Assembly (NCBI GenBank): GCA_031406795.1
Contig: JANOHV010000208.1
Location: forward strand, 1-53,457
Source of the DNA: Candidatus Rokuibacteriota bacterium
Lineage (GTDB): Bacteria > JAUVQV01 > DATDCY01
Length of the DNA: 53,457 nucleotides
Direction of reading: 5' to 3'
Shown: piece after piece, positions 1 to 53,457 of the stretch
Numbering within the stretch: the first letter of the stretch is position 1
How the letters are laid out: each line of letters starts with the position of its first letter
Translations under genes and position numbers: made by a program
The notes under the pieces: model-generated
The model's input: the letters and a program-made list of their open reading frames with translations, nothing else
What the model was told of the DNA's origin: nothing
Database searches by the model: none

Positions 1-1466
1 ACCGCCCGCTTGAAGGCCCAGGACTCGATCTTCTTGATCTGCTCGGCCATGGTCACCGACATCGGGACGGTGCGGCCGATGGCTGCCAGCGTGTCCTGAT
101 GGGAGAGCGGGCGGCGCTCGGAGAGGGCCTCGAAGGCGGCGGAGAGCACCGCCTGTTCAATCTCCGCGCCGGAGAAACCGCGGGTGGAGCTGGCCAGCAG
201 CGGGATGTTGAAGAGCGCCGGGTCGACCTGCTGGGCCGCGAGGTGGATGCGGAAGATCTCCTCGCGCGCCGCCGGGTCGGGCAGCCCCACGTAGAAGATC
301 TCGTCGAACCGTCCCTTGCGCAGGATTTCGGCGGGAAGCATCTCGATCGCGTTGGCGGTGGCGGCGACAAACACCGCCGCCGTCTTCTCCTGCATCCAGG
401 TCAGAAACGACCCGAGCACGCGCGAGGCCGGGCCGCCCTCGACCTTGAATCCCTGCGTCGAGATGCCCGCCTCGATCTCGTCGATCCAGAGTACGCAGGG
501 CGCCGCCGCCTCGGCGGTCCGGAACGCCTTGCGCAGGCTCGTCTCGGGGGTTCCGAACGTGCCGTCGTAGACCGCCGCCATGTCCAGGCGGATCAGCGGC
601 AGGTGCCAGTGGGCGGCGATGGCCTTGACGAAGAGCGACTTGCCGCAGCCAGCCACCCCCATCAGCAGCACGCCTTTCGGCATGCGCTTCCCGGTGGTGA
701 TCGCCTCCAGGCCGAAGGCCTTCTCGCGGCGGGTCATCCAGTGCTTGAGGTTCTCCATCCCCCCGACCTTCCCGGGGGTCGTGTCGTTCACCACGAACTC
801 CATGATGCTGCTGCGGCCGACGAGCTGGCGCTTGCTCTCGAAAAGCGCGTGAACGATCTCCTCGCCCCGCGACTCGTCGGAGAGCGCCAGGGCGCGGGCC
901 GCCCGCTCGATCTCGATGAGGTCCAGCCCCTGGGCCGCAACCACCAGTTTGCCAAGCAGATCCGGGTTCTCCGCGCACAGCCTTGACAGGCGCGCATCCC
1001 GCGCGAGCGCCTGCTCCAGAAAGACGTGTATTTCGCCGACGCCGGGGAGCCCCTGCTGCAGAACGGTCAGGTCCTCCCGCAGGGCCGGCGGGGTACGTTC
1101 ATCCTGCCCGAGCACCACGATCGTCCGGCCTTCCCTGCCCGTGGCGAACGTCTTGAGCTTGCGGACGAGAAAGGGGTTTTCGTGCCAGAAGGCGGCGAGG
1201 TCTTTCATCAGGAAGAGCGCCGGGCCGGGCTGGGCCAGCGCAAAATCGAGCGCGGCGAGCGGTTCAGCCGTTTTTGGGACCGCGGCGTCCCCGCGCAGGA
1301 AGCCGTCGATGCAGTTCCAGACGTAGAGCGCCGCCCCCGTTTTCGCCTCGGCCGCCGCCCGGGTGACAATCCCTTCCGTGTAACGTTCGTTTTCAGTGAG
1401 CACATAGATGAGCTGTGCCCCGGTTGCCATGGCCTGCACCAGGCTCGGCACATTCAATTCGTTCAC
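1..1466 (-). CDS. AAA+ ATPase, Ycf46-like (3' end runs off the window)
   Basis: Not in the ORF track; translated by hand. GGAGG RBS then GTG at 1466 (MNELNVPSLVQAMATGAQLIYVLTENE...). Walker A PKGVLLMGVAGCGKS, Walker B PCVLWIDEIE, C-terminal VPMSVTMAEQIKKIESWAFKRA typical of Ycf46-like proteins. Confidence 0.85.
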   Translation of the reverse strand, partial: MNELNVPSLVQAMATGAQLIYVLTENERYTEGIVTRAAAEAKTGAALYVWNCIDGFLRGDAAVPKTAEPLAALDFALAQPGPALFLMKDLAAFWHENPFLVRKLKTFATGREGRTIVVLGQDERTPPALREDLTVLQQGLPGVGEIHVFLEQALARDARLSRLCAENPDLLGKLVVAAQGLDLIEIERAARALALSDESRGEEIVHALFESKRQLVGRSSIMEFVVNDTTPGKVGGMENLKHWMTRREKAFGLEAITTGKRMPKGVLLMGVAGCGKSLFVKAIAAHWHLPLIRLDMAAVYDGTFGTPETSLRKAFRTAEAAAPCVLWIDEIEAGISTQGFKVEGGPASRVLGSFLTWMQEKTAAVFVAATANAIEMLPAEILRKGRFDEIFYVGLPDPAAREEIFRIHLAAQQVDPALFNIPLLASSTRGFSGAEIEQAVLSAAFEALSERRPLSHQDTLAAIGRTVPMSVTMAEQIKKIESWAFKRA

Positions 1467-1548
1467 GGCAAACCTCCCCGGCATGCGCACTGAATGATGA
1501 GGACCGCTGCATGGTACCCGAAAGAACGGTCCCCTCGATACCGGTGTG

Positions 1549-4500
1549 TCAATCGTCGTGCCGCGCCAGTTTCTCCAGATCCCAATCCACCCGCAACTCC
1601 ATCAGCAGGCCGTCGCGGCTCTTGTAGCGCAGCCAGCCCTGATCGAGGCCGTGCCGGAAGAGCTGCTCGGTGATGCGCACGTCGGCGCGGCAGTACTCCT
1701 CGACCAGATCCATCCGCCCCTCGCGGATCCAGGCCAGCGACTGCAGCCCGTCGGCGGTCTTCGTCGCCCCGAGCGTGTGCTCGGTCAGGTGCGCGAGCGA
1801 GAGGCGGAAACCGAGGCGGCGGCGCACGTCGGCGAGAATGTCGAAGACCGGCAGGTGCTCGAGGGTGCCGTCGTCGTAGGCCGAGAGCACCTTGAAGTCG
1901 AAGCCGATGATGTTGAAGCCGACGACGAGGTCGGCCTTGCGCAGGAAGGCGAACAGCTCCTCGGCCTGGTGCTCAAAGAAGGCGAGCGACTCGCCGGTGA
2001 CGCTGTCCGAGACCACCGCCACGGCCAGCCCCATCAGGTGGCTGTTGTGCCAGCCGCCGACCTGGTCGGCGCCGCGCAGCGTCTCGACGTCGAGCACCAT
2101 GATGCGCGGCGTGTTGTAGGTCAGCGGCGGTTCTTCGGCGGGGGCTTCGGCCTCCTCGGGCGCCTCGTCGGCGGTGTCTGCCGCCTCGCGCCACGCCTGC
2201 GCGTCGGGATGGTCCAGCAGCAGCTTGAGCACCGTGACCGCGGCCTCCTTGTCGAGGGGGACGTTGCCGTTCCCGCACTTGTTCGAGTAGATGCAGGCCG
2301 GGCAGCCGCACTCGCAGTCGCACGAGGCGATCAGCTCCAGCGTGCGCTCGAGCAGTTCGCCGATGCGCGCGAAGCTCGCCTCGGCCAGCCCGACGCCGCC
2401 AGCGTAGCCATCGTAGATGAAGACCGCGCCCTTGGCGACCTGGATGTGCAGCGGCGTGCTGATGCCGCCGACGTCGTCGCGCTCGCACAGCGCAAAGAGC
2501 GGGAACAGCGCGATCGCGGCGTGCTCCACCGCGTGAATGCCGCCCATGTAATTCAGCCCGCGGCGCCCGACGGCGCGCGGCACGAAGTCGTCGATCTCGA
2601 TCCAGAGTCCGACTGTCTCGAAGGAGGTCGGGGGGAGTTCCAGCTCGTGCACCGAGAGCCTTTCACCGCTGGAGACGCGCTTCTTCTCGTAGCCGACGGT
2701 GCGCTCGGTGACCTTGAGCTCGCCGAGGCGGCAGACGAAGTTCTTCACCAGCTTGCTGCGCCGCGTCGCGAGGATCTCGGTCTCCTTCTCGCGGTGGGGC
2801 AGCGTGTAGTAGTCCACGTCCACCGGGCGGGCGTAGAGGTTGTGCCGGTCCAGGTCCAGTCGGGTCACCTGGTACTGCGCGGCGCGGTGGAGGTAGATTG
2901 CGCCAGGGTGCCCCTCGGAGAAGGCGCGGTTGCCGTCGAGGCTGCCGATGACGCGCGGCTTGGCGCCCGGCGCCGGCGCCTCCTCGCCACTGCCGCGTCC
3001 GCGCCTGCCGCGCCCGGCCGGCGGCGAGAGCAGCGGCTCGCGCTCTTCCGGGGGGAGCAGCACGATGCGGCCGACGGGCAGTTCGTCAAGGTCGCCGCCC
3101 ACCACGCGCACGTCCGGCCTTGCCCCCGCCGTCAGCTCACCGGTCTCCTCGAAGATCGTGTACGACTCCCCGACCCCGCGGATGTTCACGTCGCGCTGCG
3201 GCGAGCGCTTCGAGCTGTGCCAGGCGTCCTCGCCGACGGCGCGCACGAGGTCGCCGGCGCGCTCGAGCAGGGCGATGGCGTCCGCGACGGGCGTGCTCGC
3301 GCCGCCCGCGTGCGACCCTGCCGAGGCGGGAGCGGCAGGGCGGGCGTGGGCGTGAAACGGAAACCAGGCGTCGTCCTTGCGCAGCGGCAGCTCGGCGGCC
3401 GCGCAGGCCAGATGCGCGGCGAGCACCGGGAGGTTCTCCGGATTGATCACCGCCGGCTCGAACCCCGACTCGAAGAAGACCCGCGGGTGCTTCATGAAGT
3501 ACTGGTCGAGGGCGTCCGGGCCGGCGAGCAGGATCACGAGCGACGCGCGGTCCTGCCGCCCGACGCGCCCGCCGCGCTGCCAGGTCGTCGTGATCGACCC
3601 GGGGTAGCCGACGAGAATGCAGACGTCCAGGCCGCCGATGTCGATGCCCATCTCGAGCGCCGACGTGCTGACCACCGCCTTGAGCGCGCCGGAGAAGAGC
3701 TTCTCCTCGATCTCGCGCCGCTCCTCGGGGAGGTAGCCGGAGCGGTACGCGCTGACGACCTTGCGCAGCTTCGCATCGCCGTGCACCGCCCAGGTGTAGA
3801 CCAGCTCGGTGTTCTTGCGCGACTTGGTGAAGACGATCGTCGCCAGGTCCTCGCGCACCGCCTCGCGCAGCAGCTTCGCGGCGAGCGTGGCCGGGGAGCG
3901 CCGCGAGGGATTGAGGAAGTAGAACGTGCGGCCGGCGTCGGGCGCGCCGTTGTCGTCGATCACCGCCGGTTCGCGCCCGGTGAGCCGCGCCGCCAGCTCT
4001 CCCGGGTTGGCGATGGTCGCCGAGCAGGCGATGATCTGCGGCCGGGCACCGTAGTGCTCCGCGACACGCAGCAGCCGCCGCAGCAGGTTGGCGACATGCG
4101 AGCCGAAGACCCCGCGGTAGGTGTGGACTTCGTCGAGGACGATGTACTTCAGATTCGTGAAGAAGGTCTCCCACTTCGGGTGAAACGCCAAAATGCCGAC
4201 GTGAAGCATGTCGGGGTTGGAGATCACGACATTCGGCGGCAGAGTGCGGATCTTCGCGCGGCGGTGCGCCGAGGTGTCGCCGTCATAGATCTCGGCGGTC
4301 ACCCGCTCCTCGAGACCGCACGCCGCGGCCAGTTCGCGGAACGCGCCCAGTTGGTCCTGCTCCAGCGCCTTGATCGGGAACAGGTAGAGCGCCCGCGCCT
4401 CGGGCACGGCGACGCAGCCGTCGAGCACCGGCAGGTTGTAGCAGAGCGTCTTGCCCGAGGCGGTCGGCGTGACGACGACGATGTCTTCGCCCGCAAGCGC

Positions 4501-4701
4501 GCGGCGCAGCGCCTCGGCCTGGTGGACCCAGGGCCGCTCGATCCCGAGCGCGGCGAGGCCCGATTGCAGCTCGGGGCGCAGATGCGAGGGGAAGGTGCCG
4601 AACCGCGCCTCGCGCCGCGGGATCTCCTCGCGGTGGGCGACCTCCCCGGCAAGGTCGGTGTGTCGGGCGACGCGCTCGAGAAAGCGGGCGATGCGGCTCA
4701 T
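1549..4701 (-). CDS. DEAD/DEAH-box helicase, YprA/MrfA (Hrq1-like, DUF1998) type, fused to a C-terminal RNase H-like (YprB/MrfB-like) exonuclease domain
   Basis: TPTASGKT, DEVH, SAT, QRGGRVGR; DUF1998 cysteines CDCECGCPAC; C-terminal LDVET...GFNIIGFD...YCRADV exonuclease motifs. Confidence 0.9.
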   Translation of the reverse strand: MSRIARFLERVARHTDLAGEVAHREEIPRREARFGTFPSHLRPELQSGLAALGIERPWVHQAEALRRALAGEDIVVVTPTASGKTLCYNLPVLDGCVAVPEARALYLFPIKALEQDQLGAFRELAAACGLEERVTAEIYDGDTSAHRRAKIRTLPPNVVISNPDMLHVGILAFHPKWETFFTNLKYIVLDEVHTYRGVFGSHVANLLRRLLRVAEHYGARPQIIACSATIANPGELAARLTGREPAVIDDNGAPDAGRTFYFLNPSRRSPATLAAKLLREAVREDLATIVFTKSRKNTELVYTWAVHGDAKLRKVVSAYRSGYLPEERREIEEKLFSGALKAVVSTSALEMGIDIGGLDVCILVGYPGSITTTWQRGGRVGRQDRASLVILLAGPDALDQYFMKHPRVFFESGFEPAVINPENLPVLAAHLACAAAELPLRKDDAWFPFHAHARPAAPASAGSHAGGASTPVADAIALLERAGDLVRAVGEDAWHSSKRSPQRDVNIRGVGESYTIFEETGELTAGARPDVRVVGGDLDELPVGRIVLLPPEEREPLLSPPAGRGRRGRGSGEEAPAPGAKPRVIGSLDGNRAFSEGHPGAIYLHRAAQYQVTRLDLDRHNLYARPVDVDYYTLPHREKETEILATRRSKLVKNFVCRLGELKVTERTVGYEKKRVSSGERLSVHELELPPTSFETVGLWIEIDDFVPRAVGRRGLNYMGGIHAVEHAAIALFPLFALCERDDVGGISTPLHIQVAKGAVFIYDGYAGGVGLAEASFARIGELLERTLELIASCDCECGCPACIYSNKCGNGNVPLDKEAAVTVLKLLLDHPDAQAWREAADTADEAPEEAEAPAEEPPLTYNTPRIMVLDVETLRGADQVGGWHNSHLMGLAVAVVSDSVTGESLAFFEHQAEELFAFLRKADLVVGFNIIGFDFKVLSAYDDGTLEHLPVFDILADVRRRLGFRLSLAHLTEHTLGATKTADGLQSLAWIREGRMDLVEEYCRADVRITEQLFRHGLDQGWLRYKSRDGLLMELRVDWDLEKLARHDD

Positions 4702-4729
4702 CGGCGCGGACCTTCGTTCCCACTGACGG

Positions 4730-5143
4730 TCATGGAATGAGCAGCTCCACGCCGAGAGTCGTCGCCGCCCGGCGCAGATCGCCGTGGAACGTCGCGAGCG
4801 GGAGGTGTTCCCGGAGGGCCAGGTCGAGGTAGGCGGCGTCGTAGACGCTCAGGCGGTGGTCCTGCGCAAGAACCCACAGCCGGGAAACCTCTGCCATGGA
4901 CACGGATTCGACGCGGATGTTTAGTTCAATAAGCAGTTCGAGAGCCTGCCGGACCTCGGGGCGCGTGATCCGCTTTCGCCGCTGGGCGGCAAGAAGCGCG
5001 TTTGCGACCTCCAGCGGCCAGATGGCGGGGGCGGAGCCCTTGGCGTTGCGCAGAAGGAGCAGAATGCGTCGCGCCTCGGTATTGTCTTCGTCTGCAAGCA
5101 GCCAGCCGAGGGACACCGAAGCGTCGAGTACAAATTGGTTCAA
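4730..5143 (-). CDS. vapC: Type II toxin, VapC/PIN domain
   Basis: FVLDAS, LEVANAL and LSVYDAAYL PIN motifs; 4-nt overlap with the upstream antitoxin. Confidence 0.88.
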   Translation of the reverse strand: MNQFVLDASVSLGWLLADEDNTEARRILLLLRNAKGSAPAIWPLEVANALLAAQRRKRITRPEVRQALELLIELNIRVESVSMAEVSRLWVLAQDHRLSVYDAAYLDLALREHLPLATFHGDLRRAATTLGVELLIP

Positions 5144-5385
5144 TACTTACGCCCTGCGCAGATCAGATCCTTTATCGACTCGGGTCCCGGCTTCGTCTTG
5201 CCGCGGATGCGCCCGAAGGCGGCCACCAGCTTGTCGAAGTCCGGCCGCCGTCGGTCGTCCGCAGGAACGAGCTTCGCCACCGGATGATCGTGCCTGGTGA
5301 TGACCACCGTCTCCCCCTGCTCAACGAGCTTCAGCAGGCGGGAAAGCTTCGTCTTGGCCTCAAACGCACCGACAACCCTGCTCAT
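5140..5385 (-). CDS. Type II antitoxin, Phd/YefM family
   Basis: VGAFEAKTKLSRLLKLVEQGETVVITRHDHPVAKLVP matches the Phd pattern; GGAGG RBS. Confidence 0.9.
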   Translation of the reverse strand: MSRVVGAFEAKTKLSRLLKLVEQGETVVITRHDHPVAKLVPADDRRRPDFDKLVAAFGRIRGKTKPGPESIKDLICAGRKY

Positions 5386-5398
5386 AGTCTTCCCCTCC

Positions 5399-5438
5399 TG
5401 ACAAACAGGCCTGTCACAGACCAGATAATAGCACTATT
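5399..5438 (-). promoter_or_regulatory. Putative TA promoter/operator
   Basis: TGACA-N8-TGTCA (5399-5416) with an overlapping ACAGGCCTGT palindrome, AATAG-ca-CTATT, and a TGcTATTAT extended -10 on the minus strand, just upstream of the antitoxin RBS. Confidence 0.4.
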
Positions 5439-5518
5439 CGTTGACCTTTTCTGATGCTATAAGTGGAATGATTCCAAGCGCTAGGGAAAGCGACAACTCC
5501 GGCGATGATATTCCGTTC

Positions 5519-6358
5519 ATGAAGACACCAGACATGCATGGAAACGTCTTTGTGACTGACTCGGAGGCCCATCTGACCGAAAAAGGCGCGTACACCCAGC
5601 CTGGGAAGTCCATCCCTTCGAAGGACGTCGAGGCGATCTTCAAGAAGTTGCCGGAGAAGCGAGATACCGCGGACGTCACCGCGCTGCTGAAGGAGCTGCA
5701 CAAGATCGTCAATGAGGCGATACGGGCGCAGGCGCCGGGCGAGGACCATGCCGAGGGATTGAAGGTGGACCTGAGCCGGATCGATTTCGACAAGCTTCGG
5801 GACGAGTTCGCCGGGAAGGTGAAGCGCAAGCACGCCGCCGTGCAGGATATCCGCGAGCTCGTGGAGAAAAAACTGGCGCAGATGCTCGGCAACAACCCGA
5901 TGCGAATGGATTACTACAGGCGGTACCAGGGGATCGTCGCGGACTACAATCGCGAGAAGGACCGCGCGACGGTGGAGGAGACCTTCGCGAAGCTTGTGGA
6001 TCTGGCGAAGAGCCTGGACACCGAGCAGCGGCGCGCGGCGGAAGAAGGCCTGAGCGACGACGAGCTGGCCCTCTTCGACCTGCTCTTCCGGGAGAATATC
6101 AGCCAGGCGGACCGCGAGAAGCTGAAACAGGCGAGCAAATCGCTGCTTGCGTCGCTTCAGGAGCTCCTGAAAACGATGCGCGACTTTACGCAGAACACGG
6201 CGACCCAGGCGGAGGTGAAAGTTTTCATTCTCGACAACCTCTGGCAATCCCTGCCGCACCCGCCCTTCACGGACGAGGACACTGAGTTGCTTGCGGGGCG
6301 CGTGTACGACTACGTCTGGCAGAAGTCCGCGGGTGGGCACGGGGTGCAGGCAGCCTAG
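5519..6358 (+). pseudogene. hsdR: C-terminal fragment of type I restriction enzyme subunit R (HsdR, DUF3387-like)
   Basis: DLSRIDFDKLRDEF, NPMRMDYYRRYQGIVADYN and AAEEGLSDDELALFDLL resemble HsdR C-termini. No nuclease or helicase motifs and no hsdM/hsdS in the window. Start uncertain. Confidence 0.7.
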
Positions 6359-6606
6359 TCCTGATCCCGCTCAACAACAGGAGCGAGACGGCTCGTCGGC
6401 GAGAAATATGGCGTCGGGATGCTGCTCCCTTCGTGGAAGGGCGCCTCCGGGCCCCTTCCGGATCGTCCCGCGTAAACAACGACCTTGAGCCCGCCCGGCG
6501 AAAATACCCGGCAACCATTTCCCCGGTCGGACGTACAATTGAGCAGGCAGGGGTTGGAAAAACCTGCTGCGCTGCTCAGGATTGTGCGGATGGGGTGATT
6601 GAAGTG

Positions 6607-7875
6607 ATGAACAGGTCCAGGCCGTTGTACCTCCCGTTTCTCGTGCTGTGCGCGACGATGCTCGCGGCTGCCTCCCTCGTGCGTGCCAGCACACCCGGCA
6701 TTCCCGTTTTGTCCGATCGGGTACCCTTGTCTCCGATCCCCTGCCCCCTGACCGGCGAAGAGCTTCGCCCCTCCGAAGTGCTCGCGGGCAAGGCGTCCCT
6801 GCTGTTCTTCACGGATCTGCGCACGGGCGTGCCCGGGGAACTGGCCCGCTTCCTGGCCGACCAGCAGACCCAATATGCCCCCTGGCTCTCCTGGATCGGC
6901 GTGCTCGTGGGGCCGGGCAGTACGGAGGATATCCGGAAGTTCAACGAGAAGTCGCCGCTGCGGTTCAGCGAATGCATGCACGACGAGAGCGGCTCCTGGA
7001 GAACGTCCTTCGGCCTGACATCGCTGCCGGCCGCCGTATTCGTGAATGAGGAGGGCTACGTCGTCCGGCGTCAGTACGGCTTTCGGGTGGAAGACGCGCC
7101 CGGAATCACCCGCGACATCGAGCGCCTGATCAGCGCCGGCAAGCTCGCCGGCAAGGCCGCCCACGACTTCAAGCTCCGGGAGGTCGGAACGGACGCCGAG
7201 CGGACGCTCGCCGACCTCGTGGACCGGGACTTCACCATTTTCCTCTCGCTGCGTTCCGATTGCACCTCGTGCCTCGAAGAACTCCAGGAGCTGAAAGTTT
7301 TCCGCGACCGCAACAAGGAGCAGGTTTCGCTTGTCGTCGTCTACCATGACCAGGTCGATGAGTCGCCCGTGGCGGTGGGGGCGGAGGGGCCGGGGGAGCG
7401 TCCCGACCACGAGTTGTGGGACCCGGGCCTGAGCTACGCGGAACGCAATGCCGTGAGCGGTGTCCCGTTCGTGCTTGTGACCGACCGACGGGGCTGGGTT
7501 GCCCTCGCGCGCGCGGGGTACTCCCCGAAATCCGCGCGGGAGATCACCGGTGAACTGAACCGGCTAGTCGGGAGCGAGCCGGCCCCCGCGTCCGAAGACG
7601 CATCCTTCGCGGAGTTCCGCCGCATCAGACAGGAAGCGCTGGATTTTCTTGACGCCGGCAAGGCCGGCATGGCGGCGCTCTTCCTGGAGCGCGCGGTCGA
7701 GCTCAATCCGGAGTTCTTTACGCTCCAGACTCTGCTCGCAGACGCCTATCTGCGGACCGGCCGGCGGCGCGAGGCGGTCCAGGCCTATACCCGCTACCTT
7801 CTCGCCGACCCGCTGGCCTGCGACCGGGAGAAGATCGAAAACCGCATCAAGGCGCTGGAGAAGCAGGCGCCCTAG
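6607..7875 (+). CDS. Exported protein with two thioredoxin/redoxin-like domains and a C-terminal TPR
   Basis: Signal peptide after ATG 6607; LPAAVFVNEEGYV and GVPFVLVTDRRG cis-Pro motifs; CTSC in domain 2; TPR-like C-terminus. Confidence 0.7.
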   Translation: MNRSRPLYLPFLVLCATMLAAASLVRASTPGIPVLSDRVPLSPIPCPLTGEELRPSEVLAGKASLLFFTDLRTGVPGELARFLADQQTQYAPWLSWIGVLVGPGSTEDIRKFNEKSPLRFSECMHDESGSWRTSFGLTSLPAAVFVNEEGYVVRRQYGFRVEDAPGITRDIERLISAGKLAGKAAHDFKLREVGTDAERTLADLVDRDFTIFLSLRSDCTSCLEELQELKVFRDRNKEQVSLVVVYHDQVDESPVAVGAEGPGERPDHELWDPGLSYAERNAVSGVPFVLVTDRRGWVALARAGYSPKSAREITGELNRLVGSEPAPASEDASFAEFRRIRQEALDFLDAGKAGMAALFLERAVELNPEFFTLQTLLADAYLRTGRRREAVQAYTRYLLADPLACDREKIENRIKALEKQAP

Positions 7876-7902
7876 CCCGCTCCGGCAGGGCCGTGGGGTT
7901 GT

Positions 7903-9300
7903 TCAGCGGTTGCGCTTGCGCGCCGCGAGCAGCGCCTTCTTGACTTCTGCCGGGGCCGTGCTGCCCGGGCCGCGCTTGAGTCGGACCGAGGCCTCCGCGG
8001 TCAGGATTTCCAGCACGTCGGGGCCGAATTTCGGCGAAAAAGTCCGGAAGTCAGCAAGCGTGAGATCGCCCAGGTCCATTCGGCGCTCGATGCAGTGCCG
8101 GACGATCCGGCCGACGACACCGTGCGCCTGCCGGAAGGGCAGGCCGGCGAGGGCGAGGTACTCCGCGAGGTCGGTGGCCGAGGAGAAACCGATGGACGCC
8201 GCGGCGGCGAGGCGCTCCGGACGGAACGAGAGGCTGCCGACGACGCCGGTCATCACTTCGAGCGAGCCGCGCAGGGTGTCGGCGGCGTCGAAGAGCGCCT
8301 CCTTGTCCTCCTGCAAGTCGCGGTTGTAGGCCAGCGGCAGCCCCTTGAGCAGGGTCAGCAGCGCCACCAGGTGGCCGGTGACCCGGCCGGTCTTGCCGCG
8401 CACCAGTTCGGCCATGTCGGGGTTCTTCTTCTGGGGCATCAGGCTCGAGCCGGTGCAGTATTCGTCGCCGATTTCCGCCCAGCCGAACGCCGGGTGCGAC
8501 CAGATGATCAACTCCTCGGCGAAGCGCGAGAGGTGCGTCATCGTCAGCGCGGCGCAGAAGGCGAATTCCGCGACGAAGTCCCGGTCCGAGACTGCGTCCA
8601 GGCTGTTGGCGGTGATCGCGGGCAGGCCCAGGTCGCGCGCCATCGCCCGGCGGTCCAGCGGGATGCAGGTGCCGGCGAGCGCGCCGCTGCCCGTGGTCAG
8701 CACGGCGGTGCGCCCGCGGGCGTCGCGCAGGCGGGCGGCGTCGCGCAGCAGCATCTCGGCGTAGGCCAGCAGGTGGTGCGCGAGCAGCACCGGCTGGGCA
8801 GGCTGGAAGTGCGTGTGCCCGGGAGCGATCTGCCCCGCGTGGCGTTCGGCGAGATCGATGAGCGCGCCGGTCAGTCCCTTGAGGCGCTCGAGGGTCGCGT
8901 CGATCTCGTCGCGCAGCCAGAGGCGCACGTCGAGCGCCACCTGGTCGTTACGGCTGCGGCCGGTGTGCAGTTTGTCGGCCGGCTCGCCGACCAGGTCGCG
9001 CAGGCGGTTCTCGACCCAGGAGTGGATGTCCTCCTCCCCGGTCGTGAAATCCGCCTTGCCGGCGGCCACGGCGGCCCGCAGCTTCTTCAGGCCGCCGGAG
9101 AGCGCCGTCAGCTCCTTCGCCGAGAGGATCCCGGCGCGGTTGAGCGCGCGGGCGTGCCCGGCGCTCCCGTCGATGTCGCCGAGCGCGAGACGCGAGTCGA
9201 AGTGCAGCGAGCGCGAGAACTCCTCGGCGGCTTTCGCCGGCGGGCGGGAGAAGCGCCCGCCCCACATCCGTTTCGCGGCTTCCGGTTTCTTCTTGGCCAT
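7903..9300 (-). CDS. argH: Argininosuccinate lyase
   Basis: MWGGRF, HTGRSRNDQ, GSSLMPQKKNPD, YNRDLQEDK. Confidence 0.97.
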   Translation of the reverse strand: MAKKKPEAAKRMWGGRFSRPPAKAAEEFSRSLHFDSRLALGDIDGSAGHARALNRAGILSAKELTALSGGLKKLRAAVAAGKADFTTGEEDIHSWVENRLRDLVGEPADKLHTGRSRNDQVALDVRLWLRDEIDATLERLKGLTGALIDLAERHAGQIAPGHTHFQPAQPVLLAHHLLAYAEMLLRDAARLRDARGRTAVLTTGSGALAGTCIPLDRRAMARDLGLPAITANSLDAVSDRDFVAEFAFCAALTMTHLSRFAEELIIWSHPAFGWAEIGDEYCTGSSLMPQKKNPDMAELVRGKTGRVTGHLVALLTLLKGLPLAYNRDLQEDKEALFDAADTLRGSLEVMTGVVGSLSFRPERLAAAASIGFSSATDLAEYLALAGLPFRQAHGVVGRIVRHCIERRMDLGDLTLADFRTFSPKFGPDVLEILTAEASVRLKRGPGSTAPAEVKKALLAARKRNR

Positions 9301-9307
9301 CGCCCGG

Positions 9308-10525
9308 CTATTTTTTGCGGGCGCGCTGGGCCACGCGGCCCTGAATCTTCAGCGGCAGGCCCCAGAGTTTGGTGAACGCCTCGCCGGCCTTATGGTCGAA
9401 GGTGTCGCCCGCCTCGTAGGTCGCCAGGTTCTTGTCGTACAGCGAGAAGGGGGAGCGGCGCGCCAGCGGGCGGCAGGAGCCCTTGTAGAGCGAGAGACGC
9501 ACCTGGCCGGCGACGCGGCGCTGGGTCGTGGCCACGAAGGCGTCGAGCGCTTCGCGCAGCGGCGAGAACCACCAGCCGTTGTAGACGCACTCGGAGTATT
9601 TCGTAACGAGCGTCTGCTTGGCGTGCAGCAGTTCGCGGTCGAGCACCAGGGATTCGAGCTCCTGGTGGGCGGCGCGCAGGATCGTCGCGCCCGGGGCCTC
9701 GTAGATCTCGCGCGACTTGATGCCGACGAGACGGTTCTCCACGAGGTCGGTCACGCCGACGCCGTGCCTGCCGCCAAGCCGGTTGAGGGCGACGATCAGC
9801 GAGACGAGATCCTTCTTCTTCCCGTTGAGGGTCACGGGGACGCCGCATTCGAAACCGACCTCGATCTCCTCGGCCTTGTCCGGCGCCAGCCGCGGGATTG
9901 TCGTCAGCGTGAAGATGTCCTCCGGCGGCTCGACCCACGGGTCCTCGAGGACGCCGCACTCGATGCTGATGCCCCAGAGGTTCTTGTCGAGGCTGTAGGG
10001 CTTCTCCTTCGTGACCGGCACCGGGATGTCGTGCAGCGCGGCGTACTCGATCTCCTGGTCGCGGCTCGTGAACTCCCACTCGCGCACCGGCGCGACGATC
10101 TTCAAGTGCGGCGCCAGCGCCATCACCGAGACGTCGAAGCGCACCTGATCGTTGCCTTTGCCGGTGGAGCCGTGAGCCACGGCCTCGGCGCCCTCCTCCT
10201 CGGCGATCTCGACGAGATGCTTGGCGATCAGCGGCCGGCCGAGGGCGGTCGCCATCAGGTACTTGCCCTCGTAGATCGCCCCCGCCTGCAGCGCCGGCAC
10301 GACGTACTGCTCGGCGAACTCGCGGCGCAGGTCCCGGACGACGGCTTTCACCGCCCCGGTCTTGAGCGCCTTGGCTCGAATCGCATTGAGGTCCTCTTCC
10401 TGCCCCAGATCGGCGATGAAGGCCACGACGTCGTAGCCGTACTTCTCCCCGAGCCACTTGATGATGACCGAAGTATCGAGGCCCCCGGAGTACGCCAGTA
10501 CGATCTTCTTGGTCTTCTTCGCCAT
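9308..10525 (-). CDS. argG: Argininosuccinate synthase
   Basis: LAYSGGLDTS, GKGNDQVRF, ENRLVGIKSREIYE. Start is ATG 10525 or 10534. Confidence 0.97.
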   Translation of the reverse strand: MAKKTKKIVLAYSGGLDTSVIIKWLGEKYGYDVVAFIADLGQEEDLNAIRAKALKTGAVKAVVRDLRREFAEQYVVPALQAGAIYEGKYLMATALGRPLIAKHLVEIAEEEGAEAVAHGSTGKGNDQVRFDVSVMALAPHLKIVAPVREWEFTSRDQEIEYAALHDIPVPVTKEKPYSLDKNLWGISIECGVLEDPWVEPPEDIFTLTTIPRLAPDKAEEIEVGFECGVPVTLNGKKKDLVSLIVALNRLGGRHGVGVTDLVENRLVGIKSREIYEAPGATILRAAHQELESLVLDRELLHAKQTLVTKYSECVYNGWWFSPLREALDAFVATTQRRVAGQVRLSLYKGSCRPLARRSPFSLYDKNLATYEAGDTFDHKAGEAFTKLWGLPLKIQGRVAQRARKK

Positions 10526-10559
10526 TGCCCCCATCCCTTCTGCGCCCTGATCCGGCCGC

Positions 10560-11492
10560 CTACCGTTGCTTTCGCGTCAACAGCCGCACCAGCAGCGCCT
10601 TTTGCGCGTGCAGCCGGTTCTCCGCCTGCTCGAAGACGAGGGACTGCGGCCCGTCGATCACTTCCGCCGCGATCTCTTCCCCGCGGTGCGCCGGCAGGCA
10701 GTGCAGCACGCTGGCGCCGGGTTTCGCGCGCGCCAGCAGCTTTGCGTCAATCTGGAAGCCGCGGAACGCCTTGAGTCGGCGTTTGGTCTCGCGCTCCTGT
10801 CCCATGCTGGTCCAGACATCCGTGTAGAGAAAATCGGCGCCCGCGACGGCGGCAACCGGATCGCGCACGACCCGCGGCGGCAGCCCGCGGCCCTTCCAGA
10901 GCCGCTGCGCTTCAGCGAGGACGCCCGGGTCGGGGTCGTAGCCTTCGGGGGCGGCGAGGACGAAATCGATGCCGAGCAGTCCGGAGGCGAGTATCCAGGA
11001 GTGCGCGACGTTGTTGCCGTCGCCGATGTAGGCTACTTTGATGCGCTCGAGCGTCCCGCGGACCTCGCGGATGGTCAGCAGATCGGCGAGGATCTGGCAG
11101 GGGTGCGAGAAATCGGAGAGGCCGTTGATGACCGGGATGGACGCGGCCGCGGACCAGGCCTCCAATTCCGCGTGCGCAAAGGTGCGGATGACGATGCCGT
11201 CGAGAAAGCGCGAGACCACCCGGGCGGTGTCCTCGAGCGTCTCGCTGCGGTTGAGCTGGATCTCGCCCGGGTTGAGCGGGAGACTCGAGCCGCCGAGCTG
11301 TGTCATGCCCACCTGAAAGGAGAGGCGGGTGCGCGTCGAGGGTTTGGTGAAGAGCAGGCCGAGCGTCCGGCCCTCGAGGCTGCGGTTGCGTTTTCCGGCC
11401 CGGTGCTCCTTCTTGAGCCGCGTGGCCTCGTCGATGAGGCGCCGGATCTCGGCGGCGCTCAAATCGAGGATGCTCAAAAAGTCCTTCTTCAT
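10560..11492 (-). CDS. argF: Ornithine carbamoyltransferase
   Basis: STRTR, HPCQ, DVWTSMG, HCLP, AENRLH. Confidence 0.97.
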   Translation of the reverse strand: MKKDFLSILDLSAAEIRRLIDEATRLKKEHRAGKRNRSLEGRTLGLLFTKPSTRTRLSFQVGMTQLGGSSLPLNPGEIQLNRSETLEDTARVVSRFLDGIVIRTFAHAELEAWSAAASIPVINGLSDFSHPCQILADLLTIREVRGTLERIKVAYIGDGNNVAHSWILASGLLGIDFVLAAPEGYDPDPGVLAEAQRLWKGRGLPPRVVRDPVAAVAGADFLYTDVWTSMGQERETKRRLKAFRGFQIDAKLLARAKPGASVLHCLPAHRGEEIAAEVIDGPQSLVFEQAENRLHAQKALLVRLLTRKQR

Positions 11493-11531
11493 CGTATCGT
11501 GCCCATCCTTTCCTGAACCGTGGGAGAAGGA

Positions 11532-11560
11532 ACTATACTTTCCTTCCCGGCGCGGTGCAA
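11532..11560 (-). promoter_or_regulatory. Sigma70-type promoter of argFGH
   Basis: Minus strand TTGCAC-17 nt-TATAGT, about 40 nt upstream of the argF start. Confidence 0.55.
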
Positions 11561-11698
11561 GGGAGAGAAAGGGCGTCCCGCCCGGCGGCGGACCCGGCGC
11601 TCTTGAATTACGCCCGCGGATTGTGGGACAATATAAACAAAAGTGGGGCTCGCGCAGTACTCCAGGACTCTGAGATTGTCGTCGCGGAGGACATACGG

Positions 11699-12571
11699 AT
11701 GGAGAGGCGGATCCGTCTCCTGGTGTCCCTGACGGCTGGGGTCATGTCGGTTCTCGCCGGCTGTGCCCCGGTCAACCGCGGCTTGTCGCGCGACGCCGGA
11801 CAAGCGTGGGTGACGGATGCGGCGACGGGGATCGGCTTCTTCCTGATCCCCGGCGGGGAGTTCACGATGGGTTTGAGCGAGGGCTCGGCCAACGAGAAAC
11901 CGCCGCACAAGGTCAGAGTCAGCAGCTTCCTGATGGCGCGGACCGAGGTCACTATTGCCCAGTTCGCCAGGTTTGTGCAGGAGAGCGGCTACCGGACCGA
12001 TGCCGAGAGGGAAGGGTCGGCGCGGGTCTGGGACGGCGGCGACTGGGCGAACGCGCCGGGCGCCTCCTGGAAGAAGCCCGTCGAGACGTGCGGGGATGAC
12101 TGCCCGGTCAGCTATCTCTCCTGGAACGACGCGGCTGCGTTCTGCGCGTGGGCGAAGATGCGGTTACCGACCGATGCGGAGTGGGAGTACGCCGCGGGGG
12201 ACGGGGGAGAACATCGCTACTGGGCCGGGACCTCCCGCGATCGGGATCTCCACGAATACGCCTGGTTCCGGCCGAACTCGGGGAGACAACTGCACCCCGT
12301 GGGCCAAAAGAGGCCGAATGGCTTCGGCCTCTTCGACATGAGCGGCAACGTCGCGGAGTGGTGCAGCGACTGGTATGGACCGTACTACTATGACGAATCA
12401 CCCTACGAGAACCCGCGCGGGCCGTCGTCCGGCAGGTCACGAGCGCTGCGCGGGGGCACGGCGTACCACGATGCCACCCGGATCCGAATCACCTACCGCG
12501 GCATGCAGCGGCCCGACTTCGCGCACAGCGGCATCGGATTCCGGCCGGTGCGCGATCTCCCCGCCCCCTGA
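11699..12571 (+). CDS. Formylglycine-generating enzyme (SUMF1/FGE-sulfatase) family lipoprotein
   Basis: GGAGG RBS, lipobox LAGC, GGEFTMG, RLPTDAEWEYAA, NGFGLFDMSGNVAEW, IGFR. Confidence 0.88.
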   Translation: MERRIRLLVSLTAGVMSVLAGCAPVNRGLSRDAGQAWVTDAATGIGFFLIPGGEFTMGLSEGSANEKPPHKVRVSSFLMARTEVTIAQFARFVQESGYRTDAEREGSARVWDGGDWANAPGASWKKPVETCGDDCPVSYLSWNDAAAFCAWAKMRLPTDAEWEYAAGDGGEHRYWAGTSRDRDLHEYAWFRPNSGRQLHPVGQKRPNGFGLFDMSGNVAEWCSDWYGPYYYDESPYENPRGPSSGRSRALRGGTAYHDATRIRITYRGMQRPDFAHSGIGFRPVRDLPAP

Positions 12572-12675
12572 CCGGCTGCGGAAACACCCCGTAATCCACG
12601 GAAATGGTGTTGTCGCGGCTCCCGTGGCGTCTGGCGTTGGCTCGAAGCGGTATGATCTCGCCGTCGGCGGCGGGC

Positions 12676-13887
12676 TCAGCCGGCTACGCGGGCGAATTCC
12701 TCGAATGAGCGCAGCACGCAGTCCTCGATCGCGAGTCCCTTGAAATAGTTCCCCGTCAGCGCGAGCCGGCGCCCGGCGAGCTGGCGGTCGAGTTCCGCGA
12801 CAATGCGGTCGTGGCCGAGGGCCGGGGCAGGGAGCAGGGTCTGTCGTGTCACGGGTTCTCCCAGTTCGGGTACGGGACAGCGCAGCACTTCGCTCATGCG
12901 CCGCAGCTGCTCCTCCCGGCTGTGCCCCGACTTGAAGTGGAACGTGAAGGCGCGATGGTTCGGGTCCGGAAAGGGGTCGCGCGTGACCGCCGAAAAGAAG
13001 ATGTCCCTGGCCGGGATCACGAACGCGGCCTCCGGCATCCAGCAGCGCGCGTGCGGCAGGACCACGCCCAGCGAGTCGACGCCCACCGTCTTCACCGGCC
13101 TCAGGGCCTGCGCCAGCGCGGGGAAGTCGCCGCGGAGCAGCGCGGCGGTCGCGTCGATGGGGGTCGCGATCGCCGCAATCGGCGCCTCGAAGCTCCGTCC
13201 ATCCGCGGTCGTGACGACAAAACCCGCCTCCGATGGCGCGACGCGAGTGCCCACGGCTCCGGTTGTCACCCGAAGGCCGGGAGTGCGCAGGGCTTCATCG
13301 CACACGGTCTGCAGGCCGCCTTCGAACCCGTAGCTGCGCGGGTACTCCTTGCGTCGCGGCCGTTTCTTGAAGAGGGAGCCGGGACCGTCGGCGGGAAAGC
13401 CGTCGGCGTCCTGGGATGGGACGGCCGCGAGGAAGGGCCTGAGGAAGCGTTCATAGTTCCCCCGCCCGAGCAGGCCGCTGTAATACTGGCCCATGGTGCG
13501 CCCCTTCTTGCCGCGCAGGATCGCGAAGGGGGCGCTCGTCACGATCTCGAGCCAGTTAAAGCGGCGCAGCAGGGCCGGGGGACTCAGCCATTCGTAGGCG
13601 CCGTCGCGCAAGTACCCGAACTGGGCGCGAGCGGGGCCCCGCTGCACGATCTTGGCGGCGGCGCCGCTGCCGGCGGCGATGTCGAGAAAACCGCCGTAGC
13701 TGTTGTAGGTGGTGTGCGCTCCCAGTTCGTGCCAGTAGCCATCGGCCGTGCGGTGCGAGTGCAGACAGCCGCCGCAGCGGTTGCCGCTCTCGAGGAGCAG
13801 CACGGATCGGCCGGCACGCGCCGCCTTCCACGCGAAGGCGATGCCGCTGATGCCGCCGCCGACGACGATGACCTCGGTCTTCTCCAT
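12676..13887 (-). CDS. FAD-dependent proto/coproporphyrinogen oxidase-like protein (HemY/CgoX-like)
   Basis: VGGGISG dinucleotide-binding motif, ELGAHT, FEGGLQTVCD, GNYFKGLAIEDCV; downstream of hemE-hemH. Confidence 0.7.
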   Translation of the reverse strand: MEKTEVIVVGGGISGIAFAWKAARAGRSVLLLESGNRCGGCLHSHRTADGYWHELGAHTTYNSYGGFLDIAAGSGAAAKIVQRGPARAQFGYLRDGAYEWLSPPALLRRFNWLEIVTSAPFAILRGKKGRTMGQYYSGLLGRGNYERFLRPFLAAVPSQDADGFPADGPGSLFKKRPRRKEYPRSYGFEGGLQTVCDEALRTPGLRVTTGAVGTRVAPSEAGFVVTTADGRSFEAPIAAIATPIDATAALLRGDFPALAQALRPVKTVGVDSLGVVLPHARCWMPEAAFVIPARDIFFSAVTRDPFPDPNHRAFTFHFKSGHSREEQLRRMSEVLRCPVPELGEPVTRQTLLPAPALGHDRIVAELDRQLAGRRLALTGNYFKGLAIEDCVLRSFEEFARVAG

Positions 13888-13971
13888 TTGTGCGTGCTCC
13901 TCCCGCTCTTGATTTCCACCCCCTTGTAACGAGGGCTCGCGATCATGTCAATTGCCGAAATGCCTCTCAGT

Positions 13972-14126
13972 GTAGCCCTTCAGTGAACGGTGGCCCGATC
14001 AGTACCGTTCGCCCTGAGCCCGTCGAAGGGCGCTTGTGTGAAGACTTCCCGTTCGTGGTTCGACCGTTCGTCAAGCTCACGGCTCACCACGAACGGGAAA
14101 AGTTCCGCACTTCACTGAAGGGTTAC
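13972..14126. mobile_element. 155-bp MITE-like element with terminal inverted repeats and target-site duplication
   Basis: GTAGCCCTTCAGTGAA (13972-87) and TTCACTGAAGGGTTAC (14111-26) are 15/16 inverted; flanked by CTCTCAGT and CTCTCAGC; internal hairpin CCCGTTCGTGGT...ACCACGAACGGG. Confidence 0.7.
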
Positions 14127-14168
14127 CTCTCAGCCGGTCCCTGAAAAGCCGGGCGTGGCAGGCGCCTT

Positions 14169-15149
14169 TCAGCCACCCGCCGCGTCGCGGGCGAGGGCGG
14201 CGAGCAGCGCGATGAAGTCCGGTGCGTCGTTGAAGGCCGGGGTGCGGCGAAAGTCCACGCCGGCGGCCCGCGCCTCCTCGGTGTAGACGACGTCGATTTC
14301 ATGGAGCGTCTCGATCTGGTCGGAGACGAAGCTCAGCGGCACCATCAGCACCTGTTTGCGGCCCTCGGCGGCAAGCGTGCGCAACGTATCGGCGACCTCC
14401 GGGGCGAGCCACTTCACGGGGCCGGAACGGCTCTGGAAGGCCAGCCGCCAGGGCCGCTCGCCGATCGCCGGGAGCAATCCCTCCACCGTGGCCTTGACCT
14501 GATCGAGGTACGGGTCGCCCTGCCGGATCAGCTTTTCGGGCAGGTTGTGCGCCGAGAAGAGCACGAAGGCGTCGCGGCCGCCGTCGGGAAACTGCGCGAG
14601 CGCGGCGGCGATCCGGTCGGCGTGGGCCTTGAGAAAGAGCGGGTGGCGGAAGAACTGGTCGACGCTCCGCATCTGGCAATTGAGCGGTCGCCGACGCAGC
14701 AGCCGATGCAATTCGCCGATGCTGCTGCCGCCGACCGCGCGCGAGTAGTGGGGGTAGAGCGAGAGCGCGACCAGCCGCGACGGGCGCAGCGCAGCGGCCT
14801 CCTCGAGCGCCTCTTCGGTAAACGGGTGCCAGTAGCGCATCGCGACGAGGACGCGCCAGCGCGGGCCCTCCCCGGCGTTCAGGCGCGTCTGAAGCGCCTG
14901 CGCCTGGCGCGCCGTGAGCTCGCCCTGCGGCGACTTGCCGCCGAGCAGGCGGTAGCGGGGGAGGACTTTGGCGGCGCGCTTCGCCGCGATCCTTCGCGCG
15001 ACGAATCCCCGCACAAAGCCGGGAAGCGGCAAGGGGAGGATTTCGGGGTCCAGGAAGAGATTGGTCAGGAACGGCGCGATGGCGGCCTCGGAGTCCGGCC
15101 CCCCCATGTTCATCAGCAGGACAACATTCGGGCCGGGTCCGGTCATCAT
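14169..15149 (-). CDS. hemH: Ferrochelatase
   Basis: LLMNMGGP, GGKSP, AMRYWHP, LFSAHNLP, FQSRSGPVKWLAP, FVSDQIETLHEID. Confidence 0.95.
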   Translation of the reverse strand: MMTGPGPNVVLLMNMGGPDSEAAIAPFLTNLFLDPEILPLPLPGFVRGFVARRIAAKRAAKVLPRYRLLGGKSPQGELTARQAQALQTRLNAGEGPRWRVLVAMRYWHPFTEEALEEAAALRPSRLVALSLYPHYSRAVGGSSIGELHRLLRRRPLNCQMRSVDQFFRHPLFLKAHADRIAAALAQFPDGGRDAFVLFSAHNLPEKLIRQGDPYLDQVKATVEGLLPAIGERPWRLAFQSRSGPVKWLAPEVADTLRTLAAEGRKQVLMVPLSFVSDQIETLHEIDVVYTEEARAAGVDFRRTPAFNDAPDFIALLAALARDAAGG

Positions 15150-15159
15150 GCGACCTTTC

Positions 15160-15266
15160 GTAGGGGCGGGGTTGACCCCCGCCCGGAAGGACGGTTGCGC
15201 ACGGGAGGGGACCAATCCCAGCCTGTGCGCCGGTCAGGTTCGGGAGGGGATGAACCCCTCCCCTAC
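15160..15266. repeat. Inverted pair of GTAG-type REP sequences
   Basis: GTAGGGGCGGGGTTGACCCCCGCCC (15160-84) and GGGAGGGGATGAACCCCTCCCCTAC (15242-66); relatives at 36914 and 50474-50674. Confidence 0.75.
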
Positions 15267-16315
15267 ACCTTGTACTTGTGGACCTCGTCCACCAGGATCT
15301 GCGCGGCCGCCACCGAGCACTGCGGCAGGATGCCGTGGCCGAGGTTGAAGATGTGGCCGGGCAGCTTGGCGTTCGCCGTGAGCACCTCGCGCACCCGGGC
15401 GCGCAGTTCGCGCTCGGGGAGAAAGAGCGAGCAGGGGTCGAGGTTGCCCTGGACCGCGACCTTCCGGCCGAGCCGCTTGCGCGCCACGTCGATGTCGACG
15501 CGCCAGTCCAGACCGACGACGTCCGCGCCGGTGTCGCGCACCTGCTCGAGCACGCCGCCGCCGTCGTAGACGAAGTGGATGACCGGCACGCCGGTCTTCT
15601 TCAGCCGCTTGATGATCCGCGCCGACCACGGGGCGGCGAGCGTCCGGTAGTCGCGCGGGGAGAGCGCCCCGGCCCAGGAGTCGAAGAGTTGCACGGCCTC
15701 GGCACCCGCCTCGACCTGCGCGAGCAGGTACTTCTCGACTGTGGCGGTGATCTTCTGCATCAGGGTACGGTAGAGCGCCGGCTCCTGAAACATCATCTGT
15801 TTGATCCCGACGTAGCTCTTCGAACCGCCGCCTTCGACCATGTAGGAAGCCAGCGTCCAGGGCGCGCCCGAAAATCCGATGAGCGGGACCTTCCCGGCCA
15901 GCCCCCGGCGGATCATCCGCACCGCCTCCACTACGAACGGCATCGTCTCGTGGGGGTCCGGCACGACGAGGCGCGCCACGTCGCGGGCGGTGCGCACCGG
16001 CTTCGCGAGGACCGGCCCCTTGGCCTCGGTGAACTCCACGGGCACGCCCATGGCCTCCACCGGGATCAGGATGTCGGAGAAGAGGATCGCCGCGTCCACG
16101 CCGAGCTGTTCGACGGGCAGCAGCGTGACCTGCGTCGAGAGCTCGGGCTGCTTGCAGAGCTCCATGAACGTGTACTTCTTGCGCATCGCGCGGTACTCCG
16201 GCTGGTAGCGCCCGGCCTGGCGCATGATCCAGACCGGGGTGCGCCGGACCTTGTTACCGCGGCAGGCCTCGAGAAAGTCGTGGGTTGCAGGTCGCGCTTC
16301 GGTGCGTTTCGTCAT
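15263..16315 (-). CDS. hemE: Uroporphyrinogen decarboxylase
   Basis: [56 protein letters not shown] overlap with the upstream gene. Confidence 0.96.
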
Positions 16316-17391
16316 GACGTGCAGCTGCTCCTCATCATCCTGATCGGGGTATAGGTGCAGAACGGTTCCTCGTCCAGATAATCGCCGGTCACGGCGTAGG
16401 CGCGGGCGCGGCAGCCGCCGCAGACGTTGAGGTACTCGCACTGGCCGCACTTGCCCTTGTAGCCCTTGAAGTTGCGCAGCTCGAGAAAGAGCGGCGATTT
16501 CTCCCAGATTTCGCGGAACGGAGTCTTCTTGACGTTGCCGGCCGAGACCGGGAAGTAGGAGCAGGGCTTGACCTCGCCGAAAGCGTCGATCAGGCAGATG
16601 CTCTGGGCGGCGATGCAGCCCTTGCCGCCGCCGGTGGAGAAGGTCAGCGAGCGGCGCTCGAACTTGACCCCCTCGGCCTTGGCCATCTGCGGCACGACCC
16701 GGTAGTAGTGCGGCGCGCAGGTCGGGCGCACGAGGAGTTCATGCTCGTTCTTCTCCATCTCGTAGTGCCACTTGAGGATCTCCTCGTAGTCCTCCTTGGA
16801 GATCAACTCGCCCATGATGTCCTCGCCGCGCCCGGTGGGAACGATCATGAACAGGTACCAGGCGGTGGCGCCGAGGCTCTTGGCCAGGCGCATCACGTTC
16901 GCGATGTCCCCCTGGTTGCGCTTCGTGAACGAGGAGTTGATCAGGAACGGGATGCCGTGCTTCTTCAGGAGCGCCGCGCCGCGCAGCGTGCCGTCGAAGG
17001 CGCCGGGCATCGAGCGGAAGTCGTCGTGGATCGCCGCCGTCGAGCCGTCCAGCGAGAGCGAGACCATGCGCAGCTGGGCGTCCTTCATCTTCTCGCAGAC
17101 GGCGTCGGTGATCAGCGTGCCGTTGGTCGCCATGCACATGCGCAGCCCGAGCGCGGTGCCGCGCCGGGCGATGTCGAAGACGTCCGGGCGCAGCAGCGGC
17201 TCGCCGCCGGAGAGCACGAGCACCGGCTTGGAGAGCTCCGCGATCTGGTCGAGCAGCGCGAAGGCCTCGGCCGTCGTGAAGTCCCCCTGCGCGGAGGTCA
17301 GCTCCGAGGAACAGCGGCAGTGGACGCAGCGCAGGTTGCAGCGCTGGGTCGTCTCCCAGGCGATCCACTTGGGCAGGAACGGTTCGACCAT
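16312..17391 (-). CDS. ahbD: Radical SAM/SPASM protein, AhbD/NirJ-like (probable coproheme decarboxylase/heme b synthase)
   Basis: [39 protein letters not shown] cysteines ([20 protein letters not shown]...EEPFC); coupled to hemE. Confidence 0.7.
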
Positions 17392-17434
17392 GCTCTTCGC
17401 GGTCCTTTCTTGGCGGGTCCGGTCGCCGTCGACG

Positions 17435-17472
17435 AAAACCCCCGCCATCCCGTGCGGCGGGAGCGGCGGGGG
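17435..17472 (-). terminator. Putative intrinsic terminator
   Basis: CCCCGCC...GGCGGGG stem followed by TTTT on the minus strand, just after the small basic protein gene. Confidence 0.5.
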
Positions 17473-17487
17473 GGCGCGAACCCGGAA

Positions 17488-17712
17488 CTACTTCTTTTTC
17501 TTCGGGGCGGCCTTCCTGGCGGCCGGCTTCTTCGCCGCGGCGATCTTTTTCGGGGCGGCCTTCACGGTCTTCTTGGCGGCCGGCTTCTTCGCGGTCTTCG
17601 CGACGAGCTCGGCGCCGCATTCGTAGCACTCGATCACGGCATCTCCCTGATCGGACACCAGCACCATGGTGCCGCAGGGTCTGCAGGCCAGCGTTTCCCT
17701 CTTCTTCGCCAT
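17488..17712 (-). CDS. 74-aa protein: CxxC...CxxC metal-binding ribbon plus Lys/Ala/Pro-rich histone H1-like tail
   Basis: GGGAGG RBS then ATG 17712; MAKKRETLACRPCG...ECYECGAELVAKTAKKPAAKKTVKAAPKK...KKKK. Confidence 0.75.
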   Translation of the reverse strand: MAKKRETLACRPCGTMVLVSDQGDAVIECYECGAELVAKTAKKPAAKKTVKAAPKKIAAAKKPAARKAAPKKKK

Positions 17713-17782
17713 CGTCGTCCCTCCCTGGATCGTTGGTTGCGGAAATAGTAGGCTATCTGCCCGCCTCAATGCAAGGGATCGC

Positions 17783-19870
17783 CTACGGAGATTCCATCGC
17801 GGCGATGCGCTGCTCGGCAAACGGCACCCAGAAAGCGCGGTTGCGGTCGCGGCGCACGGCGTCAAGGAACTGGCGCCACGCGACGGCGGCTTTTCGCTTG
17901 TCGGTCGGTTCGAAGTTGGTCGCAAGCGCGTGCCAGGCCAGCGGCACGCTCGGGTCGACGAGGGTGGTCTTCCGGATCGTGTCCTCGGTCATGGACCCGT
18001 AGCCGCGCTGGTTGTAGATCTGGCCGAGCCAGGTGTAGACTTCGGGGTGCAGTTCCGCGGAGCTGAGCGCCTTGAGGTACTCGGTCAGGGCCTTCTCGGG
18101 GCGCCCCATCGATTCGAAGAGAATGCCGAGGTTGATGTGCGCGAGCGTGAAGTCGCGGCGCAGCTGCAGCGCGCGCAGATAGTTCACGAGCGCCAGTTGC
18201 CCGCCCCGCTGAAGCTGGTGGAGCAATGCCAGGTTGTACGCGAGCAGGGCGCCCGCCGCCGAGTCGTCCCGTGCTGCGGAGAGCGTCGCCAGCGCCTCCG
18301 CGGGCTGCCCGCGCAGCAGCTGGACCAGGCCGAAATTGTTTCGCGCCGGGGTGTGCCCCGGGTCGAGGTCGAGGACGCGCTGGAGCGTCTGGGCCGCCTC
18401 CGCAAGCCGGCCGGCCTGCAGTTGGAGCGTGCCGAGATTGTAGAGCGCGGCGCGCTGGGGGGCGCCGGCGTCCATCGCCAGCTTGATCCGCCCGGCGGCC
18501 TCCGGGTAGGCACCCCGCGCCCCGTTGACGATCGCCAGATTCATCAGCGCCTCGGTGTTCGCGGGCTCCACGGCGATGGCCCGCTCGAGTTCCTTGCGCG
18601 CGCCCTCGATGTTGCCCTCCTCCCAGAGCAGCACCGCGAGGTTGATCGAGGCCGGGACTGTGCGCGGATCGGCGATTCTCGCCTCCTCGAAGCGCACCCG
18701 CGCGGCGGCGGGGTCCGCGGCGAGGTAGGCGTTCACCCCGCGCGCGGTGAGCACGAGGGGGTCCTCGGGTTTGGCCTTCGCGGCCCGTTCGATCGCCGCC
18801 TCGCTCGCCTGCGGATCACCGAGGCGGCGGTGCAGCGCGGCGAGGGCGATGAAGCCCTCGGTGAAGTTCTCGTCGATGACCGTGGATTGCAGGAACTCGG
18901 TGAGCGCCTCCTCCTGCTGGCCCTGGAGGGAGTAGGCGACGCCGAGTCCCCAGTGGTAGCGCGCCGATTTCGGGCTGAGTTCGACTGCGTTTCTGAGGTG
19001 CCCGAGCGCCTTGTCGAGGAGGTTGCTGCGCGCGTACAGCGATCCGAGCTGGAAGTAGGCGTCCGCGTTGTTGGGGTCGATCTTCAGCGCCGTGAGCATG
19101 AACGCTTCGGTCTGTGCGAGGTTCTCCTGCGGGTTGCGCGTCCCGAATGTCGGTTCGAGCCGGGAGACCTGGAAATCCGGCGGACTCGGCAGCGGCGGGC
19201 GCAGCGCCCGCGGAAAGCGCAGCTCGAGAGCCTCGCCGGCGGCCTCCGCGACCAGCATCGCGATGGTGATGACCTGGTTCGTCTTGCCGGTGTACGAGAA
19301 GCGGAGGGGCTCGCTTCCCCCCGCGATGTCGCGATAGAGTTCCGCGCGGACCCGCAGCGAACCCGCCTGCTCTTCGGCGCTGCAGGCAAGGACGGCGCCG
19401 ACGCCCGCGTCGGCCAGCATTTTGGCGGCCTCCGGCGCGGGCGGAGCCTCGGGTTGACCCCAGGCGGCGGACACCCGCGCGGCGTCATCCCGCGCGAGCG
19501 GGTCCCAGCCGGTCTGAGCGGCGATGAGCAGGCCGACCAGCACGTGCGGTCCATCCGCCAGCCAGTCGTACTGCGGCGATGTCACGGTGATTCGCCACGG
19601 CAGAACGGCGATGCGCCCCGCGGCGGCGGCCGGCTCCACCGTGACAAGGAGCAGGCCGAGTGCGACAAGGATGCCGAGTGCCTGAGAGAGCGGATTGCGG
19701 AATGCGCTTTTCGGAAGAACAGGCTGGGCAAAGGGGTGGCGCGAAGGGGAGGTCTCCAGCGGGTGAGCGAAGCGAGGTCGATGGAGGTCCGCAGCGACCA
19801 CCCCGGCGGCGGGGTGGCAGGCAGGACCCCGAAGCCCGCACGGGAACGAACGGCTTCTTGAAGAAAGCAC
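17783..19870 (-). CDS. Multi-TPR exported protein (start uncertain)
   Basis: Many TPR units (DPNNADAYFQLG, EPANTEALMNLA, DPGHTPARNNFG); signal-like LGILVALGLLLVTVEPAAAA; 5' part overlaps a repeat element. Confidence 0.8.
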   Translation of the reverse strand: MLSSRSRSFPCGLRGPACHPAAGVVAADLHRPRFAHPLETSPSRHPFAQPVLPKSAFRNPLSQALGILVALGLLLVTVEPAAAAGRIAVLPWRITVTSPQYDWLADGPHVLVGLLIAAQTGWDPLARDDAARVSAAWGQPEAPPAPEAAKMLADAGVGAVLACSAEEQAGSLRVRAELYRDIAGGSEPLRFSYTGKTNQVITIAMLVAEAAGEALELRFPRALRPPLPSPPDFQVSRLEPTFGTRNPQENLAQTEAFMLTALKIDPNNADAYFQLGSLYARSNLLDKALGHLRNAVELSPKSARYHWGLGVAYSLQGQQEEALTEFLQSTVIDENFTEGFIALAALHRRLGDPQASEAAIERAAKAKPEDPLVLTARGVNAYLAADPAAARVRFEEARIADPRTVPASINLAVLLWEEGNIEGARKELERAIAVEPANTEALMNLAIVNGARGAYPEAAGRIKLAMDAGAPQRAALYNLGTLQLQAGRLAEAAQTLQRVLDLDPGHTPARNNFGLVQLLRGQPAEALATLSAARDDSAAGALLAYNLALLHQLQRGGQLALVNYLRALQLRRDFTLAHINLGILFESMGRPEKALTEYLKALSSAELHPEVYTWLGQIYNQRGYGSMTEDTIRKTTLVDPSVPLAWHALATNFEPTDKRKAAVAWRQFLDAVRRDRNRAFWVPFAEQRIAAMESP
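19703..19870. repeat. Palindromic repeat element (family shared with the copy inside dsrN)
   Basis: AAGGGGTGGCGCGAAGGGGAGGTCTCCA (19731-58), ATGGAGGTCCGCAGCGAC (19781-98) and CAGGACCCCG are identical to blocks at 42460-42537. Confidence 0.75.
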
Positions 19871-19873
19871 TTT

Positions 19874-20785
19874 TCAAGGTTCCGGAATCGCGAGCTTCTG
19901 TCCCTCGCGAATGCTGTTGGCGTCGGTGATCTGGTTCTTCTCCATCAGGGCCTGCACCCCGACCCCGTAGCGCGCGGCGATCATGGTCAAAGTCTCCCCG
20001 GCCCGGACGCTGTGCTGCCCGCCGCGAGCGGGTGCGGCCTTGCGGAGCGATTCCTGCCGTTTGACCAGGTCCTGGATCTGGCCCTGCGCTGCGGCCAAGC
20101 GCTGCGCGATCTGCTTCATCGGGTCGTGCAACTCTTCCAGCCCCTGCCGGGTTGCCGCCGACTCCTGGCGAACGGCGTCGAACTCGCCGCGGACCGCGGC
20201 GATCGAATGCATGAGTTGCTGGTTCTCCTGCCCGACTTCCTCGACCACGACTTTGAGTTGGCTCTGGAACTGCTCCTGCATCTTGGCGATCCGCTCCTCC
20301 TGCTTCTTCTCGAAGGCGCTCATCGCGACGAGATTGTCGTTGATCGCCTGGAAGCCCTTCTGCAGGTCCTTCTGCAGGCCGTCGATACGCGCGCCCAGAC
20401 GGGAGAGCTGCTCCGCCGCGGCCTGGGCGCTTTCGCGCTGGAGCTTGTCGCGGGCGTCCAACTCCTCCTGGGTACGCTCGCTCAGGCGCTGAACCTGGAG
20501 CCCGACCGCCTTGGTCTGCCGGGCGCTCTCCTCGAGCAGGCGCTCCAGGCGGTTCTCGTCCTCGCGCAGCTCGCGGATCTGCTCGTAGACGCCGGCCTGA
20601 CGCGCCTGGAGGCTCGACTCCATCTGCTGGACGTTGGTCTGAAGACTTTCGACATCCTGTCGGGCGGTCCGGTCGGCCGCCGCGCAGCCGTGCAGGATCG
20701 CGAGCGCCGCGCTGCACAAAACCGGCCCCACGCGGCGCGCGAGGCGCGCCGGTCGGCCGGGGGAGACTGCCCTCGAGAGGGGCAT
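19874..20785 (-). CDS. Coiled-coil lipoprotein with C-terminal LysM domain (in the cpoB position)
   Basis: Lipobox-like LHGC, long Q/E/R-rich heptad region, HSVRAGETLTMIAARYGV...IREGQKLAIP LysM. Confidence 0.82.
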   Translation of the reverse strand: MPLSRAVSPGRPARLARRVGPVLCSAALAILHGCAAADRTARQDVESLQTNVQQMESSLQARQAGVYEQIRELREDENRLERLLEESARQTKAVGLQVQRLSERTQEELDARDKLQRESAQAAAEQLSRLGARIDGLQKDLQKGFQAINDNLVAMSAFEKKQEERIAKMQEQFQSQLKVVVEEVGQENQQLMHSIAAVRGEFDAVRQESAATRQGLEELHDPMKQIAQRLAAAQGQIQDLVKRQESLRKAAPARGGQHSVRAGETLTMIAARYGVGVQALMEKNQITDANSIREGQKLAIPEP

Positions 20786-20802
20786 GAGGAAGCGCCCGGG
20801 CG

Positions 20803-21444
20803 CTACTGCGCGGAAACCTTGAACTCGGAGCGCCGGTTCTTCGACCAGGCGGCTTCGTCGCTTCCGGACACCGCCGGCTTCTCCTCGCCGTAGCTGATCG
20901 TGTGGACACGGTCGGAGGGAACGCCGAGAGCGACCAGGTAACGCCGCACCGCGAGAGCCCGCCGCTCGCCCAGAGCGAGGTTGTACTCGTCGGTGCCGCG
21001 CTCGTCGCAGTGGCCTTCGACGAGCAGTTGCGTCTGGCTCTTCTTGCCCATCCACTTCGCGATGTTTTCGAGCACCGGCTGGTATTCGGGCCGGATGTTC
21101 GACTTGTTGTACTCGAAGAAGATCGGCTTGAGCACAACCCGGTCCTCGGGGGTCGGTTCGAAGAACTCGATCGCCGGGCTCTCCTTGATCGGGATGTCCT
21201 CGCCGCGGCTGGCCAGCAACTGCGCGGTGCGCTGCTCGTCGGTCTGCCGGTCCGTCGGCTGCTTCGCGCCGGAGTCGCCGCCGGGCACGGTCGCGGGTGT
21301 GGGCCGCGTGACGCCGACCAGTTCGTTCACCCGCGGCTGCGGAGCAGTCCCCGGCTTGACGACCTTTTTCGGGCAACCGAGAAGCAGCGCGCTCACTGCC
21401 GGAACCACGAGAATCGCGAAAAACAACCCCGGTCCACGTTTCAT
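20803..21444 (-). CDS. pal: Peptidoglycan-associated lipoprotein
   Basis: Lipobox LLGC; IFFEYNKSNI, EGHCDERGTDEYNLALGERRA, SYGEEKP, KNRR. Confidence 0.93.
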   Translation of the reverse strand: MKRGPGLFFAILVVPAVSALLLGCPKKVVKPGTAPQPRVNELVGVTRPTPATVPGGDSGAKQPTDRQTDEQRTAQLLASRGEDIPIKESPAIEFFEPTPEDRVVLKPIFFEYNKSNIRPEYQPVLENIAKWMGKKSQTQLLVEGHCDERGTDEYNLALGERRALAVRRYLVALGVPSDRVHTISYGEEKPAVSGSDEAAWSKNRRSEFKVSAQ

Positions 21445-21554
21445 GCCAGCACCTCCCTGATCGACTGATCGGAAAAAGCCCCTGTGTCTGCGGCCATCAC
21501 GCTCGGCCACCAGCATAACCGGCCGCCGGAAAAAAGCAAGAGCGCCCGGGGCCG

Positions 21555-22892
21555 CTACGGGGACCAGGCCGGGGAGGTGAAGTTGCCCTTCTCGCGGGAA
21601 ACCCGGAAGCGCTCGCCGGCCAGCGTGTCGACGATGACCAGGCGGTAGGCGCTGCCGCGCCCCTCGCTGTAAACGATGTGCCTCCCATTCGGCGCGAACG
21701 CGGGGTTCTCCTTGTGCTCCGCGTCGAACGTCAGCTGCTCCTGGTTGCCCGTGGCGGGGTCGAGGAGGACAAGTTGGAAGGTGCCTTCGATGAGCGCGGT
21801 GAAAACGATGCGGTCCCCGCGCGGGGACCAATCCGGTGAGGTCGCGTAATTGCCCATGAACGACACCCGCCGCATCCGCCCGCCGTTCGCGCCGAGCAGG
21901 TGGACCTGGGGGCCGCCTCCCTGGTCGGAGACCAGGGCGATCTGAGCCCCGTCGGGGGACCAGACGGGTGAGGTCTCCACGGCCGGCGTGAACGTCAGCC
22001 GTTTGAGCTCCGAGCCGTCGACGGCCATGCGGTAGACTTCGGGGTTGCCGTCGCGGCTCAGCACGAGGAGCAGTTGCCGGCCGTCCGGGGAAATCGCCGG
22101 CGAGGCGTTCAAGCCCGGGAAGAACGCCAGGCTGCGGACTTGTCCGGTCGTCACGTTCTGGGCCACGATCTCCGGGCGCCCCTGTCGATAGGTGACATAG
22201 GCCACCCGCGTGCCGTCGGGAAACCAGGCGGGGTGCAGGGCGAGCACGCCGTCGGCCGACAGCGGCCGCTGGTTGCGTCCGTCGTAGTCCATGATCACGA
22301 CGCGCTTCGGGCTGGTGCCGTGCGACCAGGTCGCCGCGATGCGTGTCAGGGCGAGGCCCGGCCCGCCGGTGAGCGCCCGCACCACCGCGTCCGAGAGCCG
22401 GTGCGCCAGGCGCGGCGCTTCGGACAGAACGTCGGATTCCTCTCGTGCGAGCAGCTGGACCCGCGCACCGACGTCGAACAATGTGGCGCGCAGGTTCAGC
22501 CGGCCGCCCTGGCGCACGGCATCGACGCGCAGCAGGAGCTCCGCGCCGAACGCTCCCCACGCTGCGGGGTCGATCGGGGCGGCCCCCCGGTCCTTCTCGG
22601 CCTGAGCCAGCTGCGGCCCGCCGAGCGGCAGGAGGCGAAAATGGCCGGCGACGAGCAGGTCGTTTTCAAGGGTTTGGCGCAGGCTCAGCTCGTCGGGACC
22701 CTCCTGCGCCGCCAGCGGCGGCAGCGCGATGACGATCTTTCTGTCCGCGGCTTTCGAGACGTCGAGCCAGACCTCGGCCCCCCGCGCCGGCGCCGCCATG
22801 AGCGACACGAGCGCGCACAAGGCAGCCGCTGCGCAGATCCGACGGGAAAGCAGCCCGCGCGCGGACAGGCGGTTCCGCAGGTATTTTTTCAG
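21555..22892 (-). CDS. tolB: Tol-Pal beta-propeller protein TolB (start uncertain)
   Basis: AHRLSDAVV, TRIA, MDYDG, repeated PAWFPDG/PAISPDG/PVWSPDG PD40 motifs; operon context. Confidence 0.9.
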   Translation of the reverse strand: MKKYLRNRLSARGLLSRRICAAAALCALVSLMAAPARGAEVWLDVSKAADRKIVIALPPLAAQEGPDELSLRQTLENDLLVAGHFRLLPLGGPQLAQAEKDRGAAPIDPAAWGAFGAELLLRVDAVRQGGRLNLRATLFDVGARVQLLAREESDVLSEAPRLAHRLSDAVVRALTGGPGLALTRIAATWSHGTSPKRVVIMDYDGRNQRPLSADGVLALHPAWFPDGTRVAYVTYRQGRPEIVAQNVTTGQVRSLAFFPGLNASPAISPDGRQLLLVLSRDGNPEVYRMAVDGSELKRLTFTPAVETSPVWSPDGAQIALVSDQGGGPQVHLLGANGGRMRRVSFMGNYATSPDWSPRGDRIVFTALIEGTFQLVLLDPATGNQEQLTFDAEHKENPAFAPNGRHIVYSEGRGSAYRLVIVDTLAGERFRVSREKGNFTSPAWSP

Positions 22893-22899
22893 CGATCGG

Positions 22900-23724
22900 C
22901 TACTTGAGGTTCTGGAAGCGGATGACGACATCGAGACTCTCCTCAGCGTATTGTTCGGGAAGTGGTGCCACCTGGCCCAGGCCCTGGAGAGCCGCCAGCG
23001 CAGACTTGTCGAAGCGGGCGGAGCCCGAACTCTCTTTCAGCGCGATGTCGCTGATTCTCCCGGCACGATCGATGTGGAAGGACACCAGGGCGGCCGGGGG
23101 GCGGCCGCTGTGGAAGAACTCGCTGGGAGGGGACCAGCGGGCGAAGATCTTCTCCTTGAGCACCGCGAGGTACCAGGTGTGCGGGAAGTACCCGACCGGC
23201 GAGATCGTCGCCGGTGTCGCCGCCGGGGCTCCCGGCGCGGGACGGTCGGGGCTCGGCGCGACGGCGACAGGTTCCGGCACCGGCAGATTCGCCACCGGGG
23301 GGGGGGCGATCTCCGTGCGGCGGCTCTCTGCGGGGGCGGCCGAGGCCAACCTGCGCGCCAGACGCTCGCTCAGGGCGGGGCGCGTCTCGGCCGGCGGCGT
23401 CGCGGACCGGGGCGGCGGTGCCGCCGGTTCCCGCACCGGAATCACGACGCGAGGCACCGCCACAGGTGCGGCTGCTGCGGCTGGTGCGGCGGGAGATTCC
23501 TCGGCCCGGATTTCGGTGGCTGGCGGTGCGGCGCGCGGAATTCCGGGGTTGACCGGAGCGGCGGCTCTCGGCCGGGGGACCGCTGCGGGCTCGAGATAGG
23601 TCACCAGTCGCACCGGACGGGCAATCTGCGGGATCGTCAGGGGTTGCCGGGTTGCCGAGAGCAGCAGGAACGAGATGATGAACGCCGCGTGCGCCGCGAG
23701 CGACCACGAGAGGGCGCGTCCCAC
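22900..23724 (-). CDS. tolA: TolA/TonB-family protein
   Basis: N-terminal TM with SLAAH, Pro/Ala-rich linker, TonB_C-like end (FHIDRAGRI...SSGSARFDKSALAA). Confidence 0.8.
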   Translation of the reverse strand: MGRALSWSLAAHAAFIISFLLLSATRQPLTIPQIARPVRLVTYLEPAAVPRPRAAAPVNPGIPRAAPPATEIRAEESPAAPAAAAAPVAVPRVVIPVREPAAPPPRSATPPAETRPALSERLARRLASAAPAESRRTEIAPPPVANLPVPEPVAVAPSPDRPAPGAPAATPATISPVGYFPHTWYLAVLKEKIFARWSPPSEFFHSGRPPAALVSFHIDRAGRISDIALKESSGSARFDKSALAALQGLGQVAPLPEQYAEESLDVVIRFQNLK

Positions 23725-23727
23725 CGC

Positions 23728-24147
23728 TCACCCTCCCGGGCTGCGGGTGGCGAGCCCGATGTTGGTCAGCCCGCTCCCCCGGACCAGGTCGAGGACGCGG
23801 ATCAGTTCGCCGTAGGGAATGCCGGCGTCGCCGCGCAGGACCACCGGCGTCTCGGGGTTCGCCCGCGCGGCCTCGGTCAGCCGCGCCCGCAGCTGCGCCT
23901 CGGTGACCTGCTGATTGTTGAAGAACAGCGACCCCGCCTTCGCGAGGCTCACCAGAACCGGTTTGGTCGCGACCATCTTGTAGGGCTTGGCGACCGGCAG
24001 CTGCACGTCGATACCGTGCTCGAGGGTCGGGGAGACGAGCATGAAGATGATCAGCGTGACCAGCAGCACGTCGACGAGCGCGGTGACGTTCATGGTCGTG
24101 TTCGGCTCGAAGCCGAAGGCGCGACGTTTGCTCTGATAGAAGGCCAT
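23728..24147 (-). CDS. tolR: TolR/ExbD family protein
   Basis: MNVTALVDVLLVTLIIFM, VLRGDAGIPYG. Confidence 0.88.
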   Translation of the reverse strand: MAFYQSKRRAFGFEPNTTMNVTALVDVLLVTLIIFMLVSPTLEHGIDVQLPVAKPYKMVATKPVLVSLAKAGSLFFNNQQVTEAQLRARLTEAARANPETPVVLRGDAGIPYGELIRVLDLVRGSGLTNIGLATRSPGG

Positions 24148-24163
24148 GTCCGGCGCCGCGCCG

Positions 24164-24880
24164 CTACGGGCGGTCCTCGCGGACGTAATCGCGTTCCACC
24201 AGGGCGAGAAAATCGGCGAGAAACGTGTCGGCCTCGCCGGCGAGCTCGCGAATGCGCGCGCCGATGATGTTATAGCCGAGCAGAGCAGGGATGGCCACGA
24301 CGAGGCCGAAGGCCGTCGCGATCAGCGCCTCGGAGATGCCGGACCCGACGGCGGTGACGCCGGTGGCCCCCTGGCTGCCCATGGCCTGGAACGCCTCGAG
24401 AATTCCCCAGACCGTGCCGAGCAGGCCGAGGAAGGGGGCGGCGCTGATGGTCGTCGCGAGGATGATCAGCAGGTGTTCGAGATCGAGGAAGTACTTGTCT
24501 TCGACGGCCGTGACCGTGCGGGCCAGCGTCGCGAACTGGTGCGGCCCGATGCGGGTGCGCGCCGGCGCCCCCGACAGGCCCGGCTCGCGTCCGAGGAAGG
24601 CCTGCAGTTCCTCGCACCCGCGGGAGAACACGGCGACCAGGGGCGACTCGAGCCGCGCCTTTGCGCCGCCGATCTGCCGATAGAGCCCCGGGATGTCCCG
24701 GCGGCTCTTCCGGTAGAGATCGAGGAAGCTGCGGGTGGCCGAGGCGTTGCGGTGCAGCAGCAGGCCCTTGCGGATCATGATCGCCCAGGCGACGACCGAG
24801 AGGAGAAACAGCAGCAGATAGATCGCCTTGGCCACGATGCTGGCGGAGGCGAAATGGTGCAACCAGAAATGCATGTCCAT
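24164..24880 (-). CDS. tolQ: TolQ/ExbB proton channel
   Basis: APFLGLLGTVWGI, GISEALIATAFGLVVAIPA. Confidence 0.9.
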   Translation of the reverse strand: MDMHFWLHHFASASIVAKAIYLLLFLLSVVAWAIMIRKGLLLHRNASATRSFLDLYRKSRRDIPGLYRQIGGAKARLESPLVAVFSRGCEELQAFLGREPGLSGAPARTRIGPHQFATLARTVTAVEDKYFLDLEHLLIILATTISAAPFLGLLGTVWGILEAFQAMGSQGATGVTAVGSGISEALIATAFGLVVAIPALLGYNIIGARIRELAGEADTFLADFLALVERDYVREDRP

Positions 24881-25052
24881 CGGCGTTCGCGTCCTCCCGT
24901 TGTTCGCGGTAGTATAGCCGAATGGACGCCCGAACCGTCAACGCCTGCGCCCACAGCGCTTGTGCCTTGCCTCAATCTTCACGCTGCTCTGGAATGCTTC
25001 TCGCAAGATCCCCCATGAGCTTGCACGCGGATTTTGGTGTGGGGGACCCCTG

Positions 25053-25724
25053 ATGGTGCAGACGAGCCGCGGCGCGGCGGCCGGACGCGTGACGCGAATC
25101 CTCGCGCTGCTCGAGCGTCACTACCCCGACGCCCGCTGCACCCTGACGTATTCCACGCCGCTGGAGCTGCTGGTGGCCACCATCCTCTCGGCGCAGTGCA
25201 CGGACGAGCGCGTGAACAAGGTCACGCCGGCCCTGTTCGCCAGGTATGGGAGCGCCGCTGCTTACGCCGCCGCCGATCCCGCGGTATTCGCGCAGGAGAT
25301 CCGTTCAACCGGCTTCTTCAGGAGCAAGGCGGCGAACATCATCGCCGCGGCAGGCAGGATGGTCGCCCGGCACGGAGGCGAGGTGCCCGGCACCCTCGAG
25401 GAGCTCACGGCGCTCCCCGGCGTCGGCAGGAAGACCGCGAACGTCGTCCTCGGGAATGCCTTCGGCATCCCCGGGATCGTGGTGGACACCCACGTCGGAC
25501 GGGTTGCCGGGCGGCTCGGGCTCACCGAAGCGTTCGACCCGGTGAAAATCGAGTTCGACCTCATGGCGCTCATTCCCCGCGCGCGCTGGGTAAAGTTCTC
25601 CCACCAGCTCATCGCGCACGGTCGGGCGCTCTGCCGGGCTCCGCGGCCGCTCTGCGCGGCGTGCTTCCTCGACGCCCCGCTGTGCCCCGGTCGGATCGCG
25701 CCGCGGCTTGCCCCCGCTCCCTGA
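25053..25724 (+). CDS. nth: Endonuclease III
   Basis: LLVATILSAQCTDERVN, LPGVGRKTANVV, VDTHVGR, C-terminal 4Fe-4S cysteines. Confidence 0.95.
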   Translation: MVQTSRGAAAGRVTRILALLERHYPDARCTLTYSTPLELLVATILSAQCTDERVNKVTPALFARYGSAAAYAAADPAVFAQEIRSTGFFRSKAANIIAAAGRMVARHGGEVPGTLEELTALPGVGRKTANVVLGNAFGIPGIVVDTHVGRVAGRLGLTEAFDPVKIEFDLMALIPRARWVKFSHQLIAHGRALCRAPRPLCAACFLDAPLCPGRIAPRLAPAP

Positions 25725-25822
25725 AAAGATGTATTCTCTTTCCGCTGCGGTCGCCCCCGGGATCCCACCCGGAGCGCCAGGAAGCCGCAGCCGACCGATT
25801 GCGATGCGGAAGGAGGTTCTCG

Positions 25823-26791
25823 CTGGAAATTATTGGCCAGAGTTCGGGGATCCGCCGCGTGAAGGAGCTGGTTTCCAAGGTGGCGCCGTCCGGCCACACC
25901 GTGCTCGTTCAGGGCGAGAGCGGCGTGGGCAAGGAACTGGTGGCGCGCTCGATCCACCAGTCCAGCCCCCGCCGTGACCGTCCGTACGTCGTGGTCGATT
26001 GCGGGATGCTCAACGAGAATCTGCTGCAGAACGAGCTGTTCGGCCATCAGAAGGGCGCCTTCACCGGCGCGACCGCGCTCAAGCATGGTCTCTTCGAGGT
26101 CGCCGACACCGGGACGCTCTTTCTCGACGAGATCGGCGAGGTCAGCCCGGTGCTGCAGGCGAAATTGCTGCGCGTGCTCGAAACCGGCAGTTTTCGGCGC
26201 CTCGGCAGCACGGTGGACCTGAAAGTGGACGTGCGGCTGGTGGCCGCGACCAACCGCGACCTGCTGCAGATGAGCCGCGAGGGCACCTTCCGGGAGGATC
26301 TCTTCTACCGTCTCAATGTCTTCCCCGTGCTCGTTCCGCCGCTGCGCGAGAGGCGCGACGACATCCCGCTGCTGGCGCGGCACTTCCTGCGACGGGCGAA
26401 CCACCCGGGGGGCGAGAAGAAGCTTGCACCCGAGGCGCTGGAGCTGCTCAAGTCGTACGCGTGGCCGGGGAACATCCGCGAACTGCAGAACATGATCGAA
26501 AGCGCGGTGATCATTGCGGAGACCGCGGAGATTCAGGCGCGGGATCTCCCCGTGGTCGTGCGGGGACAGGACCCGCAGGCCGGGTTCGACCTGTCCGAAA
26601 ACATGTCTCTCGAGGAGTTGGAGCGGCGCTACATCGGTCTGCTGCTCGAGCGCCTCGGCGGTCATCGCGCCAAGGTGGCCAAGGTGCTCCAGATCAGTGA
26701 ACGCAACCTGTACCGGAAGCTCCGCGCCTATGAACTCGCCGACGCCAGCGTCGGCAGCCGGCGGCGCGCCCCGGTGGCCGGCACCCACTGA
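25823..26791 (+). CDS. Sigma54-dependent enhancer-binding protein (AAA+ plus Fis HTH, no N-terminal sensor)
   Basis: GESGVGKE, ELFGHQKGAFTGA, LFLDEIGE, FREDLFYRL, WPGNIREL, C-terminal HTH. AAGGAGG lies 6 nt before an in-frame CTG at 25823; the longer ORF overlaps nth. Confidence 0.9.
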   Translation: MEIIGQSSGIRRVKELVSKVAPSGHTVLVQGESGVGKELVARSIHQSSPRRDRPYVVVDCGMLNENLLQNELFGHQKGAFTGATALKHGLFEVADTGTLFLDEIGEVSPVLQAKLLRVLETGSFRRLGSTVDLKVDVRLVAATNRDLLQMSREGTFREDLFYRLNVFPVLVPPLRERRDDIPLLARHFLRRANHPGGEKKLAPEALELLKSYAWPGNIRELQNMIESAVIIAETAEIQARDLPVVVRGQDPQAGFDLSENMSLEELERRYIGLLLERLGGHRAKVAKVLQISERNLYRKLRAYELADASVGSRRRAPVAGTH

Positions 26792-26825
26792 CACCCCGTC
26801 AGAGCGCCGACTGACATCATGTCAG
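26788..26825. promoter_or_regulatory. Paired palindromic sites (putative enhancer/UAS) for sigma54 promoter 1
   Basis: CTGACAcccCGTCAG (26788-802) and perfect CTGACAtcaTGTCAG (26811-25). Confidence 0.65.
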
Positions 26826-26931
26826 GGCGCCGGGGCCCCGGCGCGCCGGGACCCTCCTGCGTCTCCCGTCCCCCGCCGGAATCCCCGCTGAAGTCCGCAT
26901 TATTGGCGACGTCGCACCGCGCTGTTGCTGT

Positions 26932-26947
26932 TGGTACAAGTTTTGCT
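26932..26947 (+). promoter_or_regulatory. Sigma54 -24/-12 promoter 1
   Basis: TGGTACAAGTTTTGCT: GG-N10-GC, close to TGGCAC-N5-TTGC(A/T). Confidence 0.75.
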
Positions 26948-26975
26948 TTCTTCTTGCGCGCAAGGAGGAAGGTAC

Positions 26976-27365
26976 GTGCCGATCCCGAAAGTGCTGGTCT
27001 TTTCGCGCAAACCGCCGGAGGAGGGGGGGCTGAGCGCCATCCTCGCCGAGGAAGGCTTCCAGGTCGAGTGGACCGACAGCGGGCCATCGGCGATCTGTGA
27101 GGCGCTTTCGGGCAACCTCGCGGCCTGCATTATTTTCGTGAGCCGCAACGCCGAGCGCGAAGTCGATTACATCCCCTGCCTGAACCGGGTCGATCCGAAA
27201 CTGCCGATCATCGTCATCAGCGAGCACGATTCGGTGGAGCTTCAGCGCAAAGTGCGCCGCCACCGCGTCTTCTACTACCTGCTGCTTCCCCTCGACCGGG
27301 AGGAAATCAGCGCGGTGCTGCGCAATGCCGTGCGCACGCCGGTGAAGAAACGCAAGCGCTCCTGA
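26976..27365 (+). CDS. Stand-alone atypical (pseudo) receiver-domain protein
   Basis: AAGGAGG then GTG 26976. CheY-like pattern (ILAEEGFQV, DPKLPIIVIS, VFYYLLLPLDREEI) but lacks the acidic pocket, phospho-Asp and conserved Lys. Confidence 0.7.
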   Translation: MPIPKVLVFSRKPPEEGGLSAILAEEGFQVEWTDSGPSAICEALSGNLAACIIFVSRNAEREVDYIPCLNRVDPKLPIIVISEHDSVELQRKVRRHRVFYYLLLPLDREEISAVLRNAVRTPVKKRKRS

Positions 27366-27377
27366 AGCCCCCGGCTC

Positions 27378-27413
27378 CTGCCATGCTGTCATCAGCGCCT
27401 GACAATTCGTCAG
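27378..27413. promoter_or_regulatory. Paired palindromic sites (putative enhancer/UAS) for the dsr promoter
   Basis: CTGCCAtgcTGTCAT (27378-92) and CTGACAattCGTCAG (27399-413), same motif as at 26788-26825. Confidence 0.6.
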
Positions 27414-27506
27414 CGCCGACGCATCGTGAATGTGAGTGCAGTCACGAGGTGCGGGCACTCTCTGCAAAACCATGGCCTTAGCGCGGTTTTCGACTTTCCC
27501 GGCTGC

Positions 27507-27522
27507 TGGTATGTTTCTTGCT
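27507..27522 (+). promoter_or_regulatory. Sigma54 -24/-12 promoter upstream of dsrT
   Basis: TGGTATGTTTCTTGCT: GG-N10-GC, about 30 nt before the dsrT ATG. Confidence 0.75.
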
Positions 27523-27553
27523 TTTTATTAGAGAGCGATTTGGAGGGGAGAGC

Positions 27554-28033
27554 ATGGGACTGAGCGAGGCGCTGGCTGCGAAGCGGGAAGCGGTTCTGGA
27601 GCGGTGGTTCCAGGCCGTGCTCGCCACCTACCCCGAGGACACGGCGCGCTTTCTCGCGGGCGGCTCCGATCCCTTCGCCAACCCCGTCGGCCACACGGTC
27701 CGCGAGGGGCTCGGTCGGCTCTACGACCGTTTCGCCGCCGAAGTGCCGGTTGCCGAGCTCTCCGCCGCGATCGACGGAATCGTGAGGATCCGGGCGGTGC
27801 AGGAGTTCACCCCGTCGGCGGCCGTCAGCTTCGTCTACACCCTCAGGGGAATTCTCCGCGACGAGCTGACGGACGCTGCGCTCGATCGTCCGGCGCTGAC
27901 CGCGCTGGAAAACGGCGTCGATCGTCTGGCGCTCGTCGCCTTCGACGTGTACATGCAGTGCCGCGAGAAAATCTTCGAGATCCGGGTGCGCGAGATCAAG
28001 GAGTCGCAACTCCTGGCCGCGCGCCTCGGGTGA
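27554..28033 (+). CDS. dsrT: DsrT (RsbRD N-terminal domain protein)
   Basis: DPFANPVG, IVRIRAVQEFTPSAAV, AFDVYMQCREKIFEIRVRE; immediately upstream of dsrM. Confidence 0.9.
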   Translation: MGLSEALAAKREAVLERWFQAVLATYPEDTARFLAGGSDPFANPVGHTVREGLGRLYDRFAAEVPVAELSAAIDGIVRIRAVQEFTPSAAVSFVYTLRGILRDELTDAALDRPALTALENGVDRLALVAFDVYMQCREKIFEIRVREIKESQLLAARLG

Positions 28034-28082
28034 TGAAGCGTACCGGGCAGTTTCCCAGGGGCCAAAAGCGGGGGGAGGGCGA

Positions 28083-29081
28083 ATGAAGCTACTGAGTGCT
28101 CTGGCAGCCGTGGTGATCCTCACGGCAATCGGGCTCGCGGGGGGTAGTTCCGGTGGGCTGCAGCCACTGTTCGGCATCTGGATCCCGTACCTCGCGGTTG
28201 CCATGTTCATCGGCGGCACCGTCATGGCGGTGATCCGCTGGGGACGGTCGCCGGTCCCGTTCCGCATCCCGACGACCTGCGGGCAGCAGCGGGCGCTGCC
28301 GTGGATCCCGAACGACTCGCTGGACAACCCGCATACGACGGGCGCGGTCCTCAAGCGGATGTTCCTCGAAGTCTTCCTGTTCCGCTCGCTCTTCCGCAAC
28401 ACCCGGATGAAGCTGCAGAACGGTAACCTGGTCTACGGATCGACGAAGTGGCTCTGGCTCGGCGCTCTGGCTTTCCATTACGCGTTCTTCACGATCCTGA
28501 TCCGCCACCTGCGTTTCTTCCTCGAGCCGGTCCCCGCGCTTATCGCCGCGATGGACAAGGCGGACGGCTTCTTCCAGGTCGGCCTGCCCTCGATGTACCA
28601 GACTGACGCCGTGATCCTCGCGGCCCTCGGCTTCCTGCTCGCGCGCCGGCTGCTCGAGCCGCAGGTGCGCTACATCAGCTTCGCTTCCGACTTTTTCCCG
28701 CTGCTGTTGATCGGCGCGATCGCGGTCACCGGCGTGCTGATGCGCTACTTCGTGCGGGTCGACGTCACGGCCATCAAACAGCTCGCGATGAGCCTGGCCA
28801 CCTTCTCGCCGGCCGTCCCCGCCGGGGTCGGCGCGCTCTTCTTCGCGCACCTGTTCCTGATCTGCGCGCTGCTCGCGTACTTCCCCTTCTCGAAGCTGCT
28901 GCACGCACCGGGGGTGTTCATGAGCCCGACGCGCAACCTCGCGAACAACAGCCGCGAGGTGCGCCACATCAACCCCTGGAATCCCGATGTCAAGGTGCAC
29001 ACCTACGAGGAGTGGGAGGAGGAGTTCCACGTGCCGATGAAGAAGGCCGGCTTCCCCCTCGAGAAGGAATACAAGGAGTAG
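28083..29081 (+). CDS. dsrM: DsrM membrane cytochrome b
   Basis: PVPFRIPTTCGQQ, EVFLFRSLFRN, FHYAF..IRHLR, YFPFSKLLHAPG, PTRNLANNSR. Confidence 0.95.
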   Translation: MKLLSALAAVVILTAIGLAGGSSGGLQPLFGIWIPYLAVAMFIGGTVMAVIRWGRSPVPFRIPTTCGQQRALPWIPNDSLDNPHTTGAVLKRMFLEVFLFRSLFRNTRMKLQNGNLVYGSTKWLWLGALAFHYAFFTILIRHLRFFLEPVPALIAAMDKADGFFQVGLPSMYQTDAVILAALGFLLARRLLEPQVRYISFASDFFPLLLIGAIAVTGVLMRYFVRVDVTAIKQLAMSLATFSPAVPAGVGALFFAHLFLICALLAYFPFSKLLHAPGVFMSPTRNLANNSREVRHINPWNPDVKVHTYEEWEEEFHVPMKKAGFPLEKEYKE

Positions 29082-29084
29082 ACG

Positions 29085-30689
29085 ATGGCGACGCCGAAAC
29101 CGCAGGAACTCGTCAATACCGTCAAGAGCCAGCCCCCGGCGACGGAGTGGATGGACACGCCGCTGGACTTCCGGCCCGGCACTTTCTGCTATTCCGGTAA
29201 GGAGAAGTTCGTCGAGTACCTCGGCTTCCCCTTTCCGCGCGAGTGGCGGGCGCAGGAGGCCGACTGGAAGCTGCCGCCGAACTGGAAGGAGATCATCCTC
29301 GAGGGGATCCGCGAGCGGCTGCTGAAGTTCCGCTCCTTCCACCTGTTCATGGATATCTGCGTGCGCTGCGGCGCCTGCGCCGACAAATGCCACTTCTTCA
29401 TCGGCTCCGGCGACCCGAAGAACATGCCGGTGCTGCGCGCCGAGCTGATGCGCTCGATCTACCGGCGCGAGTTCACGAAGGCCGGCAAGATCTTCGGCAA
29501 GATGGCCGGCGCGCGCGAGTTGACCCCCGAGGTCATCAAGGAGTGGTACCAGTACTTCTACCAGTGCACCGAGTGCCGGCGCTGCTCGGTGTACTGTCCC
29601 TACGGCATCGACACCGCCGAGGTCACGATGATGGGGCGTGAGTTGATGCACCTGATCGGCGTGAACATCAACTGGATTCTCGAGCCCGCCGCGAACTGCT
29701 TCCGGGTCGGCAACCACCTCGGCATCACGCCGCACGCGTTCAAGGGCAGCATCGAAGGCCTCGTCGACGACGTCGAGAGCGCGACCGGGATCCGCGTCAA
29801 CCCGACCTTCAACCGCAAGGGCGCCGAGATCCTCTTCGTGACCCCGTCGGCCGATGCGTTCGCCGCGCCGGCGATCTTCACGCTGATGGGCTACCTGCTG
29901 CTCTTCCACCAGATGGGGATCGACTACACGTTCTCGGCGTACAACTCCGAAGGCGGCAACTTCGGGCTCTTCACGTCGAACGAGATGATGAAGCGGCTCA
30001 ACGCCAAGATGTACGCCGAGTCCAAGCGCCTCGGCGTCAAGTGGATCCTCGGCGGCGAGTGCGGCCACATGTGGCGCGTGGTTCACCAGTACATGGACAC
30101 GATGAACGGCCCGGCGAACCACCTCGAGGTGCCCAAGTCGCCGGTCACCGGGACTGTTTTCGAGCACGCCAAGTCGACGAAGATGGTGCACATCTGCGAG
30201 TTCACCGCGGACCTGATCCACAACAACAAGCTCAAGCTCGACCCGAGCCGCAACGACAAGTACCAGGTCACGTTCCACGACTCCTGCAACACTGCGCGCG
30301 GGATGGGGATGATGGAGGAGCCGCGCTACATCATCAACAGTGTGATGAACCCCGCCAACTTCCACGAGATGCCCGAGAACACGATCCGCGAACAGACCTA
30401 CTGCTGCGGTTCCGGATCGGGATTGAACACCGACGAACTGATGGAGATGCGCATGCGCGGCGGCTTCCCCCGCGCGAATGCCCTCAAGTCCGTCGTCGAC
30501 AAGCACGGCGTGAACCTGATGGCCACGATCTGCGCGATCGACAAGGCGACGCTCTCGTCGCTGGTGGACTACTGGAACCCCGGGGTCGAGATCGGCGGCG
30601 TGCACGAGTTGCTCGGCAACGCGCTGATCCTGGACGGCGAACCGGAACGCACGCAGAATCTGCGCGGCGAGCCGCTCAAGGAGGAGTAG
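29085..30689 (+). CDS. dsrK: DsrK (HdrD-like Fe-S subunit)
   Basis: CVRCGACADKCHF, CTECRRCSVYCPYGID, GECGHMWR, HDSCN, CCGSG. Confidence 0.96.
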   Translation: MATPKPQELVNTVKSQPPATEWMDTPLDFRPGTFCYSGKEKFVEYLGFPFPREWRAQEADWKLPPNWKEIILEGIRERLLKFRSFHLFMDICVRCGACADKCHFFIGSGDPKNMPVLRAELMRSIYRREFTKAGKIFGKMAGARELTPEVIKEWYQYFYQCTECRRCSVYCPYGIDTAEVTMMGRELMHLIGVNINWILEPAANCFRVGNHLGITPHAFKGSIEGLVDDVESATGIRVNPTFNRKGAEILFVTPSADAFAAPAIFTLMGYLLLFHQMGIDYTFSAYNSEGGNFGLFTSNEMMKRLNAKMYAESKRLGVKWILGGECGHMWRVVHQYMDTMNGPANHLEVPKSPVTGTVFEHAKSTKMVHICEFTADLIHNNKLKLDPSRNDKYQVTFHDSCNTARGMGMMEEPRYIINSVMNPANFHEMPENTIREQTYCCGSGSGLNTDELMEMRMRGGFPRANALKSVVDKHGVNLMATICAIDKATLSSLVDYWNPGVEIGGVHELLGNALILDGEPERTQNLRGEPLKEE

Positions 30690-30692
30690 ACG

Positions 30693-31082
30693 ATGATCTA
30701 CGACAAGGGCAAGATCTTCGCCGGCCTGGCGATCTTCGTCGGCCTGGTCGCGTCGCCGTTCTGGTACAACCCGGTCTTCGGCACGGGGTCTGCCGCGCCG
30801 CCGGAAGTTCAACTGCCGGCGGCGCCCGCGAAATGCGTGCTGCCGCGCGACGAGATGCGGGCCTCGCACATGCAGGTCATCTACGACTGGCGCGAGAAGG
30901 TGGTGCGCGACGGGGCGCGGACGTACCCGCACCCGGACGGTGAGGACCGCCCGATGAGCCTCTCGAACACCTGTCTCGGCTGTCACGAGGGCAAGAAGAA
31001 GTTCTGCGACACCTGTCACGAATACCTCGCGGTCCAGCCGTTCTGCTGGGACTGCCACTTCGACCCGAAGGAGCATGTCTAA
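30693..31082 (+). CDS. dsrJ: DsrJ triheme cytochrome c
   Basis: MIYDKGKI N-terminus; three CxxCH motifs (CLGCH, CDTCH, CWDCH); conserved KCV and HM. Confidence 0.93.
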   Translation: MIYDKGKIFAGLAIFVGLVASPFWYNPVFGTGSAAPPEVQLPAAPAKCVLPRDEMRASHMQVIYDWREKVVRDGARTYPHPDGEDRPMSLSNTCLGCHEGKKKFCDTCHEYLAVQPFCWDCHFDPKEHV

Positions 31083-31105
31083 TGGGCACGGATGAGGGGA
31101 AGGGG

Positions 31106-31888
31106 ATGGACAGACGGGGATTCCTCAAGCTCGCGGGGCTCGGCGCCCTCGGGGCCGCCGGTCTGCCTGCCGGCTGGAGCCTGCTGCAGCCCGGCGAGGC
31201 GCTGGCGTCGGCCCCGGCGGCCGCGCGCGGCGGCAAACGCTGGGCGATGGTCGTCGACATGCGCAAGGGTTGCCCGGATGACTGCCGCAAGTGCACCACC
31301 GCCTGCCACCAGGAACACAACGTCCCGTCGTTCGCCGACGAGACCGATCCCAAGCGGCATGAGATCAAGTGGATCTGGAAGACGGCGTACCACAGCGCGT
31401 TTCCCGGCAACGAACAGCAGTTCGCCCGCGAAGACCTCGAGCACAAGGAGACCGTGGTCCTGTGCAATCACTGCGAGCACCCGCCCTGCGTGAAGGTCTG
31501 CCCGACCCAGGCGACCTACCAGCGGCCCGACGGGATCGTGATGATGGATTTCCACCGCTGCATCGGCTGCCGCTTCTGCATGGCCGGCTGCCCCTATGGC
31601 GCGCGCAGCTTCAACTGGCGCAATCCGCGCGCCGGCCTGCCCGCGAAGGTGCCGAACCCGGCGTACCCGACGCGGATGATGGGCGTCGTCGAGAAGTGCA
31701 CGTTCTGCTCCGAGCGGCTGGACAAGAACCTGCAGCCGGCCTGCGTCGAAGCCTGCACCGAGAAGCTCCTGGCTTTCGGCGACCTGCAGGATGCGGCCGC
31801 GCCGGTGCGCGCGCTGCTCAAGGAGCACTTCACCATCCGTCGCAAGCCGAACCTGGGGACGCAGCCCCAGGTTTACTTCATCATCTAG
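31106..31888 (+). CDS. dsrO: DsrO periplasmic ferredoxin-like subunit
   Basis: Tat signal MDRRGFLK; CNHCEHPPCVKVCPT, CIGCRFCMAGCPYG, EKCTFC. Alternative start at 31082. Confidence 0.93.
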   Translation: MDRRGFLKLAGLGALGAAGLPAGWSLLQPGEALASAPAAARGGKRWAMVVDMRKGCPDDCRKCTTACHQEHNVPSFADETDPKRHEIKWIWKTAYHSAFPGNEQQFAREDLEHKETVVLCNHCEHPPCVKVCPTQATYQRPDGIVMMDFHRCIGCRFCMAGCPYGARSFNWRNPRAGLPAKVPNPAYPTRMMGVVEKCTFCSERLDKNLQPACVEACTEKLLAFGDLQDAAAPVRALLKEHFTIRRKPNLGTQPQVYFII

Positions 31889-31901
31889 GAGGAGGCGGGC
31901 C

Positions 31902-33059
31902 ATGCTGGAAAAAGCGCTCACGGGTAGCACACGGTACCGCGCTTGGGTCGGCGGCCTCCTGCTGGTGATCCTGGTCGGCGTCGCCTGTTACGTCATGCAG
32001 TTCAACGAGGGACTGGGCATCACGGGCATGAGCCGGGATGTCACCTGGGGTTTCTACATCGCCCAGTTCACGTTCCTCGTCGGCGTCGCCGCCTCCGCGG
32101 TGATGCTCGTCATCCCCTACTACCTGCACCACTACAAGGCCTTCGGCAAAATCACGATCCTCGGGGAGTTCCTGGCGATCGGCGCGGTGACGATGTGCCT
32201 GCTTTTCATCCTCGCCGACCTCGGGCAGCCGATGCGCGCGATGAACGTGATCCTGCACCCGACGCCCGGCTCGATCCTGTTCTGGGACATGATCGTCCTC
32301 AACGGCTACCTGTTCCTGAACGTGCTGATCGGCTGGACGACGCTGACCGCCGAGAAGAAGGGGATCCCGTCGCCGAAGTGGATCAAGCCGTTCATCTACC
32401 TCTCCGTGCCCTGGGCGGTTTCGATCCACACCGTCACGGCCTTCCTCTACGCGGGCCTCCCCGGCCGCGGTTTCTGGCTGACGGCCGTCCTGGCGCCGCG
32501 ATTCCTGACCTCGGCGTTCGCCGCCGGCCCCGCGCTGCTGATCCTGCTCGCGATGCTGGTGCGCAAGCTCTCGAAATTCGACCCGGGCCGGGAGCAGATC
32601 CAGACCCTCGCGAAGATCGTGGCCTATGCGCTGCCGCTGAATCTCTTCCTGCTCGGCTGCGAGGTCTTCACGGTCTTCTACAGCAACATCCCCGACCACA
32701 AGCTGCATTTTCAGTACCTCTACTTCGGGCTGGACGGGCATAATGCCCTGGTGCCCTGGATGTGGAGTTCGGTCGCCCTCGGGCTTGCGGCGGCCGTGCT
32801 GCTGGTGAATCCCGGGACGCGGCGCAACGAGACGATCCTGGCCTGGGCCTGCGGTATGACGTTCGTGGCCACCTGGATCGACAAGGGCCTCGGCATGATC
32901 TCGGGCGGGTTCGTCCCGAACCCCCTCGAAGAGATCACCGAGTACTGGCCGACGCTGCCGGAGGGGCTCATCGCCCTCGGCATCTGGGCGATCGGCGCGC
33001 TGATCGTCACCGTGCTCTACAGGGTGGCGATCTCGGTGCGAGAGCAGGAGGCGGCGTAA
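31902..33059 (+). CDS. dsrP: DsrP (NrfD-family membrane subunit)
   Basis: MLEKAL, GMSRDVTWGFYIAQFTFLVGVAASAVM, SIHTVTAFLY; strong RBS. Confidence 0.94.
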   Translation: MLEKALTGSTRYRAWVGGLLLVILVGVACYVMQFNEGLGITGMSRDVTWGFYIAQFTFLVGVAASAVMLVIPYYLHHYKAFGKITILGEFLAIGAVTMCLLFILADLGQPMRAMNVILHPTPGSILFWDMIVLNGYLFLNVLIGWTTLTAEKKGIPSPKWIKPFIYLSVPWAVSIHTVTAFLYAGLPGRGFWLTAVLAPRFLTSAFAAGPALLILLAMLVRKLSKFDPGREQIQTLAKIVAYALPLNLFLLGCEVFTVFYSNIPDHKLHFQYLYFGLDGHNALVPWMWSSVALGLAAAVLLVNPGTRRNETILAWACGMTFVATWIDKGLGMISGGFVPNPLEEITEYWPTLPEGLIALGIWAIGALIVTVLYRVAISVREQEAA

Positions 33060-33166
33060 CGCGGGCGGCAGCAGGCAACCGCGGGCCCCATTCGCCGGAC
33101 GGCGGCGGCTGCGGCCCGCTTCACACGGAAGCACACGGGCAAACAACCCAAGAGGAGGAAGACGGC

Positions 33167-33502
33167 ATGGCGCACATCGAAGTGAACGGCAAGCAGATCG
33201 AGGTCGACGAGGACGGCTACATTCAGCGGCTCGAGGACTGGACCGAAGACGTCGCCAAGTACATCGCGAACGTCGAGCAGGTCGAGTTGACCCCCGAGCA
33301 CTGGGAGATCATCAACTTCCTGCGCAGCTACTACCAGGAGTACAAGATCGCGCCGATGATCCGGATCCTGACCAAGGAAATCGCCAAGAAGATGGGACCG
33401 GAGAAGGGCAACACCAAGTACCTGTACTCGCTGTTCCCCGCCGGCCCGGCCAAGCAGGCCTGCAAGATCGCCGGTCTGGCCAAGCCCGCCGGCTGCGTGT
33501 AG
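33167..33502 (+). CDS. dsrC: DsrC sulfur carrier (both C-terminal cysteines present)
   Basis: GAGGAGG RBS; VDEDGY; GPAKQACKIAGLAKPAGCV gives C-x10-C. Confidence 0.96.
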   Translation: MAHIEVNGKQIEVDEDGYIQRLEDWTEDVAKYIANVEQVELTPEHWEIINFLRSYYQEYKIAPMIRILTKEIAKKMGPEKGNTKYLYSLFPAGPAKQACKIAGLAKPAGCV

Positions 33503-33528
33503 GGCGCGATCGCGGTGTTGGGGCTCCC

Positions 33529-34164
33529 GTGTCGACGTTGCGTCGCTCGGTTCGTGGCCACCTCGAGAGCGGGGATTACGCCCCGGTCCTCTCGCTGGTC
33601 GTTGCCGACCGGGGTGTCGTGCGCGCGCTGGTCTCCCTGCTCTGCGATCCCGACGAGCTGCTGCGGTGGCGGGCGGTGAGCGCTCTCGGCCAGCTGGCCG
33701 GGGCGCACCCGGATCTGGCGCAGCCGCTCGTGGCGCGGCTGTACTGGAGCCTCAACGACGAGTCCGGGGGCATCGGCTGGATGTCGGCGCCGGCCCTCGG
33801 CGAGATCGGCCGCTTCGCGCCGCAGTTGCTCAGCAAGTGCGTCCGGCCCCTCGTCCGCTACCTCGACGAGCCGTTCCTGCTCGCCGGGTCGCTCTGGGCG
33901 ATCGGCCGGCTCGCGCCGGCGTACCCGGCGGAGACGCGGGAGGTTGTCCCCGAGGTTGCGCTTTGCTGCGCCTCGGCCGACCCGGCGGTGCGGGCCAGCG
34001 CGGCCTTCGCCCTCGGCGCGGTCGGGGACGGCCGGGCGCGCATCGCGCTCACGGGTCTTGCCGACGACCAAAGCCCGGCGCGGCTCTACGAGGAGGGACA
34101 GTTGGTGACCAAGCAGGTGCGGGAATGGGCCGGGGAAGCGCTCTCCCGGCTGCGGGCGGCGTAG
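33529..34164 (+). CDS. HEAT-repeat protein, DVU0298-like
   Basis: DPDELLRWRAVSALG, LYWSLNDESGGIGW, DPAVRASAAFALG. Family name is from recall. Confidence 0.75.
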   Translation: MSTLRRSVRGHLESGDYAPVLSLVVADRGVVRALVSLLCDPDELLRWRAVSALGQLAGAHPDLAQPLVARLYWSLNDESGGIGWMSAPALGEIGRFAPQLLSKCVRPLVRYLDEPFLLAGSLWAIGRLAPAYPAETREVVPEVALCCASADPAVRASAAFALGAVGDGRARIALTGLADDQSPARLYEEGQLVTKQVREWAGEALSRLRAA

Positions 34165-34233
34165 ACTCCGCGCCAACGAACCACACACTCCCCGCCGCTG
34201 GTGGCGGGGCGATCTGAAAGGGAGGATGTACAG

Positions 34234-35427
34234 ATGGCGGATCACGTTCACAAGTACAAGACCCCGATGCTCGACGAGCTCGAGAAGGGGCCGTGGCCGA
34301 GCTTCGTGAAGGAGATCAAGCGGGCGGCCGCAAAGAGACCGATGGCCGAAGGTCTTCTCGGGCAGCTCGAGCGGTCTTACAAGGACAAGCAGACCTACTG
34401 GAAGCACGGCGGTCTCGTCGGCATCCAGGGTTACGGCGCCGGCATCATCGGCCGCTACTCGGCCCTCGGGACGGAGTTCCCCGAGGTTGCCGCCTTCCAC
34501 ACGGTGCGTATCAACCAGCCCGCCGGCTGGTTCTACACCTCGAAGGCCCTGCGCACGCTGTGCGACATCTGGGACAAGCACGGCTCGGGTCTGCTCAACG
34601 TGCACGGCTCCACCGGCGACTTCGTGCTGCTCGGAACGACATCGGAGAAGCTCGAGGATTGCTTCACGGACTACTCGAACGCGGGCTGGGACCTCGGCGG
34701 GTCTTCCTCCGACATGCGGACCCCCTCCTGCTGCAACGGCATGGCGCGCTGCGAGTTCGCCTGCTTCGACACGATGGCGCTCTGCCACGACCTGACCATG
34801 ACCTACCAGGACGAGCTGCATCGTCCGGCCTTCCCGTACAAATTCAAGATCAAGATCGCCGGCTGCCCGAACGACTGCGTGGCGTCGATCGCCCGCTCCG
34901 ACCTCTCCATCATGGGCACCTGGAAAGACGAGATCCGTATCGACCAGGCCGAGTGCCAGGCCTACATCAAGGCCGGGATGGACATCGTCGCCGAGATCAC
35001 CGGGATGTGTCCGACCGCCTGCATGACGTGGGACGGCAAGACGATGAAGATCAACAACCACGAGTGCAACCGCTGCATGCACTGCATCAACTTCATGCCC
35101 AAGGCCCTGCGCCACGGCAAGGAGACGGGTGCCACGATCCTCGTCGGCGGCAAGGCCCCGATCCTCGAGGGCGCGCAGTTGGCATCCGTGGTCGTGCCCT
35201 TCATGCCGATGAAGGCGCCCTTCTCGGAGATCAAGGAGTTCATTCAGAAGCTCTGGGACGTCTGGGGCGAGAACGGCAACAACCGCGAGCGCATCGGCGA
35301 GTTCATGCTCCGCGTCGGGGTCGGCAACTTCATGGAGTCCATCGGCGAGGCGCCGAACCCGAACATGGTCATGCACCCCCGCGAGAACCCCTACATCTTC
35401 TACGAAGAGTACTTCGAGGAAGAGTAG
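34234..35427 (+). CDS. dsrA: Dissimilatory sulfite reductase alpha subunit
   Basis: [34 protein letters not shown] and GCPNDC siroheme-Fe4S4 ligands, [12 protein letters not shown]. Confidence 0.98.
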
Positions 35428-35490
35428 CTTCCGGCGCTTGTTGCGGAAATCAAACCAACGACGGCCTAACGGCAGGAGGATACAGAAAAC

Positions 35491-36567
35491 ATGGCAGCTG
35501 CCAAGCGTGAGACGGACATCGGCCCGCCCCACTATGAACAGTTTCTGCACCCGGTCATCAAGAAGAACTACGGCACCTGGAAGTACCACGAGACCCTCAA
35601 GCCCGGCGTGATGGTCCACGTGGCCGAGAGCGGCGACAAGATCTTCACCGTGCGCGCCGCCTCGCCCCGCCTCGTGAGCACCGACTTCATCCGCGACCTG
35701 GCGTCCCTCGCGGACAAGCACTGCGAAGGGCACCTGCGCTTCACGAGCCGCAACAACTGCGAGTTCATGACCGGCGAGCAGAAGAACATCGACCCGCTGA
35801 TCGCGGACCTCGCCAAGCTCGGGATCCCGGTCGGGGGCCTGAACAACTCGATCTCGAACATCGTCCACACCCAGGGCTGGGTCCACTGCCACACCCCGGC
35901 GACGGATGCCTCCGGCGTCGTCAAGGTGCTCATGGACGACCTGATCGACTACTTCACGCACGAGAAGCTCCCCGCGAAGCTGCGCGTCGCGCTCGCCTGC
36001 TGCCTGAACATGTGCGGCGCGGTGCACTGCTCCGACATCGCGGTCCTCGGCATCCACCGGCGGCCGCCGAAGGTCAACAACGCCCGCGTCACCGATCTCT
36101 GCGAGATCCCGACGACGGTCTCGTCCTGCCCGACGGCGGCCATCCGCCCTGCGATGGTCGACGGCAAGCAGACCGTGACGGTCGACGAGTCGCGCTGCAT
36201 GTACTGCGGCAACTGCTACACCTCCTGCCCGGCGATGCCGCTCGCGAACCCGATCAACGACGGTGTCTCGATCTGGGTCGGCGGCAAGGTCTCCAACGCC
36301 CGCAGCATGCCGATGTTCTCGAAGCTGGCGATCCCCTACCTCCCGAACAACCCGCCGCGCTGGCCCGAGGTCACCGACGCCGTGCGCAAGCTGGTCGAGG
36401 TCTACGCCAAGCACGCCATCAAGCACGAGCGTTTCGGCGAGTGGGCGAACCGGATCGGCTGGCCGCGGTTCTTCGAGCTCACCGGTCTGGAGTTCACCAA
36501 GTACCACATCGACGACTACAAGCTGGCGCAGAAGACCCTGCGCTCCACCGCGCAGATCAAGTTCTAG
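35491..36567 (+). CDS. dsrB: Dissimilatory sulfite reductase beta subunit
   Basis: [49 protein letters not shown]. Confidence 0.98.
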
Positions 36568-36585
36568 GCGAAGGAGACGACGACA

Positions 36586-36831
36586 ATGGCCGTTCCCCAC
36601 GCAGACCTGGCAGAGGGCATCTTCAAGATGGTCGAGGCCGACGCGGGCAAGATGCGCTACAAGCCGCGTGACCTGGAGAAGGGCATGACCAAGAAGTTCG
36701 GCGAGGGCTCGTTCTCGAAGGAAGAGTTCAAGGCCGCGCTCAAGGACCTGATGGACAACGGGCGCCTGATCTACGGGTACTACGGCGGCGTTTCGGTGGA
36801 GTTGCCGCATCAGGAAGGCTCCGCGAAGTAG
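36586..36831 (+). CDS. dsrD: DsrD
   Basis: 81-aa winged-helix-like protein directly after dsrB (FKAALKDLMDNGRLIYGYYGG); AAGGAG RBS. Confidence 0.82.
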   Translation: MAVPHADLAEGIFKMVEADAGKMRYKPRDLEKGMTKKFGEGSFSKEEFKAALKDLMDNGRLIYGYYGGVSVELPHQEGSAK

Positions 36832-36913
36832 TCTTTCCGGCAGCAGACGGCAAGACACCCGGCGGGCGGGCGGGCTTCCCCCGTTTCGTCCGCCGGTTTA
36901 CGTTGCAGGGTTC

Positions 36914-36938
36914 GTAGGAGAGGGGTTCAGCCCCTCCC
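36914..36938 (+). repeat. GTAG-type REP
   Basis: GTAGGAGAGGGGTTCAGCCCCTCCC between dsrD and dsrL. Confidence 0.65.
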
Positions 36939-36992
36939 GCAACAGCCGGGCCATGATGAGCGGCCTACCAGAATGAGAAGGAGCACGGCACT

Positions 36993-38684
36993 ATGGCGGA
37001 GATGAAAGTCGTCAAGAAGGTCATGAAGCTCGGCGGCCGCGGCGCGGCCGGCGGCAAGAACGAAGATACCGGGCTGCGGCCGTACTATGTCGAGAAGCTC
37101 CCGCCGTGCACCTTCATGTGCCCGAGCGCGGAGGACATCCGCGGGTACCTGACGTTTATCGCACAGGCGGAAAAGTACGGTCGGAGCGCCTCCGATTCCT
37201 TCACCGAGGGCTGGCACATCATCACGAACCGCAATCCCTTCCCGGCGACGATGGGCCGCATTTGCCCGCACCCCTGCGAAGGCGCCTGCAACCGCGGCAA
37301 GCTCGATACGCCGGTGGCGATCAACAACATGGAGCGCTGGGTCGGTGACTGGGGCATCAAGCACCAGCTGCGCGCCCGCAAGATCTCCGACGAGAAGCGG
37401 CCGGAGAAGGTCGCGGTCGTCGGCGGCGGACCCGCCGGACTCTCCGCCGCCTACCAGCTGGCGCGCCGCTGCTACGCGGTGACGGTGTTCGAGGGAGCCG
37501 TGAAGGCCGGCGGCATGCTGCGCTACGGCATCCCGAGCTACCGCCTCCCGGATGAAGTGCTCGACGCCGAGATTCAGGCGATCCTCGACCTGGGCGTCGA
37601 ACTGCGCACCGGCGTGCAGATCGGCCGCGACATTGCGATGGAGGACCTGCGGCGCGACTTCCAGGTCGTGTACCTGGCGATCGGCGCGCAGAAAGGCGTC
37701 AACCTCGGCCTCCCTGGCGAGGACGCGCCGAACTGCTTCTCCGGCGTCGACTTCCTGCAGCGCGTCCGGATCGGCGAGAACATCGACGTCGGCGACAAGG
37801 TCATCGTCATCGGCGGCGGCAACACGGCGATCGACGCCGCGCGCACCTCGCGCCGGCTCGGCGCGCACGTGACGCTGCTGTATCGGCGCACCCGCAAGGA
37901 AATGCCGGCGATCGAGCACGAGATCACCGAGGCCGAACACGAGGGCGTGGTGTACGAGTTCCTGTCGGCGCCGCAGGAAATTGTCGTCAAGGACGGCCGC
38001 GCCGTCGCGGTGAAGTGCCTGCGCATGGAGCTCTGCGAGCCCGATGCCAGCGGCCGGCGCCGTCCGGTCCCGGTGCCGGGGTCGGATTACGAGGTCCCCT
38101 GCACCGCGGTGATCGCTGGCATCAGCCAGACCCCGGTCTGGACCGGCATCGAGGAGTTCCGCGGGGAGAAGGGCTGGATCGACGTCAACGAGGTCCACGA
38201 GACGTCGGTCCCGGGCGTGTTCGCCGGCGGGGATGTCACCGTGGGTCTGGGCATCGCGACCCAGGCGATCGGGCTTGGCCGCCAGGCCGCGGAGGTCATC
38301 GACCGGAAGTTCCAGAACCTCAACGCCCCCGAGCCCGACACGCGCAAAATCATCCGCGCCGACCAGATCATCGGCCTGCAGCTCAACGAGAAGAAGCCGC
38401 GGATAGAACGCCGCCAGATCCCGGTGGCCGAGCGTCTGATGGACTTCCGGGAGTGCGACACGACCTACGAGGAGTCCGAGGCGGTCACCGAGAGCAAGCG
38501 CTGCCTCTCCTGCGGGCTGTGCTGCGACTGCGACAACTGTTTCATGTACTGCCAGGCAAAGGCGATCGAGCGGCTCGACAAGAGCCTGCCGATCGGCCAG
38601 CACTACAAGGCGATTTTCGAGAAGTGCATCGGCTGCAAGAAGTGCGCGGAAGCGTGCCTCTGCGGCTACATCGACATCCGCTAG
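36993..38684 (+). CDS. dsrL: DsrL iron-sulfur flavoprotein (DsrL-2 type, YRR motif)
   Basis: RPYYVEKLPPC...CPSAEDIRG, NPFPATMGRICPHPCE, GGGPAG, GGGNTAID, LYRRT, C-terminal RCLSCGLCCDCDNC...CIGCKKCAEAC; position after dsrD. Confidence 0.9.
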   Translation: MAEMKVVKKVMKLGGRGAAGGKNEDTGLRPYYVEKLPPCTFMCPSAEDIRGYLTFIAQAEKYGRSASDSFTEGWHIITNRNPFPATMGRICPHPCEGACNRGKLDTPVAINNMERWVGDWGIKHQLRARKISDEKRPEKVAVVGGGPAGLSAAYQLARRCYAVTVFEGAVKAGGMLRYGIPSYRLPDEVLDAEIQAILDLGVELRTGVQIGRDIAMEDLRRDFQVVYLAIGAQKGVNLGLPGEDAPNCFSGVDFLQRVRIGENIDVGDKVIVIGGGNTAIDAARTSRRLGAHVTLLYRRTRKEMPAIEHEITEAEHEGVVYEFLSAPQEIVVKDGRAVAVKCLRMELCEPDASGRRRPVPVPGSDYEVPCTAVIAGISQTPVWTGIEEFRGEKGWIDVNEVHETSVPGVFAGGDVTVGLGIATQAIGLGRQAAEVIDRKFQNLNAPEPDTRKIIRADQIIGLQLNEKKPRIERRQIPVAERLMDFRECDTTYEESEAVTESKRCLSCGLCCDCDNCFMYCQAKAIERLDKSLPIGQHYKAIFEKCIGCKKCAEACLCGYIDIR

Positions 38685-38702
38685 TACCACCTCAAGCACG
38701 AC

Positions 38703-38740
38703 ACGGCGGGGGGCCTGCGGGCCTCCCGCCGTATTTATTT
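38703..38740 (+). terminator. Intrinsic terminator of the dsr operon
   Basis: ACGGCGGGGGGCC-tgcg-GGCCTCCCGCCGT followed by ATTTATTT. Confidence 0.7.
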
Positions 38741-38762
38741 CGGGAAGAATCGTTCCAGGGTG

Positions 38763-38954
38763 CGAGGCGGTGGGGGATCCCCTTCGGTCGTGCGTCTGCG
38801 CCGCCGGCCCGGAGCCGTGCCCGGTGCTCGCGGACTCGTAACTCGCCTTCGGCTCAAACAACGAGCCCGCGTCCCTGCGGGACCGTCCCGGTCACGGCTC
38901 CGGGCTGATCGGCGGCTCCGCGCATCTTCCCTCAGTGGATCCCCAACCGCCTCG
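38763..38954. repeat. About 190-bp long imperfect palindrome
   Basis: CGAGGCGGTGGGGGATCC and GGATCCCCAACCGCCTCG are 17/18 inverted; inner arms GCCCGGAGCCGTG and CACGGCTCCGGGC. Confidence 0.7.
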
Positions 38955-38970
38955 TCGATGCATGGTACGA

Positions 38971-39238
38971 AGAGGCTGATCAAAAGGGTCCAGGTGCAAG
39001 GCAGCTCCCCGAAGCTGCGACTGAGGCGGGCTGGTGCCCGCCGCAGGGAGCCGCGAGGAGGGCAACGCCGCAGATGGGCCGTTTTCAGCGGCCGTCACGG
39101 TAGCGGAGAGGCTGATCAAAAGGGTCCAGGTGCAAGGCAGCCCCCCGAAGCTGCGACTGAGGCGGGCTGGTGCCCGCCTCAGGGAGCCGCGAGGAGGGCA
39201 ACGCAGCAGATGGGCCCTTTTCAGCGGCCGTCACGGTA
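38971..39238. repeat. Two tandem copies (136-bp period) of a palindromic MITE-like repeat
   Basis: Near-identical units 38971-39102 and 39107-39238; imperfect inverted ends GGCTGATCAAAAGGGTCCA and TGGGCCCTTTTCAGCGGCC. Confidence 0.85.
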
Positions 39239-40099
39239 TACGAGCCAGTCGCCGTTGGCGATGCGCGGATGGCGGTCGGTGCCCGCCCAGAGATAGGTCC
39301 ACGCGAGCTGATCGGCTGCCTCCGCGGTCGTCACCTTGATCAGCGCGCGCCGGAACAGCGCGCGCGCGGCCTCGAAACCCTCGAAGCCTTCCACGCCGTC
39401 GAGGTGCGTCAAGGCCAGGGGTACATCGCGCAGGCCGACCAGTTCGCCGTGAACGACCCCGTCGGTGCCAGCAAGCATCCCGGGGAACGCGCCGCAATCG
39501 AGAATGACGCCTCTTGCTGTGGCCGGGAGGGCGCTTGCGGCGCCGCCGCAGCGCTCGAACTCGCCGTGCCGGCTGCCGCCGCGCAGCAGCGTGCCGTAGA
39601 CGAAGAGCCCGGTCACGAGAAATGGCGCGTGTTCGCCGCGCGCCGCGGCCCGGAGCATGCGGTCGTCGTGACCGAAGGCGGCGAGGCCCGCGGCGACGAT
39701 GTCGACGTACGCCGCCGCCGGTTCGACCGGTGCCGGCTGGCGGTATTCGGGAGTGACCTCGTACGCCCGCGCCATGACCTCCCGCCCGTCGGCGAGGAGC
39801 ACCCGCTTCTCGACCTGGTGGTAAATCAGCGGCACACCCTCCTTGAGGTCGAGCGTCCGCATGTCCTCCTCGGTCACCTCGAAGAGCGCGCCGGTCACGA
39901 TCCTGCCGACACCCGGCCGCAGATCGAGAACGCCCCCCTTGCGCGACGAGGAGGTGCAGTCGAACACCAGTTCGTGATCCGGCAGGTACGCCGCCACGCC
40001 GGCTCGCACCATCAGCGCGGGGGGGCGCCCCAGCCGCTGGCACCAGAGCTCGAGATCCCTGAGGTTCAGATTCGACCCGTACGCGAAGCACCGATCCAT
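39221..40099 (-). CDS. Gamma-glutamylcyclotransferase-family protein with two GGCT-like domains
   Basis: FAYGSNL...LDLKEG and LFVYGTLLRG...LDGVEG motifs; GGAGG RBS. Confidence 0.82.
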   Translation of the reverse strand: MDRCFAYGSNLNLRDLELWCQRLGRPPALMVRAGVAAYLPDHELVFDCTSSSRKGGVLDLRPGVGRIVTGALFEVTEEDMRTLDLKEGVPLIYHQVEKRVLLADGREVMARAYEVTPEYRQPAPVEPAAAYVDIVAAGLAAFGHDDRMLRAAARGEHAPFLVTGLFVYGTLLRGGSRHGEFERCGGAASALPATARGVILDCGAFPGMLAGTDGVVHGELVGLRDVPLALTHLDGVEGFEGFEAARALFRRALIKVTTAEAADQLAWTYLWAGTDRHPRIANGDWLVYRDGR

Positions 40100-40230
40100 T
40101 GCATCCCTCCCCGGATTACTAGTCCGCCGCTAGCATACCAAGAATCACTCCCGGCGCGAACCAGCGAAGTGAGGCGACGCAGGACGCGGACATCGTGCGG
40201 CGTCGGGCGGCATTGCGGTACAATAAGAAG

Positions 40231-40920
40231 ATGGGATACTACCCCTTATTCATGGACCTGGCCGGCAGACCCTGTCTTGTCGTGGGGGCCGGCGCGGTTG
40301 CGGCGCGCAAGGCTCGCTCGCTGCTCGATTGCGGTGCGCTGGTGACCGTCGTCGGCGTCCAGCCGGCGGCGGCGTTCCGGGCGCTCGAGCGGCGGGGGCT
40401 TACGCTGCGGCAGCGGCGCTTTCGCGCGAGCGATGTCGGATCCCAGGCGCTGGTCATCGCGGCAACCGACGATCGCGCCGTGAACGCCGCGGTGTCGGCG
40501 GCGGCGCGGCGCAAGGGAATCCCCGTGAACGCGGTCGACGACCCCGGGAATTGCACCTTTATCGTCCCGGCGGTTGTGACGCGCGGTGATCTGACGGTGG
40601 CGATCTCGACGGGTGGAAAGAGCCCTGCCGCCGCGCGGCTCGTGAAGGAGCGGATCGGGGAGTTGCTCGGGGAGGAATACGCCGCGCTCGTTCGTCTGCT
40701 CGGTGCGCACCGCGGGAAGATGAAGGAGGCGGTCGCGGGGCAGGGGTCGCGCGCCCGCTCCTGGAAGCGGATGCTCGATGAAGGTGTGCTGGAATCCCTG
40801 CGTTGCGGCGACAAGGCCGGCGCGGCGGGCACGGTCCGCCGCTGCCTCGACGAGGCTGCCTCCGGCACCAGCACGGCAGGACCGGGAAAAGCGACAACAA
40901 CCGAGGCTTCACGGAGGTAA
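40231..40920 (+). CDS. Precorrin-2 dehydrogenase/sirohydrochlorin ferrochelatase (SirC/Met8/CysG N-terminal type)
   Basis: YYPLFMDL, VVGAGAVAARK, IAATDD, VNAVDDP, AISTGGKSP. Confidence 0.92.
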   Translation: MGYYPLFMDLAGRPCLVVGAGAVAARKARSLLDCGALVTVVGVQPAAAFRALERRGLTLRQRRFRASDVGSQALVIAATDDRAVNAAVSAAARRKGIPVNAVDDPGNCTFIVPAVVTRGDLTVAISTGGKSPAAARLVKERIGELLGEEYAALVRLLGAHRGKMKEAVAGQGSRARSWKRMLDEGVLESLRCGDKAGAAGTVRRCLDEAASGTSTAGPGKATTTEASRR

Positions 40921-40923
40921 GGC

Positions 40924-41712
40924 ATGTCCAAAGGCAAGGTCTATATCGTCGGCGCGGGACCCGGTGACCCGGGGCTGCTGACGCTGCGTGCCGTCGAGTT
41001 GCTGCGCACGGCGGATGTCATCTTCTACGACTACCTGTGCGGCGAAGGCTTCATGGCTTACCGCAACCCGGCGGCCGAGTGCATTTACATCGGCAAGCGC
41101 GGACACCGCCACCACACGCCTCAGGAGCAGATCAACCGCATGCTCGTCGAGGCCAACCGCGCCGGCAAGCAGGTCGTGCGGCTGAAGGGCGGCGACCCCT
41201 TTGTCTTCGGACGCGGCGGCGAGGAGGCGGAATTTCTCGCCGACCACGGCATTGCCTTCGAGGTCGTGCCGGGCGTGACCTCGGCGGTGGCAGCCCCCGC
41301 GTATGCGGGCATCCCGGTGACCCACCGCACCTACGCCGCCTCGGTTGCCTTCGTCACGGGGCATCGCAAGGCCGAGGGGGGGGAGGAGGAGATTCCGGTG
41401 CCGACTGCGGACACGCTGGTCTACCTGATGGGGGTGACCCACATCAGGGGGATCGGCGAGAAGCTCCTCGCGGCCGGCCGCGATCCGGCGACCCCCGCGG
41501 CGGTCGTGCAGTGGGGAACCCGGCCGACGCAGCGCACCGTGACCGGGACCATCGCGACGATCGCCGATGTCGTCGAGCGCGAGCACATCCACCCGCCGGC
41601 CGTGCTCGTCGTCGGCGAGGTCGTGCGGCTGCGCGAGAAGCTCAACTGGTTCGAGAGCGGGCGGGACGCCGACGCCGCGGCGCTGGGGGTGCGCTGGGAG
41701 GCCGACGAGTGA
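40924..41712 (+). CDS. cobA: Uroporphyrinogen-III C-methyltransferase
   Basis: [42 protein letters not shown]. Confidence 0.95.
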
Positions 41713-43235
41713 CGCTGCCGCGGCTGCTGGTTGCGGCGCCATCGCGCGGATCCGGCAAGAGCACGGTCGCGATCGGCATCGCGGCGGCGCTGCGCGCCCG
41801 CGGGCGGACGGTTCAGGCGTTCAAGAAAGGCCCCGACTTCATCGACCCGATGTGGCTCTCCGCCGCCTCGGGGCGCCGCTGCCGGAACCTGGATTTCTTC
41901 ATGATGGGACGCGACCGGATCGCGGCCGCGTTTCCGAAGCGGGCCGCGGGCGCCGACCTCGCGCTGGTTGAAGCGAATCACGGACTCCACGACGGCCTCG
42001 ACCCGCAGGGCGCGGACAGCGGCGCGGCGCTGGCCCGCCTGCTCGGCCTGCCCGTGCTGCTCGTGGTGAGCGCCCAGCGCCTGGGCCGTGGCGTAGCGCC
42101 GCTGGTTCAGGGGCAGACGGCCTTCGACCCCGAGGTCAATGTGGCCGGGGTCATCCTCAACCGTGTACGCGGCGCGCGGCATGAGGGAAAACTGCGCGAC
42201 GCCGTGGAGCGCTACTGCCGGGTCGAGGTGCTCGGCGTGCTCCCTGACCTTCCGGAACTGGAGATCGCCGAGCGTCACCTCGGTCTGATACCTCTGGCGG
42301 AAGCACCCGATCTCGCGCCGCTGGTCGGGCGCATCGGCGCGGCGGTGACACGTTACCTCGATCTGGACCGCATCGAGGCAATCGCCCGAACCGCACCGTC
42401 ACTCCAGGTCGCCTTGCTTATGCATGAGAAATCGGCGTTTGTAGGACACGGGAGCGGCGAAGGGGTGGCGCGAAGGGGAGGTCTCCATGGCGCGGACCGG
42501 AGGGAGCGCAATGGAGGTCCGCAGCGACAGGACCCCGCAGCCGGGAACGGTCCCTCCGGACAATCAGATCGCTTCAGTGATCCTGGATCGCACGCCCGGG
42601 TCCGCATCGGCATCGCGATGGACCGCGCCTTCACGTTCTACTACCCCGAAAACCTCGAGGCGCTGATCGCCGCCGGCGCCGAGCTGGTCCCGTTCTCGCC
42701 GCTCGAGGACCCGCGCCTGCCGCCCGTCGGCGGGCTGTACATCGGCGGCGGCTTCCCGGAGGTTTTCATGGAGCGGCTCGAGGCTAACGTGACGATGCGC
42801 GAGGACGTCCGCCGCGCGATCGCCGCCGGCGTCCCCGCCTGGGCGGAGTGTGGCGGCCTGATGTACCTCTCGCAGCGGATCTCCTGGCGCGGCCGCAGCG
42901 CCGCGATGGCCGGCGCGTTCGACTGCTCGGTGGAGATGGAGGACCGGCCGGCGGGCCACGGGTACGTCCTGCTCGAAGAGACGGAGAATGGCAGCTGGCC
43001 GCACGCCGGGCGGCAGCTGCGGGGGCACGAATTCCACCACTCGCGGCTCGCGGGCCTGAGCGGCGGGGAAACCTACGCCTATCGCACGCTGCGCGGCAAC
43101 GGGGTCGTCAAGGGCTTCGACGGCCTGGTCCGGGGCGCGTGCGTGGCAGGGTACACGCACCTGCACGCGGATGGCGCGCCATGGTGGGCAGCCGATTTCG
43201 TGGCGGTGGTCCGCCGGAGCGGACGCTCGACCTAG
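41709..43235 (+). CDS. dsrN: Cobyrinate a,c-diamide synthase family protein, probable DsrN siroheme amidase, with an in-frame insertion
   Basis: GTG overlapping the cobA stop; [44 protein letters not shown]; next to dsr and siroheme genes. Confidence 0.85.
42403..42587. repeat. Intragenic palindromic repeat element
   Basis: Shares 28-, 18- and 10-bp identical blocks with 19731-19831; outer boundaries approximate. Confidence 0.7.
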
Positions 43236-43284
43236 CGCGCGGGGGCGGCGGGCCGGGCAGCGGTCTGCGGAAGGGCGGTGCGGG

Positions 43285-43506
43285 TTACTGCGGGCCGGGA
43301 GCGCCCGTAGCTGTGCGCACCAGGCTTTCGATGCGAGCGTGGAATTCCGGGTCGCGCAGCGGCGGGACCCCTCTGACGACCTCCAGCACCTTCAGATCCG
43401 GCCCGATGAGGACGCTCGTCGGGAGCTGGCGGATCGCCTTGCCCCCGAAGTCGCTCAGACTCACGCTCTTCCGGGCGGTGTCGGCGAGGGTGAAGTTCGG
43501 AGCCAC
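43285..43506 (-). pseudogene. Internally deleted TlpA/redoxin remnant
   Basis: APNFTLADTARKSVSLSDFGGK joined directly to IRQLPTSVLIGPD; the central CxxC region is missing. Confidence 0.55.
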
Positions 43507-43556
43507 CGGAGCCGTGCCGATCGAGCGGATGAGCAGTTTGCTACGCCGGTCGTCCC

Positions 43557-44012
43557 CTATTTCTTGAAGAGCCGTTCGAGTGCGGCGCGCGCCTCATCCG
43601 CGGGCCGCGAGGAGGGAGCCCGCGGAACGGCGGCAGCCGGGGCATTCGAGGCCTGACCCAACTCCTTGACGACGATCGTGCGCCCGGTGAAGAGCAGGCA
43701 GCGGTTGGCCGCGGCCTTCTTGCCGATGCGCTCCTTGATCGTCTGGGTGCACTGGAAACGCGCGGCGGAGTCGAAGTGCTTGCAGTTGCGGCAGGTGTGC
43801 AGGTCCGCGTTGCACTTGGGGCAGAGGCTGTCCATCTGGATGTCGAAAGCAGTCGAGAGATCCTGCCCGCACTCGGCGCAACGCACGGTTTCCTTGTAGG
43901 CGGTGATGACGGGCACACGTTTGCCCTCCGGGGAAAACCCCTGGGAGGACCGGGAGGGACGTTGCTCACTCTCCTGGTAGCCGCGCTGGTTGTATCTGCG
44001 ATCGTCGGGCAT
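43557..44012 (-). CDS. Cys-rich hypothetical protein (putative Zn-binding)
   Basis: CAEC, CPKC, CRNC plus two further Cys; ends ARAALERLFKK. Confidence 0.75.
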   Translation of the reverse strand: MPDDRRYNQRGYQESEQRPSRSSQGFSPEGKRVPVITAYKETVRCAECGQDLSTAFDIQMDSLCPKCNADLHTCRNCKHFDSAARFQCTQTIKERIGKKAAANRCLLFTGRTIVVKELGQASNAPAAAVPRAPSSRPADEARAALERLFKK

Positions 44013-44067
44013 GGAATTGCTCACACTCTATACCCTCGCCGGCGCTGACGCAAGGCCTTACTCATAC

Positions 44068-44231
44068 GGGCCCTTTTCAGCGAGAAAGTGCACGGTAGCG
44101 GAGATGCTGAGTCAAAAGGGTCCAGGTGCAAGGCGCCCCACGATCGGCGCATGAGGCGGGCTGGTGCCCGCCGCAGTAAGCCGGGAGGAGGGCAACGCCG
44201 CAGATGGGCCCTTTTCAGCGGCCGTCACGGT
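44068..44231. repeat. Third (plus partial fourth) copy of the 136-bp repeat family
   Basis: CAAAAGGGTCCAGGTGCAAGGC...GAGGCGGGCTGGTGCCCGCCGCAG...GGCAACGCCGCAGATGGGCCCTTTTCAGCGGCCGTCACGGT. Confidence 0.85.
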
Positions 44232-44941
44232 TAATCGGCGATTGACGTGTGGCGGATGTCCTTGCCTTTGACCATGAAGATCACCATCTCCGCGATGTTC
44301 GTCGCGTGGTCTGCCATGCGCTCCAGCGACTTGCCGATGAAGAGCAGGCGCGTGGCCCGCGAAATCGTCTTCGGGTCCTCGATCATGAAACTCAGCAACT
44401 CGCGGAAGACCTGCACGTTGAGCTGGTCGACGCTGTCGTCGCGCCTCGTCACCTCCGCCGCCAGCGCCGCGTCGCCGTGCAGGAAGGCTTCGAGCGCGTC
44501 GACGATCATCCCCTCGGCGGCCTCGGCCATCTTCGGCAGGTCGAGATAGGGCTTGAGCTGCGGCTCCTCGTTGAGTTCGAGCGTGCGTTCGGCGATGTTC
44601 ACGCACAGATCGCCGATGCGCTCCAGGTCGGTCGAGACCTTGAGCGCGAGCGTGATGAAGCGCAGGTCGCTCGCCGCCGGCTGGCGCAGCGCGATGATGT
44701 TGAGCGAGAGCTCGTCGATCGCCACCTCCTGACGGTTGATCTCGTGGTCGTAGTCGATCATCCGCTTCGCGGCCGCCGAGTCGCGCTCGACGAGGGCGCG
44801 CATCGTCTCCTTGATCATGCCGACCAGATTGCTGCCCATGGCGAGGATGCGCTCGCGCAGCCGCTCCAGATCCTGGTCGTAGCGTCTGCTGATGTGAACC
44901 GTCTCGCCGGGGTGTCCCGGCTGTCCCGCTGGCGTTTCCAT
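44231..44941 (-). CDS. phoU: Phosphate signalling protein PhoU
   Basis: ALRQPAASDLR, DLERIGD, LERMADHATNIAE. Confidence 0.96.
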   Translation of the reverse strand: METPAGQPGHPGETVHISRRYDQDLERLRERILAMGSNLVGMIKETMRALVERDSAAAKRMIDYDHEINRQEVAIDELSLNIIALRQPAASDLRFITLALKVSTDLERIGDLCVNIAERTLELNEEPQLKPYLDLPKMAEAAEGMIVDALEAFLHGDAALAAEVTRRDDSVDQLNVQVFRELLSFMIEDPKTISRATRLLFIGKSLERMADHATNIAEMVIFMVKGKDIRHTSIAD

Positions 44942-44965
44942 GCTGCCTCTCCTTCCGGGGCGCCC

Positions 44966-45727
44966 CTAGCCGAAGCGGCCGGTGACGTAATCCTCGGTCC
45001 GCTTCTCGGCGGGGTTGGTGAACAGCGTCGGCGTGCGGTTGTATTCCACGAGCTGGCCGAGGTAGAAAAAGCCGCACTCGTCCGAGATCCGCGCCGCCTG
45101 CTGCATGTTGTGGGTCACGATGACGATCGTGTAGTTCTCCTTGAGTTCGAGCATCAGCTCCTCGACGCGCATCGTCGAGACCGGGTCGAGCGCCGAGCAG
45201 GGCTCGTCCATCAGCAGCACCTCGGGCTCCACCGCCACCAGGCGCGCGATGCACAGCCGCTGCTGCTGCTCGGTCGGGAGTTCGAGCGCGGGCCGGCGCA
45301 GCTTGTCCTTGAGCGGCTCCCAGAGGTTGACCGCGCGCAGGCTCTTCTCGACCGCCGCCTCGAGCACGTCGCGCCGGCTCTCCCCGTGCACCCGCGGCCC
45401 GTAGGTCACGTTGTCGTTGATCGAGAGCGGGAAGGGGTTCGGGCGCTGAAAGACCATGCCGACGCGCTTGCGCAGCAGCGCCAGACTCTGCCCGGGCCGG
45501 TAGATGTCCTCGCCGTCGAGCAGCACCGTGCCCTCGACGCGCGCGCTCTCGACCAGGTCGATCATCCGGTCGAGGGTCTTGAGCAGCGTCGTCTTGCCGC
45601 AGCCGGAGGGGCCGATGAAGGCCGTGATCCGGTTCGCCGGGATGGTCAGGTTCACGTCCTGCAGGGCGTGGAACGCGCCGTAGTAGAGATTCAGCGCGCG
45701 CACGTCGATCTTGCCTTCGCCGGCCAT
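44966..45727 (-). CDS. pstB: Phosphate ABC ATPase (degenerate signature LPTEQ)
   Basis: GPSGCGKT, MVFQRPNPF, LLMDEPCSALDP, VTHNMQQA, YVTGRFG. Confidence 0.92.
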   Translation of the reverse strand: MAGEGKIDVRALNLYYGAFHALQDVNLTIPANRITAFIGPSGCGKTTLLKTLDRMIDLVESARVEGTVLLDGEDIYRPGQSLALLRKRVGMVFQRPNPFPLSINDNVTYGPRVHGESRRDVLEAAVEKSLRAVNLWEPLKDKLRRPALELPTEQQQRLCIARLVAVEPEVLLMDEPCSALDPVSTMRVEELMLELKENYTIVIVTHNMQQAARISDECGFFYLGQLVEYNRTPTLFTNPAEKRTEDYVTGRFG

Positions 45728-46512
45728 CACCCGAACCTCCCGGAGATGTAGTCGTCGGTGCGCCGGTCCCGGGGGACGGTGAAGATCTGCTGCGCGGCGC
45801 CGTGCTCGACCAGCTCACCCATCAGGAAGTAGGCCACCTCGTCCGAGACGCGCGCGGCCTGCTTGGTGTTGTTGGTCACCAGCACGATCGTGTAGCGCTC
45901 CTTGAGTTCGGAGAGCGCCTCCTCGATCTTGAGCGTCGAAATCGGGTCGAGACCGGAGCAGGGCTCGTCGAGCAGGATCACCTCGGGGTCCAGCGCGATC
46001 GTGCGGGCGATGCACAGGCGCTGCTGCTGCCCCCCCGAGAGGCGCAGCGCCGAGGTCTCGAGCCGGTCCTTGACCTCGTCCCAGAGGATCGCGGCCTTGA
46101 GCGAGGACTCCACGAGCTCGTCCAGGCGCGAGCGCTCGCGCACGCCGTGCAGCCGCGGGCCGTAGGCGATGTTGTCGTAGATGCTGCGCGGCAACGGCAC
46201 CGGGGTGTCGAAGACCATGCCGACGCGCCGGCGCAGGTGCGGCGGTTCGACCGCCGGCCCGTGGATGTCCTCGCCGTCGAGCAGGATCCGCCCGGTGTGT
46301 CGCGTGCCGTGCACGAAGTCCGACATGCGGTTCAGGCAGCGCAGCAGCGTGCTCTTGCCGCTGGAGGAGGGGCCGACGATGCCGAGGATGCTGTTGCGGG
46401 CGATCGCCAGCGTGATGTCGCGCAGCGCCGCGTGCCCCCCGGGGTAGAAGTAGCTGAACGCCTCGATGCTGACCTTCGTCCCGGCGTCGGGCGCGGACGC
46501 GGGGGCGCTCAC
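45727..46512 (-). CDS. pstB: Phosphate ABC ATPase, second copy (Q-loop and H-switch substituted)
   Basis: GTG start overlapping the pstA stop; GPSSSGKS, MVFD, LSGGQQQ, LLDEP, VTNN, YISGRFG. Confidence 0.9.
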   Translation of the reverse strand: MSAPASAPDAGTKVSIEAFSYFYPGGHAALRDITLAIARNSILGIVGPSSSGKSTLLRCLNRMSDFVHGTRHTGRILLDGEDIHGPAVEPPHLRRRVGMVFDTPVPLPRSIYDNIAYGPRLHGVRERSRLDELVESSLKAAILWDEVKDRLETSALRLSGGQQQRLCIARTIALDPEVILLDEPCSGLDPISTLKIEEALSELKERYTIVLVTNNTKQAARVSDEVAYFLMGELVEHGAAQQIFTVPRDRRTDDYISGRFG

Positions 46513-47351
46513 GAAAACCTCCGCATCATCCGGTGCATCAGACCGTAGGCCGTGACGTTGATCGCGAGGATCGAGATCATCAGCACCGCCGCCGTGCCGT
46601 AGGCCATTTCGGCGGAGATCCCCTCGCGGGCCAGGATGTAGAAGTGCACGCCGAGCGTGCGCCCGGAGTCCAGCACGGTTGTCGGGGGCATCAGGCTCGA
46701 GCCCGCGGTGAAGATCACGGCGGCGGTCTCGCCGATGCAGCGCCCGATGCTGAGCATGATCCCGGTGACGATCCCCGGCAGCGCCCCGGGGAGCACGACG
46801 AGGGTCACCGTCTGCCAGCGCGTGCCGCCGAGCGAGTAGCTGACCTCGCGCTGGGCGTGCGGCACCGCGAGGATCGCCTCCTCGCTGGTGCGGATGATCG
46901 TCGGCAGCACCATGATCGCCATCGTCAGGCCGCCGGAGATGATCGACCAGCCCAGGTGCAGGTAGAGCACGAAGGTCACGAACCCGAAGAGCCCGAGGAT
47001 GATCGAGGGGACGCCGGCGAGGCACTCCGCCGCGAAGCGGATGATGCGCGTCAGGCGCCCCTCGCGTGTGTATTCGGTCAGATAGATCGCCGTGCCGACG
47101 CCGAGCGGCGTGGCGATCGCGAGCGCCACGGCCGAGAGGAAGATCGTGCTGACGATGAAGGGGAAAATGCCGCCGGAGCGGCCCATGTCGATCGCGTGCC
47201 CGCTGAAAAACTCCCAGCTGAAGACCGGCACCCCTTTGAGCAGCAGGTAGGTGATGATGAAGATCAGGATCGAGAGCGTGAGCGCCGTCACGAGGATCAG
47301 CAGCGCCTTGATGATTTGCTGCGCGAAGTCCGGGTGGATCAGCCGTTTCAT
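46509..47351 (-). CDS. pstA: Phosphate ABC permease PstA
   Basis: AIYLTEY, LAGVPSIILGLFG, RTSEEAILAVP, IGETAA. Confidence 0.95.
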   Translation of the reverse strand: MKRLIHPDFAQQIIKALLILVTALTLSILIFIITYLLLKGVPVFSWEFFSGHAIDMGRSGGIFPFIVSTIFLSAVALAIATPLGVGTAIYLTEYTREGRLTRIIRFAAECLAGVPSIILGLFGFVTFVLYLHLGWSIISGGLTMAIMVLPTIIRTSEEAILAVPHAQREVSYSLGGTRWQTVTLVVLPGALPGIVTGIMLSIGRCIGETAAVIFTAGSSLMPPTTVLDSGRTLGVHFYILAREGISAEMAYGTAAVLMISILAINVTAYGLMHRMMRRFS

Positions 47352-48205
47352 CGCGCGCGCCGCCGTGAGGTCGCCGTGGCGGCGAGGTTCAGGATCATGA
47401 TCATCACGAAGAGGATGACCCCGGTCGCGAAGAGGGCCTTCTGGTGCTTGCCCGAGGCGTAGCCGAGTTCCAGCGCGATGTTGGAGGTCAGCGTCCGGAT
47501 CGGGGCGAGCGGGGAGTCGGGCAGATCGAGAGCGTTGCCGGTAACCATGATCACGGCCATCGTCTCCCCGATCGCGCGTCCCATGCCGAGGATCACCGCG
47601 GTGACGATCCCGGAGCGGGCCGCCGGGATGACCACGTGAGTCACCGTCTGCGCCGTGGTCGCCCCGAGCGCGAGCGAACCCTCGCGGTACGAGCGCGGCA
47701 CCGCCTCCAGCGCGTCGATCGAGATGCTGATCACCGTCGGCAGGATCATGATGCCGAGGATGAGCGCCCCGGCAAGCAGCGAGAGCCCCGGGCCGCCGAG
47801 ATAGATGCGGATCAGCGGCACGAGAAAGACCACGCCGAGAAAGCCGTAGACGACCGACGGGATGCCGGCGAGCAGTTCGATCGCGGGCTTGAGGATCCTG
47901 CGCACGCGCGGCTTGGAAAATTCGACGAGGAAGATGGCGCAGGAGAGCCCGAGCGGGACGCCGAGCGCCAGCGCCCCGCCGGTGGCGAGGAGCGAGCCGA
48001 CGATCATCGGCAGCAGCCCGAACTTTCCCTTCGTCGGCGCCCAGTCGAGCGCCCCGAGCATCTTGCCCGGGCCGACCTCGATGATGAATGGCAGCCCCTC
48101 CTTGAAGATGAAGAAGGTGATGATGAACAGGATGGCGATCGAGGAGACGGCGATGAGGGTGAGCGCCAGTTCGATGGCGCTCTCGCCGCGGCGCTTCAGG
48201 TTCAC
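47348..48205 (-). CDS. pstC: Phosphate ABC permease PstC
   Basis: ELLAGIPSVVYG, REGSLALGAT, RAIGETMAV, LFATG. Confidence 0.95.
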   Translation of the reverse strand: MNLKRRGESAIELALTLIAVSSIAILFIITFFIFKEGLPFIIEVGPGKMLGALDWAPTKGKFGLLPMIVGSLLATGGALALGVPLGLSCAIFLVEFSKPRVRRILKPAIELLAGIPSVVYGFLGVVFLVPLIRIYLGGPGLSLLAGALILGIMILPTVISISIDALEAVPRSYREGSLALGATTAQTVTHVVIPAARSGIVTAVILGMGRAIGETMAVIMVTGNALDLPDSPLAPIRTLTSNIALELGYASGKHQKALFATGVILFVMIMILNLAATATSRRRAR

Positions 48206-49050
48206 GGCTGCACCACGGGGATCAGGCCCTCGAGGCCGAGCAGGCGCTGGCCGTCCGCGCCGAGCACGTAGTCGATGAAGGCTCGCGCGGGCCCGGCGGG
48301 CTCTTCGCGGGAGAGGAAGAGGAAGGGCCGGACGACCGCGTAGCGCTTGGCGAGGATCGTGTCGTAGGTCGGCAGCACATCGTCGACCGCGACGGCGCGC
48401 ACCCGCCGGTCGACCAGGCCGAGCGAGATGTACCCGAGCGCGTCGGGGTCGCTCGCGACGATCTCGCGCACCGCGCCGTTGGAGTCCTGCACCAGCGCCC
48501 GGGGCGCGATTTCCCTCTTCCCCATCACCATCTCCTCGAAGGCGCCGCGGGTGCCCGAGCCCTCCTCGCGGCTGACGAAGTGGATAGGCCGGTCAGGTCC
48601 GCCCACCGCGCTCCACCGGGGGATCTCGCCGGCGAAAATTGCGGCGATCTGCCCCCTCGTGAGGCCGGCGACGGGGTTGGCGGCATTGACGATGATCGCG
48701 ATGCCGTCGAGGGCGATGGTGACCTGGTGGAGCGCCTCCTCGCTGCCTTTCAGATGGCGCGAGGACATGCCGATCTGGGCCGCGCCGGTCTCGGCCGCGC
48801 GGACGCCCGCGGTGGAGCCCCCGCCCTGGACGTTGATCGCGAGGCCGGGGTGCGCCGCCATGTAAGTTTCGGCGAGTTTCTCGGCGAAAGGCTGCACCGA
48901 GGTCGAGCCGGCGACCGTAAGCGTCGATCCGTCGCCCCCCGCCGGGCGACACCCCGGCGTGACGAGCAAGAATGCAATGAAAACAAGAGGGAAGAGGCTT
49001 CCCGTTCCGCGAATCTTTCTCGCAGGGCGGCTGTCAGGATTCACGATCAT
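48202..49050 (-). CDS. pstS: Phosphate-binding lipoprotein PstS
   Basis: Lipobox-like TPGC, AGSTSV, GGGSTAG, SREEGSGTRGAF, LGYIS. Start uncertain. Confidence 0.92.
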   Translation of the reverse strand: MIVNPDSRPARKIRGTGSLFPLVFIAFLLVTPGCRPAGGDGSTLTVAGSTSVQPFAEKLAETYMAAHPGLAINVQGGGSTAGVRAAETGAAQIGMSSRHLKGSEEALHQVTIALDGIAIIVNAANPVAGLTRGQIAAIFAGEIPRWSAVGGPDRPIHFVSREEGSGTRGAFEEMVMGKREIAPRALVQDSNGAVREIVASDPDALGYISLGLVDRRVRAVAVDDVLPTYDTILAKRYAVVRPFLFLSREEPAGPARAFIDYVLGADGQRLLGLEGLIPVVQP

Positions 49051-49062
49051 GAGACGGCAGGG

Positions 49063-49091
49063 ATGGTAGCATCGAGTGAGGGCGATGTCAA
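49063..49091 (-). promoter_or_regulatory. Sigma70 promoter of the pst operon
   Basis: Minus strand TTGACA-17 nt (ending TGC)-TACCAT. Confidence 0.6.
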
Positions 49092-49204
49092 AATTGGCGC
49101 CGGAGCGGCAGGCGGTCGAACGGGCGTTTCGCCGCGGTTTGGATCGGGAACTTGACACCGTCCGGCTGCGTGGGGGATGATCGGCGTGACCGCGCTCAGA
49201 ACCT

Positions 49205-50458
49205 ATGGAAGACAAAACAGGCATCTACGTCGTCGGGCTGGTCGTCTGCCTCGCGCTCTCGGCGTTCTTCAACGCCGCGGAGACCTCCCTGGTTTCGCTC
49301 GGCAAGGTGCGGCTGCGCCGACTCAAGGAGCGGCACCCGCGCGTGGGGGCCGTGGTCGAGCGGTTGACCGACAACCCCGACCGGCTGCTCAGCACGCTGC
49401 TCATCGGCAACAACCTCGCCAACACCGCGGCATCAGCGGCGGGAACCGCGCTCGCGATCGAATTCGTCCCAGGGCATCCGGTGCTGGCCGCCACGGCGGC
49501 GGTCACCGTCATCCTGCTGCTGTTCGCCGAGATCACGCCGAAGGTACTCGCGGCGAGCTTCGCCGAGCCGGTCGCCCTCGCGGTCGCGCGGCCGCTCGAT
49601 CTCATCGCGCGCGTCGCCATGCCGCTGATCAAGGTCCTCTCTCTGCCGCCCCGTGCGCTGCTCTGGCTGCTCGGGGGGGGGGCGCAGCAGCATGACGAGA
49701 CGATCTCCGAGGACATCAAGACGATGGCGATGCTCGGGCGCGAGGAGGGGAGCCTCGGCCAGGACGAACAGGAGATGATCCATAGCCTCGTCGAGTTCGG
49801 GGCGCTCAATGCGGGCCAGATTATGGTCTCGCGAGTCGACATTCTGAGTCTCGACCTGGACCTGCCGCGGGAGGCGGAGATCGACCTGGTGATCGAGAGC
49901 GGCCACTCGCGCATCCCGGTCTACCGCGGGTCGAAGGATCACATCAACGGCGTGCTGCAAGCGCGGGACTTTCTGGTGGCCTGGCGGCGCGGGGAGGCGG
50001 ACGGGATCGAGCGGTTCGTGCGGCCGCCGTTCTTCATCCCCGAGTCGATGCTGGTCAGCACGTTGTTCCGCGAATTCCGCACGCGCAACGAGCGGATGGC
50101 GGTCGTGGTCGACGAGTACGGCGGCACGGCGGGGATCGTCACGCTCGAGGACGTGCTCGGGGAGATCGTCGGGGAGATCGTCGACGAGGACCGCGACGTG
50201 GCGCTGCTCGCGCCGCGGCGCGACGGGTCGGTCACGGTCAGCGGCCAGATCGCGCTGGATGACCTGAACGCCAAAGCCAACCTGGCGCTGCCGGACGAGG
50301 AGTTCCAGACGCTCAGCGGGTTGCTGGTGAACCATCTTGGGCGGGTGCCTTACCCGGGCGAGGAGATCGCGCTGCCGGGGGTGGTCTTCCAGGTGCTCGA
50401 CGCCGATCAGCGCCGCATCTACCGCCTGGCAATGAAAAAGCAGGCCCCGTCGAGCTGA
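49205..50458 (+). CDS. CNNM/CBS/CorC (hemolysin-family) membrane protein
   Basis: SAFFNAAETSL, LLIGNN, FAEITPK, GHSRIPVY, VVVDEYGGTAGIVTLED, CorC-type C-terminus. Confidence 0.93.
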   Translation: MEDKTGIYVVGLVVCLALSAFFNAAETSLVSLGKVRLRRLKERHPRVGAVVERLTDNPDRLLSTLLIGNNLANTAASAAGTALAIEFVPGHPVLAATAAVTVILLLFAEITPKVLAASFAEPVALAVARPLDLIARVAMPLIKVLSLPPRALLWLLGGGAQQHDETISEDIKTMAMLGREEGSLGQDEQEMIHSLVEFGALNAGQIMVSRVDILSLDLDLPREAEIDLVIESGHSRIPVYRGSKDHINGVLQARDFLVAWRRGEADGIERFVRPPFFIPESMLVSTLFREFRTRNERMAVVVDEYGGTAGIVTLEDVLGEIVGEIVDEDRDVALLAPRRDGSVTVSGQIALDDLNAKANLALPDEEFQTLSGLLVNHLGRVPYPGEEIALPGVVFQVLDADQRRIYRLAMKKQAPSS

Positions 50459-50473
50459 GCGGTTGTGCGGTTC

Positions 50474-50674
50474 GGGAGGGGGTGAACCCCTCCCCTACAA
50501 CCGAGGACGGTGGTGGGCGGTTGACGGGTTATTCCCCCGCGTGGTGACGGTGGCGCCTTAGGGGCGAGGTTGATCCCCGCCCAAACGTTCGCACGTCAAC
50601 ATCGTAAGGGCGGGGTTGATCCTCACCCAAACGTTCGCACGTCAACATCGTAGGGGCGGGGTTGATCCCCGCCC
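50474..50674. repeat. REP cluster: one inverted REP plus a 46-bp tandem array (2.5 copies)
   Basis: REP at 50474-98; units starting 50559, 50605 and 50651 (TAGGGGCGGGGTTGATCCCCGCCC-like) with an identical linker AAACGTTCGCACGTCAACATCG. Confidence 0.8.
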
Positions 50675-50708
50675 GGCAGGGAACGGGATAGTGTGATGCC
50701 ATGCGGCG

Positions 50709-52313
50709 TCACAGCGGATAGGCGCGCTCGGCGATCTTTGCCAGACAGTGCTCGATCGGCCGCGTCGTGTCCACACGCTCGGCCTCGGGCCAGGGATCGA
50801 ACGTGCGCCGCATCGACCGATAGACTTCCCAGCCGGCGTCGGAGGGCCCCGCGTAGCCGGGCAGTGAGCGGGATTTCAGCCGCTCGCGTGCGACTTTCAC
50901 GGGGCAGCCGCACTCCACGGCGACCAGCACTCCTCCCACGGCCCGCGCCAGCCCCGCGGCGCGCCGGCGGTCCGCCGCCCGGCCGAAGGTCGCATCGAGC
51001 ACGACGCTGTGCCCGGCGCGCAGCTGCCGTTCGGCCTGAACGAATAGCTCGCGATAGGTCAAATCGGTCATGCCGGCGGCGTAGATCCCGGCGCCGACCG
51101 CCGCGGGGCGCCGCTCCCCCGGGTCGGCTCCGGCCAGGCCCTTGCGCAACAGATCCGAGGCGATGCAGTCGGCGCCGATGCGCCCGGCCAGCGCGTGGGC
51201 GATCGTGCTCTTGCCGCTGCCCGGCAGGCCGCCGACGATGATCAGCCGCGGCCGCGCGTCGCGTCGAGCCAGCTCGCGCGCGAGGCGGAAATAGCTCCTC
51301 GCGCGGCGCGCGGCCGTCCGCTTGTGCGCCGCCGGTATGCCCGGGTCGGCGAGCCGGAAGCTCTCGACCTTCTCGCGCACGACCGCGCGGTAGCAGGCGT
51401 AGAACGGGACGAGCAGCCGCACCTCCCAGTCGCCGGTGCGGCGCAGGTACTCGTCCATCAGGGCCGTCGCCAGGTCCGGGCGCCGGTGGTGGAGCAGGTC
51501 CATGTACAGAAAGGCGATGTCGGCGGCCACGTCGCACTGGCGCAGACGATCGGAGAACTCGATGCAGTCGTAGATCCGCACCCGCGAGCGCTCGATGCTG
51601 ACGTGCTCGGCGTGCAGGTCGCCGTGCCCGTCGCGGATGCGCCCCTCGCGTGTCCGCTTCTCCAGCAGCGCGCGCCGGCGCTCGAGGAAGTCGTGGTTGT
51701 AGTCCCAGACCAGCAGGTAGTCCCCGCCGCTCACGGTTCTTTCAAGGAAGGGGAGTGTCTCCCGGAAGTTCTCCCGCAGGTTCTCGGCGAGCACCGCGAC
51801 CCGCCGCCAGCGCGGCGCCGCCGGCGCCGCTCGCGCGTGAAACGCGGCGATCCGCCGCGCGACCCGGCGCAGATCGGCGGCATCCGCCGCGCCCCGGGCC
51901 AGCAGTGACGTGAGCAGACGCGCTTGCGGCAGCAGGCGCATGACGACCGCGTAGTCGACGATTTGGCCGGGCGGGGTCAGGGAGAATCCTCCTCGTCCGG
52001 GGACAGATTTCAAATCTGTACCCTTTGCGTAGACGGGGACAGTTCCCAGGTACAACCCCGGCGCCAGCCGGCGATTCAACGTGATCTCCCGGCGGCAGGC
52101 CTGCGCGCGCTTGCGCAGCGTCGAGAAGTCGAGAAAGCCGAAGTTCACTGGTTTCTTGACCTTGTAGACCCGGTCCCCTGCGATGAAGACCCACGAGACG
52201 TGCGTCTGCACCAACCGCACGCGGCCGGGCCGGCGCGGATAAAACTCCGGCCGGAGCATCGCGCGCACAAGGGGCTGCGGCTGTTCGGGTCGGGTCTGCG
52301 GTGCGCTGACCAT
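50709..52313 (-). CDS. Bifunctional aminoglycoside-phosphotransferase-like kinase / P-loop (AAA_33) protein
   Basis: QTHVSWVF, YKVKKPVNFGFLDFST, RDGHGDLH, DCIEF, GGLPGSGKST, VVLDATF; GGAGG RBS then ATG 52313. Confidence 0.9.
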   Translation of the reverse strand: MVSAPQTRPEQPQPLVRAMLRPEFYPRRPGRVRLVQTHVSWVFIAGDRVYKVKKPVNFGFLDFSTLRKRAQACRREITLNRRLAPGLYLGTVPVYAKGTDLKSVPGRGGFSLTPPGQIVDYAVVMRLLPQARLLTSLLARGAADAADLRRVARRIAAFHARAAPAAPRWRRVAVLAENLRENFRETLPFLERTVSGGDYLLVWDYNHDFLERRRALLEKRTREGRIRDGHGDLHAEHVSIERSRVRIYDCIEFSDRLRQCDVAADIAFLYMDLLHHRRPDLATALMDEYLRRTGDWEVRLLVPFYACYRAVVREKVESFRLADPGIPAAHKRTAARRARSYFRLARELARRDARPRLIIVGGLPGSGKSTIAHALAGRIGADCIASDLLRKGLAGADPGERRPAAVGAGIYAAGMTDLTYRELFVQAERQLRAGHSVVLDATFGRAADRRRAAGLARAVGGVLVAVECGCPVKVARERLKSRSLPGYAGPSDAGWEVYRSMRRTFDPWPEAERVDTTRPIEHCLAKIAERAYPL

Positions 52314-52406
52314 GTACCCTCCGTTGACGCCTGTATGATACATTCTACCCCAGCACGGGGGATTTCTCCCCCCCAGAGCACTGCAGTCGTGTGGAGGATG
52401 CGCCCG

Positions 52407-52574
52407 ATGACGCTCGTCAAGAAATCCCAGCCGAAGGAGCGGCCGTGCCTCATCTGCGGCAAGCCCTCGTTCCAGACGATCTGCCCGAGCTGCCAGGCGC
52501 GCATCCAGGGAGAGGCGATCGAGAAGAAGACCGTAATCGAGAAGAAGGGGCGGACGGAGCAGGGACGGCAGTAA
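52407..52574 (+). CDS. Small (55 aa) CxxC...CxxC Zn-finger-like protein
   Basis: GGAGG 9 nt upstream of the ATG; CLICGKPSFQTICPSC then a charged helix. Confidence 0.6.
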   Translation: MTLVKKSQPKERPCLICGKPSFQTICPSCQARIQGEAIEKKTVIEKKGRTEQGRQ

Positions 52575-52769
52575 GGCGTGCGCCGCGCGTCGGCGGGGTC
52601 GCCGTCCGGACGATCTCGCAACCCTCCTGCCCGACATCAGGTATATAAATGTGAAGTTGTTGAGTTTTCTTCAGCGCCGGGGTGCTGAGAAACGGCGGAA
52701 GCGCGGTGGAGTTTGGACTTCGAATGGATGGAAGTACTCGATGACGGACGTCTGGGCCTGCCCGCCCGC

Positions 52770-53279
52770 ATGATTCCGGGCAGAGGGCCCGGCGATCAGG
52801 CAGGGGCCACCCTTGTGGAGATCGGGGTCGTCCTCGCGGTGCTGGGGGTGCTCTTGTCCCTGGGCCTGCCTTCCCTGAAGGGGTGGAAGGAGTCGATGGA
52901 CTTGCGGAACGCGGCAGCCGAAGTATCGGACGTCATGCTCGCGTCGAGGACGAAAGCCATCGTCGAACGGCGGACGTACACCGTGAGCGCGGATGAGACC
53001 GCGGACACCCTCGCCGTCGCACCTGCCGGACGGACCGACCATTTGCCGGGCTCCGTCGATCTCTACATCGACAACAGCGATCCCGACTGTCTTTCGCTGT
53101 CCTCCCGGAACATCGATTTCCGGCCGAACAGCACGGCCGACGCCGTCGGATTCGAGGCCGTCTACCTCAGGAGCAAGAGCGCAAGGGTTCAGGTGCGCTA
53201 CCGGATCAAAGTCCTCGGCGCGGCGGCCAAGGTCAGCGTGGAGCGGTGGTTGGGGGGAGCATGGGTCGGCGCGTACTGA
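52770..53279 (+). CDS. GspH/FimT-like minor (pseudo)pilin
   Basis: Prepilin motif QAG^ATLVEIGVVLAVLGVL; SRTKAI; IDFRPN. Start may be 52728. Confidence 0.78.
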   Translation: MIPGRGPGDQAGATLVEIGVVLAVLGVLLSLGLPSLKGWKESMDLRNAAAEVSDVMLASRTKAIVERRTYTVSADETADTLAVAPAGRTDHLPGSVDLYIDNSDPDCLSLSSRNIDFRPNSTADAVGFEAVYLRSKSARVQVRYRIKVLGAAAKVSVERWLGGAWVGAY

Positions 53280-53457
53280 GGTCGCGGGGTCTCCCGGGCG
53301 AGTCACAGCGCGGGTTCACCATGATCGAGATCATGATCGCGATGGTGATCACGATCACGGTGATGCTGGCCAACTTCTACCTGTTCGACATCTCCCGGAA
53401 GAACCTCGCCCGGAGCCGGGCCCTGACCGCCGCGACGAACCTGGCCACGAACAAGCT
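53261..53457 (+). CDS. PilV-like minor pilin (partial, runs off the window)
   Basis: Translated by hand: MGRRVLRSRGLPGESQRG^FTMIEIMIAMVITITVML...AATNLATNK. Confidence 0.75.
   Translation, partial: MGRRVLRSRGLPGESQRGFTMIEIMIAMVITITVMLANFYLFDISRKNLARSRALTAATNLATNK

Follow-up and report, generated by a model that had tools for sequence, protein, structure and literature searches.

What switches sulfate respiration on and off is, to our knowledge, poorly understood, and the dsr operon in this window (the whole stretch of 53,457 nucleotides that was analyzed) raises the question of which promoters and which regulator serve it. The overall explanation that we consider probable is a sigma-54 regulon that covers the whole dissimilatory sulfate-reduction pathway and is controlled by a split activator.

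The operon lies on the forward strand, as do the other genes and promoters of the window that are described here. It starts with dsrT (27554..28033), which encodes an RsbRD_N domain (Pfam ID PF14361), followed by dsrMKJOP (28083..33059), where the DsrK, DsrM, DsrJ, DsrO, and DsrP products all exceed the cutoffs of their NCBIfam equivalogs. Family profiles identify dsrC and a HEAT-repeat gene of the DVU0298 family (33167..34164); dsrA, dsrB, and an 81-aa open reading frame in the dsrD position come next (34234..36831), and then a gene for an NAD(P)H flavoprotein (36993..38684) that matches PRK12771 over the cutoff, contains Fe-S and Pyr_redox domains, and is called dsrL-like from its family and position. 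A hairpin resembling an intrinsic terminator (38703..38732; 13-pair stem, the strongest of 17 matches) closes the operon. The order dsrTMKJOPC-ABDL given in the original prediction holds, except that the HEAT-repeat gene separates dsrC from dsrA and that searches of Pfam, NCBIfam, and PDB sequences lend no support to a DsrD identity of the reading frame in the D position (36586..36831). Metatranscriptome contigs of a close relative (~97% identical) from run X1 span dsrM to dsrL, contigs being silent on starts, strand, and level; run X2 covers only a small share of the region.

Two promoters of the -24/-12 type are found upstream of this operon, at 26932..26947 and 27507..27522, with predicted starts near 26958 and 27533, respectively. 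Both had been proposed from GG-N10-GC, a loose pattern that is uninformative by itself (1,287 matches in the window). They match the full sigma-54 promoter consensus, TGGYAY-N5-TTGCW, which has only these two matches in the window; the mean in shuffled sequences is 0.05, and none of 200 shuffles reaches two. Promoter 2 would serve dsrT onward. Promoter 1, which was also supposed to drive the dsr genes, precedes a different gene, the pseudo-receiver gene discussed below. No sigma-70 consensus is seen in 24800 to 28100, that is, before the activator, pseudo-receiver, or dsrT genes, and no internal promoters of sigma-54 or sigma-70 consensus are found before dsrC, dsrA, or the reading frame in the dsrD position in G000 (the host genome), G001, G003, and G004 where the gene was matched.

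Each promoter is preceded by two 15-bp palindromes (no strand assigned), at 26788-26802 and 26811-26825 for pair 1 (23 bp apart) and at 27378-27392 and 27399-27413 for pair 2 (21 bp apart), all four exactly where they had been placed. The weakest of them, at 27378, differs from a perfect palindrome by 2 mismatches. Single palindromes with up to 2 mismatches occur 43 times in the genome, and pairs spaced 15 to 60 bp apart only 4 times, including both pairs in the window. Assignment to a CooA-type site (TGTCA-N6-TGACA) is ruled out by the inner gap, which is 8 to 10 bp here.

The gene upstream of pair 1 (25823..26791) encodes a 322-aa sigma-54 enhancer-binding protein (bEBP), with the Pfam domains PF00158, PF25601, and PF02954 starting from residue 3. 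Its AAA+ domain (PF00158, E value of 7e-67) has intact Walker A, GAFTGA, Walker B, sensor I, R-finger, and sensor II motifs (residues 31, 78, 100, 142, 156, and 214), and its C-terminal Fis-type helix-turn-helix (HTH) exceeds the PF02954 cutoff. RpoN, the matching sigma factor, is encoded in the host genome (a single PF04552 match in a 473-aa frame), and so are IHF/HU-family proteins. The proposal of a dedicated activator next to the cassette is supported; what the earlier reading overlooked is that this activator is sensor-less, that promoter 1 targets the pseudo-receiver, and that a Rex/Crp-type box is present. There is no N-terminal regulatory domain: only 104 nt separate the nth stop codon from the first AAA residues, and the start codon appears to be a CTG, with a ribosome-binding site (25810-25816) 6 nt upstream. 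This arrangement is kept in G000 to G003 despite 1-nt upstream indels, and G004 has an ATG. The protein does not qualify as an NtrC-type two-component regulator, as it has no receiver and no kinase gene adjoins it in G000 to G004. The PF00072 receiver is likewise absent from 45 of its 46 closest homologues. The exception, P0026, was judged to be a chimeric assembly, with its first two thirds coming from another NtrC subfamily, rather than a fused receiver-plus-activator form, and was excluded from alignment A2 and from the activator tree.

The original prediction expected the motif to recur upstream of sat, aprAB, and qmo. A matrix trained on the four window sites only, which may miss weaker regulon members in G000, finds four pairs in the genome at 33.5 to 41.6 bits, each followed by a sigma-54 site. 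The two pairs outside the window are located ~92 bp before sigma-54 promoters, one at aprBA-qmoABC-sat, as anticipated, and one at the H+-pyrophosphatase gene hppA. The fifth-best pair scores 23.4 bits and has no sigma-54 site; three shuffled genomes peak at 16 to 22 bits.

The host phylum is a small uncultured bacterial group with six genomes. Conservation in relatives, another expectation, is borne out by the cassette in all five dsr-bearing genomes, each of which retains pair 1 with a spacing of 22 to 23 bp. All 17 promoters examined in G000 to G004 have the enhancer pair, and its distance to the promoter is 92 to 94 bp in 11 of the 12 metabolic promoters and 105 bp, one helical turn more, in the twelfth. 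The -24/-12 consensus is thus combined with phased upstream sites, and these phased elements persist in G000 to G004 while the spacers between them diverge. A 1-mismatch version of the pair pattern hits 12 loci in G001 to G004, 11 of them at sulfur-pathway genes (a reversed control gives 1), and none in the dsr-less G005 (77% complete). In G004, hppA lacks the cassette and yeeE has only a half-site. Outside the phylum, none of 21 dsrM and 26 aprB loci showed the cassette. Chance similarity in GC-rich DNA, for which one could cite the ubiquity of the loose GG-N10-GC pattern and the fact that 109 of the 120 occurrences of the pair pattern in metagenomes have no sigma-54 site 60 to 135 bp away, is already refuted by the shuffle controls, by out-of-training matches at exactly the predicted genes, and by this phased conservation.

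Judging from the geometry of the sites, the neighboring activator probably binds the palindromes. The first palindrome of pair 1 contains the stop codon of the activator gene, and among the 29 bEBP loci in G000 it is the only one with such a site beside its own stop codon (22.0 bits versus at most 6.6). A bEBP of the PAS type (L129), unrelated but with a recognition helix like that of the activator, has a similar pair at its stop codon; the helix alone is not predictive, as several outside bEBPs with a similar one have no site within 400 bp. The palindromes might instead be bound by another bEBP, of which the genome encodes about 26 more, or by a repressor, in which case the sigma-54 promoters would be blocked from these sites and served from elsewhere. 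The inner half-sites of the 21-bp-spaced pairs can indeed be read as TGT-N12-ACA, a common class of bEBP motifs (PMC4641369), but the inner 3-bp spacer is invariant, whereas the palindromes of a pair can be 21 to 23 bp apart, and G011 and G041 have single palindromes 71 bp apart, which indicates that the 15-bp palindrome is the unit. Given also the unique site at the stop codon and the joint absence of the activator and the sites from G005, we consider another binder very unlikely.

The second box, a TGTGA-N6-TCAC-type site (27431..27446; no strand assigned), starts 17 bp after pair 2. Boxes of this type lie between the enhancer and the promoter at metabolic promoters and are absent from the pseudo-receiver promoter: the offset is identical in 5 of 5 dsrT promoters, and all 5 pseudo-receiver promoters show at least 3 mismatches. 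In G004, the box is absent from the presumed aprB promoter. Its sequence fits Rex and Crp/HcpR equally, and these families share sites (PMC5701242). All six genomes of the phylum encode rex, and two Crp/Fnr genes are also present. Rex, a reader of NADH/NAD+, is our first guess for the protein bound here, at slightly below even odds; a Crp/HcpR protein is a somewhat less probable candidate. The original prediction also called the host facultative. NorBC and an NrfA-family cytochrome agree with this weakly supported description, but no bd oxidase or true Cox1 was found in this genome; bd oxidase is found in all three genus-mates, and strong Cox1-family matches in G003 and G004.

Promoter 1 precedes a gene for a stand-alone pseudo-receiver of 129 aa (26976..27365), a candidate trans-acting regulator of the activator on the strength of its domain match, synteny, and a complex model. 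It is not a canonical receiver: it lacks the acidic pair and the conserved Lys and has Phe in the phospho-Asp column. In its family, the phospho-Asp is found in 3 of 36 members and the Lys in 14 of 36. An Atlas search confirmed a receiver-like family and revealed nothing further. Of six loci of the same activator subfamily in other phyla, five have the pseudo-receiver adjoining the activator and three have similar palindromes at the activator stop. A locus search with a single protein gave true relatives at 2 of 5 loci.

In the complex model, the pseudo-receiver touches the GAFTGA loop in its C-terminal half, as well as the helix before the loop, with an ipSAE of 0.71 versus 0.00 for the best of 3 controls, none of them an ordinary receiver. 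The ipSAE mark is reached by 116 of 157 solved pairs and 2 of 215 mismatched pairs; at least 94% of the contacts are common to the runs, and the partner pLDDT is at least 82. The interface maps to those columns that are best conserved in each of the two families, an agreement inflated by the conservation of the loop region in all bEBPs. A receiver with an AAA+ domain also resembles both halves of the solved NtrC1/NtrC4 structures (1ny5, 3dzd, and 4l4u), and the success of the model may reflect that likeness. On balance, the model favors docking of the pseudo-receiver beside the GAFTGA loop.

The model is silent on the sign of control. By analogy with PspF/PspA, or with FleQ, which itself transcribes the gene of its anti-activator FleN, the pseudo-receiver may restrain the activator in a negative feedback, a reading that we put forward tentatively. 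It could also be a positive subunit that stands in for the lost receiver and drives formation of the hexamer; the resulting positive feedback would make the control of sulfate respiration a bistable on/off switch. The FastTree phylogeny places the activators without a receiver in a single clade (support, 0.997) that is embedded among relatives that have one, and the strongest enhancer pair is the one that serves the pseudo-receiver gene, both in line with a positive role. However, a pseudo-receiver already adjoins relatives that retain their own receiver and kinase, so that it is not the detached domain, and the modeled contact is the region by which FleN inhibits FleQ (PMC8528422). We regard a positive role as improbable. 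Somewhat less probable again is a constitutive activator, with another target for the pseudo-receiver (a kinase, for example, or DsrT or one of the respiratory complexes) and with the Rex/Crp box or the amount of activator as the entry point of the entire signal. A paralogue downstream of cysK that has neither activator nor enhancer in its vicinity, family members that are domains of multi-receiver proteins, and the second box at dsrT, conserved as well as the enhancers, would fit such an arrangement; the order of activator and then pseudo-receiver, maintained across phyla, and the match of the predicted interface to the family-invariant R91, R94, Y100, Y101, P105, and E110 argue against it.

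In the preferred reading, with the pseudo-receiver as a brake, the regulon would comprise dsrT to dsrL, aprBA-qmoABC-sat, hppA, and, where present, the YeeE/TusA sulfur-transport operon. Dimers of the activator would sit on a pair of palindromes separated by two helical turns, and a DNA loop would bring them to the sigma-54 polymerase ~92 to 94 bp away. An activator without a sensor should, by family precedent, be active by default, so that inducibility, as originally proposed, would need a signal that comes through a partner, the amount of the activator, or the second box; in view of the CTG start, it is probably scarce. It would transcribe the pseudo-receiver gene, whose product would then dock beside the GAFTGA loop. 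Binding of Rex or a member of the Crp family to the second box would hinder or aid looping and thereby act as a gate at the metabolic promoters alone.

NtrC/NifA-type promoters have two dimer sites about two turns apart, 90 to 140 bp upstream of the -24/-12 element, with phase-conserved spacing. The enhancer geometry and the IHF/HU-family genes described here are similar; the present system differs in its motif, in having neither a kinase nor a phospho-receiver, and in its targets, which belong to core energy metabolism. PspF/PspA, HrpRS/HrpV, and the DVU2956, DVU2894, and DVU2989 proteins of Desulfovibrio vulgaris share the AAA+ plus Fis HTH architecture without an N-terminal domain, and partner proteins have been proposed for such activators (PMC4641369). 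Unlike PspA or HrpV, the candidate partner here has a receiver fold. DVU2956 affects sulfide production, according to a reference title (PMC8586430); its listed target is the transport operon DVU2957-2964, and the main text of that source does not mention "dsr" (PMC4641369), which sets it apart from an activator with dsr, apr, sat, and hppA as targets. In Pseudomonas aeruginosa, the anti-activator FleN docks on the AAA+ domain of FleQ at helix 3 and loop 1 (PMC8528422). In contrast to this system, in which FleN is a P-loop ATPase and FleQ retains its N-terminal domain, the putative inhibitor here is a free pseudo-receiver and the targets are respiratory. FisR of Cupriavidus and Acinetobacter likewise acts with sigma-54 on genes of sulfur metabolism, but it carries a sensor domain of its own, and its targets serve sulfide oxidation and detoxification and are not dsr, apr, or sat (PMC7315123).

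The target set is nearly the same as the predicted Rex regulon of Desulfovibrio (qmo, sat, pyrophosphatase, dsrAB, and dsrMKJOP), where a TGTGA-N6-TCACA-type Rex/HcpR site lies upstream of sat and aprBA (PMC4045070, PMC545781, and PMC5701242). At sat and apsAB of Desulfovibrio, this site overlaps a -10-like box, whereas here it lies between the enhancer pair and the sigma-54 promoter. The reported effects of Rex in Desulfovibrio are under twofold, with none on dsrAB, aprBA, or dsrMKJOP (PMC4045070). No comparable sigma-54 regulon of dsr, apr, and sat genes was found in the literature searched; supplementary RegPrecise-type motif tables could hold a similar motif.

With one defined candidate activator, one defined site, and four promoters, the system would span the path from sulfate activation to sulfide, and because all its parts are small and soluble, it can be tested in Escherichia coli without culturing the organism. 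More speculatively, free pseudo-receivers might be a widespread undescribed family of phosphorylation-independent regulatory subunits for one bEBP subfamily, with the GAFTGA loop next to their docking site. Here, after the activator's loss of its receiver and kinase, one of them might have become the self-induced control input of a master switch of sulfate respiration, maybe sensing sulfur intermediates through the lineage-specific C68, with a Rex-type redox gate in addition. If this family does regulate bEBPs, it would represent a new mode of control of sigma-54 transcription, also for respiratory operons in other phyla.

The four palindromes, arranged as two pairs (26788-26825 and 27378-27413), and the two sigma-54 promoters (26932-26947 and 27507-27522) are found in the window at the coordinates first given. 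Both promoters fit the full sigma-54 consensus. Its strict form matches twice in the window (shuffled mean, 0.05; none of 200 shuffles reaches two) and 14 times across the 4.1-Mb source genome, G000, whereas the loose GG-N10-GC pattern occurs 1287 times in the window alone. A check for the alternative, sigma-70 control, found no sigma-70 consensus in 24800-28100. The gene order is nth, the activator (an AAA+ and Fis HTH protein of 322 aa; 25823..26791), pair 1, promoter 1, a 129-aa open reading frame (ORF; 26976..27365), pair 2, promoter 2, and dsrT, followed by dsrM-K-J-O-P-C, a HEAT-repeat gene, dsrA, dsrB, an 81-aa ORF, and a dsrL-like gene, after which a strong terminator-like hairpin ends the dsr cluster. 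The original prediction of a dsrTMKJOPC-ABDL order holds overall, apart from the HEAT-repeat gene between dsrC and dsrA and the 81-aa ORF, which is unconfirmed as DsrD. Promoter 1, previously assigned to dsr, instead drives the 129-aa ORF, a receiver-fold protein referred to here as the pseudo-receiver; promoter 2 precedes dsrT. Because no promoter consensus was found upstream of dsrC, dsrA, or the ORF in the dsrD position, promoter 2 probably yields a single 11-kb transcript.

The HEAT-repeat gene (33529-34164) belongs to the DVU0298 family and occupies the same position in G000, G003, and G004. The 81-aa ORF (36586-36831) is recognized as DsrD by none of Pfam, NCBIfam, and PDB sequences and is possibly a divergent DsrD. 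Directly upstream of the ribosome-binding site of dsrA lies a GC-rich hairpin (34195-34215) that could stabilize a processed dsrAB message; G001 and G003 retain it, and G004 has a related hairpin. Genes for siroheme synthesis (cysG-like halves) and a cobB/dsrN-like amidase (40195-43235) lie 3' of the operon, beyond the terminator and without an enhancer pair. Related noncoding stretches after dsrL (38735-39340) and after the siroheme-amide (cobB-like) gene (44020-44300) are probably small dispersed repeats.

A matrix trained on the four window sites alone and run across the whole G000 genome retrieves four pairs at 33.5 to 41.6 bits, each with a sigma-54 site 91 to 106 bp away; the fifth-ranked pair (23.4 bits) has no such site, and the peaks in three shuffled genomes are 22.4, 16.2, and 18.3. 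The motif had been expected at sat, aprAB, and qmo, and one new pair indeed heads aprB-aprA-qmoABC-sat (qmo named from sequence and position, sat assigned by Pfam). The other new pair outside the window heads hppA, encoding an H+-translocating pyrophosphatase, which is able to use up the pyrophosphate produced by Sat. The rpoN gene, on whose presence the prediction depended, is found in G000, as are three IHF/HU-family genes. A FadL/TodX-type outer-membrane barrel gene (G000, contig C1, 31153-32457; L001:7154-8458), possibly a sulfur-compound channel, is divergent from aprB with a common enhancer region, and the same type of neighbor adjoins the G004 cassette on contig C363. The 200-nt aprB leader (C1, 30650-30850) is GGA-rich and kept across the genus, with post-transcriptional control a possible role.

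The phylum comprises six genomes, five of which (G000 to G004) encode dsrA; searches of the sixth, G005 (77% complete), found neither dsrA nor aprB, nor a pair or a matching HTH. The motif is conserved in relatives: the pair is present at all 17 promoters examined in G000 to G004 (5 pseudo-receiver, 5 dsrT, 3 aprB, and 4 hppA), with seven invariant positions across the 34 palindromes, sites that were selected with the matrix. Of the 12 metabolic promoters, 11 lie 92 to 94 bp from the pair and one lies 105 bp away; of the five pseudo-receiver promoters, four lie at 106 to 110 bp and one at 117 bp. The outliers are thus shifted by about one helical turn. A one-mismatch pattern finds 12 distinct loci in G001 to G004 (reversed control, one match), 11 of them at dsrT, aprB, hppA, or yeeE, with one aprB assigned through synteny across a contig break. 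The twelfth (L266; G004, C35:2876-3079), at a contig end, has the pair, a TGTGA-N6-TCAC-type second box at +17, and a sigma-54 site, its target gene being unassembled. G004 has no cassette at hppA and only a sigma-54 site plus a single half-site at yeeE; aprB was not found in G002.

A metagenome scan with the pair pattern returned at least 120 loci. Among those listed, 109 have no sigma-54 site 60 to 135 bp downstream and 11 do (control window, 0), namely, 3 at dsrT, 2 at aprB, 2 at yeeE-tusA, and 4 at unrelated genes. Outside the phylum, a search of 401 genomes found no pair above 18 bits at any of 26 aprB loci or of 21 dsrM loci whose upstream sequence reached 490 bp or more (two further dsrM loci, with shorter upstream regions, were left out), counts that promoters farther upstream would escape; the 26 aprB loci had no sigma-54 site either. 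In two loci of other bacteria (L110 and L168), similar pairs 65 bp upstream of a sigma-54 site drive tandem 68- to 70-aa membrane-type paralogues beside a recO-like gene.

The activator has no sensor domain, its AAA+ domain starting about 100 nt past nth. In G000 to G003, a ribosome-binding site followed by CTG at 6 to 8 nt is kept despite frame shifts upstream; the G004 protein has an ATG start 13 codons ahead of the AAA+ domain. The receiver has been lost, being absent from 45 of the 46 closest homologues; the sole exception, P0026, looks chimeric. In a 44-sequence FastTree (a subsample of matches, P0026 excluded, root L106), 13 receiver-less proteins of the activator group make up a single clade (support, 0.997), nested within a set of receiver-bearing bEBPs with a shared KHGL(F/L)EVA flank after GAFTGA. 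The activator stop codon falls within the first palindrome, and none of the other bEBP loci among the 29 of G000 has a site near its stop codon (22.0 bits here versus at most 6.6), although other bEBPs could act from a distance. The activator is quite likely to bind the palindromes.

The pseudo-receiver has a receiver fold without the acidic pair, the phospho-Asp (replaced by Phe54), or the Lys. It is part of a larger family, most of whose members stand alone; of the 36 members aligned, 3 retain the Asp, but R91, R94, F99, Y100, Y101, P105, and E110 are near-invariant. A neighborhood survey (L034 and 30 loci drawn from 48 genomes that encode a similar HTH) places the activator subfamily at six loci outside the phylum, five recognized by the loop flank and one, contig-cut, by its HTH. 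A pseudo-receiver adjoins the activator in five of these (one weaker, 69 bits), and similar palindromes lie at the activator stop codon in three; where visible, these activators retain a receiver. In L235, L284, and L286 a kinase gene lies upstream, and in G011 and G041 multiheme cytochrome genes lie downstream. Non-subfamily loci contain at most ordinary stand-alone receivers (no more than 47 bits), and several bEBPs with a similar helix and no KHGL flank have no site.

Modeled together, the activator and pseudo-receiver give an ipSAE of 0.71 (best control, 0.00), passing a threshold that 116 of 157 solved pairs and 2 of 215 mismatched ones attain, with at least 94% of contacts shared and a partner pLDDT of at least 82. 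The modeled interface sets activator residues 54-71 and 81-95, covering the C-terminal half of GAFTGA and the KHGL flank, against residues 85-117 of the pseudo-receiver; its columns are more conserved than the others (0.99 versus 0.84 in the activator, 0.72 versus 0.43 in the pseudo-receiver). The pass may reflect likeness to the solved NtrC1/NtrC4 structures, whose two halves are a receiver and an AAA+ domain. The model makes the complex plausible, which is not the same as binding, and contact between the two proteins is slightly favored. That the pseudo-receiver inhibits rather than stimulates the activator is, overall, a tentative reading at somewhat less than even odds, preferred by analogy with FleN, reported to bind helix 3 and loop 1 of FleQ (PMC8528422). 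All five lineage pseudo-receivers and a paralogue retain C68, which the two G011 homologues lack; thiol sensing through it is a guess. This paralogue (L027; G000, C51:5162-5533) shares 57% identity and comes after an Rrf2 regulator gene, a metY-like gene, and cysK, at a locus that lacks both an enhancer and a sigma-54 site; it also occurs in G001 to G003, and a second, apparently partial copy lies at C86:8068-8190 of G000.

The second box follows the pair at 17 bp in 5/5 dsrT and 3/4 hppA promoters (the fourth has a half-site), at 10 bp, with two mismatches, in 3/3 aprB promoters, and at 18 bp for yeeE of L137 and L156; it is missing at the presumed aprB promoter of G004. In all five pseudo-receiver promoters, the best match has at least three mismatches. 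G000 contains 36 boxes within one mismatch, most of them intergenic, which makes the binder a global one, and has rex and two Crp/Fnr genes. The same element upstream of sat and apsAB in Desulfovibrio was assigned to HcpR (PMC545781), with which Rex is described as sharing sites (PMC5701242). The predicted Desulfovibrio Rex regulon includes qmo, sat, pyrophosphatase, dsrABD, apsAB, and dsrMKJOP, and predicted targets reportedly respond weakly or not at all in a rex mutant (PMC4045070). There is a nearly even chance that Rex occupies the second box. An aprB-like box without an enhancer pair (L283; G000, C24:3106) lies upstream of genes for a putative sulfate transporter of the YeiH family and a rhodanese-like protein, possibly members of a Rex/Crp regulon only. 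With no box at the feedback promoter, the ratio of activator to partner would be controlled independently, and the metabolic genes would need a second condition, probably redox.

A literature search of mainly open-access full texts revealed no article that places dsr, apr, or sat under sigma-54 control. In the text of the D. vulgaris sigma-54 regulome study, dsr, apr, and sat are not listed as targets, and four bEBPs are named as sensor-less (PMC4641369); the term "dsr" is absent from that of a Clostridiales and a cross-phylum sigma-54 survey (PMC6615313, PMC12316311). The dsr clusters of Chlorobaculum differ in having RpoD or ECF promoters (10.1101/172254), and a regulatory role of DsrT has merely been proposed (PMC10504309). 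Sulfate respiration in this lineage is probably under a lineage-wide sigma-54 regulon; its promoters are of a known kind, and its unusual parts would be the split activator and the second gate.
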